Positions 1-64,000 of a DNA stretch of 64,000 bases are shown in pieces. The stretch spans positions 700,990 through 764,989 of the forward strand of contig OZ287705.1 in NCBI GenBank assembly GCA_965649825.1, written 5' to 3'. Numbering within the stretch: the first letter of the stretch is position 1; each line of letters begins with the position of its first letter. The stretch is from Penicillus capitatus (taxonomy: Eukaryota > Plantae > Chlorophyta). The notes under the pieces are model-generated. The model ran no database searches. It was not told the DNA's origin and saw nothing but the letters and a program-made list of their open reading frames with translations. The position numbers and the translations under genes are program-made.

Positions 1-67
1 CAAGGCATGAACTTGATAATAGGACAAGCGTGACCTGCCTTATCAAAGACCGCACCCAGCAGGGGCG

Positions 68-896
68 ATGGAACCGCATCAATACAACCGTGGCTTCGCA
101 GGAAATGCGATGCGACATCCTGGATCTGCTCGCTGGTCGCCGCCACCAAGAGATCACCACCATCCGCGACGACCCCTCTCTCCAAACGTGCATCGCTCTG
201 GAGCACCGCGCCGTTCTCCTCCTCTCGCTCAGCCGCCTCTGAGACGACCTCCACGAGATCTCTCTCCGCCGTTGCGTCCAAGAAGAGATTCCGGAGACGG
301 TGGGAGTTTTCGAAGAAGAGGCGATCCGCCTGTGCGTCCAGACTACTTCAATGGCGAACGAGATCGTCGTCCGTATGGTGGACTGCCGCCTCGTGGTGAA
401 CCCGATTCGGATCGCCGTATGGAGACGTCAGCTGGAGGCCGTTACGGAAATCATCATCGCGATCCGCCGCACTCTCCTGGAAGAAATGTCAAGCGTCCGA
501 GGCACAGTCCTCCTCCAGCTGAGCAACGGTATCCTCTTATGCAAGAGAATTCGTGTGATCTTTTCTATATTGGTTTCCAGTTTTCGCCGTGAACCCGCCG
601 CCACGCATCATCGCAATCTCATGAACTCGCCGCATGAAAATCCGCCGAATCCCGATGTCGCCTCGACCGTCGTCTTGCGACATCCCGAGACCGAGTGCGC
701 CTGGTATTATGTGGATCCACAGGGCAACACACAAGGCCCGTGCACGATCGCACAGTTCAGAAGCTGGCTGAGAACTTTGGCAGAGGATCCTCGATTCGCC
801 GACGAGTACAAGCAGTTCATGTCCGTCGATGTTTGGAAAGAAGGCATGCAGAAAAAACAGCTGATGACGGAACTCTTGCAGCACAACAATCCTTGA
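68..896 (+). CDS. GYF-domain protein
   Basis: The Arg/Pro-rich ORF from ATG 68 splices through a GT-AG intron (529-580) into the frame carrying WYYVDPQGNTQGPCTIAQFRSW, the GYF domain signature. Confidence 0.8.
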
Positions 897-1221
897 TGGA
901 CCCTACCCACCTATCCCATAAATCGATGCTTCTGTGCAAGCGCTCTGGGTGGTTGCACGGCACTGGACAGACGAACCTAACCGCAGCTATTTATTCTCGA
1001 ATCACCATGGACTGGAGACACACACGCTATGGATCGATCACATCGTGGGTCCGTCGGTACGAAAGGACGGTTCAGTTGGGCAACGGACGCTTTACAATTT
1101 TTCTATTCTGTTTTGGAAATACCATCATGCCGCAGGATCTTTCTGGAATGGTGTTTTACGCACGTGGTGGTGATGGCCGACAACACCCTTGTCTCAACAA
1201 CAGCCTTTGTCTTCTGAGCCC

Positions 1222-3052
1222 TTATTCTCGATTGAGGACGTCCTGCATTTTCGTTCTTTCTTGCTGCTCCATAACGAACATCAGATCCGCTTTCAATGCC
1301 TAAGATTTAAAACGGTGCTGAGGTGACGCTAGCATACATGACAGCATTCTGTTCACCACCTTTTCAGCCATCGATATGAACGCTTTCTGTGCGAGCGGCA
1401 GTTGAGATGTCCATTTCCAGAAATCCACAGACACTCTCTGCAGCACACGGATCTCGCTGTCGCTGACTGGAAGGCACACGTGGAGCTGATGAATGTGTCT
1501 CCTCTTCTCTCGTACGCCGGAAGCGCTCACGTGCAGGACGGATGTCACACTGCAGGGAGGATGGAAGAAGGACTCGATTCCCTGTCCTCTCCAATCCACT
1601 AGCATCACGCAATCACGTCATCCAGACGCATAGACAAGACGGATCACGTGCGTTGGGCATCGGCGGCTGACGGTTGGAACCAGTGACCGAAGAGAGGATT
1701 TGCGGGTGTGACCTTCTCATCCAGCAGATGCGACATCAGCAGTCCTTTGTCCAGCGGAACGGTCGTTTCCACTTCGGAGAGGGTCACAAAGGCATCTGAC
1801 AGTTCGGCAAAGGAAGGCATCTCCTGAAAGCCATCCCCCTTCGATGTCATCAGGTTAGAGAGAAACGCACGGGTGATGGGGATGTCTGCGGTTCAGGCCA
1901 GACCCACAGGATCCCATCCTTCTCCAAGACTGGAAGCGATTCGATCCGGATGCCTGGCTGGAAGACGGTGCTCGGCATCTTGACACAACTGCCACTGCTG
2001 TTGTACTCCCATCCATGATAAGGACACGAGATCTGTCCATCGACGATCTTGCCAATGGACAACGGACAGGCACGATGGGCGCATTCGTCTTGAATGCAGG
2101 CTGGTCGACCAGAGGCATCGCGAAACAGTACCCAGGGCTGTCCATAGAGTTCGAACGGCATCAGCACCCCCTCCTTCAGTCTCTACACGGATGGGTAGAG
2201 AGGTGTCAGGGTGAAGGGTGTGTACCGTGGAAAAGGCGGCGGGATACCAGTAGTGCATAATACTGGGTCGAACATCGCTCTCCCTGAAGAGTCATCCATG
2301 TCAGCCACGGCTCACGATACGTCGTTCAGCAAAGCAGTGCTCACTTCGGATCATCGGCTGGGGCATCTTTCAATGCGTCTGCTGGCAGATGCTGTTGGGC
2401 GAGTTCGAGCTGACTCTGTCCAGGATGGACATGATCGAAGATGCGGCGAAGTGTGACCTTCTCACTTTTAGGTACCGAATGTGACTCAGATTGTGCAAGA
2501 CACGTGATTGCGTCGCGTGCAGTTTCTGCAGAGACAGGCAACACGTCGGCGGCGCTGCGTTGCTGAGGCAGTTGGTCACACCTCATGTGCGTCTCTCACT
2601 TCCTTCTGCAGCTCCGTCAGTTCCTTCCTCAATTCCACGACGCTCTTGGACTCCTTCGATTTCGCACTCAATGTCATTTCCACCTTCTGACTCGCTTCTT
2701 CGATGGTCTCTACGGTTGCCGCGGCCTCGCCTTTGACAATGATCTCGTAGACCATATCCCAGTTCTCCTGCTTCTTCTTCAGGTACTCCACTTTTCGACG
2801 CACCTCCCACGGCGAGGCCCCCATGAGACGCTCGTTGAGCACGGCCAGGTCGAGTAACTGATCGGGACAGCGATTCTCTGGTCGGCGATAGCGAATACGT
2901 GGCACACGGCGCAGCCAACTGAAAGGACGGCGCCGGTCATTCGGCCGAGAAGACGGCGTTTTTGCATCGGGGCCGTTCTCTGTGGCTGACAGGCGCCACG
3001 ATCGACGGCCGTCATCGCCACCGAGCCAATAACGCGCAACTGTCCTTGACAT
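1222..3052 (-). CDS. CAO: Chlorophyllide a oxygenase-like Rieske protein (mononuclear-iron His ligands absent), multi-exon
   Basis: It has the chlorophyte CAO N-terminal segment LLDLAVLNERL..PWEVRRKVEYL..NWD, then HYWYPAAF, the Rieske motifs DECAHRACPLS and CPYHGW, FHPPC and HQLHVCLP, and a last exon ALKADLMFVMEQQER. Confidence 0.9.
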
Positions 3053-3161
3053 CTCCCGTCGCCTCGTGTCGTACCAATTCCGTCGAGAATTTTGCTTTTC
3101 GTACCCATCGCTGTCGCTCGGTCACTCACTCGTACGCACGAACGTACACACCGCCGCGCTG

Positions 3162-3539
3162 ATGAACGCTTTTACGTCGCCAGGAGCGGCTATGGTGGAT
3201 GCCTTGGACAAACGCATCCTTATCTCCCTCCGTGACGGCAGCCTCTTTGTCGGGGATTTGCGCTCCTTCGACCAGTACGGCAACCTCGTCCTCGAAAGCT
3301 CCGTGCGACGCGAGGTGGTGGGCAATCAGTTCTGCGACATTCCCAAGGGTCTCCAGATTATTCGGGGCGAGAACATTGTGCTCTTTGGCGAAGTGGATCC
3401 CTATTGCAGCATCGCCCCGGAGCTCATTCGCGTCAGCGAGGCCGAGATTCAGAGGGCCAAAGAGGCAGAGAAGGAACAGGAACGACTGAAGGGAAGCATG
3501 AGGGGTCGTTTCGATTTCTTGGACAGCGTCATGGAATGA
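3162..3539 (+). CDS. LSM1: Sm-like protein LSM1, intronless
   Basis: Sm1/Sm2 motifs LDKRILISLRDG..GDLRSFDQYGNLVL and GLQIIRGENIVLFGEVD. Confidence 0.92.
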   Translation: MNAFTSPGAAMVDALDKRILISLRDGSLFVGDLRSFDQYGNLVLESSVRREVVGNQFCDIPKGLQIIRGENIVLFGEVDPYCSIAPELIRVSEAEIQRAKEAEKEQERLKGSMRGRFDFLDSVME

Positions 3540-3627
3540 ATCGTCGTCCCGCCATCCACGATGACCCATCGATCATCATTTCGATTTAAGTGACAAGACG
3601 TGACGTGCGACAGCGCCCTGAGACGCG

Positions 3628-4854
3628 ATGCAGCACGATCACTTGATTTGGGAGACGATTCGGAAGGGCTGCGCTTTTAAGAGGACATTCAGCGATCGAC
3701 TGTTCTGTCGCAATGAGTATAATGTGACGGGTCTCTGTAATCGAGCGAGCTGTCCGCTGGCGAACAGTCGATACGCGACCGTGCGTGAAGAGCAAGCGCG
3801 ATGCTATCTCTACGTCAAGACCGTCGAGCGAGCGCATTCGCCAAAGAGGCTGTGGACGAAGATAAAGTGCGCGGGGACGGATATCGAGATGGACTGAAAT
3901 GTCGGTGCGGTGGTGGCAGATTGAGTAAGAATTATCAGAAGGCGTTGAAGCAGATCGATGACGCTTTGGAGTATTGGCCGGAGATCACGATTCACAAGAG
4001 CAAGCAGAGGCTGACCAAGATCTTTCAGTATCTGCTGAGAATTCGGAAGCTATCCGAGCTGCCTCGGCCGAAGATTGTGCCCATTCAGCGAAAGTATGAT
4101 AGATGCGAGGGATGGATGTTGGTTCGAGCGCATCTTTGGTGGCAGTGTGGAGAAGGTGGACCGAAAGAGAGAGGCGCGTGCGGAAACGGTGGCGCGGATT
4201 GAGAATGCCATCGAAGATGAACTGCTCAAGCGATTGCAGACGGGGACGTACGGAGAGATTTACAACTTCCCGATGCACGAATACAACAAAGCAACGATTT
4301 CTGGTCACGCTTTTGCAAAGGCAATTAAATGTGTGAGCCAGACGTTGGAGAGAGAAGTGAAGAAGGCGCGCGAAGTGGATGTCGAAGCCGACGAATTCGA
4401 AGAAGCCTACGAGAGCGAAGAAGAAGCTGAAAAAGTGTGATGCCCGCAGCGACTATGTGGTCACACTTTTCTGTGCGATGCAAGGATATCGAGTATCTCA
4501 GCGATGTGGATTTTGAACAGAGCGATGAAGACATGGAAGATCTGGAGCAGATCCTTAAGCCTCGTCGAGCACCAAGTCCTTCAAACGGCGGCGGCGGCAG
4601 TCCCAAAGGTCATACACACGCTTCGCTTGACAAGATACCGAACATATGTGCAGCAGAGAGGCCACCAGATAAGAAGTCTCGCAGAGAGCACCAAAGGTCA
4701 GCTCTCCTGGCAGAGCGCTGCTGTCTTATTAGTGGCGATGCAAACCGTTGTCTGTTTCAGGAAACCGGTAGGAAAGAGAAAGAAGCCAAGAATCGAGCTC
4801 GAGATGGAAGAGGAGTTCTTATCGGCATCGAACGTGCAAACAGGAGAGGGTTGA
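3628..4854 (+). CDS. MAK16: Ribosome biogenesis protein MAK16, multi-exon
   Basis: MQHDHLIWETI..FCRNEYNVTGLCNRASCPLANSRYAT, SKQRLTKI and IENAIEDELLKRLQTGTYGEIYNFP, followed by an acidic C-terminal tail. Confidence 0.93.
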
Positions 4855-4871
4855 GTCTGTTACGGCTAGGA

Positions 4872-5874
4872 CTATTTGCATCGCCGTCTCTTGTTGTTGT
4901 CGGGCATCAGTCTGTTGATCTCATCGATGCTGCATCCGCTCTCTTCGTCCACCTCGATGCCGATCTCTTCGAAGACTTCTTTCTTGTTTCTATTGAGATT
5001 CTCAGACAAGGCGCCCCTAACATCACAGAGCCGCATTCCGTGGAGGAGGGATTAGAGGGGCTGACAGACCAGATTTCGGAGAAGGCAGATTTCCAGTTCT
5101 TCCACTGCCGCAGATGGTCGCGCAGTTTCTGTATGTGGAGATGAATGCAGGCACACAGGCAGACATACGGGAGAGTGTACCTTCTCAGTCGTGGCTCTCT
5201 CTTCTGGCTGCACAACAACGGACTTCTCTTTCAGCGTGGACAGTTTCTCCGTCGACTCTTCCTTCTGCAGAAATCTTTGATTTGTGCCTTCTCTTGTGCA
5301 TAAACTGGCACGTCGCCGCACCTGAGTCTCCAGACGTTGGATTTCGCTCTCGATCTCTTCCAGAGTACGCATCGATTTCAAAGCCGCATACTCTAATAGA
5401 TTATATCCTCGACACAGAGAGGCAGTCAAAAGCGATGTGCCTTTTTTGAGTTGATGCAATTCTTCCTCCTCTTTCTTGACGAGGGCTTTGCTCTCATTGA
5501 CTTGCTGCTTCTTCGCATCCGTCTCCTGTGGACAAATGCCATAGAGATGCGCATCCGTGACGGCGCAGTACGTGCCTCTTTGGTTAGGACGTCTCGATTG
5601 GACTGGATCGGCCAGAAGATGCGCGTCTTGCCAAACTCCTATCGTCGGCAGGCATCCACGTCGCACCGTTTCGTCGACATCACGATAGGCAAGAGCGCAC
5701 TTTGACGGTGATCTTTCCTTTCTCGGCCAGCGTGTCCATCGTCTTCTGGACTTGCGCCTTTTTGATTCCGAACTGCGCCACGAAATCCGCGACGACCTGG
5801 ACACTGAAAGGCCGGTTCTGGTTCTGGAACAGTTCCAGAATGTGATGCTCTGCAGTGGCGGCCTTTCCTGACAT
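4872..5874 (-). CDS. HOP2: Meiotic homologous-pairing protein HOP2/TBPIP, multi-exon
   Basis: Winged-helix start ILELFQNQNRPFSVQVV..FGIKKAQVQKTMDTL, EFGKTRIFLADQS, a coiled coil, and a spliced C-terminus WKNWKSAFSEIWGAL..FEEIGIEVDEE. Confidence 0.88.
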
Positions 5875-5994
5875 CTTTCTTCGAACGATCCAGTTGCTGT
5901 CGTGCGCGACAGAGACCGTGCGTGTCTAAAATGAACGGTGCGCGCACCGGCATTATGTTGTCCAATCGTGCGAAGCGGAGCAGAGCAGTTCAGC

Positions 5995-6968
5995 ATGTCG
6001 CGAGACAACACCGAGATAACGGCAAACGAAGAAGCCGAAGGACCGCCCATTCGACTCGAGAGCATTTCTCATGAGCCTTCTGGAAACAACGCCGCAGGCA
6101 CGGCGCCGCTTATAGACGACGACGGCGACGCTCTCACACAATTAACCTCTGCCGTATCCAGCACCTACACTTCTGTACGCGCTCTTCTTCGACCACTGAA
6201 CATATGAGACGCTCCATTGCTATACAGTTGACGTCTTTTTTCAACCGTGGTGCCACAAATCTGTCGACGGCCACTAAGAAAGTGCGTTGAGTGATGGCAT
6301 CGCATAGGAAAGGTGTGATGTGACGGTCTGTTGTCGTGCAGCTCCCGTCTCAGGTTCAGCATCTGGCAGAGGGCGGAACAAAGGTGGTGTCTGAACTGAA
6401 AGAAGGCTTTACGGATCTCATCACGCAAGGACTGTCGGGATTGGGAGAGGACAAGACGTGGAAGAAACCGAGTTTCGAATACCTTCAGTCGACGTACGGA
6501 ATCGCCAACTCCGACGCACTGATCGCGACGTTCGTCTGCGAAACGAGACAGACCTATGGCCCGAAGCACAACACCTATTCTCCGGACATCCAGGTATGCG
6601 CCGCCATCTGTGGAGGCGATGATGGGACAGCGAGTGAGGAATGCGTCGCCTAGGTGTCGTTCCCGATCATGATCAGCGTGACGAAGGAAGCGTTGTGCTT
6701 GATGGTGGAATCTTCCGGAAATGATCATCCGGGCAAGATCGGACGAGATGAGATCCTCGATCTCACATCCAGTAGACATCTCCTCGATATCTCACACAAA
6801 AGTGTGACCTCTCTAGATGCGGACGCTTCTCTCAGATTGGGCCTGACGGACGATCGGCAACTGGTGCTCTCCGGTTTTGGCGATACGGAATCGAGGGTAC
6901 GCGCATTCAAGTGGATGCAACAGCTCTTGCCCAAACGAACGGAAGATGCCGTTTCTTCCGCGTCCTGA
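5995..6968 (+). CDS. GRAM/PH-like domain protein
   Basis: LIATFVCETRQTYGPKHNTYSPDIQ..FPIMISVTKEALCL resembles the GRAM-like domains of green algae; short GT-AG introns link the frames. Confidence 0.55.
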
Positions 6969-7107
6969 CGATGTCGCCGCCGTCGATGATCGATGTATCC
7001 CATCGTCGTTGTATTTATTTAACGAGCGATTCTCTCCGGCATCCTCCGCCCAACAGTTCATCCCTATCGACGGTTCAGCCGCCACCTTGTACTTTGGATA
7101 CACGACA

Positions 7108-7873
7108 TCATTCGTTGGTATTCTTCAGCGGCTGTTGCTGTTTTCGTGCCTTGATTTCCTCAACGAGATCTTTGTGCGTCTTTTTCTTCTTCGTTGTCTT
7201 GGGGAAGAAAGCGTCGAGCTTCTTTACTGGATCGTTCTTCTTGCCGTTCTCTTTCTTCTCAAAATGCCAGGCCAGTTCTTCCATCCCTCTCTTGCCTCCT
7301 TCGTCCCTCTCCACTTGAACCATCATTCTGAATCGCTTGTACCGTGCGACCAGTTCTTGTTTATTGCCGTCTGTCGAGAGCTTCAACACACTGAGTTTTC
7401 TCTTCAGCTGTGCAGCAGTCAATGAATTCATGTGCAGCAACGGAGGCACTTTCAGCTCCGATCCCCCTCCCTCCGTCTCCTCTGCTTCTGTCTCCGTCTC
7501 CTTTGCTGCTGGAGGTGATGGGACATGTACGGTATCCTCCAACAATGTTGGCCGGATCTTCTTGTACAGCGACGTGATGCTGGAGAGTGTCACAACGGCT
7601 CGAATATCGCTCTCACCGTATCGCTGTCGACATTCTGGACAGCCGACGTCGAAATGGTGTGTCTCTGCGTAAAGCAGGTGACCCCTGAGACACGTCGAAC
7701 AAACTAACAGAAACGCATCGCTCAAGAACGATGCTGGAAGGCGACGTACAGCAATGGCCGCATCGCAGAGAGACGGGCGCCGTGAAGATCTCTTTACAGA
7801 TATCGCAACGGAGAGCGGCATCGAGGCGACGCATTTCCGGTCGATACGCAGGGAAGTCGTCAGCATCCGTCAT
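7108..7873 (-). CDS. RAD18: RAD18-like RING E3 ligase with SAP domain
   Basis: RING finger LRCDICKEIF..CGHC/FCSTCLRGHL..CPEC with one intron, plus a SAP-like LTAAQLKRKLSVLKLSTDGNKQELVARY. Confidence 0.8.
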
Positions 7874-7898
7874 CTTCGCTCCTTTTTCGAAATAACGA

Positions 7899-8612
7899 TT
7901 ACATTCGACCGTGACGTATTTGCTGATCGAGCTGTTCCGCCCGAAGCTGTCCAGGAAGGGACTGGACGTTCTCATTGAATAGACTATACCCACTGAGCTC
8001 TCCCGGTCGTCGCACACCCAGATTCACGACCATGATCAGGAAGATGGTGCCGAGGATGTAGATGGGACCCAGATCGTATCGAGCGGCTATCGGTGAGAGG
8101 ATCATCCAGCCGACAAAGAGGAGATAGGTGATGGGACGTATGGAGAAGATCCAATAGAGCAGCACATCTGGCAATCGCAGCTTCTCAGATAAGACACGGT
8201 ACAGCCACTGCGTCAGAAATCCGGCGGACGGATCCAGACGGAACGTCATGTCGGCATCGTCAGGGTCCACCTGCTGCCGTCTCTTTGGCATCGACGGAGG
8301 CACCGTCACCAGAAAGGTATCTACTCAGGACCACGAAGGAATGAGGGGCGTGGGGAAGGGATATCCATTATTGGACCTCCGTCTGTGAGATGCAGGGTCT
8401 CGAGATCGTCCGTCAGTGCCTTGCCTTTGAAGACGATGCGTATGGCTTGTGGTATGTCGAAGGCTTCCTGCAGTCGTTGCTTCCATTCGCCCACCTGGTT
8501 GAACAGCACCGTGTGTCGTTGTGGAGGAGGGCGGAGGTCATACAGTTATGTGCTCCGGCAGTTCGAAGTCTTTTGGAGGTCTTCCCAGCAGCAACGCCTT
8601 GATGCGAGGCAT
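7899..8612 (-). CDS. SAYSD1: Ubiquitin-like plus SAYSvFN-domain membrane protein (SAYSD1 family)
   Basis: Spliced N-terminal UBL (MPRIKALLL..TVGEWKQRLQEAF..IRIVFKGKALTDD), transmembrane segments, and GELSGYSLFNENVQSLPGQLRAEQLDQQIR. Confidence 0.85.
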
Positions 8613-8646
8613 GGTCGATGAAAACGACGGTGATGTTTCGAATCGA

Positions 8647-9638
8647 ATGACGACGGAATGGCGTACCGTTCGTGGCGCTGCATCACGACGCCGACGTTTT
8701 CGTCATGCCAGAGCATCGAACAGTGACGTATCCCCACAGAGACGTCCAACGCACGCAGAGGAGGTGTGGGACCCCGAAGAGATCGAACACTCACTGAGGG
8801 GACTCAGGTACAGACGCGCCGCCGATGACACATGTGACAGAGGGGGTCGCTGTCAGGAAGAGTGTGCGAGAATCGACCATGCTTCGTCAGAATCTCGAGA
8901 TGCTGAGAAGCGTATGGACGCAGGAGATGGATCTGCATGGTATTGAGGGACTCGTGGTCTATGGCCTGGGTTCGCTGCAACGTCGCCAGAGTCGTTATCA
9001 GGTGCGGTCGTGGTATGGCGAGCGTGATGACTGACTGAGCCCCACGGGCTCTCCTGTCAGTTCGCCCTTCTGCTGGAGATTCTCTCGGCGTTTCCCGCCG
9101 TCTCTGTCAGACAGGCATGCGACCCGGTCTTCACGGCAACGGATGTGACTGTTCTGCAATCGTATGGGATGGAAGTGCTGTCCGAGAATGACGGCGGCCG
9201 GCGGCCGCTGTGTCATCCCTCGCTTGTCTTTATGCCACATCTGGAGGTGACGTCTGTCAGCAGAATGCGTGCGATGACGGATGGCGTTCCTTTGCAGAGA
9301 CCCTGTCTCGACAACTTCTTTGAATCGCATGTGGAGAACAGATTTCTGCGCCAGTCGTTGATTCTGTGCAACAGTCTGTCGAAGATCGTCGAACGCGAAG
9401 AGACGTCACCTCACCCGAAAGGACAGGCGTTGTCGCGTCTGTTAACAGACGGCGCTCTCGGTACGTTCCTTCCTCGACAGCAGCAACGTCGACCCCTGAG
9501 CGTTGTCTGTCCACAGGGAAGGTGCGCGAGATGGCTCTCATTGAGGGAGACTTGGAAAAGACGGCGGCGTTTAACGATCTCAGCTTTCATTGCGTCTTTT
9601 CCGATTCCTCTGACTCACGGACGGACGCTTGTATTTAA
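8647..9638 (+). CDS. SRR1: SRR1-like protein, multi-exon
   Basis: MTTEWRTVRG..RRRR start, LVVYGLGSL..SRYQ, DPVFTATDVTVL, SLVFMPH, LILCNSLS and AFNDLSFH. An in-frame upstream ATG exists at 8611. Confidence 0.8.
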
Positions 9639-9847
9639 AACGTCGCTTTTGTGATAGCTGTCTGCTTACTGTCATGATGATGAAGAGCTGAAGGATGATG
9701 GTCCAAGAAATGCCTCATTATCGTGAGAGGCACTGATGGCACGTCACATCAAAACCTACCACACGTCACATTAAACCCAACACTATAAAGGGAGGATTTT
9801 TGTCACATTGAACATCTTTGTTAGAAACGTTGTTGCGTCTTCTACCG

Positions 9848-11250
9848 TCACGTACTTACCCATATCAAAATGCGCTTGACTCCAACAGAAAAAAGGCGTA
9901 AATGATCGCGATGCGCGAGAAAGGGTTTCTTGGAGGAAGAAGAAACGAGACGGTAAAGTTGGGGAGAAAATTTATCGTAGACGGTATACGGTCCTTGCCA
10001 TTGCGGAGCAAGTTTGTTGCCGTGTGTTTGCGCGCGTTGATTGTCAAAGAGCAGCACCTGGGATCCGACTGGGTTGAGCAACGGTGAGTTTGGGACAGTT
10101 GGTGTTGTTGCTGGTGCTGCATCTGGTGATCGATTGCGGCCCAACGAGTTGCAAGAAGGTCGTGGTGTCGTAACGGATGAGGTTTGTCAGAGCAAGGTGG
10201 CTCGGGAATGGAGTGCGTGCGGGTTGATAACCGAAGGCGGTCTGCGCGGCGCTGAGTTTGGTCACCGAGTTCGGATGCGCGTTAAGCATCGCCTGAATCT
10301 GGGAAAGAGCTGATGTCCATTTGCCTTGAGTTTGAGAAGGCGTTGTATACGGCGGATGACCTCTTGATTGAGACACTCGACGGTCCCATTGCATTGTGGT
10401 CGGTATGCCGGGATAGTGCGGCCTTGGATTCCTCTGGGCGACATCCAGTTGGATAACCGATTGCCTACGAACGCTGAAGCGTTGTTGTCTGCAGACACTC
10501 GGGGTTGCCGAAGAGGGCTGTCCATCGCTCGAGCAGTTTAATGATGGATGCCGCGTTGGCTTGCGAGGATGCCGAGAGGAGACAAAATCGGGTGCAGAGG
10601 TCCACTGCGGCGATGATATATTTTGAGGAGCCGTCAGGCTTCATTGAGCCGATGACGTCCAGGCCTACCCACTGGTTCATGTGTTGCCACGTATTGAATG
10701 ACTGCGCGACGGGTGAATCGTGGCGGGCAAAGTGTTGGCACTGGGGACAGCTACGTACCCACTGTTCCATATGAGGGAGCGTCAAGAAAATAGACCATTT
10801 CCTGTAACTTCCGAGTGGTAGTCTGGATGCCGCAGTGTCCTCCATCTTCGTGCGCTCTGGCCAGCCACTGAGGAAAAGCCTGCCTGTCTAGACAGCAAGG
10901 CGTCCATAGAAGTCCGTCGGCGGAGTATTCCAGGCGTTCATGGCATAGCCGAAAAAAGGTTGCGCGGTGCTTGAGACGCGCCCGCTGCTGAGGGTTGGCG
11001 TCATCGGGACATCGGCCTGTCTTCAGATAGTTTTCCATCTGCAAGTACCACACTACCCTTGGGGTCGATCGCTATCCATGACGACAGGACGCAACCTGTA
11101 CCGAATTCTCGGTCTGACGGCATCCGCATTTTTCGTACAACTGCGGGAACGAAGTGGCCGACGGTTATGGATCTAGCGCAATGACATTGTCTCTCGTGCC
11201 GTATCGAACGACAAGGACTCCAGGATCCTGCTCAAGATCTCAATCCATAA
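9848..11250 (-). mobile_element. Decayed Ty3/Gypsy LTR-retrotransposon pol fragment (RNase H tail, integrase)
   Basis: Zn-binding HEDGGHCG..CPQCQH, the DDE core (WVGLDVIG, ADNN, NGTVECLN) and the GPY/F motif KLAPQWQGPYTV are split over five frames by at least four frameshifts. NADAVRPR upstream resembles the RNase H end. Confidence 0.88.
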
Positions 11251-11634
11251 TACAAAGGATACTGCCGTTGCAATAAACATATCCAAAGCGTCGTTATTAT
11301 TCTGAGCCTGCTTCATGAGTGGCTCCTTGCGCCACTCTTACTTTGTGCAAAATTGATAATTATGTGTGTTGACCCCTCCCTCCTAACATGTTTCATAAGA
11401 TGTGCGGCTCGCCATCGCATCGCATCCATCCCTCCCTCCAGGGTGTCGTTCGTTTTTCTTTCTCGCGCTCTAACCAGCAAGTGCTGGAGCAATTGTCTTT
11501 TCTCTCTCTTTTTCTGCATCCGGTTCTTTGTGGTACTCGGCCATAATCGTTTTGAACGAAGGAATCAATGTTTCCCTTGCATACTTGTACATGCTCTCCA
11601 ATCTGTGCACACCATCCCATCGTCGCCTGTCTAG

Positions 11635-13810
11635 TCAAAACAGAGCGTACGTTTCTGGCCATGTGTTGTAAACGACTTGCAATGCTTTGGCGTTCTCTCT
11701 CAGCCTTCGATCGACACCTAAACACCACCGACCGCTAAAGAGCAGTCTACGACTGAAGAGATGGTCGATTTGTAACACAGCGTTTTTCGGATGCCGTGGG
11801 CGCCGCCATAGGCGGCGACAGGGATACGGATGATTACCTTTATCAGGGCTGAATTCGTACAGGCCAAATCGTGGCTGGTATCCCATATTCCATTCAAAAT
11901 TGTCAATGAGTGTCCAATAGAAGACACCTCGGACATCGAATCCGTGTTTAATAGCTCGGACAATCTGCTCACCAGCACAGCACGTCTTCTGTAAGGAGAC
12001 GCTCGACGCACGCACGCACGCACGCACCTCGTTCATGTATCCTTTGATCATAATATGTCTCCGGTCATCTTTATCATCAGCGATGCCCGTCTCGCTGATG
12101 TAAATCGGCAACCCCAAGGAACTGGAGGCCTTGATCACTCGATAGAGCCCTAACAGGACTCCGCCATCGAACAGCCGCTCGGATCAAGGGTACCCCCTAT
12201 CACCTCTGGGATGTATCGGATAGTCCATGTCTGTCATGATTTCTTTCCCAGCTTGCGGTTGCAACGTCCATCCCAATTGCACACTGTACAGAAGGCGCTG
12301 GTCGATGGGTGGTTGTTAAGAGGGGTGGGTGTCACCGTGAGTAATAGTTGATCCCCCACCAGTCACACGGTGGACGACCGTCGGGGTAGGTGTACTCGAG
12401 CGTCGTGCCAAGCAATGGCACTTTCCTACAGAGCACGCGTCAGTCGTGGTGTCCCTGTCGATGGTGTACGGTATGCCATTTAAACTGTCCAGACTTAAAG
12501 AACTTGAGAACGAGGTCCCTTCCCCACCAATAGGTCATCCACTCGGCAGCAAATCTGCACGTAAGGGTTGAGCGATGGACTGTGGTAGACGTCACATCAG
12601 ATGGACTTAGAGATGGAGTTCAGGATGGTCTGGCCCATCGGCACAAACCAGATACAGTGGTGAACAATGCCGATCTGACAATTCTTTCCACAGTCCAAGG
12701 CCTTCAACTCTTTGTAGACCTGCCGACAGACCACGCCGTTAGCGATGCTGCCAGAACCCTCTGTCAACAAACTTGGCAATGTGCCTTCAGTAAGTTCAAC
12801 AGGATGACACCTGCATAGCGGAACCTAAAACGACAGGATCTAAGGCGTTGCTTGACAGGAAGGAGATCTGTTCGACTGAAGATAGCTCCCCGGAGCATGC
12901 AGTCCAGCCATGTATGAACAGAATGTGTAAACGGTCGGTTCATTGAACGTCGCCCAATAAATTGCACGATGCGAAAAAAGTCGAAACGCTTTGATACAGA
13001 AGCCAACGAACAACTCGATGTTTTCTTCCTTCTCGAATCCGCCTGCGCGACATTGGCCTCCCCCTCGTGGCAGGATGAGGGCGGTACCTAAGTCTTGAAA
13101 CCATCCGGGATGGACGAAATGATGAAACGTCACAGACGGTACAATTCCATTCTCTTCCAGACAGTCAAAAATTTCGTTGTACCTGGGAGCAAGGAGGCAG
13201 ACATCACACTTAGGTCACACTTTCACAATGTGTGACCATCACCTAAGAATGGCATCCGTATCGTAGACGCCGCGTTGGGGTTCGATTCGAGCCCATTCCA
13301 ACGAGAAACGAAAGGCATTGCAGTTCATCCTTTTCAGCAAGGCAATGTCTTCCTTGTATCTGAAGGAGGAGAGATGGGTGTGGGTGGAGCGAGAGGGTGC
13401 CGTTGCCTGTTCCAGGTGTCTGGAAATGTGTTCGTCGTGCCATCGGCGATGGTGCTTTTGAGTCCACAGTATCGACGCTCTTTTGCAAATCGTGTCCAAT
13501 TCGAATCGGCGTCTCCCGAGTTCTGCCACATGGAAATGGCCACCCCTGCGAGGTCTCTGTCCGTGCGGTGTGGCGACGGTGGGGATGGTAGGTACCCTTG
13601 AGGAAACGTTTCTCCTCTGTTGCTCGGAGTTTTTTGAGGACGGCCCTTTCTGAAACGACCGTGCCAATGGAATCGTCTGACGGAAAAAAATTGTCGCCTT
13701 CGGCCTCCATCGCGATGCGCTGCTTCGCAAAATGCCTCGCAAATTCGCAGAGATATGACGCGCTTCAAGACATTTACCTCAAACCGTGCGTTCGTACAGA
13801 GACAAGACAT
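11635..13810 (-). CDS. Glycoside hydrolase family 1 (beta-glucosidase-like), multi-exon
   Basis: YKEDIALLKRMNCNAFRFSLEWARIEP, TFHHFVHPGWF, catalytic TFNEP and IYISETG, and YWTLIDNFEW..YQPRFGLY. The start codon is uncertain (13810 or 13710). Confidence 0.88.
12008..12027. repeat. (GCAC)5 microsatellite in a GH1 intron
   Basis: gcacgcacgcacgcacgcac read directly. Confidence 0.9.
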
Positions 13811-14099
13811 ACATTCACGTCCCATCCATACAAGTGACCAAAAAGGAAGGATGGCGATGATCTTCGCGTCTCACTCATTGATAAGTGTGACCTTTCAAAT
13901 GATAGGCCTCGTAGGACGATCCCCTCGTCTTTTCGACAGGTATCGTGGCCATAACCGGCATGAATTGCGCAAAAACCGATGCCGCTAGTCCGCTGAGCTG
14001 AATACCGAGAAAGCCGTGCTGCTTTTCTCGATGCGTTTCTTCTCTGTCCCTACACCGCCGCCACACAGATGTACTGAGTCGACGGGAGAGATGCCGTTC

Positions 14100-15056
14100 T
14101 CACTCTAAGGCTTGGCAGAAGGCTTTCATCACTCGGTATTCACCGTAGGTTGTCTTTCCGTGCGAGTCCGAAGGAACCACGCGATAGACAGAAAGAGATA
14201 AAGCGGAGGAGTCGGCATCGGTGCTTTCGATCACAAAATGCAGCTCTCCGGCTGATCGAATGCGATTGTGGTCGGTCGTGATGAATGCCAGACGGACGCC
14301 CTCTGCAATGTCGTCGCACTGAATCGCCACGATGCGACGGAAAGGAGAAAGGACAGAAGGGATGGACCTGCAGTGGCCATGGCAGAGGCAGATCGGCAGC
14401 AAAGATGAAGGTTTTGGCCCATTCCCTCAACCAAACGACGGTCTCTCGCATCTTTTCATCCCGCACTGCATCCATACCCACACGCGTGACGGACCTATGG
14501 TCCAGGAAGACGCAGAGGAGACCTGCGGCGTTCGAATGCCCTTCAAAAATTGTCCGCTGCATGACGATCTCGGCGTCTGTTAAAGGACCGATGATGCCTG
14601 GCTGGTCTTTAAAGCTTCGTTTCCACGATCTTTCCGTCAACGGCACGGAAGCCAGTCTGCGATCGTAGCTCTGACGCAGGTGGGGATCGATCAGTGTGTG
14701 ATAGGCACGATTGAGCGTAGAACTGGTTTCCTGCCATCATCCATGGTCAGGCATCTCGCCGGTGGTCAGCATAAAGGTCCGAACCTCTTGGCCGCTGACA
14801 TCTGGATGATGCTGTTTCTGCAAACGGCGAAAACTGTGTTTGATCTCCGCGACTGCAGCACAAAGAAAGCGTCAGAGCGTCGCGTAGGCGTCTGTTCTGA
14901 CGGACCCGTGGCGTCCGCGTCGATCTGCAGCACATCGTAGTAGTCGACAAAATCTCCGCTGCTTTTCTCTTTCGTTGCGCAGCGCTGCTGCGTTGGACGC
15001 GAAAGGTACACGCGTCGGACAAATCGCGGTCGGCCGGTCAGTGGTGTTACATTCAT
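14100..15056 (-). CDS. DnaJ (J-domain) protein with probable plastid transit peptide
   Basis: The spliced J-domain reads DYYDVLQIDADATVAEIKHSFRRLQKQHHPDVSGQEETSSTLNRAYHTLIDPHLRQSYD with a canonical HPD. The C-terminal domain is unidentified. Confidence 0.82.
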
Positions 15057-15875
15057 GATAAGGACCGCCCAACCCACTCAGGCAACAGGATAGGATGAAG
15101 GATGGGAAGATGCAGTATCAAGCAGCGCCCGCCGTTCGTACAGATCCTACAGGTAGGCATAGGTCTAGCATCCACATACGCGATTGCCGTGCAATGCGTT
15201 TAAAAGAATGAGGAGAGAGACCGTTTTTTCAGTTGCCTACAACAGCCCGATCAAGTAACCCGCCTCTGATTCTGCATTGATTTTATGTGTTGTTGGGGCC
15301 TCAGCCATTCCAATAGAGAACACGCCGCATCTCATGCCCGAATATAATACTGAGAGAAATCATGTCTGAGCATGCATGCATGTATGTATACATGCACAGA
15401 CCATCAAGATAACCCATATGAGCTCTTCAAGATGCTGATGGTATCAGTAGTGAGCTTTCGATCATTCCGCTTGCTGGAAAGACTTGAGAACGAACGTCAG
15501 ACAGGACAGTCCATTGCTTACCGTCGGACTGCGGCTGTTAATGAAAATTTGCGCACACGGCCGTGCTTGCAAAAATCGAAAGTGGGAAGAAGAAAACCCC
15601 CTCTTGTAAAATAAACGCGGTGGCCATGTCACAGAGGGAACGACTAATGAAAGAACAAATAGAAAACGGTTCACGTATTCAAGTACGACTTATGAAATGA
15701 TTTGAAGTCCGATGCTATGTACATCGTGCCACGGCACTCTGTACGGTCAAGATCTTCGTCTTTATCAAACAACATCAAGCACAACAGCAACATTGTTATG
15801 TCCAGTCTACCCTTGTGTGTGTATGTCGGTAGGTAGGTAGGTTGGTTGGCAGGTCGGATTCAATTTCCATCTTCT

Positions 15876-18586
15876 TCAGGCTTGAGAGTATCGCGCCCTT
15901 CGAAGACCAGCAAGGCTCTTCAGTTTTTGAAAGCGTTGTCCTTTTGGGGGTTGTTGGGTACTCTTTTCTTTGCCAAGGGCGACGTCTGAGTCACAGCTGT
16001 CGGTCCTTGACCTTCTAAAACTAACAGATAAAGTTGATGCTCTCTTATCTGTTTTCCGGCTTCGGGTTGATGGTAGACTAAAGGACTGGCCTCTAACTGT
16101 TTTATTCATTTCCGCCAACAGGTCTGCCTGGTCCTTAAAGGACAAAGTGGCGGCGGATCCAAAAGAGTTCATTCTCGATACGACTCTTTCCGCCTTCTTC
16201 TTTTCCGCTTTCTTGGATGCCTCGATGCTCTTCATCCTCTGAAAGATCTTTGACAACATTTTCTTTTCTTCACAATCGCTTTCCATTGCACGGCTAGCAG
16301 TAAACAATGAGCTATAGGCACCAGACTGGACCACTTGATCGCAGACCTACACAGAAAATAAAGACGGTATGTATAACGGCGGCGGCGGCGGCCGTATGGA
16401 TGTGCGTTACCTCGTCCAGAGCAAATTTGGACATCTTGCACAGAACATAGACCGTGTCCGTTTTGAGTCTCGGATTGGCTTCTTGGAGAAATTCACAGAG
16501 CTGTGGGATGATGGAAGACGATGTCAGATAGCTGGAGCACTCTTTGAACGAAAGACTCTTGAGAATCTCAAATCCGAGTCGCTTGAGCTGAATACTACAA
16601 CTATTGACGAGTTCTGCAAGGACATCAAATCCGCAGTGCTGGGCCAGAAGACGCGAGGTCTTCACTGGAAGTGCAGTAAGGACATTCATGACGATGTCAT
16701 GGATTTCTTGACAGACAATTCCGGTAGGAGTCACGAATTCTAACAAGCGCGAAAGAATGCCTGTGTCACAAATTGCCCGAGCACCAGGCTTCAACGCCGA
16801 CACGGACTGCAGCACGGTAAAGAGATGATCCAGTCCAGGTTCATGTTGAAAGGGTCCTTCTCCTGATTTCTGCTGATCTAAGAAGTCTGTAAAGAGAACG
16901 TCGGTTTTGGGCACGACCCCGAGGTCGATGCATTGTTGGGGTGTCTCGATTGGGCCCTTCTCGATGATACGGGCACACAGGCTCCAGCATCGTCTTCTGA
17001 GATTCACGCAATCGCTGTCAAACCATGCCACAATGTCTGTGAGCACTCCGGTGGCAAGAACATCGTCACAACGGTCTTCTTCTTCGATAAGTTTGGTAAG
17101 GATATTGAGGACAATCAATTTGACGGCACTTGTGCCTTCGTTCATTTCTGTTCTGAGGCGCTGCAATTCTGAGGAACCCAAGTTTTTTGCCATGGCCTGA
17201 CGTGCGACAACGTCCGCTTCAATCATGGAATGGATGATATGGAGTGCCGCCTGCGTTACCGACATCGCATGCGGTAACTGAGCAAGGAAACTGTCACTCT
17301 TGGCCAAATCGGTCGCCATTCTATCGTGCATATCCCATGCCACGACCAAGATATCGATGGCCTTGGATGCACACGCTTTGGTATCCCTCAGAATAATGTT
17401 GCTCAGAAAATGCGCTTCGTCCGTTCCGACGTCGAACTGTTTGCGGTGCACGGCATCCAACAGTCCGTCGAGGAGATGGAGACGCACAGATTCGAGCTCT
17501 TCTCCCTTACCCTGCTCGTAGATCTCTCTGAATAACATGTATGCCATCTGGGCAGGTAGATTCTGTAGATCTTTGCCATTGGATGCGTTGACGTTCTTTC
17601 CAAAGAGCGCAATCGCCAATGGTTTAATCTCCGCATCCTCCATTCTGAGCAACGGTGTCAGAAACTGCACGACGTCGTCTTCCTTCAATTTCGCTGCGAC
17701 AACGTCGACGTGCTGGATCTCTGCAAGGCATTTGAGAGCGCCCAGTTTGGTTGGCAGCTCATTCTCTTCCCTCAGCATTTTAATCAAGGAAGGCAGAGCA
17801 CGAGAGAGAAGAGTTTTGACTTCGGCGTCGTTGTCCTTGGAGACGAGACGCACCAGAGACAGAACAGACGTACAAGCGTAAGTCGCCACTTCGATCTCGT
17901 TCTCATAATCGATCTTGTCTAGAATAAAATCCATAACCTTGCATTCCATAAAGGTCTGGCCAGACCATACATACACACATAGTGTGAGAAAACAAAGACG
18001 TCACAGTACTTAAGCGCACCTGGCAGTACTCAAGATTATGCTGAATCAAAGTCGTCATGCATCTTAGTGCCCCTTCACGTGTTTCGCGTCTCTTGGCGGT
18101 GATGAGGCGCTTGACAATGGTCAGGACTTCCGCCGGCTGCAAAAGAAGTGTCGACTCTTGGCCTAAGCACAGCCTCGCCAGGAGGTCTGCACAGGCGAAA
18201 GAGCCGTCCATGTCCGTCGTCATCGATGCCATGCATGAAAGAAGTTTTTGAAAAAGCGGTATCACATTGAGCAGGACTTCCTCCTCATCGAGTCTCGTAA
18301 AGGACCCCATTTCACCTGCATGGGTACCAGGGACCCACGCTTGTTTCAGAACGGCGTTAAGATCTCTGGGATGTCTGGCAGCGATGAGAAGCTGCACCAG
18401 CGAACCGACGAGATTCGCGTCATCTGAAACTTCGCGTTCGCCTTCGCCTTCGCGTTCGTCAGGTGGTGACCCCTCGTGGCGGACCGTCGATGAAAGGGAG
18501 AGGTCTTTGGAATGGTGAAAATGCAGTGTCAGGGTGCCGTCGTCGTTCGACGTCAGTCCGACGCCGACCACTTTGTTGGACACCAT
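15876..18586 (-). CDS. Armadillo/HEAT-repeat protein
   Basis: Long helical, Leu-rich open frames (554 aa core) with ARM-like patterns such as IIPQLCEFLQEANPRLKTDTVYVLCKMS. Confidence 0.7.
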
Positions 18587-18949
18587 TCGGTCAGTTCGGC
18601 AGAAGATGATGCTGTCCAAGAAAGGCACTGTTGTTTACTGAGAGACTCGGCACGGAGTCCACTCAACGTGGCCAGACAACACAGAGCAGTACACGTTCAG
18701 TTGTATCAATCAATCGACAACAGTCTACGCAATTCCAATCCACTAACGCCGCTGGAAAAACGGTTCCTACTGTGGGAACGCAGCTACGCCCGTTTGAATT
18801 GATAAGAGGCGTTGTTGGAAGAGATTTTTTGAGCTTCGAGGCACAAGTCAACAAGTCGCGTCGTGCGATAAGCGCCCTTCTTTTCCTAAGGCTTTGATGG
18901 AACAAACGTCTGACTGGACGCTTTGGATAAGCTCCTTGTAAGATGTCTT

Positions 18950-19345
18950 CTAACCGACACGCATCTTCGTCATCTGCGAAAAAATGCACGCCGTGTAAAT
19001 GACGACGCGGGAGTTTCTGTGTCTTGTCGTCTCGGTGAATGCCGCCCTTGCATTTGAGCTCGGCATCGGTCGGCCGAAGGAGACGGAGAGCGTCTTGACG
19101 CATTCGCCATTGATGACGGTCGCGTCTTCGAGACACCAGGAGCATTGAGAGACGTCAACGGCGGGGGTTGCCTCCTTGCGCTGATTGGACACCGTGTCCA
19201 GCTCTGTCCAGTAGCGCCGCCGGTTGGCGAATTGGCGGCGGAGGCGGATGTTGACGTTCTTCTCGGTGAGCTGCACGACGATATCCGCGACGCTTTGCAA
19301 AAGGGCGACGAAAACAGTCCCACAACATGAGATGGTTTTGTACAT
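18950..19345 (-). CDS. Uncharacterised ORF3 whose ATG overlaps the IspE stop (TGATG)
   Basis: MYKTISCCGTVFVALLQSVADIVVQLTEKNVNIRLRRQFANRRRYWTELD..., 131 codons unspliced. It may splice onward toward 18663. No family recognised. Confidence 0.5.
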   Translation of the reverse strand: MYKTISCCGTVFVALLQSVADIVVQLTEKNVNIRLRRQFANRRRYWTELDTVSNQRKEATPAVDVSQCSWCLEDATVINGECVKTLSVSFGRPMPSSNARAAFTETTRHRNSRVVIYTACIFSQMTKMRVG

Positions 19346-20478
19346 CACCCTTGTACGACGGCACTGGTCGTCCAGGCATTGCTCGGCGTGTACCACTTCC
19401 CCGCCATCCGGTTGATAAGTCGAGCAGGCGAGACGAACAGATCGCTGTATTTTTCTTCCTTGGATAGGAAATCGGGAACGTCGTCCGATCCAAAGCATAC
19501 GATGGTGCTGCCGCTGCCTGTCATGAAAACCGATTCGAAATTGCCTTCCCGTTTCAGCCTTTCTTTCAGTTCCGCCAGCTCCGGAAGAATGGAGAAGGCA
19601 GGAGGCTCAAGATCGTTGACACACAGCTCCTGGGTGATCGTGCCTCTCTGCCGCAACCCATCGAGCAACTCCAGTGGATCTGCCATGCTGCGGCCGTCCA
19701 AATCCAGTGTCTTGAAAATCTGAGGCGTCAATAGACTGACGGGAGGCTTGACGAGGAGCATCGGCGTGGACAACGGTATCGGCGGCATCACGTTCTCCAC
19801 AATCTCCCCGCGACCTGCATCCCCTCGCATTGCCATTGAAAACCGCAAGAGAGAGGACCTGTGCAGTAGGCAGCGCCTTCGGAGAAGAAGACGGAGATGT
19901 CAGATCCGATCTCCCCCGACCAATCCAGCAGATCCTGATTCGATGCAACCTGCAGCACAAGAGGGGTAACACGGTTGCGATGCTGCCGGAGGGGCAACGT
20001 TTCCGCAGATTTCGTTGGCTGCCCACAGAGTAGTGGCTGCGTTTGCACTTCCGCCGCCGAGTCCAGCTCCATGAGGCACCGTCTTCTGCAGGTCGATATC
20101 GAAATGCTGTTGGATGTCCGTCTTGGAACGGTAGAGATTCAATGCCTTGATGACGAGATTGGAATCGTCAGTCGGAATGTCGGCGATGTTACACGTCAAT
20201 CGATCGCTCTTTCCTTCGATGGGTGCCATCTCCATACGGTCTCCCAAATCGATGACATGAAAAAGAGATGCCAGATCATGAAAGCCATCTGGCCGACGCC
20301 CCATGATTCTCAAAAACAGGTTAATTTTAGAGGGAGAAAACACCGACAGTCGATCGGATGCGCCCAGTGCACTTGGTCGTGCCACACAGCGACGCTTTGG
20401 TGAATGTGCGTGATACCATCGGCCTAAGGGTCCACGGTTATGCGTAGGGGTCTCCGATCTCAGACGCAGAAGAGACAT
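19345..20478 (-). CDS. ISPE: 4-diphosphocytidyl-2-C-methyl-D-erythritol kinase, plastid (MEP pathway)
   Basis: SPSKINLFLRI..RPDGFHDLASLFHVIDLGD, GAGLGGGSANAAT, SDISVFFSEGAAYCTG, NDLEPPAF and FMTGSGST, preceded by a transit-peptide-like N-terminus. Confidence 0.95.
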
Positions 20479-20786
20479 CAGGTGGATTTTGGCGTTTCAA
20501 CGTCGAGAGCGACGTAGGGTTTCAATTCGAAGTTCAGTAAAGAAGGCACGACGTATCTCGGCCTCTTCAAGGGAGACACAATGTATCCTCCTGCAGACAT
20601 CCCTCGCCTGAGCAGACCTTCGCTTTCTGGCGACAGAGATCGACCTTTGGCCGTGTGTCTTCCTGTCGGCAGGCACCCTTTGCCCTTAAAGTATGTTTTT
20701 GCGCCGCGTTTTGAGCTGAGTTGCCAGTAGCCTTTCGTCGGTGCACGCTTTGCTCGCACAAAGGCAGCCAAGATGCGTGTAAGCAT
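20478..20786 (-). CDS. MRPL41: Mitochondrial ribosomal protein mL41 (L27 family), one in-frame intron
   Basis: LSSKRGAKTYFKGKGCLPTGRHTAK/GGYIV..RPRYVVPSLLNFELKPYVA. Confidence 0.9.
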   Translation of the reverse strand: MLTRILAAFVRAKRAPTKGYWQLSSKRGAKTYFKGKGCLPTGRHTAKGRSLSPESEGLLRRGMSAGGYIVSPLKRPRYVVPSLLNFELKPYVALDVETPKST

Positions 20787-20929
20787 GCCGATGGATGATG
20801 TGACTGGCTGGGATCAACGGATTCAGAGTATTCATCCGTACGACCCTTTCGGCGGCGCAGAGCAATCGACCAGACCATAAAGACAGCACCTCCGAGCACT
20901 GCAAATTCTTGCCGATTTCGATAGCCACG

Positions 20930-23192
20930 ATGTCCGACGTGTTACAGAGTCATGCCTCCCTCTTTGACGAGAAGGTGATGGAGATGACGTCGAGGAGTCA
21001 CCGTCAAGCACGACGCTTCTGTCTTTGTGCAGACCAGTGGATTTCTGCAGTCTTTGGTGGCGGAAGGCCAAGAGCATCTGTTTCGCGATTGGCCAGCACT
21101 CGGTATTCCTTTCAGACAGCGAAACGTCGCATCGCGAGTGGAGATGGTTGGTAGGAACGGGCGACGACGATAAGAAGAGATTAGTGACGCAGCTTCAGGG
21201 GATCGATGCATCGACGGAAGGAGGTCTCATCGAATACGTCCGTCGAGCCAAAAAGCTCCTCGACGAATCCAAACGCGGTGCGCATCGTCCTGCGTCTGGT
21301 GTCCCCGCACAGGCGTCGGTGGATGTGTAGGGGTGAATCCAATGGACGGCTATACGCCCAGTGTGCCAACCGGCAAGAGCCTCGACTTTGGCAGCGATGC
21401 ATTTCAGCAGCTAGAGAATCAAGGCAGAGAGACATCGATCATCGAGATATCGGCAAAGCGGTGTTGTGTGATGCAGGCGTCGTCGAAGCGGGGAAGTCTG
21501 TCTTTGTGTTGGTGGCCGGCGGCTTAGGAGAGCGTCTCGGGTTTTCTGGCATCAAAGTGGCGCTTCCGTGCGAGACGGCCAGATACACTTCGTTCCTGCA
21601 GCTGTACATTGAGAGCATTCTGGCCATCCAGGCCAAGGCCCGGAAAGAAGGCAGTCCTGATCTTCTCCTTCCTTTTGTCCTGATGACGTCGGATGACACG
21701 CACGCGCGAACAATGGACTTCCTCGAACAGCATCAGTACTTTGGCATGCAGAAAGAGCAAGTGTGATTTTGTGTGACCGTATGAAGATAGCGAAGAGCGG
21801 GTGTGTGGTGTGGACGCAGGTGCATGTCTTAAAGCAAGAGAAGGTGGCATGTCTGGCAGACAGCGATGCACGTATCGCTCTGGAGAAGAACGATGCCTAT
21901 GTCGTAGAGACGAAGCCGCACGGCCATGGCGATATCCATTCCTTGATCCATTCGAGCGGCCTGCTGTCGGGCTGGGTGGCACAGGGCCTCAAATGGCTCT
22001 GTATCTTTCAGGATACGAATGCTCTCGTTTTCAATGGACTGTTAGCGGCACTGGGTGTCAGCGCCGCCGAAAACTATGACATGAATTCTCTGGCCGTTCC
22101 GAGAAAGGCCAAAGAGGCGATCGGTGCGATCGCTACGCTGAAACACGAGAACGGATCGGAGATCACGATCAACGTCGAGTACAACCAGTTGGATCCGATG
22201 CTGCGGAACACCATTAACAAAGAAGGAGATGTCAATGACGCCACAGGATTCTCCCCGTTTCCTGGCAACGTCAATCAGTTGGTGTTCAAAGTGTGACTTG
22301 TGTGGTGTGATGTGACGTGGCCACGATGGATGTCTGTTTGTGCTTAGCTGGATACATACATGGAGCAGCTGAAGAAGACAAGTGGCCTCATTTCGGAATT
22401 CGTCAATCCAAAATACAAAGATGCCACGAAAACGGCGTTCCAGAAATCGACCCGACTCGAATGCATGATGCAAGACTATCCAAAAACGCTCTCGGCGGAA
22501 GCGAAGGTCGGATTTACCACCATCAACCAGGTCCGTCTCTTCAGACCTGTCACATCATCGTTCAGTATCAGGCGTAGGTGTGGGCAACGTACTCTCCTGT
22601 CAAGAACGCCGTGGCGGCGGCTGTGAAGAAGGTCGAGGAGGGATGCCCACCGCACAGCGCGACGGCAGCAGAGGCAGATCTGTATGAGTCCAATTGCAAG
22701 AGGCTAACGCAGATCGGCGTACACGTCGGCGAAGCGGACGTCTATACCTTCAACGGCATGCAGACGACGTTCCATCCACGTGTGATGATCACGCCTTCCT
22801 TTGCCTTGACGTTTCAAGATCTAAAGGTGCGTGGCCTCACACGGTGAAAGAATACAGAGGCGATGCCGGACGTTGGATCCAGGACAAATTTCCGTCCCCT
22901 TCACGCGTGACCATCAAGAAAGGATCCGTGTGTATCTTGGACGGATCCAGCATCACGGTCGAGGATCTGGAATTGGACGGCGCGCTCGTCGTGTCAACCA
23001 CGAATGCATTGACGATCAAGGATGCAAAGGTACGAGCCTTGGCGTTGTCGAATTGCTCAATCGGCGGCGTGTGTCTTGCAGATCGCTAACAAAGGATGGG
23101 CAGTGAAAGCCGTGGAGGACGACAGTGCAGTGGCCGAAGAGATTCGCATTCGCGGATTCATTTTTGACAAGATCGAGACGGAGACCATGTAA
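20930..23192 (+). CDS. USP: UDP-sugar pyrophosphorylase, multi-exon
   Basis: [81 protein letters not shown] and YSPVKN. Confidence 0.95.
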
Positions 23193-23759
23193 ACGCGATG
23201 TCACCTTTCAGATGCACTGCCGACATAGAAGCTATCCTTAGCCTTAGCCAGCGTCGGATTATCAAGATGCCGACGTTCTTCGAATGTCTCTGTGTCTGTT
23301 ATCTACAGCGATGCCCGTGAGCATCGGCGGAGAGGATGACCAGCTGTAGAGACAGTGAATGTGATCGTGAACGGACCCTTTCTGTTACTGAGTAAAGATG
23401 ACAGTACTTGCAGAAGCTGCGACGGTTAGCGTTGGATCGATGCTGGATGTGTTGTCCACGGCTGTGGGCGCTGAGAGGCATCGATGAAAAGCGTCGTCGT
23501 CGTCGTCGCGTGAAAAGACGTTGAAGCACCGAACTGTCGTCGAACTTCTGTCGTTCGCTTCGTTGCGCGTTACCCACGTGTCCCGTACCGCGACAGCGTT
23601 TATTGCTGCCTCGGACAACTGTGGGCATTGGACCGGCATTCCGCTGCTTTCAGGTTCGCACAACAGGATGGACGGTTAGAATTTGGTAATGGCGTGATTC
23701 CTGTATTCAGGGCTCGTCCCTCTCCGTCACGACCTCTGTGTTCGGCACCACGAAATTCG

Positions 23760-24491
23760 ATGCATCTGGAAGAACCGCAGGGCGCAGCGTCGTTTCTCTC
23801 TGAAAGTTCAGATGAAGATCTCGATATGGAACCGCACCATCTGGCCGTTGCTGGTGAGGAAGGAGAAAGACAAGGCTCTGTCGTCATGGCCGAAAACGAT
23901 GCACCAAACGGTACGCGTGGAGCATCTCCATAACCTGCTGTCTACATCGACCCTCCTGTAGAAGATCTCACAGACACATCGTCCGAAACAGAGAGCACAG
24001 ACGCGACAGGTTCCGCCCGGCAGGCGCCATGACGCTTGATATTGACGGATGCGTTTTAGGCGGCGAGGGAGATGCGCCGTGCAAGACTAGAGAGAAGTTC
24101 TATAGGGCGATGCTCTCAAACATGAGCGAGATCGAGCTCGATAGGTGACGGTCGTTGAGTGAAGGGGCATGGAGGAGCAGGGTAGGGTGTGTGTGGTCTC
24201 AGGTATGAAGCCTATCGTCGCTCGTGTCTGCCTCGACCCAAGATGCGAAAACTGATTGCGTCGCTGAGTCATTTGCCGGTGAACGATGACAAGATCCTCA
24301 TCGTCGTCTGTTCGCTCGCCAAAATGTTCGTCGGCGAGATCGTTCAGGAATCGAGAGTGGTGGCATCCGCCGCCGGGGAATCTGGATCCCTTCGACCCGA
24401 GCACATACGCGCAGCCTTTAAGAAACTGGAGGCTCACGGACGAGTGATGCGCCGCCGGTCGATGAAGCGATTTTTTCGATGCGCCGCCTGA
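23760..24491 (+). CDS. TAF11: TFIID subunit TAF11 (histone-fold)
   Basis: Acidic N-terminus, then the spliced MSEIELDRYEAYRRSCLPRPKMRKLI..AKMFVGEIVQ..LRPEHIRAAFKKL. Confidence 0.88.
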
Positions 24492-24845
24492 GCAATGGAT
24501 GAATGGATGGTTGATTGAATGGTTCATAGAGCAGAGGTTTATTGCATTTAAGAGGGATTGTCATCGTCCAAATCAAATCTCTCAGAAATCGTCGACCCAT
24601 GCCTCAATGTACATGACTAGCAGAGACACCTCAAAACAACGCGGATCATCAGTGGCCAAACAATAACTACACGAGGAAGAAAGGAGAAATAATGAGCAGA
24701 CGTCGTCGTCGTATCATATCAGCTGTCACTTCACTGCGTAGGGACACGTATGCTGCGCAGAAAGAACACTTGTATGGTGCGTGCGACAAACACGCTGTTT
24801 TTTTGTGCTCTTTGGCAGCCGCTTGTCTGACAGGTCGGCCTGCGT

Positions 24846-27800
24846 TTAAGCTTCGAGTTCTGAGGCGAGTTCGCCCAGCAGATGTCGAGGAGAGTTCAGC
24901 GATGTGTCCACCATCATCATCATTCCTCCGTTCGACATAAGATCGTACGATCGGTGAAATGTCACAGGCTCATCTGCATCGGATTCCACCAATCCCGGAA
25001 TCTCTTTCGGAAGCTTGTCGGCGATCTCTTCAGAATTGTTGTTCAAACACTGCATGGCGACCTGCAACGCAACGGGTTCCGTCGGAGAGTGCTCCACCAT
25101 GGAATACGGGGACGATCCGGCATGAACGGCACCGTAAGAAGGCGTCGAGCGAGCAGGACAGGAAGGCATGGCATAGGGCGGCAGCATATCATAGTGTGGC
25201 GCTCCGGGAACAGAGACAACGGGATAGGCGGGTGGCGGCGGCGGTGGCGGCGCTGCTGGAATCATCAGAGATCCGTAACTGCCTATTGGAGAGTAGGTAC
25301 CAGACATGAACATCATTTGCACAGCAGGACCACTGTCGTGCGCCGTATAACGTGCCGTCTCGCACGAAAGCGGCGAATACAGTCCGTTCTGACTCCCACC
25401 TGCGTTCTTCTCCGGAGATGGATCTGTCAGATCACTGGCGAATCCGACAACGGATCGATCCATCGCCGGCGTCGTATACATATCCGATGGGAGACAGGCG
25501 GATTGGACACTGGTCAGTGGCTCGGAATGTCTCCTTTCGGGTACGGCAGCCGAGAGCACCGGCGAAGCATTGGACCCAAACAGTTCATACTCTGGATACG
25601 ATTCGATCGAGTGCTCGACGGTATGCACCGTGCCAGACGACTCACTGGAGGAGCACTGCATGGCCTGGCTCACACTGTCGCTGTCTGTCTTTGGACACAT
25701 GGAGATGGAGGAATCTTCGGACAGCGACTGTTTGTCAGACTCCAATCTCCTCGAAGCAGCACGTCCAAGAAGGACAGGCGCAGCTGACATCGATGTGGAC
25801 GACTGCAGCGGAGGGAAATCTGGATCTGACAGGGACGGTGCGTGCACCGGAATCGGCAACGGTTTACCTGAGGAGATCTCCCAGGCCGTTTTGGACGTCT
25901 TGCCTTGGCCGGAATCCACGCTGGCGGCTCGCACGATCACAATATTGCCGTTCCGATGGACAACGTCCTTCTCCGCATCGATCCTGCTTTGAATCACGGC
26001 CTTTTCCGAAGGCTTCGGGATCGACGCCAGCACCACCTTCTGCGTTTCTTCCATCTGCTGTGGACTGCAGAAACTGGATACCGGCAGCCTGGACGACGTG
26101 ATGGATTTTGCACTGGACAGCGACAGAGAGCGGTGAGGCAGTGACTTCTGTTGATGTTTCTGTCCAACCTGCTGCCATCCAGCCGCCGTTCCACCATTCA
26201 TCGCATTCTTCTTCACTCCGTTCCCTTCATACAGCGTGCCGCTGTTTCGCATCGCTGGTGGTTTTCTCCGTCCAGCGCTCGCTGTGACCCAGCCTTCATC
26301 ATCTGCCTTTGTTTTGGGCGTGGATCCTGTGAGATGGTCTTTGGCATGTCCATCGCCATCTGCCGGTTTGGATGTCTCTTCTGGCAGGGATTCGATCAGA
26401 GACTGCAACTTTCGGCGAACTTTCCGTGCGTACTTCGCGCCCACGTTCTCCTGTTGTGCGTTCGCAATGGCCTGGTTGATTTTCTCGACGACATCCATCA
26501 TGGCATCGCGCCCAGCAACGCTCCCGATTTCCAGTACAAAGTTCGCACAGTTGACGGCCTCTTCCAGTGCTGCCTTGATGGCACACCTCGTGCTTTCTAA
26601 GGAATCGTCGGGATCGTTCTTTTGAGCATCCGAGAGCTTCTTGAGACTGGAACGACGTCCAGAGTTCTTTTCCGGACTGTCTGGGTCCGTCGATCGATCG
26701 CTCTGTTTCTTGTTCTTTCTTCTGGATGACGATCGTTTGCTTTCGGCCGCCGCCGCCGCTTCCGCCGCCTCCTCTTCTAGAAGCGCCGCCATGTTGGCGT
26801 CGGCGCGCTCCACGCGCTCCTCATAATCCGCTGCCTGTTCAGCAGCCTTGGCCCACGCATCATCGAAGCAGTCTTTCTCAGATTTCCGAGCCGCCTCTCC
26901 ACCCATGTACGCCCTCTTCAGTTTCGCCTCCAGAAGTTTCTGCTGTCGCGTTGTCTTTCCATGCTGCCCACACAGAACAAACGCCGGCGAAGCGCCATCA
27001 ATACCATCGGCCTTTGCCCTCCAATCACAGCCAAGCAAAGCAAGTGTATACATCATCTCCTTCTTATTCGCCATAGCTGCGTGATGCATGGCGGTGCCAC
27101 CAACGCTGTCTCGGCTGTTCACGTCTGCTCCCAAATCCACGAGCTTCAGCACCATGAGCTTGTCGCCGCAACCGGCAGCAAGATGCAGTGCCGTCCGTCC
27201 TTCGTTATCTCTGGCACCGATGTCGGCACCGAGCTCAACGAGCTTCTCGGCGACAGGCAGTAATCTGGATCGGTCCTGTTCCATCTGTGACATCTGCAAC
27301 GCCTCTGTCTTCTTGAGCAGCAACTCCAGTCCCTCTCTTTCCCGTTCAAAATCTCGACTCCACTTGTCCCACTCATCATCGTCATCATCCTTATGTCGGT
27401 GGAGATGATGATGCTCTTTGTCGACCGTCGTCGTCTCGCATCTATAGCTATCCAATGCGGCATCTGGATTCAAAAAGAGCGATCCTGGCCGTCTTCCACG
27501 TGTTGCTTTCCTGAGAAGACTCATGAGTTCCGCCCCCTTCCATGTACTGCATGATCGTGCGTTTGATGGTAAGTGTGCTCTATCCAAATCGTTCAAACAC
27601 ATACTACTCAGCGTCTCTGAGTTGCCTGTGCGAAAACGATGCGTTCGTCAAGAGAGTCCGGTCGTCAGGAAGACTGCCTACCCAGAGTGGCCCATGCAAA
27701 ACCCGTCCGGACAGGCACCATGCCTCCAAAACTGCTAGACTCCTCTCTGGAACCTTTCGACAGTACGGACGACGATACACCGGATCTCCTTAAGGACAGA

Positions 27801-29860
27801 CTGCCGAGTCCCTGAGCACAGACATCCCCATTATGGCAAGCAAGGAATGGAGAGGAGGTGCCGATCCTGCCTGCAAGTTTCCATTGGAGCCTGCCGTGAC
27901 GCCAGACGGTACGTGAGCCAACGCAGAGTACGTTCCGTGTGCTGTGTTCTGCAATGGAGTGCATTCTGACATATCGCGTGCATTTAGATCGGCACCCAAT
28001 TCGACCAGTTTTACAACGGCATCGAGAAATCCGCAGCCGGCTGCCAAATGAAGAGGCGTATTCTGAGCGTTGTCTCGACTGTGTACAGAACATCCAGCCT
28101 GCAGACAGGCCAAGATCAGAAGTGCCATGGACAGAGGCCTCTGCCATGCCTTGACAAGTGGATCAATGACATGCGCCTGACCAAAAGCAGCGGCATAGTG
28201 TAACGGCGTGCTGCCGTCCTTTGTTTGGGAAGAAACGGCAGCTCCATGTTTGATGAGCTTCAAAACAATGTCCTTTCTCCCGGCACGGGCGGCAATGTGC
28301 AGTGGTGTCTCCACATTGCGATCGTCGGTCGCTGGTTTCAACCTTGCCCCTAATTCTACCAGCAGTCCAATAACATCCACGTGTCCCGGACCCTGATCAC
28401 ACGCATTGCTCGCTAAGAGCAAGGTGGGAGAATGGTATGGACCTTCATCGTCGCCAGCTGCAGACATGTCCACCCCTTTGCCGTCTTGACCTCTGTATCT
28501 GCTCCAAGTTCGATCAACTTGGCAACAGCTTCGCACTGTCCGGCATCGGCTGCCAAGTGTAAGGGTGAGTATCCTGCTCTCGTGTCGCACTCTTTTAATG
28601 TGGCACCGAGTTCTAACAGTCGCTCGATGGCGGAAGCTCGGCCGTGCAAGGCTGCATAGTGCAGGGGTGTCCGTCCGTGGCAGTCTTTCACATCGACGGC
28701 GTGATTCAAGTCGACCAATACAGAGATGGCATTGACCCATCCCCAATTGGCCGCCGAATGCAGCGGTGTGAACTGATACGTGTCTCTGCTGTCCACTCGG
28801 CAGCCCAGTTCTGTCACAAGAATGCGTATTAAATCGACCCATCCTTGTTCGGCGGCGACGTGGACGGCAGTTCTGCCCTCTTCACTCTGTACCCATGACG
28901 GACAGCCCAACATATGCAGCTTCCTCACGACTTCGATCCGATTCCATGCAGATGCGCAGTACAACGGCGTGCATCCGTCTCTGTCCTTTGCAGCGGGATT
29001 ACCCCCCAACTGAATGAGCTTCAAGACAGCCGGCAGATGTCCTTCGCCGCACGCAACATGCAATGGCGTCGAACCCACAGAATCTCGAACGTCGACTTTG
29101 GCACCCAGCCGAACCAACGCTTCGATCGATCCCACCTGGACACAGAAAACAACACATCACGCTCTTACGGACGTCGCTTTCGTCGTTACCTGATTGTAGG
29201 CGGCCGCATAGTGTAGAGGTGTCCATGTGTTGGCGCTTTGGCAGTGTACGTCACAGTTAAATTTCTTGATCAGCTTTTCGATATTCGACACCTTGCCTTC
29301 CATCGCTGCAAGATGCAATGCAGACCATCCGAGGATCTGTTGGACAGCAGAGATGCCTGTCTTGCTGGCATCCTCTGTTAATTGAAGCACTTCCTGATTT
29401 CGCCCATCGCACGCAGCAATGTCCCAACCGAGATGGAGAAATCCTAAGAAATCTTGCATGCAGCCACGTCGAGCGACTTCATGCAACGGTGTACAGCCAG
29501 ACGTATCTTCCAGTAGAGCAGCTATCAGCATCGATATCAATTGTACCTTCCATCCCATTCATCTTCTCACTCTCCAATGAGATGATCGCGCACTTGATTT
29601 TGAACAGCTGCCAGATGGACAGGTGTGCAATTGAGTATGTCACGTGAGAGTAAGACAGCAGGTCCTCCGTGTTCCAGCAGTCCCTTGATGATTCCCAAGT
29701 GTCCTCGCATCACAGCCAAATGCAGAGGCGTCCTGCCTTCTGCATCTCTTGCCGTGACGTCCGCCCCCTGCCGAAGCAGTCGGAGTAACTCCTGCTCGTT
29801 TCCTTTGCGTGCAATCTTGTGCAGCAGTGTTGACCTTGGTCCAAGACTGGCAAAAGACAT
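24846..29860 (-). CDS. Large ankyrin-repeat protein, multi-exon, with low-complexity C-terminus
   Basis: Many G(R/S/C)TPLHxAA ankyrin repeats across ORFs 29567-29860, 29157-29558, 28413-29135, 27790-28400 and 24846-27602. Joining them into one gene is inferred. Confidence 0.78.
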
Positions 29861-30218
29861 CTAATGAAGCACACGATCACTCATTATTGCACTGAGAACA
29901 GTTCGGTGAGATTTGTGGGAGAGTGACGTGACGTGGTGACTCGGCCTTACTGCAGCGCGTACGTTGTCGTCTCGACCGAAACGGAAAAATTCGTCGCGGG
30001 CGGGGCGTGGCTTTGTTCAAAGAAATAGAAGTTGCAAGCAATGGTCTTCTCGAACAGTGGCGGCCCAAACGATGATTGTGTGAACTGAGCGACGGCGTTC
30101 CTTCGAAAATCAAAATGCAAAGCGCAAGCGGATCTCAGGATGTCGTAGGGAAGGTCTTCGACGCGACGTGTCGCATCAGAGGATAGACCGTCACATCGAT
30201 GTCCCAAACGCCGATCGA

Positions 30219-32040
30219 ATGAACACAGCCTCGACACCGCCTGTCGGCGAAAAGGAGCTGCAGGAATGCTTGGAGGAGTTGGAAGAGATGCTGAAGCAAC
30301 GCCGACGGAACTTTGGCGAACGGGTGCAGTTTCTGGACGCGCATGTGTTTCCATCGGTCGTCTGTGTGACTCGATGTGTGCGACAAGACTGCTGCTGTGT
30401 TTTAGCTCGATCCGGTAGAGCGTATGGACTTCCTGCTCAAATGCTTGCTGCATCTGATGGGACGTGAGCCCGACTGTGCCTCCCAGCTGCGTCATCTATT
30501 GCTGGAGATCATTCCCACCTCCATCGTCAGGCGCTCTGTTCAGATCTTGAGCTTCTCGGCTGAAAAGACGTGTCTTTTTCGAAGGAGGTGCCTGACGTGC
30601 TGTGGGCGTCGGTTGTGGATCTGTTTGAGGGGTACTGTCGATCGGGAGTGCCACGACTGGCCGTTAAGGTTGTCACATCAGGGTCGCATCTTGTCAATCG
30701 CTCCTTGACGTGACGTTCTTCAGGTTGCCAAGACGTTTCGTTTGACCTCGAGTCAGATCGTGAATGTGGATCTGGTCGCATACATTCGAAGCCTCTTCGA
30801 ATGCCACAGCACGCACACACCTGCACTCTCCCTCTTGATACACTTTGAAGATCTGAGCAGCCATTTTGACGTTATGGAGATCGCCAAGAAGCTCGTGAAG
30901 GGGAATTCCATGGATAAGTCCATGTCATGGATTCAGTCATTAGATGAACGATACCGTCACGAGATCATTCGCATGTGCCAGTCCGAAAACAAATGGAAAC
31001 TGGCCTGGACAGTGGCCAAGGCACTCAATCTCGACAAAGACTACAGTCATGTGCATCTGCAGCTTCGCAAGGAGAGCATTCAGAAACTGATCAAGAAGCA
31101 GAACTGGCAGATTGCTGTATCGCTGGCCGAGGACAGCGAGGAACTGCAGGTCAGCAGTCATCGTGTCTGTTTTATATGATGGATGGCTTGTGGACACCGT
31201 CTAGGCCTTTGTGGTTGACGCCATGATGCAATGCAATGAGGTCGATCTGGCTGCCGAGTACCAAAAGGCATTCGGTCTTCCAAGTGCATCTGTGTCGGTG
31301 GACGATGTGTCCCTTGCCGCGCGCCGTGAACAGTGGAGGCAGAATTACTATCAACTTCAGCTGCCAGATGAGAGCGTGATGCTGGTCACGACAGAGCAAC
31401 AACTAAGCGACGCCCAAGCTGTTCTTTGCTGTCAGTCAAGAATCGGTTTTGACATGGAATGGAAACCGGGCACTGGGTCGACTCACGCCAGCACCTTACA
31501 GGTCCAGAAAGACAAAGCCTGTTTGCACTGCCTATCATCTCCGTGTGTTTTCAGTTGGCTGGCGAGCATTTCTGCTACATTCTTGATCTGCTTGCCCTGC
31601 AAAAGAGCGAGGCGCTGCACAGAGTGGTACAAGCAGTGTTCTGCGATCGGGGCATTATGAAACTCGGTTTCAGTCCATCGCAGGATTTGAGAGGCATCGA
31701 AGTCATCTGCCGAGTACAGAAACCTGCCAACGTCTGCGATCTGCAACGAATGTGGAGCGTCTACCGTCAAAAGCCGCCGCCGCCGCCGCCCTCCAGTTCT
31801 GCCACTAGAGACAGGCATCGTGCTCCGCGGTCGAAGGCTGTCCAAATGGTGGGATTGAGTGAGGTCGTTCTCACTCTTCTGGGAAAGCCGTTGGACAAGT
31901 TCATGCAGATGTCTAACTGGAACAGGCGTCCTTTGACAGAGGGGCAAATCTGCTATGCTGCACAGGATGCTCATGTCTTGCTTGCGCTTTACGATCACAT
32001 GGCAGCGGGCGTCGACACGTCGCTGTCATCGTTGTGTTAA
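30219..32040 (+). CDS. DEDDy 3'-5' exonuclease, EXD3/Mut-7-like
   Basis: Exo motifs IGFDMEWKP, KLGFSPSQDL and GLSEVVLTLLGKPLDKFMQMSNWNRRPLTEGQICYAAQDAHVL. The start codon is approximate. Confidence 0.82.
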
Positions 32041-32052
32041 CATCTGGCGAAA

Positions 32053-33391
32053 ATGTCTGTTGAGGCATCGCTCGAAACACATTTGGCAGAAACCCGTGCG
32101 GCCCTCGAAGAGATAACGCGGTGTCTTCTGGAAAAGAACGACGACGAGGGCGAGTATGACGCGACGGAGAGTTCGGAGCTCATAAAGCTCAGAGACGAAC
32201 TCGAATGCTCTCTTCGCGAAACAGAGAAGGCTCTGCTGCAATTGAAGAAGGAACGTCTGCTTGAAGAAGTGCGAAAATAGCAAGTCTATTGGCGATCTTA
32301 TGACCTGGTTGTGGAGCGCAGTGCTCGGCGAATGGCGAAGAAGAAGAGCTGGATGAAGTCACCGGAGAAGTGGAGGATGTATTGTTGGATGACGAGAGGC
32401 ATCGATAACGAAACGCGATCTGCCGATCATGGTGTCTGTGTGTTAGAGTGAGAGAATTGGAAGCGGCTTTGGAGGAGATGCATGCAGCCATTGAAGATGC
32501 CACAAGGAAAGGGCAGCAGCAAGAGACAGCGCACTTTGCCGAATGGGAGATGTATGGACGGGGCGTAGCTTCGAAGCTGATGGCGCAGATGGGGTGGGCA
32601 CGAACACATGACTGAAGGCATCGAACAGACGCGTGGCTGTTTAGATATATCGACGGCAAAGGCCTTGGCCGAGAGAAACAGGGCGTGACGACGCATCTCA
32701 TCTCCAAAGGAATGCATTCGGTAAAGAGGGCAGGACTGGGGACATGTCAGGCGAACGGTATGTTCATTGCCCAGATGTTTGTGGAGTTTAGAAGAGATGT
32801 TTGACAGAGATCGAGGCGAAGAAGAAAACGAAGAGAGGTGGTCGAGCGAAGACGGCGAGGAAACGGATGCGACAGGAAAAGAAAGAAAGGGAGGGGCAAT
32901 TCGATGATGCGGAGGAGGAGGGTGTGTTCTCAATCGTCAATCGCGTCATCGGTCTGTGCGAACGCTCTTGATCTAAGAGATGCGATCTCAAAGTGCTCAG
33001 GCGATTCTTCCAGAAGCGATAGAGAAGCCAAAGAAGCAAGCAGCAGTTTGACTCGCGCGTCTGTAAAGAGGACGAAGAGCGATGCCAAGGGTGCACGAGA
33101 TGGAGTCCGTGCTCGAGAGATGCTGGCAGTGCAGGAAGGAAAAGTGGCGGCTGCTCGAAAACGCGTCCGACATCTGGAAGAAGCCATTCGACGCAATGCC
33201 AAGAACAAGGTCCAATCTGCACATAGCTGCATCGATCTATGCAACGTCGTTTTCTGTAGAGTCTGTTGAGGGCGATCGAGGAGAAACTGCGGCATGCGAA
33301 GGCAGATTTGGAGGACGCACAGCACAAACACTTACATATCGTAAAAGACCTTCAACGAAACGCCAGAAATCAGCAGTCAGAGAGGTTTTAA
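32053..33391 (+). CDS. G-patch domain coiled-coil protein (ZGPAT-like)
   Basis: N-terminal coiled coil, FAEWEMYGRGVASKLMAQMG..GKGLGREKQG (G-patch), and a C-terminal coiled coil ending QSERF*. Confidence 0.75.
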
Positions 33392-33502
33392 ACGTGATCT
33401 ATGTTGTACTGACTGGAAAACACCGACTCTTACTGCGACTTGTCTCGTCTCATATGTCTCCATCGGTCTTGCCTATCCCTCCCTTTATACGCTTGAATGG
33501 CC

Positions 33503-35133
33503 TCATGAGGGTATTTCGTAGTCGTCGACGATCGTCCGTTTGGACTCGGTAGGAGGGGCCAGTTTGAGTCCATAGTCCGGCAGTTGCTTGAAGAGTCGCA
33601 TGAGAACTTGAGGCGTGTGTTCTCGAATAAGCAATCCGTTGCGCATCATCTCGAAATTCGTCGTCTCGTTACTCCAGATCAGATGCTCGATGAAGAAATC
33701 GTGCAGTGATTTGTCGTCCAACAGAGAGCTCTTGATGAATGCCTAAAAGCGAAGGACTCAGCTAGAAGGCTGAGTGGCTATCGGCATTACTTCTCTGTCA
33801 AAGGGAAGCATAAAACACCTCCTGGTGTCTTCTTCCGTCGGCGCACAATCGCAACGATCTCGGCGTCCCTTGAGATCAGAGTACTTATTGTACACGTAAT
33901 GGAGAATGGCGGCGTGGTCCGATGTGATCTCTCTAGACAACAGCACCGTGTTGGCGACCGCAGACCAGGAGAAATGATCATCTGTGCGTACTCTGGCTTT
34001 TTCGTATAAAAATACCAACGGTGTGCTCCGTTCGGTCGAATGCCTTGTTCCAACCGCGCCGCCGATTTGCCATTTCCATAAGCAACGAAATAGTTTGGAT
34101 TTCCCTTGGAAATCGTTTCATAGTTCTTGAAGTAGAGATCGGATCGGACATGGGCAAAGTTCCGCTTGAAGAGGGACGCCTCCAAGAAGGGCTCCACAAC
34201 GTGATCGTGCTCCGGCAATGCCTCGTAGTTTGGAAACACGACAATATTGACCTATCCCACACAGTTCACACCCCACGCCCACACACATGGCAGGGGACGC
34301 ACAGATTTGTCCAGACTGTTCAGGTACTGCTGTATGTTGTAGTCTGGAGTGCTTCCTGGATAGAAGAGCTCATCTGTGTCCAGATGAATCATCCATTCGA
34401 TGCCGTCCTTGAATCCTTGCTTCAGGGCCACTTCCATGTTCAGCGTTTGCATGACGAACAGTTCATGGTTGCAGGGTTTGTTGAAGAATGCCCCGAGCCA
34501 GGATTCGTTCCAGGCACGGCTGTTTGCCTTCATGTGATCGAGCTTGTAGTTATTGCCAAAGACTTTCACACCAGCCCATTTTTCCAGTTCGTGCCGAGCC
34601 GCTTCGTGATCTGCCTGTCCATTGGTGAAGAGATAGAAATCCGAGACGCCGATGGCCGAATGGTATTTGATCCAGAGCTTCGTCGATTCCACATTTCCAG
34701 AGGTGGTCGTCACGATGGCCACCTAGATGCCCATCAGACCCTCCGTCGCGTCACAGCCAAGGCAGGAACGCACTCGTGGTTCGTTAAACTGCTCGACGAA
34801 TTCGGTATTCGATGGAATATGGACATCGACCAGTTGATGCTGATGGGACGTGTGTGTCTCCATTTTGTCAACGGGAGGACCCGTCCTGCATCGAAGGGAT
34901 GACGAGGTCACGCATCGCAGCTTCTCTGGGTGATATGCTTACCATGTCATATGGGATTCGACAACGATAAGTTCAGTTCGATTGAATGCCTGGGGACAGA
35001 GTCACAAGGGAGTGAGGGAAAGGGGAGGTGCCTCGAGGAAGAAAGCATAGATGCACAGAAGGACGGGCAGACCGACGAGGGTCTGCAATAGATAGCGCGG
35101 CTGCGGAGGAGCTTTGGACTGGATGGTCGACAT
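33503..35133 (-). CDS. KOB1: KOBITO1/ELD1-like glycosyltransferase-like type II membrane protein
   Basis: SRAWNESWLGAFFNKPCNHELFVMQTLNME, WMIHLDTDELFYP, MFPNYEALPE, SLFKRN, and YGNGKSAARL..RPNGAHRW, after an N-terminal transmembrane segment. Confidence 0.85.
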
Positions 35134-35342
35134 GGCAGAGTTGATGAAAAGAGGATGACGATTGACTCCGTTCGGCGTCAAACCGACGGTTAGCCGTTGT
35201 TCCTTGTCGTCGGACAGAGGCAACCAACCGTGCGTCTGTGTTTCTTAACCGTCTATTGCTTGAATCTTCATTCCTTTTGTCGTATTGCGTCCATTCCGAT
35301 ACGCTCGCCATCATCTCCACGTTGACACAGAAGGACAAGGCG

Positions 35343-37404
35343 ATGCGTATGGCCCTGGCAGATAAACAGCATCCAGCACCATGGCGCTCGACCAGCAGCA
35401 GGTCTCGAAAACCGAAAGCGCACTCGGTCTCGAAGTCATCGGAGAAAATGTGGATGGTATGACCCAACCACTGATTGCTTCAACAACGCAGCTCGCAGAA
35501 CGTGCGTGCGTGAGTACAGTGAATGGTTCAGATTGTTCGTAGAGGCCAGAGACGGATGCTGATGGACGTGGATCTGGATGCCACGACTGTCATGCCAGAT
35601 GAAAAGGCAGAATCCCGTATTCCTTGCTGTTCTGTCGATTCGCCACCACATCAGCAATATCATCCATACGAACGCCAGAAAGAGAATCTCTCAAGCTGCC
35701 GCCGCCGTCAAGAAGAGATCCGTCCAGACGATGCGCTCCGCAATAGACCCTCAAGAATCCCATGCAAACCGCAGGCTGCACAGCGCAATAGGGGAGACGG
35801 CAGCGTCGATTTCAAGGATGGCGAGAAAGATGATGATAATAACAGTGCCTGCGATGGGCATCAAGGGAATGACCAGTTTATGGAAATGGACAGAAAAATG
35901 CGTCGTTTGCGTGAAAGAATGGATCGATGGTCTTTCGACCTCAAACAATGGAGCCATCAGATGAATGGCCGACTCGAAGTGCACAGACATCGGTCGTATG
36001 TATGCTTGGATCCATCCTGTCGTGTGTTTGACAGGAGTTGCATCGACAGTTGGACAGGGCAACGACGGCACGTATCTTTAACGCGGTCGTTCGAACGGTA
36101 AGGGCTGCTGTGGATGTTGGATGCTGGGCTGAAGTGGCGGCGGGTGTTTGTGGCGATGTAGATCGTGTTGTCCACGGGTCGCCAACTTATCCTGCAAGCT
36201 GTTCTTGCATTCTTTGCTACAGAATTGCCGATGGCGTCGTCTGGAGATATATCCTCCACGCGTTGTCCAGAGAGGAACGCCCTGCGATACAGGCTGCGTT
36301 CTTTTCGTAGACTCCTCGGCGAGAGCAGGGAGAGCAATTCAGCACCGTTACTGTCCAGCATGCTCAAGGCTTTTACCCGCGGCATGTCGTGGGCCAGAAA
36401 TCATCGATTCTCAAAGAACGAGCAGCAGCAGCGTCCCGATGGAGACATCGAAGACGGTCAGCCACGTCAGAGGAATCGATATTCTCTTCGTCCTTTTGGT
36501 GTCAAGCCCCTCGGTATGCCGAACACGTGTGTCGCTGAGGGATGACGCTCGGGGTGGATGTCTTTTAGGGAGAGGTGCGAAGAAGACCCGCCGCCGGAAT
36601 GCGATTGGGCCGGCCGTCAATTCGGTCGAGACATCATCTGGAGGACAGCATAAAGAGATCTATCCACCTTTCTTCAACATATCATTCAAAGGCAGTCATA
36701 CATGTGCACTATCCGATAAGGTGCCTCAACCGGCATCAGGAAGCAACACCTCCCTGCGGAGTGGTGCAGCAATAAATCATCCATCGGCGAAAAGAGAACT
36801 CTCACTCCGACAGCGGAAACCGCGTTTCACGAGACGTCAGCCTCAGTTGCCTTCTCAGAAAATGCCGCGTGCAGCCACCAGGCGTGTTGGACGTAGCAGC
36901 AACTCGGAAGAGGGGGTGGTGGTCTCTGAGAGTCTATTAGAGGCAATAAAGCCAGACGCGTGGAATTCTCCTCCCTCACACCTCGAAGCAGAATCCGATA
37001 AGATGCTACTCCATCCAGAAATGCTCTGGAGCAGCAGCACCGAGAACAGTATCCATACCCTGTGGAACGAGAACAGGCGTTCGTTCTCGGAGAGGCGTAT
37101 CCAACAACCACTCTCTTCGTTCTTCACAACCAGTTCGGAGGGTAAAGAGAGTGAGGGGTCGGATATGAGCTTCTTTGTCGGCTCTGAGAGCTCCATTGAG
37201 AATCCATTCTACGATTCCCTCGATCTCCTGGACAGATGGGACGAAGAGTGTGTGTATCGAGAAGCCAAATGGCTTTACCTCAGTCCGAATCTTGTGTACG
37301 GCGTCGAAGATATCGAAGAGAGAGACGATGTGAGGCAGACAGCAGTTCGCGGAGATGTGGACGAAATAAAAACGAAGTGGATCTCAGTGAATGATTTTAT
37401 CTAA
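35343..37404 (+). CDS. Hypothetical Ser-rich, largely disordered protein
   Basis: Long open frames 35523-36101 and 36148-37404 with plausible GT-AG junctions. No domain recognised. Confidence 0.5.
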
Positions 37405-37986
37405 CAGGAGCAATCAATACCTTGACGACGACGACGGACATTCTCAACCCTGCAGTGATCCTCGCGATTCAACCATCCCTCGCTGTACCTATTGATCCAA
37501 CGCAGCCATGCCTTTTCATTGGCAGCGATGATAAGGACATTGTCTTTTCCTTTTTTCTGCATCGATCTGGAACACAATCGTCACAGCGTCGGACGTTCCA
37601 TCGTCATGCAGCTAGTTTTCATAATCTTTTTTGAACAGAACTTCTATTTTCATTCCTGTTTTCTGTACCCTGTTGCCTTTTGACTTACGACGACGGACAG
37701 TTCCTTATCAAAGAGATCCATCCATCCATCCATCCATCCATCGTTTCAATACCTGACTTGTATGCATCCTCTTTCTGAGGGTCCTTCTTATGTTCCATAC
37801 ATTCCAGGACGCACTCATGTTTCATGCTCGATATCGTATGCGTCTGTGAGAGACACAACTGTGGCACATCAACCATGCTGTCGCATGTTCATTATATGGC
37901 AGCGTTATCCGAAACACGGAGCCCATCCACATTGTGACCTGCTTGATCTTTTGTGCAAAATCTTGTTGTGATATGCATTCAAAGAA

Positions 37987-39163
37987 TCAGCTTCCCGATT
38001 CTGTCTCCTCCTCTCGCGTCTCTTCCTGTCGCTTTCGAATGACGCCCACTTCGGCCGGTCGGATGACTCTCTCGTGCATCTTGTAACCGCACTACAGCCA
38101 AAGGACCATCACTCATGCTGACGCATCCAGCCAGTCTCTACCAAGTTAACAATGCCAACGGTGCCTGGTTCCTTTGACGGATCTTCTAGCTCAAACTGCG
38201 CCATGTGTTCGTTAGGATCGAATGCTTCGCCCAATGGGTCGTATCTTGTGACGCCGTTCGTTTGCAGCACCTATCCAGACAAACAGAAGCTTAATGGGCT
38301 TGACTGCCACGTGGGCCATCCATCGATGGAACAAATCACATTTCTGAAGTCTTTCTGTGTCAGCTGGATGCCAACGATGACATCGTTCAAGGCCTTCAAC
38401 ACTTTTGCTGGATCAACGGTGCTGGCGTCCTTCACACCTCTCAGCTCTTCTGGTAGACTCTCGGCGGCGCGATCGAGATTGTCAAGAGGCCCTAGCAGAC
38501 TCTGAACAAACCCCTGAAATCGCACAGACGCTGTGATCAGAGGGCGGGGCGAGAAGATGTAGAGGGAGGAGACTTGTATGGCGAATTTCTTCGCCTGTGA
38601 TGACTCCCGTACAAATCGAGCTCTCAGATTCTCCCCGTCAGCCAATCCCGAGAGCACCTTCTTCCGTTCCTCCTCCAACTGCATCCACCCATCACGACAC
38701 AGCAATCATCTATCCATCGTTCTGTATTGCGGCGAGGATACCTGTAAAGACAGCTCCTCGAGTGCGGCGTCCTTCTTTTTCAGAATGGCTCGAAAGAGTT
38801 TCGAAACGTCTTCTTTGGAGGACGTCTGAGTGTCACCCTCTTCACCCTCTTCTGTTTCCAAGGCCTCCTCTTCTGCCGGTGTCTGTCCTTCCGCAAATCT
38901 CGTCTCTCCTTTTCCGTCTTCCTTTTCCTTCTTCTCTTCTGTGGAGAACCATCGCATTCTCTCTCTGTCCATTCTCTCCGAGACAGCGATCCATTGCCGA
39001 CACTGAAGAAGCAGATCCACATCCATATGTGTGGTTGTTTGCCATATCTAACCTGTACGGCATTGAGGGATGTAGCGGTTCGCTGTATGGACCGTGTTGA
39101 AGCAGCAGGACTCAGATAGCTATAGGCCAAAGAGCACAGTTGCCGCAGTGCGTGTCGTCGCAT
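37987..39163 (-). CDS. GRPE: Mitochondrial GrpE nucleotide-exchange factor
   Basis: Presequence-like start, LADGENLRARF..AKKFAIQ, DNLDRA, YDPLGEAFDPNEHMAQF..PGTV, and GYKMHERVIRPAEVGV. Confidence 0.9.
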
Positions 39164-39203
39164 GTCTGTCGAATATAACGACGCTAATGAGAGCGAATGG
39201 AAA

Positions 39204-40040
39204 ATGAGGCGCGTTCGATTGCGTCTGAAAATCGCCAGCCCTCTCGTGCCTTCTACAAACAGTGTCCTGTCTCTATCCATTGTCTCGAACCATGGGCACC
39301 ATGGAATGCTTGTCTGCAGATATCTGCTTCAGCTGAAACCGACGTACGATTGGAATGATGTCCTGAACAAAGTGCTTCCTTCTCCCTCATCGGCGAGATC
39401 TGTATGACTGAGGACGTGCTGGTGCAGCTCTGTCGCGATTTAGAGTTGAGACACACGCCTAGACATGTCCGAGTTCTTGACGAGAGGCAAGAAGATTCAG
39501 ATCTGCAGAGCTTAGTGGATGACGTCGTTCTCTATCTTCATTACTGTCAAGTGCCAGCGAAACAGGCCGCTGATTGTTGTTGAAGGGAGGTCGTGTGCTA
39601 TGGACAGAAATGCAGTCGGAGTGCAAAACGAAAGGCTCGATGTCGTCGAATGCGAAGAATGGCATACATTGCAGCTCGGTGATCACAGCGGAGCCTCTTC
39701 GTCTTTCTCTTGCCGAGAAGCGGAACCTGCGCCCTTTATTGAGTGCTTAGAGCTGTTGTCTACTGTTTTGAACAGACATGTCAGCATCTGTTTGTCCAGA
39801 GAGATTGGAACGCCCTTCCCTTATTGAATGTCATTTGTTGCTCTTGAGCTGAGTCGGACCATCAACGCCAGCAGTGGTCACACATTTTCCGCGACGGATC
39901 GATGCCACATTCAAATCATGTCTACACAAATGGATCCATACCTAAACAGCTGGCAGCGGTCTTACGCAGATCTTTCACAGAAGGAATGGGTCAGATGCCT
40001 TAACGAAAAGAAAAAAACAAATTTGCTGATCACATCATGA
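39204..40040 (+). CDS. Possible hypothetical spliced gene divergent from GrpE
   Basis: Short protein-like frames (MRRVRLRLKIASPL; YLLQLKPTYDWNDVLNK) separated by GT-AG candidates. The exon chain could not be resolved. Confidence 0.3.
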
Positions 40041-40082
40041 AGTGCTGAACAGTGAATTGCGGATCTGGCGTCGATACCGTCT

Positions 40083-43000
40083 TCAATCTTCTTCCCTGAC
40101 AGGCGGCATTGTTCTTACGTCAAAGGATGCTTGTATTCTCTCTTCTTGACGCCTCATCGCTTCCTGATTCCGGGCGACATAAGAACGAATCCAGGAGAAC
40201 TTTCTAAAGAACAGGACAGGTCCTCCGCCTTCTGGTGCACCGATATCCATTCTCTGCGTTATTTGACCAGACTCCTCATCGTGGTCCCGACACTCAAGAT
40301 ATATAATATACATGTCCAATGCCAGATGTGCTCCAAGGTACAGACGATGCAGCATGTAAACCACAAAGAGGACATTGGCGGCGAAGGTACATACAGCGAT
40401 GCCCATCTTCGCACCCTCAGAGGCATTTGGGTCGTTGCTGACAATCCCGGTATAGAAGACAGAGATGGACATGAGCATCGAAGTAGCTTCGAGACCGTTA
40501 AGCGAAACGGCCCCCAGTGCGGATCTCCAAAAACTGCCGATTTTCGTAGGAAGAAAGCGGTCAAGAGCGTTTCCACTGTATTCAGGAACATTTGGATGGT
40601 CCTTGTACTCGCGGAATGGCCTTTCGATCCAGTGCAGTGCAAAGGCCACAATAAGGACACCGAGAGCAGAAGTCGATTGCAGATTTGGACCAAGAGGAAT
40701 GGCAAAAACGACGGATGCTTGAATCAGCGCCTTTCTGATGAAAACCACTCCCTCCCAATAGGGTCCCCATCCATCTTCCTTATAACTTTGGTAGAGAAAC
40801 CCATAGCGCTTAATAAAGACAAGATTCTTCAGCCTGTGCTTGTTGGCGTGTACCCAGATGAAAATCCAGAGAATGAACAGAAACGAACAGGATAAACCGA
40901 CACCTCCAGCCATGCCGGTTACCCAATGCTTATCCTGATAACAGTAAAGGCTAGTGTCTTGCACCCACACCTTTGAAAGAGTTTCTGTCATGTAGTGCTG
41001 TCCATGGCAGTCATGATCAACATCATCGGCGTCTTGATCGACTTTAATGCAGTTGACAGCCTGCATGAAGGTTGCTGTGATGGTGCTGTATGCTTGAAAT
41101 AGGAAGACCAACATGACGACAACAAACCAGGCCACTGGATCGTTGTGTGCTTGTTCCCTTTGTGCCTGGAGATCGGTGTTCTCTTCAGGGCCTAGTTGTA
41201 TCTCCAGGCTGCCGATATCTCTCATCTCGTCCGAAGATGCGTCACTCGTCTGTGTTGTGACCGACGTCTGAGTGCGTCGTGTCTTTTCACTCAGGCGGCT
41301 GCATATCCATTCAACGAAAACCAACGCCGGGAGAGACATCAGATGCAGGACCAGGCGACTCCAGAATACAAACGTTGATTTTGAAGAGATCAAAGTCGAC
41401 AGGCTGCTCTTCACGAAGCTTGTGCATTCCAATGGCACATAAAAGAAGCCATTTGTGAAGGCAATAAGCGAATCTACACAGGGCACAGCATTCGGTCATT
41501 TCGGCAGTGTCTGTGGACGTGCTTACTTTGCCAGGACAGAAGAGCACGAACGGGCGCGAACCATCTGACGCTGATGTCCGATGCTGTGGCTGTCACCTGC
41601 AGATAGTTCACAAGGATCTGCACCGTGACAGATCAGAGGCTGTAGGTCATGGGATGTGACATGCCTTTAGTGTTTCGCTCAATTTCTCCCTGGCATCGGT
41701 GTGATCTGAAATCAATGCGTCTCGCACTTTTGTCTCGGGCTTCTCCATCAACCAACGATATATCTTTCGAGCTGCACAACAAGAAACGGATGAGATACTT
41801 TACTGAGCATGAATTTGTGGACAGCTTAATGCAAAGAGGCGTTTCACGGATCGCGGTGTCAGGTTCTGGCCTCTAGCAGTTGATTCTCTACTTGAATCTA
41901 AGATGCACATTCATCAACACACTTGTGAAGATGAAAAGCTCACCTCCATGGTTGGATTGCGTGTGCAGAAAGCTGTTAGAGTAGCTCTGGTTGATGAATC
42001 GCCGTCCAGTATTGTTGTTGGAATGCATCCTTGATAAGCTTCGATAGAGCTGCCTTCTTTGCATCTCTGGAGCCGCATTCCTTGTCATGGTTGCTGTAAT
42101 CGTGACATTCTCTGACACTAAGGCGGACGCTGTCCATATCTGCAGGATCATCAAAAAGACAGATGGCAGAAAGCTGGATAGGACGGAAAGTGCAAATTGC
42201 CATTCTTCGGGGCATGATTTACACTGGCCTTCATCCAAACGACCGTAACCGTCTTCACACGAACCGCAGAGAACACTCTTGTAACCCTCTGCACACTGAT
42301 GGTAGCTTTCGAACTCTGGACGAGGTGTCCTCTTGTCTTCCCTTTTCTCCTCGAGATACCGATCGAGTTCTTCTAGATCCTCGAGGACAAGCGTCGCATT
42401 CTCATAGTACTTTGCGAGTCTATCCATTCGGTTCTCATAGACGCATGCTTCCTTGATGATGCATTCGTGAAACCGAGGAGAGAAGGGTGTCGAGTGCCAG
42501 TAGCCATCCTCAGGGACCAGAACAGAGCCACCAGGGCACTGTGCGTGCTCTTCGCAGTCCAGGCACAAGGATGAGGTGTTGAAGGAGTAGCGATCTGCGG
42601 GACATGACGAGCACCCAGTGTCCGACTCCACTTCGCCCGGGACGCATTCCCTCGTCGTGAAGTTCAGGTGTGCCAGTAGCTGCTTTCCATCCGATCTCTG
42701 GTATCGGAATTCGATGGCAGACGTCTGGTTGATGCCGACCCCTCTTGTCTGGTTGACATTGACGATCCCGTTCCTCGCTCGATACGTCTGCTCTCCGAGA
42801 ATGTCGGGAGACACGGCGAGCACTGCGAGACCTGAATGAAGAAAACAGGTGTCGGCAGCATCCGCACAGCTTGCGTGCATCGAACCTGCGTCCGGAATCC
42901 CGCCAGTGATTCTCTGGTTGAAGGCGTCTCTGACTTCGATCTTGATGCCATCCTCGCGATCTTCCTGGCAATCTGCAGAGTCCCTGCACGGCGGCAGCAG

Positions 43001-45555
43001 TCTAGCGCCCCCTCTGTGGTCGGTTATGCCGCCGGATTCTGGATCCACGATCTGAAGCGAGTCCACCCTGCCTGCCATGTCTGGGCCGTAGATGCCGCCA
43101 GACTCCTTCAGACAGGCACACTAAGAACAACGGCATGTGCCTTCTGTGCGACGCTGTACCAGGACCCTGTTGGCTTCGAAGTGGAAGCAGTCCGTCAGTG
43201 GACTGCTATCGATCTGTGCTCGACTCAGCTGCCTCCAGTTTGCCACGTCTGATCGCGATTTGCCGCACCCGACGATCACCAGCCCCGGATCCGCGACGAA
43301 CAGGCCGCCGGCCCCGAAGGCGGCTGTGTTCCCGATGAAGGACATGTTGAACAGGTGGAACAGCCGACACGGCTCGATGTCGAGGACATTGGTTTCACAC
43401 TTTGTATCGTCTCCGGTGCTCCAGTTGCCGACGATGCTCACGAACATGCCACCTGCGACGTGGAATGAGGAAGAAGAACGTCTCTCGTGAGCCTGCGTTA
43501 CCTCCGACCAGCGCATCGTTGTCTTCGAAGTGCGTCTCCTGTGTGCTGATGTCTGCCATGGCGCTGTCCGGAACACCGCCGTAGGCCAGACACACCCCGC
43601 CGCCTCCTCCGTTGCCGCAATGCCTGAGAGAGTCCTCGGCGATCACGCTTTCCTCCTCGCTCGATTCTCTCCTGTTGAGACCGGAGACAGACGCCGATTT
43701 CAGTTTCCTGCCGAACGGTGGGATCTGTGCTGACAGATCGGCTCTGAGGTCATCGCCGTCGACCGCGTGGTTCTGCACGAAGCGGCATCGTTTCATCTGG
43801 CACAGACAACCGTGCAATGGGTGGTGCATCGCCTCCAGCGACCGGCCATACCTGAAGCGTGTTCTCCTTCTGTCGGTTCCCTTCCACGAAGACGCCGCCG
43901 CCTGAAGCTGCCTTGTTCCGGAGAAACTCGTTCCACCACTCCGACTTCGCCGATCCGAACGTCACACTTGCAGCAGATCTCAGGGCCGCTCCTCCTCCGT
44001 GCATCGCGACATTGTCGTGGAAACGTGACTCCTCAATGCGGACGTCCCGCGAAGAATCCAGGACGAACAGACCGCCTCCCGCTCTCCTCGCCCTGTTCCT
44101 CTCGAAGTTCACGTTCCTCAGCAGCATGGTCCCGCATCCAGCACACATGAGACCTCCTCCATCCACGGCCGAGTTCTCCGCGAACAGGTTCCGTGTCTCG
44201 GGATCTTCGTTTCCAGAGCCGGCCGACACCGGCTTCGCAGTGAAGCGCGCTCCATTTGTCAGCATCACCGCCCCGCCGAGGCCGGCTGAGTTCCTCCGCC
44301 ATGTCGTGTTGCGCTGCGCGATGCCACCACTGTTCCGAAGAAGTGCCGCTCCTCCTGCCTTTTCGGCTCCGTTCCCGTCGAACATGCATCCATCGATGTC
44401 GATGTTGACCAGATGCACTGTGACAATGTGAAGAGCGCCGCCACTCGCTCCAGCACGATTGGCCTTGAAGGTCGATCGCATGATCTCAAGGGTCTTCAAT
44501 GCAGCAGAGGCAGCGGCAAAGTAGATGGCACCTCCGATGTTCTCCTCCGTATTGCTCCAGACAGTTTCTTCGATGATCGCGGCCTGGTTGTCTTGAAAGT
44601 GGCAACCTTCGACGCGGACGAATATATCGTTCTCAAAATCCGTCAGATCGTTAGCGTCCAGCGTTGCGTATATGGCGCCGCCACTCGTCGCCCTGTTTGT
44701 CAGGAATTCTGTCCCGATCACGCTGAGCCTTTCAACTGAGCTCACAGCAACGGCACCTCCACCATTGCCAGGAGATTTGAAAATGAAGTAACGGTCATGC
44801 TCGATCAACTCTCCGCTTCTTCGGTATACCGTACCATCCAAGCCCCCTTCAATCACTGTGTTGTTGCGAAAGTGAGAGTCGGATATCTCCAATTGCGATC
44901 CTGGGTCCGTCACATAGATGGCTCCTCCTTTTTGATTGGCAAGATTGTTCATGAAATTGGAACGAAGGACTTTGAGAGTGCACTGTTCACCGTAGACAGC
45001 GCCGCCCATATCCGATTTGTTGTCATCAAAAACCGAGTCCCTTATGATCACAGTGAGGGGTATAATGGCCATGCACCACCACTTGGCCAGGCAACCCCTA
45101 GCAGAGATCGCACCACCAGCTGGTTGATAGAGGTCGAAATTTGAGTTGTTGCGAAAAGTCACCCGGTCAAAGACAACACTCTCGTGAGGACAGTTATCAT
45201 TGTCCAGTTCAATCAACACCGCTGGGTGACCCCTGCAGCCTTCAAATGTGAGCGATGTGATCGTGACATTTCGTACCCTAGACAGCACATACAGTGAAGA
45301 AGAGAATGAGAGAAGCCATGGTGGTACTCACGCGATGTTGAGGATGCTGTCATCTTCTGGACAGACCAGTATGGTGACTTCATGAGATTCGCCTCTGAGA
45401 TGTACATCGTGTTGTTCGATCCACAAACTCTCCGACAAGACGAACACATTTCCACTCAAGTTAATGGTTTCGCCAGACTCGGCATTGCTCATCGCTTCTT
45501 TGAGCTCATCCACTGACGACACGTACACACTGCCAGTTTCCAGACCTACAGACAT
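40083..45555 (-). CDS. Large beta-helix (pectin-lyase/Pmp-like GGA..FxxN repeats), Cys-rich, multi-pass membrane protein
   Basis: Repeated GGAIY/GGGxxV plus FxxNxA motifs, Cys-rich CSSCPADRYS..QCPGG..GYWH and CAEGY..LCGSC..GY, then several C-terminal transmembrane helices (WEGVVFIRKALI). The 5' end is uncertain. Confidence 0.8.
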
Positions 45556-47675
45556 CGATGTTTATCTAGAGTATGTCTAAGTAGACTTGTTCATGAGATC
45601 GCTCTTGTGCACAAACAATCAAAATTTGGCGCCGCAGGCTGTGGGATGAAATCCTGGAGGTTTAGACAAAGAAGAGAGAATCGGCGATTGGATAGATGTT
45701 CGTGTTACCTTTGGTCGAAATGTTATCCGTCGTCGCTTCTGTGTAAGAATCAGATGCAGTAGATGTCAGCACGACGCAGAGGAAAAGGAGATATCTGAAA
45801 CCCATCTGCCTAAGCAAGCTTCCGTCCAGCTGGGAAACAAAAGCAGTACGGTTCTGTCAGGTCTGCTCACAAGGCAACAGTCCGTCGCGATCAGACAAGA
45901 CAGACATCGGAAAAACGAAACGCATCTTAATGAATTTTTTTCATTCGCATGGAAATGCAGGAATGTGTAACGGCAATTCATGCTACCTAGAAGCGTTGCG
46001 TTTCTTGTTTCGTGCTTGTCTGACCCGAGGAACCACAGTGATCGGGATTCAAATGGCGAAAAGTTCTCTTATGTATTCGGACAGGAACTCCACAGCAATA
46101 CACAGCCTTGACTGCAAAAACAGGCCGTCGTACATGCATTAATGAATTCTAACCGTCACGGTATAACCGAAATGCTAGGGCTGAGGACTGTTTGGATAAG
46201 CAGATTGGAGATCGTTCTAAATAAAACACATGGTGTTCTGTGTTTCCGATATGTGTCTGGGCAATTCACGCCAACCTTGACAATCATACGTGCCGCTCAG
46301 ACGTGTAGAGGGCTGGGTTGGACAGAGGCTGCTGTCACCATTAATGGTGCATTCGCAACAAATGCTTTCAATTCCACTCTTCACGCTCGTCGGGTACGCT
46401 CCCGCACAAAAATCGCATGAAGGCAAATACAGTCATTATTTCGCAGACGGTATTTGTTGTCCTTGCCTGACTGAAATGCCATAAATGAGGCTCGTCACGA
46501 TGACAGACCTGTATCCTCCCTCGTCGGAGAACAAACCTCATTGATACTGAGGTTCTTGCTAGTGGTCTTAATCAAGGAGTCCCTGCATGAATACCTGCAT
46601 CACAGGAAGAGATACCCCGAGTCGAGACTTGAATACGCTGGCGCAACTTCTCTGCCGAAAGCTAGTGCTCAGCGTTCTTCAATGACGCCGACTCGCTAAT
46701 GTTCTTAATGCGACAATCAATCAGTATAGTCTTGACAGCGAAGGGTCCGTGAACAATGAGCTTTTGACGAATAAGGATGCCCCTTCATTGGAAACACCTC
46801 ATCCTTTCAAGGCATCAAGGTGGTTAGCACATCTGAGAAAACCAAGAGTATGAAGTGTGAAGGTCAACGTACGAATTTCTCTATTGACAGGAAAACAGCA
46901 GTATTCACTCCGACACAGATATCGTCAGTGCGTAGAAAACCTTATGGTCAAAGAGTGAGCTAGTAGTTAAGACGTACGTCTCCGCCGATCAAGTAGTCTA
47001 AATCATTAGATGTCACACATCGTGCTACTCGCCTTCAGATGATGGACACAAATTGGACGAAATCGTCCCAATAACCTGTAGACCGCCAACAACTCCGATT
47101 CAATCCCAATGATTTCGCAATCGTCGTCCAACAGCCTGTGTCCACGAAATCGTAGATCCTCACAATGCGTCATGGACTAGATCGAAGCTACGCTGCAGCA
47201 GCTTCCCCATATCCCTTTTCAGGCCATCGAGCTATCCAAGCCAATCATGCATCTGGATCATCTGTTCGCTCATGTCTCCAACGTGAAGGCGTATAGGACG
47301 GCGGGGTCACTGAGTCATCTTATCCTCTCTTATACATCAATAGAGCTCTTCATTTACATCTCTGCAATCCACGCCGCTGCTCAGAAAACCCACGTTCGTT
47401 GAAGCCATCCATCGGTGCGGTGGCTGAGAACAGCCACCTCTTTTCACCGTCCAGTTGCTGTCTTCCAGACAGCACCACAACTGACAACAGCAAAGAACAG
47501 AGACGCGCTTTCCTTTGTAATTCGCCGTCCGTTGAAGTCGATGCCGAATCCGACTGCGGATTCTATTTTAGTACCAGTCTTTGAAATGCATCCTCCGCCG
47601 ACGATTGAGTCTATTTGATTGTCTGCCCTTTGCGCCGTCTTCCCTTTTGCGCGTTCCTTTCTGATTCTCAGTGAT

Positions 47676-48854
47676 ATGCGTTGTCGAAACGTCTTCCTCT
47701 TCCTGACTCTCCTGCATGCGCTCGGAGCTGGACTTTGTTACGTACCGGATGAAGAGATAGATGGCACAGCCATGCGCAAAAGCCCTTTCTTTCCGTCTGG
47801 GAAAGAGGTTTTTGAGAACACTGCGACGAGCAATGTGTTATGCATCGAAGTGAAGAAAATCAAAAAGATCCTTAATGAAGCATATACGCCGCCATGTTGC
47901 ACCGAGGAGATTGAAGGAAAGATCGATTGTTTTGTCGGCGACTCTGCTATGAAAGTCCAACATGTTCACATCGATGCGACCGGAGACACGCATGTGTACT
48001 CTGGTCCGTCAAACCTCGGAGGAAATGCATATAGTGGAATGGGATGCGTCAGTAAGGGCGAAGGCTACGTTGATGTCCTGACGCTAACCTTGGACCATCA
48101 AATCACGAGGAAGTCGAAGAATCCGGCAGGGTGGAATTCAGGCTGGTCTGTTAATCCGAGAGGTTGCATTTTCATAGACCGGCCAGAATGCGTGTACTCT
48201 ACGGCCAATCGTCTCGACTGTTTCAACAGAGGAACTCAAAACGCTCCGTACAATCATTGGGCTATCGGTACAGTTTGGAAGAACAGAGGGATAAAAGGCG
48301 CCCCCCTTTACTCGCCCCTTCGGTGCATTACGCGCTATGAAGGAGCGATCGATTGTTTTGCGATCCAAAGAGCAAAAGAAGGTACCGTTAACACAGGTCC
48401 CATATCGCATCTCAGAATCGTCGATACCGTTATTCCGTCATGGGAGATCATAGGCCGTGAAGTACAGAAGGAAGGCACCGTCACAGGCACTAAAGATAGG
48501 ATGGATTTCTTCGGTCGTGGATGGGACAATCAAGTCAAGCAAAGGACATGGACAGCGACAGGAGGCTGGGGAAGCTGGAAAACCCTCGAAGGCGGCCACT
48601 TCTTGTCGGATCCAAAATGCATTAGCGCTCAGTACCCATACACGATCTGGTGCTTCGCCGTCGGCATTGACGGATACAGACTCTACAGGAATATCTACAG
48701 CAGTAATGCATGGACGGGATGGAAGGACGGCTGTGATACGAGCATTTATCAATTCCCCGAGGCGCCAACATGCTTCTTCAGCAAAAAAAGGGAAGTGTCT
48801 TGTTACGGCAGAGATTTCAACGCGCGGTTGATCGAAATCGTCTACGACGTCTAG
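47676..48854 (+). CDS. Secreted, intronless beta-propeller lectin-like protein (PLL/DUF346-type repeats)
   Basis: Signal peptide MRCRNVFLFLTLLHALGAG and roughly 50-aa repeats of W-x-x-W..P-x-C...(I/L)DCF-x-RG, for example WGSWKTLEGGHFLSDPKCIS and RPECVYSTANRLDCFNRG. Confidence 0.62.
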   Translation: MRCRNVFLFLTLLHALGAGLCYVPDEEIDGTAMRKSPFFPSGKEVFENTATSNVLCIEVKKIKKILNEAYTPPCCTEEIEGKIDCFVGDSAMKVQHVHIDATGDTHVYSGPSNLGGNAYSGMGCVSKGEGYVDVLTLTLDHQITRKSKNPAGWNSGWSVNPRGCIFIDRPECVYSTANRLDCFNRGTQNAPYNHWAIGTVWKNRGIKGAPLYSPLRCITRYEGAIDCFAIQRAKEGTVNTGPISHLRIVDTVIPSWEIIGREVQKEGTVTGTKDRMDFFGRGWDNQVKQRTWTATGGWGSWKTLEGGHFLSDPKCISAQYPYTIWCFAVGIDGYRLYRNIYSSNAWTGWKDGCDTSIYQFPEAPTCFFSKKREVSCYGRDFNARLIEIVYDV

Positions 48855-49591
48855 TGTCGTCCGTGGCCGAAAGTTTTGCTTTCCTGTGTTTCTGATGTTG
48901 TGCATTAGGAGCACGAAGAATGAAACATGTGGCTCTATCCGGTGCTCGACAACATCTCTTTCTTATCAGTTTAACCATTAGGCTTCTAAACACACTGCAG
49001 TATCAAGTTCCTACTGTCTTTGTCTCTATCTCGAAGTACGTCGAACCGCGACGTGTATGCGTCTTGTGTGAAAGCTGGCACGGTTGACAGGTAACGTCAG
49101 TATCGTCAATTGAGCATTCTTCCTGAGACAACGGCTTTCTAAAAGCCCCGTGTTGAGATTGCAAGCAGGCGACGAAAGATCCCGTCACTTATTTACGACG
49201 GGAATGTGTTTTCGTAACAACACCGAACCGAGAAACAGGCACCTTCTCTGTCGCGATATGCGAAGAAGCCTGTTTTTTCACCGCCAGTCGGTTTGCAGTC
49301 GTCCGTAGAATCTTCGCCGTCTATTCTGCGGAATTCTTATTATCTCAAAATCCGATGCTTTTCAGTTCGATAGATGCTTCTTCATCGAAGCAACAGAACA
49401 AAGAGGAATCCACAAAGTCGCAACGTCAGCGACAGGCAGCCACTCGACACTGTATTATCCATCGCGTATGAGCACTTCGTCGTCTTTTTCCCCAAAGTTG
49501 GCCGGTAACGCATCGACCCGCGTCAGCCGCTCTCGGTCTGTCTGTCGTAATTTCGACACCTCCATCGACTAAAACAACTCGCTGGGCGTTT

Positions 49592-50089
49592 CTATCCACG
49601 CCTTGTAGTTTTCCCTAACGAAAGCTGTCTTGAAATCTTGCTGAAATCGATGTCAGCACTCGACGGACGCGTCACGTAGAAATATAGAAACTCTGGATTC
49701 TTATCCTCTCCGACGTCGAACAGCACCTCTCTTGAAAGCAGTTGAGAATAAACGGCCAACTGATAACAATGCTGTTCTAAGCGCATTTGTTCATTCCTTT
49801 GAAACGAAGCTGCGTCAACGAGACTTCGAGCCCAGACGAGGCTCAAAAGCAAACGTTCGTTTCCAACTATTGCAACTAGACAACTTCGTCGAGGACTTAG
49901 GAGAGGAGGCGGAATTGCATTGAAAGCGGTCAGTCCATCCGATCTGGCAGTAACGGTCTCATTCAATGAACGGACTAACTCAAGTGCAAAGGGATGCGCG
50001 TTTGGATATGTATATCCCAGTATGAAAACTAGAACTGCCACTACAGAAGCATTCAATCGACTCACAACATGTCGTCTGCCCACAGACAC
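49592..50089 (-). CDS. Uncharacterised ORF without an early ATG
   Basis: A 165-codon open frame with a hydrophobic stretch (SVVAVLVFILGY) and HCYQLAVYSQLL. It starts at GTG and overlaps the MGMT end. Confidence 0.25.
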   Translation of the reverse strand: MSVGRRHVVSRLNASVVAVLVFILGYTYPNAHPFALELVRSLNETVTARSDGLTAFNAIPPPLLSPRRSCLVAIVGNERLLLSLVWARSLVDAASFQRNEQMRLEQHCYQLAVYSQLLSREVLFDVGEDKNPEFLYFYVTRPSSADIDFSKISRQLSLGKTTRRG

Positions 50090-50431
50090 ATTTGGAAGAC
50101 CAAACCCTCGACATCCAACTTAACGTTTCCCTTGTTCAGCATTCTTATTTTTCTTCTAACGAAAAGAGAGTCGCTCTTCGGATGACAATGGATTCCTCCA
50201 ATCTTCAAATCTGAACGAACGATGCGATGACATGGGACCGCCTTCAATCCATTCATCTTCAGAGACTGTCCGACTGTTCGAGGAGAAGTTTTGAGAATCT
50301 TGGCCAACTGACCATACGTCGTTCGTTGCCTTCCCTTTCGGCACCAATTGACACAAGTGGAAGATAGTGTTTCGAAATGTAGAGTACTTAGGAGTTTTAC
50401 CTACAAAGCGAGTTCGTCCTATTGTAGACAT
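50062..50431 (-). pseudogene. MGMT: O6-alkylguanine-DNA alkyltransferase (MGMT/Ogt C-terminal domain), frameshifted
   Basis: STFRNTIFHLCQLVPKGKAT lies in one frame and TTYGQLAKILKTSPRTVGQSLK..VPCHRIVRSD in another; the break is a tandem TCGT duplication at 50319-50326. Confidence 0.8.
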
Positions 50432-50445
50432 GATTCACTGTTTTC

Positions 50446-50634
50446 TCACTCTTCATCGTTGACTTTAGTCGTCGCGGCACTTTCCAGTTGGCGCGTGATC
50501 TCTGTCTCCAAGTTGTCTGTTGCTACGGCGCGGATGCTGTACAAGTAGGTCGCACCAACGAAACTGGCAAGACACGTAGCGACAGCCCAGTTTGGCAGAA
50601 TAGTTCTTCGGGCGCCAATAACAAAACGCGTCAT
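50446..50634 (-). CDS. Small single-TM mitochondrial protein, COA3-like
   Basis: MTRFVIGARRTILPNWAVATCLASFVGATYLYSIRAVATDNLETEI resembles the plant/algal COA3-like pattern. 62 aa, intronless. Confidence 0.6.
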   Translation of the reverse strand: MTRFVIGARRTILPNWAVATCLASFVGATYLYSIRAVATDNLETEITRQLESAATTKVNDEE

Positions 50635-50694
50635 GAAACTCCTTCGACGTGACTGAAACGCGCTCTCTGACGAGACGATCAAAACAGATCTCAG

Positions 50695-51618
50695 ATGAAG
50701 ACGTACGGACGACCGGCCTATGCGGCGAATCTATTCAAAGCTCCGGCAATCTGCGTCAGGGTTAAAAAGCACAGACAACCTGCACGCGTTACGAAACAGT
50801 GCACCCGTTCGTGCTCCGATGATCACCGACATCACGCCTATTATGTTCGTAGAAGAACGGTGTGCGATGCAGCCAAGCAGTTTACTCGGGAATCAGAATC
50901 TCCTGCTTCGCCCACAACATGGAAGCGGATTGTTAGTAAGCTAAGATTCTACGAGGTGCGCACGGGTAGAGAAGAGAGCGCACGATGATGCTTGAATTGG
51001 ACAGATCCAGTCCATTTCGTGCGATGGCCTGCTGTCAGCAAAGGCTTCTGGTGCTGCGGTCATCGACGTTCGGCCAAAGAAGGAATACGAATCGGTACGT
51101 CTTGCATGCGGTGCTGAATTCGAACCGTGTCCCAAATGAAGGGATTCATCGAAGATTCGATCAACATTCCATTGTACGAGTTGATCAAGGGATGGTAAGT
51201 GAATCTTTAGCCGCCTCTTCTGTTGTACTGATATGCACAGGTCACCAAGAAAGGCAGTAACACGGCTTGGCTTCTTGGCTTTTGGCGTACTGAATGGGAC
51301 GGAGTTGAACGAGAACTTCTTCGACGGTAACATGATACCACACATGTGTCTGTCGTCTACTGAGAGCAGAGGTGGAGCAGGTTGCCACTCCAGAAGATGA
51401 TATCATCCTCGTCTGCGGTCAAGGCGGAACAGTGCAACAGAATTCCGCCAACCAAGCCGTCTTCCCGTCGCGGTCATTCCTCTGCATATTTCTCTCTTTC
51501 TGATTCCTACAATCCGAGTAGATCGCTAATAGCTGCACATGAATTGATATGCAATGGATACAAGAATGTTCGAGTACTCCAATCTGGCGCAAGAGGATGG
51601 GACGAAGAAGGAAGGTGA
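50695..51618 (+). CDS. Chloroplast rhodanese-like domain protein, multi-exon
   Basis: Transit peptide, AVIDVRPKKEYE, GFAFFG..GTELNENF, IILVCGQGG, and SRSLIAAHELICNGYKNVRVLQSGARGW. Confidence 0.8.
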
Positions 51619-51888
51619 AGCCAAGAACATTCAACTCTCATGCTTCACGTGTTTTCACAGAGACATGCTGATGGTCGTGGACGAGTGAACAAACCACACA
51701 CTTCCGGCGGACCTTGCCTTCTTGAATATCGATATCGTTTCTCTGCGCTTGGATGACCTTTTATCCCTTTCAGTTTTGGTCCTGCAATCTGTTGCCAGAA
51801 AGGAGGCACTGAGAACGGCATTTAAGGAAGGATTAAACAAGTCCTATTTAGATGGCGAATCCGTCCATCGGTCATCCAATCGACAGGA

Positions 51889-52467
51889 CTATTGCGTCTT
51901 GGTTTTTGGATTCTTGATTGGTATGGATCGTATGATGAAAAGTGTTGTCTCCAACACCAGTCCAAAAACAAGACCAAGCACACCTCCCAGAGCTTGAAGC
52001 ACAGGGCTGTCAGCGAATGCCCTTGAACCAAAACTGCCAAGCAAGAAGAAAACGAGCATGGTTATGAGAACATGTGCACCAAAGGACAGCTGCATTCGAG
52101 CGTTTGGCAGAAAATTGAAGGAGTTGTCTTCGAAATCCCTCTTCGCGACGTTATGAACCATCTGCTGATACTTACGATCTTCTTCCTTTCTTCGGAGTTC
52201 TTCCAGCTTCTCCAAGAATTCCGGACTGTACTGTCGCTTTCTTGGTGGAGATACAACGATACGAGATCCTTTGCAGACTTCATTGATCCAAGGGCCGTCC
52301 TTCTCAGTGCCTCGAAGGGCCAGACAGCACTTCTTCACCAGGGCGAAGGGAACTGAAGCTTCTTTGCGAGACAGTCGTGCGTCTTCCTTCAGCGCCGGGG
52401 ATATGTCTGTGGCTTCGTCTACCATTGTCAGCAGCTCACAAAGCGTATTCGTCATTGAGACGCGCAT
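51889..52467 (-). CDS. VMA12: V-ATPase assembly factor Vma12/TMEM199, intronless
   Basis: SPEFLEKLEELRRKEEDRKYQQMVHNV, then QLSFGAHVLITMLVFFLLG and GGVLGLVFGLVLETTLFIIR (two transmembrane helices). Confidence 0.85.
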   Translation of the reverse strand: MRVSMTNTLCELLTMVDEATDISPALKEDARLSRKEASVPFALVKKCCLALRGTEKDGPWINEVCKGSRIVVSPPRKRQYSPEFLEKLEELRRKEEDRKYQQMVHNVAKRDFEDNSFNFLPNARMQLSFGAHVLITMLVFFLLGSFGSRAFADSPVLQALGGVLGLVFGLVLETTLFIIRSIPIKNPKTKTQ

Positions 52468-52837
52468 ATTTCGTGACGACCCACCACCCCTCTCGAAACG
52501 CAAGCCGCTGAGCTCTTGACGGGACAGCACAGAAAGCCGTTGGCGAATAGCGTCCGTAGTCAACGCAGTCAATGTGTGTACGTTCGTACTCGTGATGCTC
52601 TGGTATTGTCGTCTTCGAAGTTGCCTTCGAAGTCATCTCTTTTCGACCCGGCCGTTCTGCCATCCATCTGCCTTCGTTTATCACACGCATAAACACGTAC
52701 TTGACGATTGTTTCGCTTTTGGACTTAACAACACGTTGAAATAAGCCTGATGCAGTCGGAAACGATTCTGCATCGTTTTTTGCAATCTCTATATAAACTC
52801 TAAAGCAATGCCTGAGTTGGTTTCTGCTAGTTGACAT
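52436..52837 (-). CDS. Possible small protein (LYR-like start)
   Basis: MSTSRNQLRHCFRVYIEIAKNDAESFP loosely resembles LYR-motif proteins. The 3' structure is unresolved. Confidence 0.25.
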   Translation of the reverse strand: MSTSRNQLRHCFRVYIEIAKNDAESFPTASGLFQRVVKSKSETIVKYVFMRVINEGRWMAERPGRKEMTSKATSKTTIPEHHEYERTHIDCVDYGRYSPTAFCAVPSRAQRLAFREGWWVVTKYARLNDEYAL

Positions 52838-53332
52838 GTGGATGGAGGTTGCATACGAGAGTCCAAATGGACGGTCGGACAAGATCGTTTGCGGTGGGAG
52901 AAGGGTGGGAACAACGACGCGTCCGGCGATAAACCAGTACGGATGTTATCGCGTGGAGTCAGTCGATTACCGGACATGAAGAACAGGTGGAGATGTTCTC
53001 GAGGAGTCTGCCTGAATGTATGGTTCCGTGAAAGCGAAAGATATCGTCTTCATAAAGAATGTTAATCCAGACATGATGGTAGCGGAGCTGAAGTCTGTCC
53101 GTCACCTGAGGATATCGAGAATGAGTCTGTGTCTGAACTATGGTCCTTTGTTTGCAACCCACCTCTTATGTGCCATTGAGTGAAGTGCAGCTAGTGTGAT
53201 AAGGACGTCATCGCGATATGGTGCTGTGAAGCGTGGTTGAAGGGGTGGCGCACTTTCCGTGTGCTGCTATGTAGAGTGAAGCTGGCGTGATGTAGACGTC
53301 ATCTTTTGCGCTGTAGCGAGGAAAGTTGGGTG

Positions 53333-54899
53333 ATGCTGGTGCCATCGAAAGCACATCCATGTACCATATCCTGTGGGGCAGAGTGTGACCAATACCTGAC
53401 CTCATTTCCTGTGTATCCGTGCCTACCTGAATGCTCCTCATGTAACGAAGAAGCCGATGTTCCATCCGGTGATGAAATGACTGCATTTGACCATTGCGAC
53501 GTCATCAACTACGTTCGGAAAAGCCACATTCGTTTGCGGGAATATGGAACGACGCGCGTCTCAGTTCGCTCAACCCTAGGTCTTTGAGCCGTTCTGCGAC
53601 ACCGTCGGATGCTTTCCCGCCGACTGCAGAGAAGATTCCTTTTTTGTGGAGCTCGATACGTCGATCCTTGGCGAGTTTGGTCAACTATCCGCGGTCGCCA
53701 AAGCGCAACATCCGCAACAAGTCCTCGTCATCGTGGCGGTAAATTCCTCTCCATTGCGTCCACAAGGGGCAGTGCTTTTGTGCATTTAAGAACTGGATGA
53801 GAAGAGCATTGACGAACATCCAGTATCTCATGGACGAGCATACGATCCTGGAAAAACTCTCCAAGATATGCGTGAAAGATACCAAAGAGCTGCCGTGCGT
53901 CGATCCGAACACCGTCGACATCGACATCGTTCCACAGGTTGTGTGTGTCCCGAGAGCCGATCGGGTTCATTTTCACATCTACAGATCTGCCACATCATGA
54001 AAGTGCTGACGCAGCAAATAGAAGACTGTGACGATGTCAACCTTAAACAGGTGCACGAACAGGCACAGTTGAACATTTTGTCTCTACAGAAGCTATGTGC
54101 ATGCAGGTTGTCCTATACTTTACCGAATCTGTGTGCCGCATCGTGGTATCTCTGGACCGAGCGGATTCCGATTTGAAGCGCATTCTACCTATTCTGGATT
54201 ATACATTTAAAGCGGTAGAATCGTTGCTGCTTTCTCGAAAGTAAAGATTTGCGCGTTCTTTCAATGTCTCACATATTCATGTGTCCTTGGTTGGCTGAAT
54301 TTGGCTGAATTTGACTGAATTCTGTGTCACGGAACGATCATGAAGACCTGTTCAAACATTTCGCGTCAGTGGTCGTTAAACTGTCTGAAATTATTCTTCA
54401 AGGACGCGCGAGAGAGAAAACTGCAAGCACCGCCTGCCATCACCTGACTGGACTGGGTCTTGATGATTTTCATTCACGGCTGAAAATCATTATGGTTTGT
54501 GTTCAGGAAAGAAGTGTTTCTCAGAAGCCATGCACCAAGCCGACGACGGAAAATAATAAACGCGCTGTCCTGCTCGGTTGGTTGCTCAAGTACGAAGAAC
54601 AAAGCGACGATTTTCTCAGACCGCATGCTGTCCTTGAGTACTCTCAATTGGCCAGAATTGCATCCCGTTCTATACGTGACAAAGGCTTTCTGAGGAACCG
54701 CGTCTACACCCTTTGTTCCTGTGTCCGCCAAGGGGAGTTTCTAGACCGAAATTCGCCGTTGCTCTCCACAGAGCCCTCGCGCACATCAGGTTGCAACCTG
54801 ATCCGTAAGTACGATTTCGAAGTGCAAGATGCCGGCGCGACACGCTGCAGGCGCGTGTGGAAGTTGTCGGCCGGACCCATTAGGTGCGGTTGGATTTGA
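53333..54899 (+). CDS. Hypothetical spliced gene abutting the satellite
   Basis: Helical, protein-like frames (EDSFFVELDTSILGEF; LTNIQYLMDEHTILEKL; DLFKHFASVVVKLSEIIL) with GT-AG junctions. The last ORF ends inside the degenerate satellite edge unit. Confidence 0.42.
54290..54322. repeat. Three copies of a 10-bp minisatellite (TTGGCTGAAT)
   Basis: ttggctgaat ttggctgaat ttgactgaat read directly. Confidence 0.8.
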
Positions 54900-57800
54900 A
54901 TTCGGCGGTAGAAATCGTCAGGTTTGGCGTATCCGACGGTCAGGGTGAAATTCCGGCTCGGCCAACGGAGGGCCGATAGTGCGCGAAGTCTGCCGTTGAG
55001 GGGTCGTAACACCTCTAAGAGCGTGTTGGGTGCGGATGGCGGGTCGCCCATCCCACCCCATTGGCGTCTTGGTGCGCCCAAGTGCTGGAGCCCAGCGGCA
55101 CATCAGGTGTAACCTGACCTGTGAGTACGATCTGGAAGTGCACGATGCCGCCGGCGACACGGTCGAGCGAGGGTGGGGATGGGTCGGCGGGGTCGAGTGG
55201 ATGCCGACGGACCCTTGATTGGAGCCCGACGGCGGCGTGCTCGGCCTGTGGCGCGGTATTTCCGGATTCGACATTTCGGCAGATTGCGGCCGACGGAGGG
55301 CCCACCGTCGGCAATCTTCGACGCAGACGGGTGCGGGACGCCTAGGGACACGTCGCGGATGCCAATCACCGGAGGCTCGTTTGGCTTTGGGCGGTGTCGT
55401 ACGGGGTTGAAATCGTGGCGGTTACGTCGCATCAGGTGTAACCTGGCCTGTCAGTACGATCTGGAAGTGCACGATGACGCCGGCGACACGGTCGAGCGAG
55501 GGTGGGGATGGGTCGGCGGGGTCGAGTGGATGCGGACGGACCCTTGGTTGGAGCCCGACGGCGGCGTGCTCGGCCTGTGGCGCGGCCTTTCCGGATTCGA
55601 CATTTCGGCAGATTGCGGCCGACGGAAGGCCCACCGTCGGCAGTCTTCGACGCAGACGGGTGCGGGACGCCTCGGGACACACCGCGGATGCCGATCGGTG
55701 CAAGCTCGTTTGGCTTTGGGCGGTGTCGTACGGGGTTGAAATCGTGGCGGTTACGTCGCATCAGGTGTAACCTGGCCTGTCAGTACGATCCGGAAGTGCA
55801 CGATGACGCCGGCGACACGGTCGAGCGAGGGTGGGGATGTGTCGGCGGGGTCGAGTGGATGCGGACGGACCCTTGGTTGGAGCCCGACGGCGGCGTGCTC
55901 GACCTGTGGCGCGGCCTTTCCGGATTCGACATTTCGGCAGATTGCGGCCCACGGAGGGCCCACCGTCGGCAGTCTTCGACGCAGACGGGTGCGGGACGCC
56001 TCTGGACTCGCCGCGGATGCCGATCACCGGAGGTTCGTTTGGCTCTGGGCGGTGTCGTACTTGGTTGAAATCGAGGCCGTTACGTCGCATCAGGTGTAAC
56101 CTGGCCTGTCAGTACGATCTGGAAGTGCACGATGACGCCGGCGACACGGTCCAGCGAGGGCGGGGATGTGTCGGCGGGGTCGAGTGGATGCCGGAGGACC
56201 CTTGGTTGGAGCCCGACGGCGGCGTCCTCGGGCTGTGGCGCGGCGTTTCCGGATTCGACATTTCGGCAGACCACGGCCCACGGAGGGCCCACCGTCGGCA
56301 GTCTTCGACGCAGACGGGTGCGGGACGCCTCGGGACACGTCGCGGATGCCGATCACCGGAGGTTCGTTTGGCTTTGGGCGGTGTCGTACTTGGTTGAAAT
56401 CGAGGCCGTTACGTCGCATCAGGTGTAACCTGGCCTGTCAGTACGATCTGGAAGTGCACGATGACGCCGGCGACACGGTCCAGCGAGGGCGGGGATGTGT
56501 CGGCGGGGTCGAGTGGATGCCGGCGGACCCTTGGTTGGAGCCCGACGGCGGCGTCCTCGGGCTGTGGCGCGGCGTTTCCGGATTCGACATTTCGGCAGAT
56601 TGCGGCCCACGGAGGGCCCACCGTCGGCAGTCTTCGACGCAGACGGGTGCGGGACGCCTCGGGACTCGCCGCGGATGCCAATCGGTGGAGGCTCGTTTGG
56701 CTTTGGGCGGTGTCGTACGGAGTTGAAATCGTGGCCGTTACGTCGCATCAGGTGTAACCTGGCCTGTCAGTACGATCTGGAAGTGCACGACGACGCCGGC
56801 GACACGGTCGAGCGAGGGTGGGGATGTGTCGGCGGGGTCGAGTGGATGCTGTAGGACCCTTGGTTGGAGCCCGACGGCGGCGTCCTCGGGCTGTGGCGCG
56901 GCCTTTCCGGATTCGACATTTCGGCAGATTGCGGCCGACGGCGGGCCCACCGTCGGCAATCTTCGACGCAGACGGGTGCGGGACGCCTCGGGACTCGCCG
57001 CGGATGCCAATCGGTGGAGGCTCGTTTGGCTTTGGGCGGTGTCGTACGGAGTTGAAATCGAGGCCGTTACGTCGCATCAGGTGTAACCTGGCCTGTCAGT
57101 GACTCGCAGAAGTGCACGACGACGCCGGCGACACGGTCGAGCGAGGGTGGGGATGTGTCGGCGGGGTCGAGTGGATGCTGTAGGACCCTTGGTTGGAGCC
57201 CGACGGCGGCGTGCTCGGGCTGTGGCGCGACCTTTCCGGATTCGACATTTCGGCACACTGCGGCCGACGGAGGGCCCACCGTCGGCAGTCTTCGACGCAG
57301 ACGGGTGCGGGACGCCTCGGGACACACCGCGGATGCCAATCGGTGGAGGCTCGTTTGGCTCTGGGCGGTGTCGCACTTGGTTGAAATCGAGGCCGTTACG
57401 TCGCATCAGGTGTAACCTGGCCTGTCAGTACGATCTGGAAGTGCACGATGACGCCGGCGACGCGGTCGAGCGAGGGCGGCAATGTGTCGGCGGGGTCGAG
57501 TGGATGCCGACGGACCCTTGGTTGGAGCCCGACGGCGGCGTGCTCGGGCTGTGGCGCGACCTTTCCGGATTCGACATTTCGGCACACTGCGGCCGACGGA
57601 GGGCCCACCGTCGGCAGTCTTCGACGCAGACGGGTGCGGGACGCCTCGGGACACACCGCGGATGCCAATCGGTGGAGGCTCGTTTGGCTCTGGGCGGTGT
57701 CGCACTTGGTTGAAATCGAGGCCGTTACGTCGCATCAGGTGTAACCTGGCCTGTCAGTACGATCTGGAAGTGCACGATGACGCCGGCGACGCGGTCGAGC

Positions 57801-60800
57801 GAGGGCGGCAATGTGTCGGCGGGGTCGAGTGGATGCCGACGGACCCTTGGTTGGAGCCCGACGGCGGCGTGCTCGGGCTGTGGCGCGACCTTTCCGGATT
57901 CGACATTTCGGCAGACCGCGGCCGACGGAGGGCCCACCGTCGGCAGTCTTCGACGCAGACGGGTGCGGGACGTCTCGGGACACACCGCGGATGCCGATCG
58001 GTGCAAGCTCGTTTGGCTTCGGGCGGTGTCGTACTTGGTTGAAATCGAGGCCGTTACGTCGCATCAGGTGTAACCTGGCCTGTCAGTACGATAAGGAAGT
58101 GCACGATGACGCCGGCGACGCGGTCGAGCGAGGGCGGCAATGTGTCGGCGGGGTCGAGTGGATGCCGACGGACCCTTGGTTGGAGCCCGACGGCGGCGTC
58201 CTCGGGCTGTGGCGCGACCTTTCCGGATTCGACATTTCGGCAGACCGCGGCCGACGGAGGGCCCACCGTCGGCAGTCTTCGACGCAGACGGGTGCGGGAC
58301 GTCTCGGGACACACCGCGGATGCCGATCGGTGCAAGCTCGTTTGGCTTTGGGCGGTGTCGTACTTGGTTGAAATCGAGGCCGTTACGTCGCATCAGGTGT
58401 AACCTGGCCTGTCAGTACGATCTGGAAGTGCACGATGACGCCGGCGACGCGGTCGAGCGAGGGTGGGGATGGGTCGGCGGGGTCGAGTGGATGCGGACGG
58501 ACCCAAGTTTGGCGACCGACGGCGGCGTTCTCGGGCTGTGGCGCGGCCTTTCCGGATTCGACATTTCGGCAGATTGCGGCCCACGGAGGGCCCACCGTCG
58601 GCAGTCTTCGACGCAGACGGGTGCGGGACGCCTCGGGACACACCGCGGATGCCGATCGGTGCAAGCTCGTTTGGCTCTGGGCGGTGTCGTACTTGGTTGA
58701 AATCGTGGCGGTCACGTCGCATCAGGTGTAACCTGGCCTGTCAGTACGATCTGGAAGTGCACGATGCCGCCGGCGACACGGTCGAGCGAGGGTGGGAATG
58801 TGTCGGCGGGGTCGAGTGGATGCTGACGGACCCTTGGTTGGAGCCCGACGGCGGCGTGCTCGGGCTGTGGCGCGACCTTTCCGGATTCGACATTTCGGCA
58901 GATTGCGGCCCACGGAGGGCCCACCGTCGGCAGTCTTCGACGCAGACGGGTGCGGGACGCCTCTGGACTCGCCGCGGATGCCGATCACCGGAGGTTCGTT
59001 TGGCTCTGGGCGGTGTCGTACTTGGTTGAAATCGAGGCCGTTACGTCGCATCAGGTGTAACCTGGCCTGTCAGTACGATCTGGAAGTGCACGATGACGCC
59101 GGCGACACGGTCCAGCGAGGGCGGGGATGTGTCGGCGGGGTCGAGTGGATGCCGGAGGACCCTTGGTTGGAGCCCGACGGCGGCGTCCTCGGGCTGTGGC
59201 GCGGCGTTTCCGGATTCGACATTTCGGCAGACCACGGCCCACGGAGGGCCCACCGTCGGCAGTCTTCGACGCAGACGGGTGCGGGACGCCTCGGGACACG
59301 TCGCGGATGCCGATCACCGGAGGTTCGTTTGGCTTTGGGCGGTGTCGTACTTGGTTGAAATCGAGGCCGTTACGTCGCATCAGGTGTAACCTGGCCTGTC
59401 AGTACGATCTGGAAGTGCACGACGACGCCGGCGACACGGTCGAGCGAGGGTGGGGATGGGTCGGCGGGGTCGAGTGGATGCCGACGGACCCTTGGTTGGA
59501 GCCCGACGGCGGCGTGCTCGGGCTGTGGCGCGACCTTTCCGGATTCGACATTTCGGCACACTGCGGCCGACGGAGGGCCCACCGTCGGCAACCTTCGACG
59601 CAGACGGGTGCGGGACGCCTCGGGACACGTCGCAGATGCCAATCGGTGGAGGCTCGTTTGGCTCTGGGCGGTGTCGTACGGAGTTGAAATCGTGGCGGTC
59701 ACGTCGCATCAGGTGTAACCTGGCCTGTCAGTACGATCTGGAAGTGCACGACGACGCCGGCGACGCGGTCCAGCGAGGGTGGGGATGTGTCGGCGGGGTC
59801 GAGTGGATGCCGACGGACCCTTGGTTGGAGCCCGACGGCGGCGTCCTCGGGCTGTGGCGCGGCCTTTCCGGATTCGACATTTCGGCAGATGACGGCCGAC
59901 GGAGGGCCCACCGTCGGCAGTCTTCGACGCAGACGGGTGCGGGACGCCTCGGGACACACCGCGGATGCCAATCGGTGGAGGCTCGTTTGGCTCTGGGCGG
60001 TGTCGTACGGAGTTGAAATCGAGGCCGTTACGTCGCATCAGGTGTAACCTGGCCTGTCAGTGACTCGCAGAAGTGCACGACGACGCCGGCGACACGGTCG
60101 AGCGAGGGTGGGGATGTGTCGGCGGGGTCGAGTGGATGCCGACGGACCCTTGGTTGGAGCCCGACGGCGGCGTGCTCGGCCTGTGGCGCGACCTTTCCGG
60201 ATTCGACATTTCGGCACACTGCGGCCGACGGAGGGCCCACCGTCGGCAGTCTTCGACGCAGACGGGTGCGGGACGCCTCGGGACACACCGCGGATGCCAA
60301 TCGGTGGAGGCTCGTTTGGCTCTGGGCGGTGTCGCACTTGGTTGAAATCGAGGCCGTTACGTCGCATCAGGTGTAACCTGGCCTGTCAGTACGATCTGGA
60401 AGTGCACGATGACGCCGGCGACGCGGTCGAGCGAGGGCGGCAATGTGTCGGCGGGGTCGAGTGGATGCCGACGGACCCTTGGTTGGAGCCCGACGGCGGC
60501 GTGCTCGGGCTGTGGCGCGACCTTTCCGGATTCGACATTTCGGCAGATTGCGGCCCACGGAGGGCCGACCGTCGGCAGTCTTCGACGCAGACGGGTGCGG
60601 GACGCCTCGGGACACGTCGCGGATGCCAATCGGTGGAGGCTCGTTTGGCTTTGGGCGGTGTCGTACTTGGTTGAAATCGTGGCGGTCACGTCGCATCAGG
60701 TGTAACCTGGCCTGTCAGTACGATCTGGAAGTGCACGATGACGCCGGCGACACGGTCGAGCGAGGGTGGGAATGTGTCGGCGGGGTCGAGTGGATGCCGA

Positions 60801-63800
60801 CGGACCCTTGGTTGGAGCCCGACGGCGGCGTACTCGGGCTGTGGCGCGACCTTTCCGGATTCGACATTTCGGCAGATTGCGGCCCACGGAGGGCCCACCG
60901 TCGGCAGTCTTCGACGCAGACGGGTGCGGGACGCCTCTGGACTCGCCGCGGATGCCGATCACCGGAGGTTCGTTTGGCTCTGGGCGGTGTCGTACTTGGT
61001 TGAAATCGAGGCCGTTACGTCGCATCAGGTGTAACCTGGCCTGTCAGTACGATCTGGAAGTGCACGATGACGCCGGCGACACGGTCCAGCGAGGGCGGGG
61101 ATGTGTCGGCGGGGTCGAGTGGATGCCGGAGGACCCTTGGTTGGAGCCCGACGGGGGCGTCCTCGGGCTGTGGCGCGGCGTTTCCGGATTCGACATTTCG
61201 GCAGACCACGGCCCACGGAGGGCCCACCGTCGGCAGTCTTCGACGCAGACGGGTGCGGGACGCCTCGGGACACGTCGCGGATGCCGATCACCGGAGGTTC
61301 GTTTGGCTTTGGGCGGTGTCGTACTTGGTTGAAATCGAGGCGGTCACGTCGCATCAGGTGTAACCTGGCCTGTCAGTACGATCTGGAAGTGCACGACGAC
61401 GCCGGCGACACGGTCGAGCGAGGGTGGGGATGGGTCGGCGGGGTCGAGTGGATGCCGACGGACCCTTGGTTGGAGCCCGACGGCGGCGTCCTCGGGCTGT
61501 GGCGCGGCCTTTCCGGATTCGACATTTCGGCAGATGACGGCCCACGGAGGGCCCACCGTCGGCAACCTTCGACGCAGTCGGGTGCGGGACGCCTCGGGAC
61601 ACGTCGCAGATGCCAATCGGTGGAGGCTCGTTTGGCTCTGGGCGGTGTCGTACGGAGTTGAAATCGTGGCGGTCACGTCGCATCAGGTGTAACCTGGCCT
61701 GTCAGTACGATCTGGAAGTGCACGACGACGCCGGCGACGCGGTCCAGCGAGGGTGGGGATGTGTCGGCGGGGTCGAGTGGATGCCGACGGACCCTTGGTT
61801 GGAGCCCGACGGCGGCGTCCTCGGGCTGTGGCGCGGCCTTTCCGGATTCGACATTTCGGCAGATGACGGCCGACGGAGGGCCCACCGTCGGCAGTCTTCG
61901 ACGCAGACGGGTGCGGGACGCCTCGGGACACACCGCAGATGCCAATCGGTGGAGGCTCGTTTGGCTCTGGGCGGTGTCGTACGGAGTTGAAATCGAGGCG
62001 GTCACGTCGCATCAGGTGTAACCTGGCCTGTCAGTACGATCTGGAAGTGCACGATGACGCCGGCGACACGGTCCAGCGAGGGCGGGGATGTGTCGGCGGG
62101 GTCGAGTGGATGCCGGCGGACCCTTGGTTGGAGCCCGACGGCGGCGTCCTCGGGCTGTGGCGCGGCGTTTCCGGATTCGACATTTCGGCAGATTGCGGCC
62201 CACGGAGGGCCCACCGTCGGCAGTCTTCGACGCAGACGGGTGCGGGACGCCTCGGGACTCGCCGCGGATGCCAATCGGTGGAGGCTCGTTTGGCTTTGGG
62301 CGGTGTCGTACGGAGTTGAAATCGTGGCCGTTACGTCGCATCAGGTGTAACCTGGCCTGTCAGTACGATCTGGAAGTGCACGACGACGCCGGCGACACGG
62401 TCGAGCGAGGGTGGGGATGTGTCGGCGGGGTCGAGTGGATGCTGTAGGACCCTTGGTTGGAGCCCGACGGCGGCGTCCTCGGGCTGTGGCGCGGCCTTTC
62501 CGGATTCGACATTTCGGCAGACTGCGGCCGACGGCGGGCCCACCGTCGGCAATCTTCGACGCAGACGGGTGCGGGACGCCTCGGGACTCGCCGCGGATGC
62601 CAATCGGTGGAGGCTCGTTTGGCTTTGGGCGGTGTCGTACGGAGTTGAAATCGAGGCCGTTACGTCGCATCAGGTGTAACCTGGCCTGTCAGTGACTCGC
62701 AGAAGTGCACGACGACGCCGGCGACACGGTCGAGCGAGGGTGGGGATGTGTCGGCGGGGTCGAGTGGATGCCGACGGACCCTTGGTTGGAGCCCGACGGC
62801 GGCGTGCTCGGCCTGTGGCGCGGCCTTTCCGGATTCGACATTTCGGCACACTGCGGCCCACGGCGGGCCCACCGTCGGCAGTCTTCGACGCAGACGGGTG
62901 CGGGACGCCTCGGGACTCGCCGCGGATGCCAATCGGTGGAGGTTCGTATGGCTCTGGGCGCTGTCGTACTTGGTTGAAATCGTGGCGGTCACGTCGCATC
63001 AGGTGTAACCTGGCCCGTCAGTACGATCTGGAAGTGCACGACGACGCCGGCGACGCGGTCGAGCGAGGGTGGGGATGTGTCGGCGGGGTCGAGTGGATGC
63101 CGACGGACCCTTGGTTGGAGCCCGACGGCGGCGTGCTCGGCCTGTGGCGCGGCCTTTCCGGATTCGACATTTCGGCACACTACGGCCGACGGCGGGCCCG
63201 CCGTCGGCAATCTTCGACGCAGACGGGTGCGGGACGCCTCGGGACTCGCCGCGGATGCCAATCGGTGGAGGTTCGTATGGCTCTGGGCGCTGTCGTACTT
63301 GGTTGAAATCGTGGCGGTTACGTCGCATCAGGTGTAACCTGGCCTGTCAGTACGATCTGGAAGTGCACGATGACGCCGGCGACACGGTCGAGCGAGGGTG
63401 GGGATGGGTCGGCGGGGTCGAGTGGATGCCGACGGACCCTTGGTTGGAGCCCGACGGCGGCGTCCTCGGGCTGTGGCGCGGCCTTTCCGGATTCGACATT
63501 TCGGCAGACTACGGCCCACGGCGGGCCCACCGTCGGCAGTCTTCGACGCAGACGGGTGCGGGACGCCTCGGGACTCGCCGCGGATGCCAATCGGTGGAGG
63601 TTCGTATGGCTCTGGGCGCTGTCGTACTTGGTTGAAATCGTGGCCGTTACGTCGCATCAGGTGTAACCTGGCCTGTCAGTACGATCTGGAAGTGCACGAT
63701 GACGCCGGCGACACGGTCGAGCGAGGGTGGGGATGGGTCGGCGGGGTCGAGTGGATGCCGACGGACCCTCGGTTGGAGCCCGACGGCGGCGTCCTCGGGC

Positions 63801-64000
63801 TGTGGCGCGGCCTTTCCGGATTCGACATTTCGGCACACTACGGCCCACGGCGGGCCCACCGTCGGCAATCTTCGACGCAGACGGGTGCGGGACGCCTCGG
63901 GACTCGCCGCGGATGCCAATCGGTGGAGGTTCGTATGGCTCTGGGCGGTGTCGCACTTGGTTGAAATCGAGGCGGTCACGTCGCATCAGGTGTAACCTGG
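54785..64000. repeat. 329-bp GC-rich tandem satellite: 27 full monomers (55103-63986) plus one degenerate edge unit; continues past the window end
   Basis: The anchor CATCAGGTGTAACCTG recurs every 329 nt with no indels. One monomer counted by hand is about 66% GC with a G-rich plus strand. Confidence 0.98.

Follow-up and report, generated by a model that had tools for sequence, protein, structure and literature searches.

The window, by which we mean the whole 64-kb stretch of DNA analysed here, carries a nuclear-encoded CAO paralog that retains an intact Rieske centre, has lost both histidine ligands of its mononuclear iron site and is under purifying selection. CAO is, to our knowledge, the sole enzyme that makes chlorophyll b, and the splitting and regulation of its activity outside land plants are poorly understood. 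On balance we favour the view that this protein relays electrons as the Rieske protomer in a hetero-oligomeric CAO, whose iron-bearing partner would be encoded elsewhere. The initial annotation had described the gene as a genuine CAO homologue with an intact Rieske centre and both iron-site His ligands lost, and both the ligand alignments and the Pfam domains bear this description out.

The gene model rests on translation in three frames and on a three-way DNA alignment of the window, L002 and L003, the latter two being orthologous contigs; its features are as follows.

1222-3052, minus strand: the whole CAO-like gene, with ATG at 3052-3050 and TAA at 1224-1222; 8 exons, 484 aa
2582-3052, minus strand: exon 1, encoding a presequence (residues 1-42, short, low pLDDT) and then the chlorophyte CAO N-terminal helical domain (about residues 43-157)
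2466-2525, minus strand: exon 2 (KLHATQSRVLHNLSHIRYLK), the counterpart of which in the best database match, P0001, is KLHFTQSCVLQNLNRIQKLK
2345-2415, minus strand: exon 3, the linker, from the gene model and three-way alignment
2226-2283, minus strand: exon 4 (…IMHYWYPAAFST), likewise from the gene model and three-way alignment
1871-2182, minus strand: exon 5, the Rieske [2Fe-2S] domain (Pfam PF00355, E=2.6e-20)
2015-2083, minus strand: the Rieske ligand motif CAHRACPLSIGKIVDGQISCPYH, with Cys254, His256, Cys273 and His276 in columns that show no variation in either alignment, A1 or A2
1648-1823, minus strand: exon 6, which opens the catalytic domain and contains the degenerate iron motif, from the gene model and alignments
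1695-1745, minus strand: what is left of the mononuclear-iron motif, GLLMSHLLDEKVTPANP (canonical GLL.ENLLDLAHAPFTH), with Asp359 retained and both His ligands gone
1589-1647, minus strand: intron 6, 59 nt, GT..AG, phase 2
1360-1588, minus strand: exon 7, the PaO-type catalytic core (…HIHQLHVCLP…; Pfam PF08417, E=1.8e-9, with a score of 38.1 bits where the cut-off is 27)
1222-1299, minus strand: exon 8, ALKADLMFVMEQQERTKMQDVLNRE followed by the stop, which contains Asp464 (1287-1285), aligned with the third iron ligand

The spliced frame had already appeared intact and proved to be so, with seven introns of 43-61 nt each, all GT-AG, and 484 codons followed by TAA. The position of the exon 2 intron was confirmed by aligning transcript L016 to the genomic locus L007, and intron 6 is the sole canonical splice that links frame 0, upstream of its TGA, to the conserved GIESFFHPPCSVTSV frame. 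The stop codon lies at the same position in the window gene (TAA) and in L002 and L003 (TGA); the C-terminus falls some 30-40 residues short of the canonical CAO ends, and the conserved YDKLAVRYRRWRN helix is absent. At the other end of the protein, the short presequence is rich in Arg and Ser, suggesting that the paralog is probably targeted to the plastid. A scan for sigma-70 promoters and terminators, signals that do not apply to a eukaryotic gene, gave no match.

Both domains that characterise the CAO/PaO family are found in the protein, the Rieske domain PF00355 and the PaO-type domain PF08417, and the CAO-specific blocks HxHQLHVCLP and PPC are retained. Of the 120 matches listed, the named ones, at 32-51% identity and with E values that reach 1e-121, are CAOs or else unnamed Rieske-domain and hypothetical proteins in which Pfam finds the same domains; an annotation as PAO, TIC55 or PTC52 does not occur among them. 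The chlorophyte N-terminal domain that the initial annotation had recognised is present in the alignment, and the Rieske ligands, CAHRAC...CPYHGW at 2083-2015, are intact as it had stated.

At the iron site, ungapped alignment to the canonical GLL[IL]ENLLDLAHAPFTH shows that Asn is replaced by His and Asp is unchanged, while the first His ligand becomes Val and the second Pro. This is the pattern originally reported, and it is confirmed by translation of 1695-1745 as well as by the alignments; the coordinates first given for it, 1689-1736, do overlap the motif but are off by 6-9 nt, and 1689-1739 reads LMSHLLDEKVTPANPLF. In a MAFFT alignment a 3-residue gap follows VTP, still leaving no His in either ligand column. 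What was D-x2-H-x4-H now reads D-E-K-V-T-P-A-N-P, with the bridging Asp and the distal Asp (Asp464) surviving. The latter is the Asp of 'KADL', which aligns with the ligand Asp of the canonical 'GEDL', and so the proposed retention of the C-terminal Asp (ADL) also holds. Deletions of about 13 and 7 residues, some 20 in all around the iron site, further mark the catalytic domain. As judged from its sequence the protein cannot hold a mononuclear iron, and it lacks the 2-His-1-carboxylate site required of a catalytically competent CAO (EC 1.14.13.122).

The same loss is seen in a transcript. P0001, the best database match (51% identity, 483 aa), comes from an intronless 1497-nt JGI contig that aligns block-wise to the intron-bearing locus L007, and therefore represents the spliced mRNA of a relative. 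At the motif it reads SNLLDEERSPFYP, or SNLLDEERSPFYPFRSW...ADQR, and has no His motif.

The orthologous loci L002 and L003, two contigs from one other sample, are about 85% identical to the window. When transferred to them the exon model yields intact 484-aa open reading frames in both, and GT..AG is kept at all seven introns in the ortholog compared. Intron 6 is 57 nt long in L002 and L003 and retains its GT..AG. The introns have diverged (p=0.26) and carry indels that are not multiples of three, whereas the exon just past the motif differs from the window by an in-frame 3-nt indel, which independently confirms the frame through the motif. Neutral evolution, a possibility that the initial annotation had raised, is contradicted by the Nei-Gojobori estimates for the whole gene (dS 0.374, dN 0.041, omega 0.11, Fisher p=1e-35), which indicate purifying selection. 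Omega is 0.12 in the former iron-site region (p=2e-6) and 0.12-0.27 in the catalytic domain between close relatives. It falls to 0.05 over residues 60-200, making the N-terminal domain the most constrained part of the protein.

The window sequence is a metagenome assembly contig, identical to the ENA contig ERZ25074695:ctg340182_20x_l, and the acceptor of intron 6 is weak (TTGGAG/A), both of which might lead one to suspect that the gene is a pseudogene, or that a missed exon or an error in the model or the assembly hides an intact iron motif. We regard this as very unlikely, and indeed close to negligible, given the intact reading frames and conserved splice sites in three independent contigs, the omega of 0.11 and the relative's spliced transcript with the same loss. 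An alternative exon restoring DxxH..H had also been envisaged. None is present, as D-x2-H-x4-H is absent from all six frames of window positions 1-6000 and the introns on either side of the motif exon, of 47 and 59 nt, leave no room for one; the relative's transcript agrees. A PFTH-like string in frame 2 ('...RRCPTHV...') looked able to restore a His motif, but no GT-AG intron connects LLDE to frame 2 in frame. That frame 2 is coding is excluded by P0001 and by the in-frame indel in L002 and L003, both of which show frame 0.

The gene sits in a neighbourhood of MAK16, LSm and the CAO-like gene that the window shares with loci of four other lineages, L006, L007, L008 and L009, reached via exon-1-like fragments. 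All four retain the Rieske ligands, as does L004, an AT-rich locus from a more distant member of the clade. An intact 2-His motif is missing in each of the three syntenic orthologs that extend to it (L006, SNLLDDENSTFRH; L007, SNLLDEERSLFHP; and the Caulerpa-like L009, ESLLDTHVPQLF). In L008 the sequence reads SNLMDEE… and the contig edge falls within the motif, ahead of the second His position. The L004 motif, KNLMDTAHIPFMN, retains the first His, with the second His and the distal Asp each changed to Asn. The iron-less state is therefore a property of the clade that includes the window gene, and in several divergent lineages of siphonous-alga type the gene has kept its conserved neighbourhood.

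Relationships were assessed with a bootstrapped NJ distance tree only, in which branches are long, deep nodes are unsupported and long-branch effects are likely. In this tree the core window clade receives 100% bootstrap support, and 99% once the Caulerpa-like L009 joins. The canonical Bryopsidales CAOs form a separate clade (100%), as do iron-less proteins of Mamiellophyceae type (89%). P0048 (335 aa) is g2978.t1 of Caulerpa lentillifera, and the bootstrap value of 99 with L009, together with the shared synteny, identifies it as an ortholog of the window gene. Orthology with the Mamiellophyceae Rieske-only CAOs is not indicated, as the NJ clades lie apart and the indel patterns differ, with the deep nodes of the tree unsupported. 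Small introns and a GC jump at 55 kb had suggested that the window is the low-GC outlier chromosome of a Mamiellophyceae alga, which would make the gene simply the Micromonas CAO. This was rejected because its best CAO matches are not from Mamiellophyceae and the GC jump is a 329-bp satellite. The adjacent MAK16 speaks against it too, its nearest matches being Bryopsis sp. KO-2023 at 68% and, at 67%, a EukProt model of Ostreobium style, with other green algae at about 61%. The loss of the iron site was probably independent of that in Mamiellophyceae. The initial annotation had raised an independent subfunctionalisation; the separate clade and distinct indels agree with an independent loss, although on an NJ tree whose deep nodes are unsupported.

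Within the window clade identity is 62-81% in the N-terminal domain, 60-73% in the Rieske domain and 27-43% in the catalytic domain, whereas among canonical CAOs conservation peaks in the catalytic domain, at 69-78%. Read from these alignments, the clade conserves its N-terminal and Rieske domains, while constraint on its catalytic domain is relaxed and that domain is shorter and cut off at the C-terminus. That the N-terminal rather than the Rieske domain is the most constrained weakens the case for an electron relay and is compatible with a regulatory role. The protein could be a non-redox regulator or scaffold that acts mainly through its N-terminal helical domain and the shell of its catalytic domain, the Rieske cluster being structural; it might, for example, bind chlorophyll(ide) or CAO/LHC partners and adjust how stable a complete CAO is or where it is located. 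We consider this rather unlikely. The strong constraint on the N-terminal domain (omega 0.05; 62-81% clade identity) and the presence of complete CAOs in related orders and genera are in its favour, as is the regulatory function of the land-plant CAO N-terminal domain described in the review part of a recent preprint (10.1101/2025.02.10.637544). The land-plant degron, however, is poorly conserved in chlorophytes according to the same source, and a regulatory role for the algal domain is unproven. Moreover, no member of the clade departs from the four Rieske ligands or from the motif around them, and conservation of the Rieske domain nearly equals that of the N-terminal domain.

An AF2 model of the window protein has a mean pLDDT of 79, exceeding 85 over most of the Rieske and catalytic domains. 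Confidence is low at residues 361-385, directly after the dead iron motif, and long helices are predicted in the N-terminal region at 81-127 and 138-186. The best PDB matches, by sequence as well as by fold, are DdmC, GxtA/SxtT and KshA, over about 290-315 columns that span both domains, which suggests that the catalytic domain would still fold as in an alpha3 Rieske oxygenase.

Electrons in alpha3 Rieske oxygenases cross between protomers, from a Rieske cluster to the iron held by the next protomer (10.1101/2025.02.10.637544). Given this transfer between protomers, an iron-less protomer could contribute to catalysis only as a relay. We hypothesise that the Rieske [2Fe-2S] cluster of the window protein would pass electrons to the iron of an adjacent protomer, that this iron-bearing CAO protomer would be the product of another locus in the genome, and that the two would assemble into a hetero-oligomer with the iron-less one as the relay. 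Several lines of evidence favour such a role. The Rieske ligands are intact where those for iron are lost, under purifying selection, and the syntenic orthologs, like the P0001 transcript, keep Rieske ligands without an intact 2-His motif. The shift of constraint from the catalytic domain to the N-terminal and Rieske domains points the same way, as does the match of the predicted fold to alpha3 Rieske oxygenases. Precedents also exist, in the split CAO of Micromonas, for which such an arrangement has been demonstrated, and in a Caulerpa lentillifera pair listed in the preprint.

To find the partner, a canonical CAO query the size of one exon was searched, the candidate fragments were looked up, and JGI metagenomes were scanned once with P0005. 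No second CAO was found in the 64-kb window. Complete CAOs were recovered from other samples (L005, L010, L011-L015 and L017), with a tetranucleotide r to the window of about 0.36-0.46; as the true orthologs L002 and L003 give 0.945, these canonical loci belong to other organisms. The JGI scan returned no locus of window-like composition, and L020, at r=0.71, is a complete CAO that resembles those of streptophytes and has no introns. An iron-bearing partner gene was therefore found neither in the window nor among the retrieved metagenome loci, which counts against the relay. So do the complete CAOs with both centres in other Bryopsidales, Ostreobium quekettii and Bryopsis plumosa, since a complete enzyme needs no extra Rieske protomer. 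The two complete Ostreobium quekettii CAOs, P0006 and P0031, are only 36-38% identical to the window gene; with MAK16 at no more than 67%, an origin of the window from that species was rejected. Across the whole library both kinds of degenerate CAO are widespread, with Rieske-only forms in Botryococcus, Lotharella and Mamiellophyceae-like sequences and Rieske-less forms in Auxenochlorella and Acetabularia.

The empty partner search would also fit a neofunctionalised, stand-alone Rieske protein that serves another redox partner or reaction outside chlorophyll b synthesis, as would a catalytic domain that is 27-34% identical to canonical CAOs, carries deletions and lacks the C-terminal helix. 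Yet close relatives, when compared, show purifying selection on this domain (omega 0.12-0.27), the HxHQLHVCLP and PPC blocks specific to CAO are retained, and parallel Rieske-only CAO paralogs occur in lineages with a documented split CAO. Such a departure from chlorophyll b synthesis seems to us decidedly unlikely.

It is also possible, though we hold it to be improbable, that the iron-less protein is no half of a cleanly split enzyme but a dedicated extra protomer, which mixes with a complete two-centre CAO like those of Ostreobium and Bryopsis into asymmetric heterotrimers. Its conserved N-terminal domain and Rieske centre would then tune how fast chlorophyll b is made. Siphonous green algae have chlorophyll b-rich, low-light antennae, and if asymmetric trimers do form, this regulatory layer could be tied to them.

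Rieske-only or iron-less CAO is a kind of protein already known, from Micromonas and from the Caulerpa and Bigelowiella pairs in the preprint, and this locus alone leaves the picture of chlorophyll b synthesis unchanged. Added here are, for an iron-less gene of Bryopsidales type, the full-length structure, evidence that selection acts on it, its conserved synteny and its breadth across lineages, and the shift of constraint between its domains. The locus shows that the Caulerpa 'Rieske-only' CAO gene is no truncated annotation: the gene is full-length and maintained by selection, its catalytic domain degenerate and its N-terminal domain highly conserved. Beside Mamiellophyceae, the window clade offers a second and probably independent case for studying how Rieske oxygenase trimers tolerate a division of labour between protomers, in which the partner may be a Rieske-less or a complete CAO.

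Among known systems, the alpha3 Rieske oxygenases of solved structure (DdmC, 3gb4/6vsh; GxtA/SxtT; KshA) resemble the modelled protein in having a Rieske domain and a helix-grip catalytic domain. In contrast to the window protein they possess the 2-His-1-carboxylate iron site and are without the N-terminal helical domain, and their sequence identity to it is 17-23%. The canonical chlorophyte CAOs of Chlamydomonas reinhardtii (P0022), Ostreobium quekettii (P0006, P0031) and Bryopsis plumosa (P0015) have the same domain order, namely the N-terminal helical domain, linker, Rieske domain and PaO-type catalytic domain. They share the Rieske motif and the HxHQLHVCLP block with the window protein at an overall identity of 33-45%. 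The window protein differs from them in lacking both His ligands and the C-terminal YDKLAVRYRRWRN helix, and its catalytic domain is only about 32% identical to theirs, compared with 69-78% among the canonical CAOs themselves.

The closest named relative among the matches listed is Caulerpa g2978.t1 (P0048), with 50% identity over the part that was modelled. The preprint lists a two-gene CAO for Caulerpa lentillifera (g2978.t1/g8266.t1) and for Bigelowiella natans (Poirier, Wright & Cvetkovska, bioRxiv 10.1101/2025.02.10.637544), and its table labels g2978.t1 'Fe-binding'; contrary to this label, it is the Rieske motif that is found in the g2978.t1 sequence, from which an iron motif is absent. 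The MAK16-LSm-CAO-like synteny is common to the window and the Caulerpa-like locus L009. The annotated g2978.t1 ends after the Rieske domain (335 aa), whereas the window gene and L009 continue through a degenerate catalytic domain. At the motif L009 reads LLDTHVPQLF, with one displaced His, and the window protein has none.

In Micromonas, as shown by Kunugi et al. (2013, J Biol Chem 288:19330), CAO consists of a Rieske-type and an iron-type polypeptide, both of which are required for activity (for MpCAO activity see PMC9615114). Micromonas and other Mamiellophyceae likewise have one CAO paralog with a Rieske centre and no mononuclear-iron ligands, and the window gene is, as in a two-gene CAO, a Rieske-intact, iron-less paralog under selection. 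The Mamiellophyceae-like Rieske-only proteins (for example P0306, about 385 aa) differ in that the alignment reveals no chlorophyte-type N-terminal domain in them (identity of 15% over the few residues that align), and in carrying insertions where the window clade has deletions. By analogy with the two-gene CAO of Mamiellophyceae, the window gene would be expected to function only jointly with an iron-bearing paralog.

The CAO-like gene, which retains its Rieske ligands and has lost both mononuclear-iron His ligands, lies head-to-head with an LSm gene, and a MAK16 gene comes after LSm. Three further open reading frames and a tandem satellite were found in the window:

3192-3539, plus strand, single-exon LSm gene, head-to-head with the CAO-like gene
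about 3627-4440, plus strand, multi-exon MAK16 gene, after LSm
24846-27602, minus strand, ORF with ankyrin repeats
27790-28842, minus strand, ORF with ankyrin repeats
43750-45288, minus strand, 512-aa ORF with Chlamydia-PMP repeats and a right-handed beta-helix
55101-64000, tandem satellite with a 329-bp unit, continuing past the window end

The start codons of the LSm and CAO-like genes are separated by 140 nt, and the gene order MAK16-LSm-CAO-like is also kept in the orthologous and syntenic loci L002, L003 and L006-L009, the GC content of which spans 42% to 53%. At the other end of the window the composition jumps because of the satellite, which is present in at least 27 copies with 95% matches, is about 66% GC and has a strongly positive GC skew.

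The locus L004 (Logan SRR23287135) comes from an AT-rich genome, with a GC content of 30%. Its CAO-like gene belongs, at some distance, to the iron-less clade and shows an intermediate iron-site state. Its iron motif reads DTAHIPFMN, in which the first His is retained and the second is replaced by Asn, and the distal Asp has also become Asn (LDENV). The catalytic domain is close to canonical in length.

We also observed the opposite defect. CAO homologs from Acetabularia acetabulum (P0398, from a transcriptome) and Auxenochlorella protothecoides (P0284) have an intact iron motif, with the Rieske ligands lost or deleted. The Acetabularia sequence suggests that split CAOs in siphonous ulvophytes may predate the Bryopsidales alone. 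Within the Ostreobium quekettii EukProt proteome (EP00803) we identified two complete CAOs, P0006 and P0031, each carrying both metal motifs; CAO was reported as not detectable in the genome of this species (Poirier, Wright & Cvetkovska 2025, bioRxiv 10.1101/2025.02.10.637544).

The same preprint suggests that chlorarachniophytes obtained their CAO pair from a Bryopsidales endosymbiont. In our neighbour-joining tree the chlorarachniophyte Rieske-only CAO of Lotharella globosa (P0289) falls outside the Bryopsidales-type iron-less clade and weakly joins a Mamiellophyceae-like clade (bootstrap 48), a placement that does not obviously fit such an origin, with a bootstrap value too weak to decide.

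For the Caulerpa lentillifera pair, the preprint (Supplementary Table 1) gives g2978.t1 the label 'Fe-binding domain' and g8266.t1 the label 'Rieske domain'. In EukProt, however, the sequence of g2978.t1 (P0048), the closest named relative of the CAO-like gene, contains the Rieske motif, and the search output lists Rieske as its sole precomputed Pfam domain. On this reading of the g2978.t1 sequence the two labels look swapped. The g2978.t1 model (335 aa) is itself truncated compared with the Caulerpa-like genomic locus L009.

Follow-up and report, generated by a model that had tools for sequence, protein, structure and literature searches.

We propose that a mitochondrial ribosomal protein, mL41, and a predicted plastid kinase, IspE (CMK), are encoded by a conserved bicistronic nuclear locus on the minus strand of the window (the whole stretch of DNA analysed, 64,000 nt), and that both proteins would be made from one mRNA, the second mainly by leaky scanning. 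From sequence comparisons we put the probability of this reading at about 0.58. The comparisons draw on three further lineages that carry the pair, represented by two metagenome contigs (L001 and L002), a 20-kb genomic contig from a sequencing run (L003) and Bryopsis sp. KO-2023 (GCA_030272585.1).

In the proposed mechanism, one capped mRNA would start in the ~420 nt that separate mL41 from the divergent UDPGP gene and carry ORF 1 (mL41, 84 codons) and ORF 2 (IspE/CMK, 346 codons). Part of the scanning 43S complexes would initiate at the mL41 AUG, and the others would continue along ORF 1, which offers no further AUG, and initiate at the IspE AUG within UGAUG. The overlap of stop and start may also allow a 40S subunit to reinitiate at this AUG straight after terminating mL41, as a secondary contribution. 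We infer the single mRNA and its mode of translation from features read directly in the sequences, namely the identities of the two proteins, their junction, the absence of AUG from ORF 1, the conservation of the pair and the avoidance of ATG at the level of codons. The locus would add a deeply conserved pair of clear identity to the green-algal bicistrons, many of which have members of unknown function, and would extend the phenomenon to the window lineage and to Bryopsis (Ulvophyceae).

Gene structure at the junction

The features of the locus, in window coordinates, are as follows.

20787..21205, no strand: intergenic region, ~420 nt, from the mL41 ATG to the divergent UDPGP gene
20645..20786, minus strand: mL41 exon 1 (ATG 20786-20784; codons 1-47 and base 1 of codon 48)
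20591..20644, minus strand: mL41 intron (54 nt, GT..AG, phase 1, in frame, stop-free)
20478..20590, minus strand: mL41 exon 2 (includes the stop TGA 20480-20478; matched by PDB mL41)
20476..20480, minus strand: TGATG junction (one A common to the mL41 stop and the IspE start)
19999..20478, minus strand: IspE exon 1 (ATG 20478-20476; about the first 45 codons, 20478-20344, are presequence)
20189..20193, minus strand: TGTAA, within the IspE CDS (Cys-Asn codons)
19950..19998, minus strand: IspE intron 1 (49 nt; homologous intron in L003)
19859..19949, minus strand: IspE exon 2
19815..19858, minus strand: IspE intron 2 (44 nt)
19345..19814, minus strand: IspE exon 3 (includes the stop TGA 19347-19345)

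Across the junction the minus strand reads TCC ACC TGA TG TCT, and the sharing of a single A between the two codons, described in the initial annotation, is read directly from it. The spliced mL41 coding sequence (20786-20645 joined to 20590-20478) is 255 nt long, or 84 codons, and past its start codon lacks ATG in all three frames, as had been claimed; the sole other ATG of the locus, at 20600, does indeed lie within the 54-nt mL41 intron. The nearest ATG upstream of mL41, at 20835, precedes its start by 49 nt. IspE has 346 codons and two introns.

Because the mL41 intron is in frame and lacks a stop, the reading frame stays open without splicing too (102 aa). We nevertheless accept the intron, because the orthologous intron of L003 contains a stop and because the alignment of mL41 is continuous only after its removal. 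This lineage has very short introns (39-54 nt for mL41 in the window, L001 and L003), and mL41 exon 1 is alignable with the mL41 of L001, L003 and Bryopsis. An Rfam search of the window gave no matches. When the window was scanned for tight pairs of a small and a large ORF with at most one intervening ATG, only spurious ORFs were found besides mL41-IspE.

Protein identities and the IspE start

The first reading frame matches Pfam PF09809 (MRP-L27) at 1.1e-15 and 57.8 bits (cutoff 25), and matches the chains named mL41 in solved mitoribosomes in the PDB with a best E value of 2.1e-18; the Arabidopsis mitoribosome chain 6xyw matches at 3.8e-18. The second scores 183.2 bits against the NCBIfam equivalog model TIGR00154 (cutoff 138.7), is matched by both the GHMP_kinases_N and the GHMP_kinases_C domains, and has the motif PHGAGLGGGSANAA together with an N-terminal SPSKINLFL in its translation. 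These matches confirm the identities of mL41, a mitochondrial ribosomal protein, and of IspE/CMK, a kinase of the plastid MEP pathway.

The conserved IspE core is preceded by a presequence of about 45 residues that is basic, rich in Ser and Thr and poor in acidic residues (9 Arg and Lys, 2 Asp and Glu and 7 Ser and Thr among the first 43 residues), and that looks like a chloroplast transit peptide; across the window, L001 and L003 the presequence is 32-44 residues long and similarly transit-peptide-like. On the spliced RNA the junction ATG is the first start of the IspE frame in each of these three, and the frame is closed upstream by in-frame stops at 18 nt in the window (the TGA reported by the initial annotation), 6 nt in L001 and 42 nt in L003. 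The next Met after the junction ATG is residue 59, which lies within the conserved core after SPSKINLFL, in agreement with the earlier statement that no other Met precedes the core. The ORF from the junction ATG into the core has been kept open in the window, L001 and L003 despite divergence of the presequence.

These observations bear on the possibility that the IspE start has been mis-assigned, either because an unseen upstream exon supplies it, with mL41 lying in an IspE intron, or because mL41 and IspE are fused by frameshift or readthrough. Introns here are tiny and easily missed, but in the window, L001 and L003 the IspE ORF begins with an ATG that overlaps or closely follows the mL41 stop, 6-42 nt after a stop in its own frame, and the NCBI gene model for Bryopsis begins at the first ATG after mL41, so that we regard a mis-assigned start as highly improbable. 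Each of its forms was rejected on its own grounds: an upstream exon because the ORF opens at the junction ATG with a transit-peptide-like presequence, a readthrough fusion because a second TGA lies five codons past the mL41 TGA, and a frameshift fusion because inspection by eye of the last 40 nt before the junction gave no conserved slippery heptamer.

As to the host, every one of the best named IspE matches comes from a core chlorophyte, at 58-70% identity, and the adjacency is shared with Bryopsis, which assigns the window to Chlorophyta. The protein collection held no full-length spliced IspE closer than 68% identity. A neighbour-joining tree of IspE joins the window and L003 with 100% bootstrap, which is the sole supported grouping for the window, and gives no class placement of the window organism among core chlorophytes. 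A 285-kb ENA metagenome contig (L004) is 99.9% identical to the window over 3.8 kb.

Conservation of the gene pair

The initial annotation suggested looking for the same adjacency in related algae, and a tight mL41-IspE junction is present in four divergent lineages. In L001 and L002 the TGATG is identical and its ATG opens an ORF into the IspE core; their spliced mL41 is 74% identical to that of the window. In L003, whose IspE is 76% identical to the window IspE, the mL41 TAA is followed by 7 nt and then the IspE ATG. In Bryopsis the annotated IspE is closely preceded by an unannotated mL41 of three exons, whose stop codon has its last base at locus position 4940; a 60-nt spacer, A-rich and free of ATG, leads to the IspE ATG at 5001. 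The spacing is thus an overlap in the window lineage and in L001/L002, 7 nt in L003 and 60 nt in Bryopsis, a natural experiment by which leaky scanning and reinitiation might be told apart.

The first mL41 intron is at the identical codon position in all four lineages, its orthologues being 51 nt long in L001, 39 nt in L003 (with the stop noted above) and 195 nt in Bryopsis, and a second mL41 intron is common to L003 and Bryopsis. Synonymous sites are saturated among all four lineages (pS 0.73-0.85), with dN/dS of ~0.05-0.12; purifying selection therefore acts on the mL41 ORF, and the junction has been retained over a long divergence. The comparison also exposes a gap in annotation, as the gene calls for the Bryopsis locus leave mL41 out and the metagenome assemblies translate straight through its intron; a first ORF as small as this readily escapes notice.

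The pair is conserved but, across the loci compared, not universal. No mL41 is present upstream of IspE in the loci examined from Coccomyxa, Chlamydomonas schloesseri, Micractinium and one further locus (L005), and a further 19 metagenome mL41 loci have no IspE alongside. In an MMETSP IspE transcript (L006-L008) the IspE start is at most 88 nt from the contig end. Homology searches for the window lineage and its close relatives returned genomic contigs only.

A divergent UDPGP (UDP-sugar pyrophosphorylase) gene neighbours the pair in L004, L001 and L002, as it does in the window. The ~420-nt region between mL41 and this gene is presumed to be a shared promoter together with the 5' UTR, its promoter role being deduced from this arrangement.

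Avoidance of ATG in the first reading frame

In the window the spliced mL41 has no ATG where ~3.4 would be expected from composition, and the fraction of dinucleotide-preserving shuffles with no ATG is 5% for the window, 10% for L001 and 5% for L003. A synonymous-site test is more telling about codon choice; it considers codon pairs able to make an out-of-frame ATG (xAT|G and xxA|TG). Of these at-risk sites, none of the 14 in six mL41 ORF 1s makes an ATG, whereas 66 of 125 do so in the ORF 2s that follow them (Fisher one-sided p = 6e-5), the homologous sites of different species being not fully independent of one another. Restricted to the four IspE-pair lineages, the test gives 0/10 and 32/64 respectively. 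The density of ATG in ORF 2 is 3.9-6.2 per 255 nt, compared with none at all in three of the four IspE-pair ORF 1s; the Bryopsis mL41 has one in-frame Met.

A single conserved position illustrates the effect. The Tyr-Val of LKPYV is always encoded as TAC GTN in paired mL41s; a stand-alone mL41 with three internal ATGs (L022) uses TAT GTG. The mL41 of L033, which has a convergent neighbour and no same-strand gene after it, also lacks an internal ATG and has only two at-risk sites, and thus mL41 sequence is partly ATG-poor by composition. Most of the at-risk sites fall in mL41 exon 2, and exon 1 is also free of ATG in the window, L001 and L003.

One transcript or two

The distribution of at-risk sites is relevant to an alternative in which the two genes are separate, overlapping transcription units, the IspE mRNA starting within mL41 and the mL41 mRNA ending within IspE. 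In that arrangement the avoidance of ATG, concentrated as it is in mL41 exon 2, would coincide with the 5' UTR of such an IspE mRNA, which would account for much of that avoidance just as well, and overlapping units would also suit the tight gene spacing (in L003 the next gene lies 137 nt after the IspE stop). Against this, exon 1 is just as free of ATG in the three lineages named, and a junction of at most 7 nt, preserved across saturated divergence, is not something that independent transcripts need.

A further consideration is the polyadenylation of mL41. The TGTAA at 20193-20189, pointed out in the initial annotation as a possible mL41 poly(A) signal, is present and would be compatible with a separate mL41 mRNA, but it coincides with Cys-Asn codons of IspE and is not conserved, the homologous codons of L003 reading TGC AAT. 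Moreover, TGTAA is uninformative as a poly(A) signal here, because none occurs on the minus strand in the 3.5 kb past the IspE stop.

Two lines of evidence from elsewhere in the chlorophytes likewise count against separate units: mL41 and a downstream ORF occur together on a transcript contig of another chlorophyte (described below), and published chlorophyte loci of such anatomy are exclusively bicistronic by Iso-Seq (PMC7896298; PMC11892635). Taking both sides together we consider separate units, the main competing reading, unlikely though not negligible, and the comparative tests favour the single nuclear mRNA for mL41 and IspE that had been suggested from the window itself.

Translation of the second reading frame

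If a single mRNA is made, the question becomes how ribosomes would reach the IspE start. The mL41 start has G at -3 and C at +4, which is not the strongest context. The ORF 2 start of the window has C at -3 and T at +4, and in L003 there is A at -3. Both lineages with TGATG have an apparently weak ORF 2 context, with C or T at -3 and no G at +4, and this is the opposite of what leaky scanning leads one to expect, namely a strong ORF 2 context.

An alternative is that ORF 2 is reached mainly by termination-reinitiation at UGAUG on the same bicistronic mRNA. The UGAUG overlap has been kept in two lineages with saturated synonymous sites, and a weak ORF 2 context, with its pyrimidine at -3, would matter less in that mode. 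Reinitiation after ORFs as long as the 84 codons of ORF 1 generally requires a special element; a search of the three spliced ORF 1s (window, L001 and L003) gave no UGGGA motif, and folding of the junction gave no significant RNA structure (z = -1.28 and -0.87). The lack of a stable structure and of UGGGA upstream of the junction argues against a dedicated reinitiation element. In addition, the 60-nt and 7-nt spacers of Bryopsis and L003 indicate that the overlap is inessential to the pair, and reinitiation would not call for ATG to be avoided so far upstream of the stop.

Mutational tests in Auxenochlorella favour leaky scanning (PMC11892635), although the authors of the algal studies leave some contribution of reinitiation open (PMC7896298; PMC11892635). 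On balance, reinitiation as the main route seems to us improbable. We are equally doubtful of a stricter proposal, that the UGAUG overlap is functionally required and that reinitiation follows all 84 codons of mL41 without a helper element of the viral type. Were UGAUG reinitiation true, the output of a plastid isoprenoid enzyme would be stoichiometrically coupled to that of a mitoribosomal protein in a cellular nuclear gene.

Leaky scanning is in our analysis the most likely mechanism, because it has been demonstrated in the group, because ORF 1 is free of AUG throughout, because spacers of 7 nt and 60 nt are tolerated and because no reinitiation element is found. There is nevertheless room for some termination-reinitiation, since UGAUG persists in two saturated lineages and the ORF 2 context is weak.

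Comparison with known systems

Exclusively polycistronic nuclear loci have been documented in green algae by Gallaher et al. (2021, PMC7896298) through Iso-Seq, proteomics and translation in vitro, and mutational work in Auxenochlorella identifies leaky scanning as the main mechanism (Duenas et al. 2025, PMC11892635), which bears out the initial annotation's statement that polycistronic nuclear mRNAs translated in this way occur in green algae. In the Auxenochlorella bicistrons ORF 1 has a median length of 291 nt, the median inter-ORF distance is 40 nt and AUGs are depleted before ORF 2 (PMC11892635); Dataset S01 of that study includes five loci with an inter-ORF distance of 0 and others of 2, 5 and 10 nt, and many ORF 1s without an internal start codon. 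An architecture with a 0-nt inter-ORF distance and an AUG-free ORF 1 is therefore already documented in green algae (PMC7896298; PMC11892635 Dataset S01).

The mL41-IspE locus fits this class in the sequence features compared, start contexts aside. Like the published loci, it has a chlorophyte host, a short ORF 1 (255 nt), two same-strand ORFs each with its own start and stop, a tiny or zero inter-ORF distance, no AUG between the two starts, functionally unrelated partners and a collinearity kept across distant chlorophytes. It differs in the weak ORF 2 start context of both overlapping lineages, and in that the published bicistrons are known from Iso-Seq and Ribo-seq whereas mL41-IspE is known here from genome sequence. 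The pair was not found in the supplementary tables of the 2025 study searched here (PMC11892635), and text searches of the literature returned no report of it.

Overlapping stop and start codons are also used for termination-reinitiation in eukaryotic viruses and retroelements, as with the calicivirus TURBS, the UAAUG of influenza B M1/BM2 and the AUGA or UAAUG of victoriviruses, and these systems depend on an upstream element, be it a pseudoknot or a sequence complementary to 18S rRNA. The mL41-IspE junction resembles these in its overlapping stop-start pentanucleotide and in having the second ORF in another frame. Unlike them, it belongs to a cellular nuclear pair in which no upstream element was detected, and relatives tolerate spacers of 7 nt and 60 nt.

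Among cellular bicistronic genes, human MOCS2 and Arabidopsis CDC26-TTM3 reach ORF 2 by ribosomes that skip the first AUG. They have in common with mL41-IspE a small first ORF that encodes a real protein, but they involve other genes and other lineages, the overlap in MOCS2 is longer, and a functional link between mL41 and IspE is not apparent. The pentanucleotide geometry is identical to that of prokaryotic translational coupling at TGATG or ATGA operon junctions, although here the genes are nuclear, with spliceosomal introns and eukaryotic scanning, and Shine-Dalgarno logic does not apply.

mL41 as first reading frame with other partners

From sequence, mL41 may be a recurrent first-ORF gene with at least four chlorophyte partners (IspE, Kri1, a TPR-like protein and an unknown protein). 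If it truly is a repeated first ORF with changing partners, this would bear on the origin of such loci.

The transcript contig referred to above is L032, an MMETSP contig of 2835 nt in which mL41 (135-392) is followed, after a 39-nt spacer free of ATG, by Kri1 (432-2543, an ORF of 703 aa), with TGTAA motifs near the 3' end. This contig suggests that mL41 can come first on a real RNA with two ORFs, although such contigs could be assembly merges of overlapping transcripts. At another locus (L009) mL41 is followed by a 73-nt ATG-free spacer and then by another ORF, and the mL41 of an MMETSP transcript protein (P0125, on a 1177-nt contig) is closely similar to it and has the same layout. In L036 the spacer is 92 nt, again free of ATG, and the ORF that follows is TPR-like.

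The reading frame that follows IspE

The stop codon of IspE is included in a second TGATG (window 19347-19343, minus strand), and it is directly followed by a further ORF:

Window 18950-19347, minus strand: ORF directly after IspE, with partial homology to a DnaJ-containing gene of the 20-kb genomic contig L003

The homology is limited to residues 212-316 of that longer gene, which is located after IspE in L003; the window ORF lacks the DnaJ part, and the frame of homology shifts near 19080. Over the 3.8 kb that can be aligned, the ENA metagenome contig L004 differs from the window by 3 mismatches and one gap; the two therefore represent one organism, either in separate assemblies or as separate haplotypes. 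The gap is apparently a 1-nt indel in a run of C within IspE intron 1 (window 19950-19998; L004 8481-8528), and because it is the only one, the same frame change near 19080 is present in L004. Judged from these alignments, the ORF following IspE is probably a truncated remnant and not a third cistron.

The mL41 gene and its neighbors

Both in the window (20591-20644, 54 nt) and in L001 (3842-3892, 51 nt), a metagenome contig with the same TGATG overlap, the intron of mL41 keeps the reading frame and contains no stop codon, and for this reason automatic gene callers read through it (101-aa protein P0001). Retention of the intron in the window would add 18 residues to mL41, together with the sole ATG upstream of IspE. 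In Bryopsis sp. KO-2023 the genes called at the locus omit mL41, which we find there in three exons with a single internal Met, in frame:

L029 4059-4940 (Bryopsis sp. KO-2023, BSYQ01000012.1): mL41, immediately preceding the annotated IspE gene (BSKO_12435)

At three further loci mL41 directly precedes other, unrelated ORFs, the spacer lacking an ATG in each case:

L032 135-2543 (MMETSP transcript contig): mL41, then a Kri1 ORF; spacer 39 nt
L009 164-941: mL41, then an unknown 147-aa ORF; spacer 73 nt
L036 919-1571: mL41, then a TPR-like ORF; spacer 92 nt

TGTAA as a possible polyadenylation signal

TGTAA is absent from the 3.5 kb that follow the stop codon of IspE (window 15800-19345, minus strand), and in L003 it is absent from a stretch (300-5048) that begins before mL41 and ends within the fifth gene. 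Either this lineage does not use TGTAA as its poly(A) signal, or else the transcripts are long; at a frequency of 0.5 motifs per kb per strand, the absence is compatible with chance.

Other features of the window

The composition jump and a ladder of 186-204-aa ORFs are explained by a tandem array with a G+C content of about 66% and a strong GC skew, which is cut by the window end and extends past it:

Window 55101-64000: tandem array, 329-nt unit, at least 27 copies, matches 95%

Large ORFs with ankyrin repeats are located at 24846-27602 and at 27790-28842. In a 512-aa ORF (43750-45288, minus strand), Chlamydia-PMP repeats occur together with a right-handed beta-helix region.
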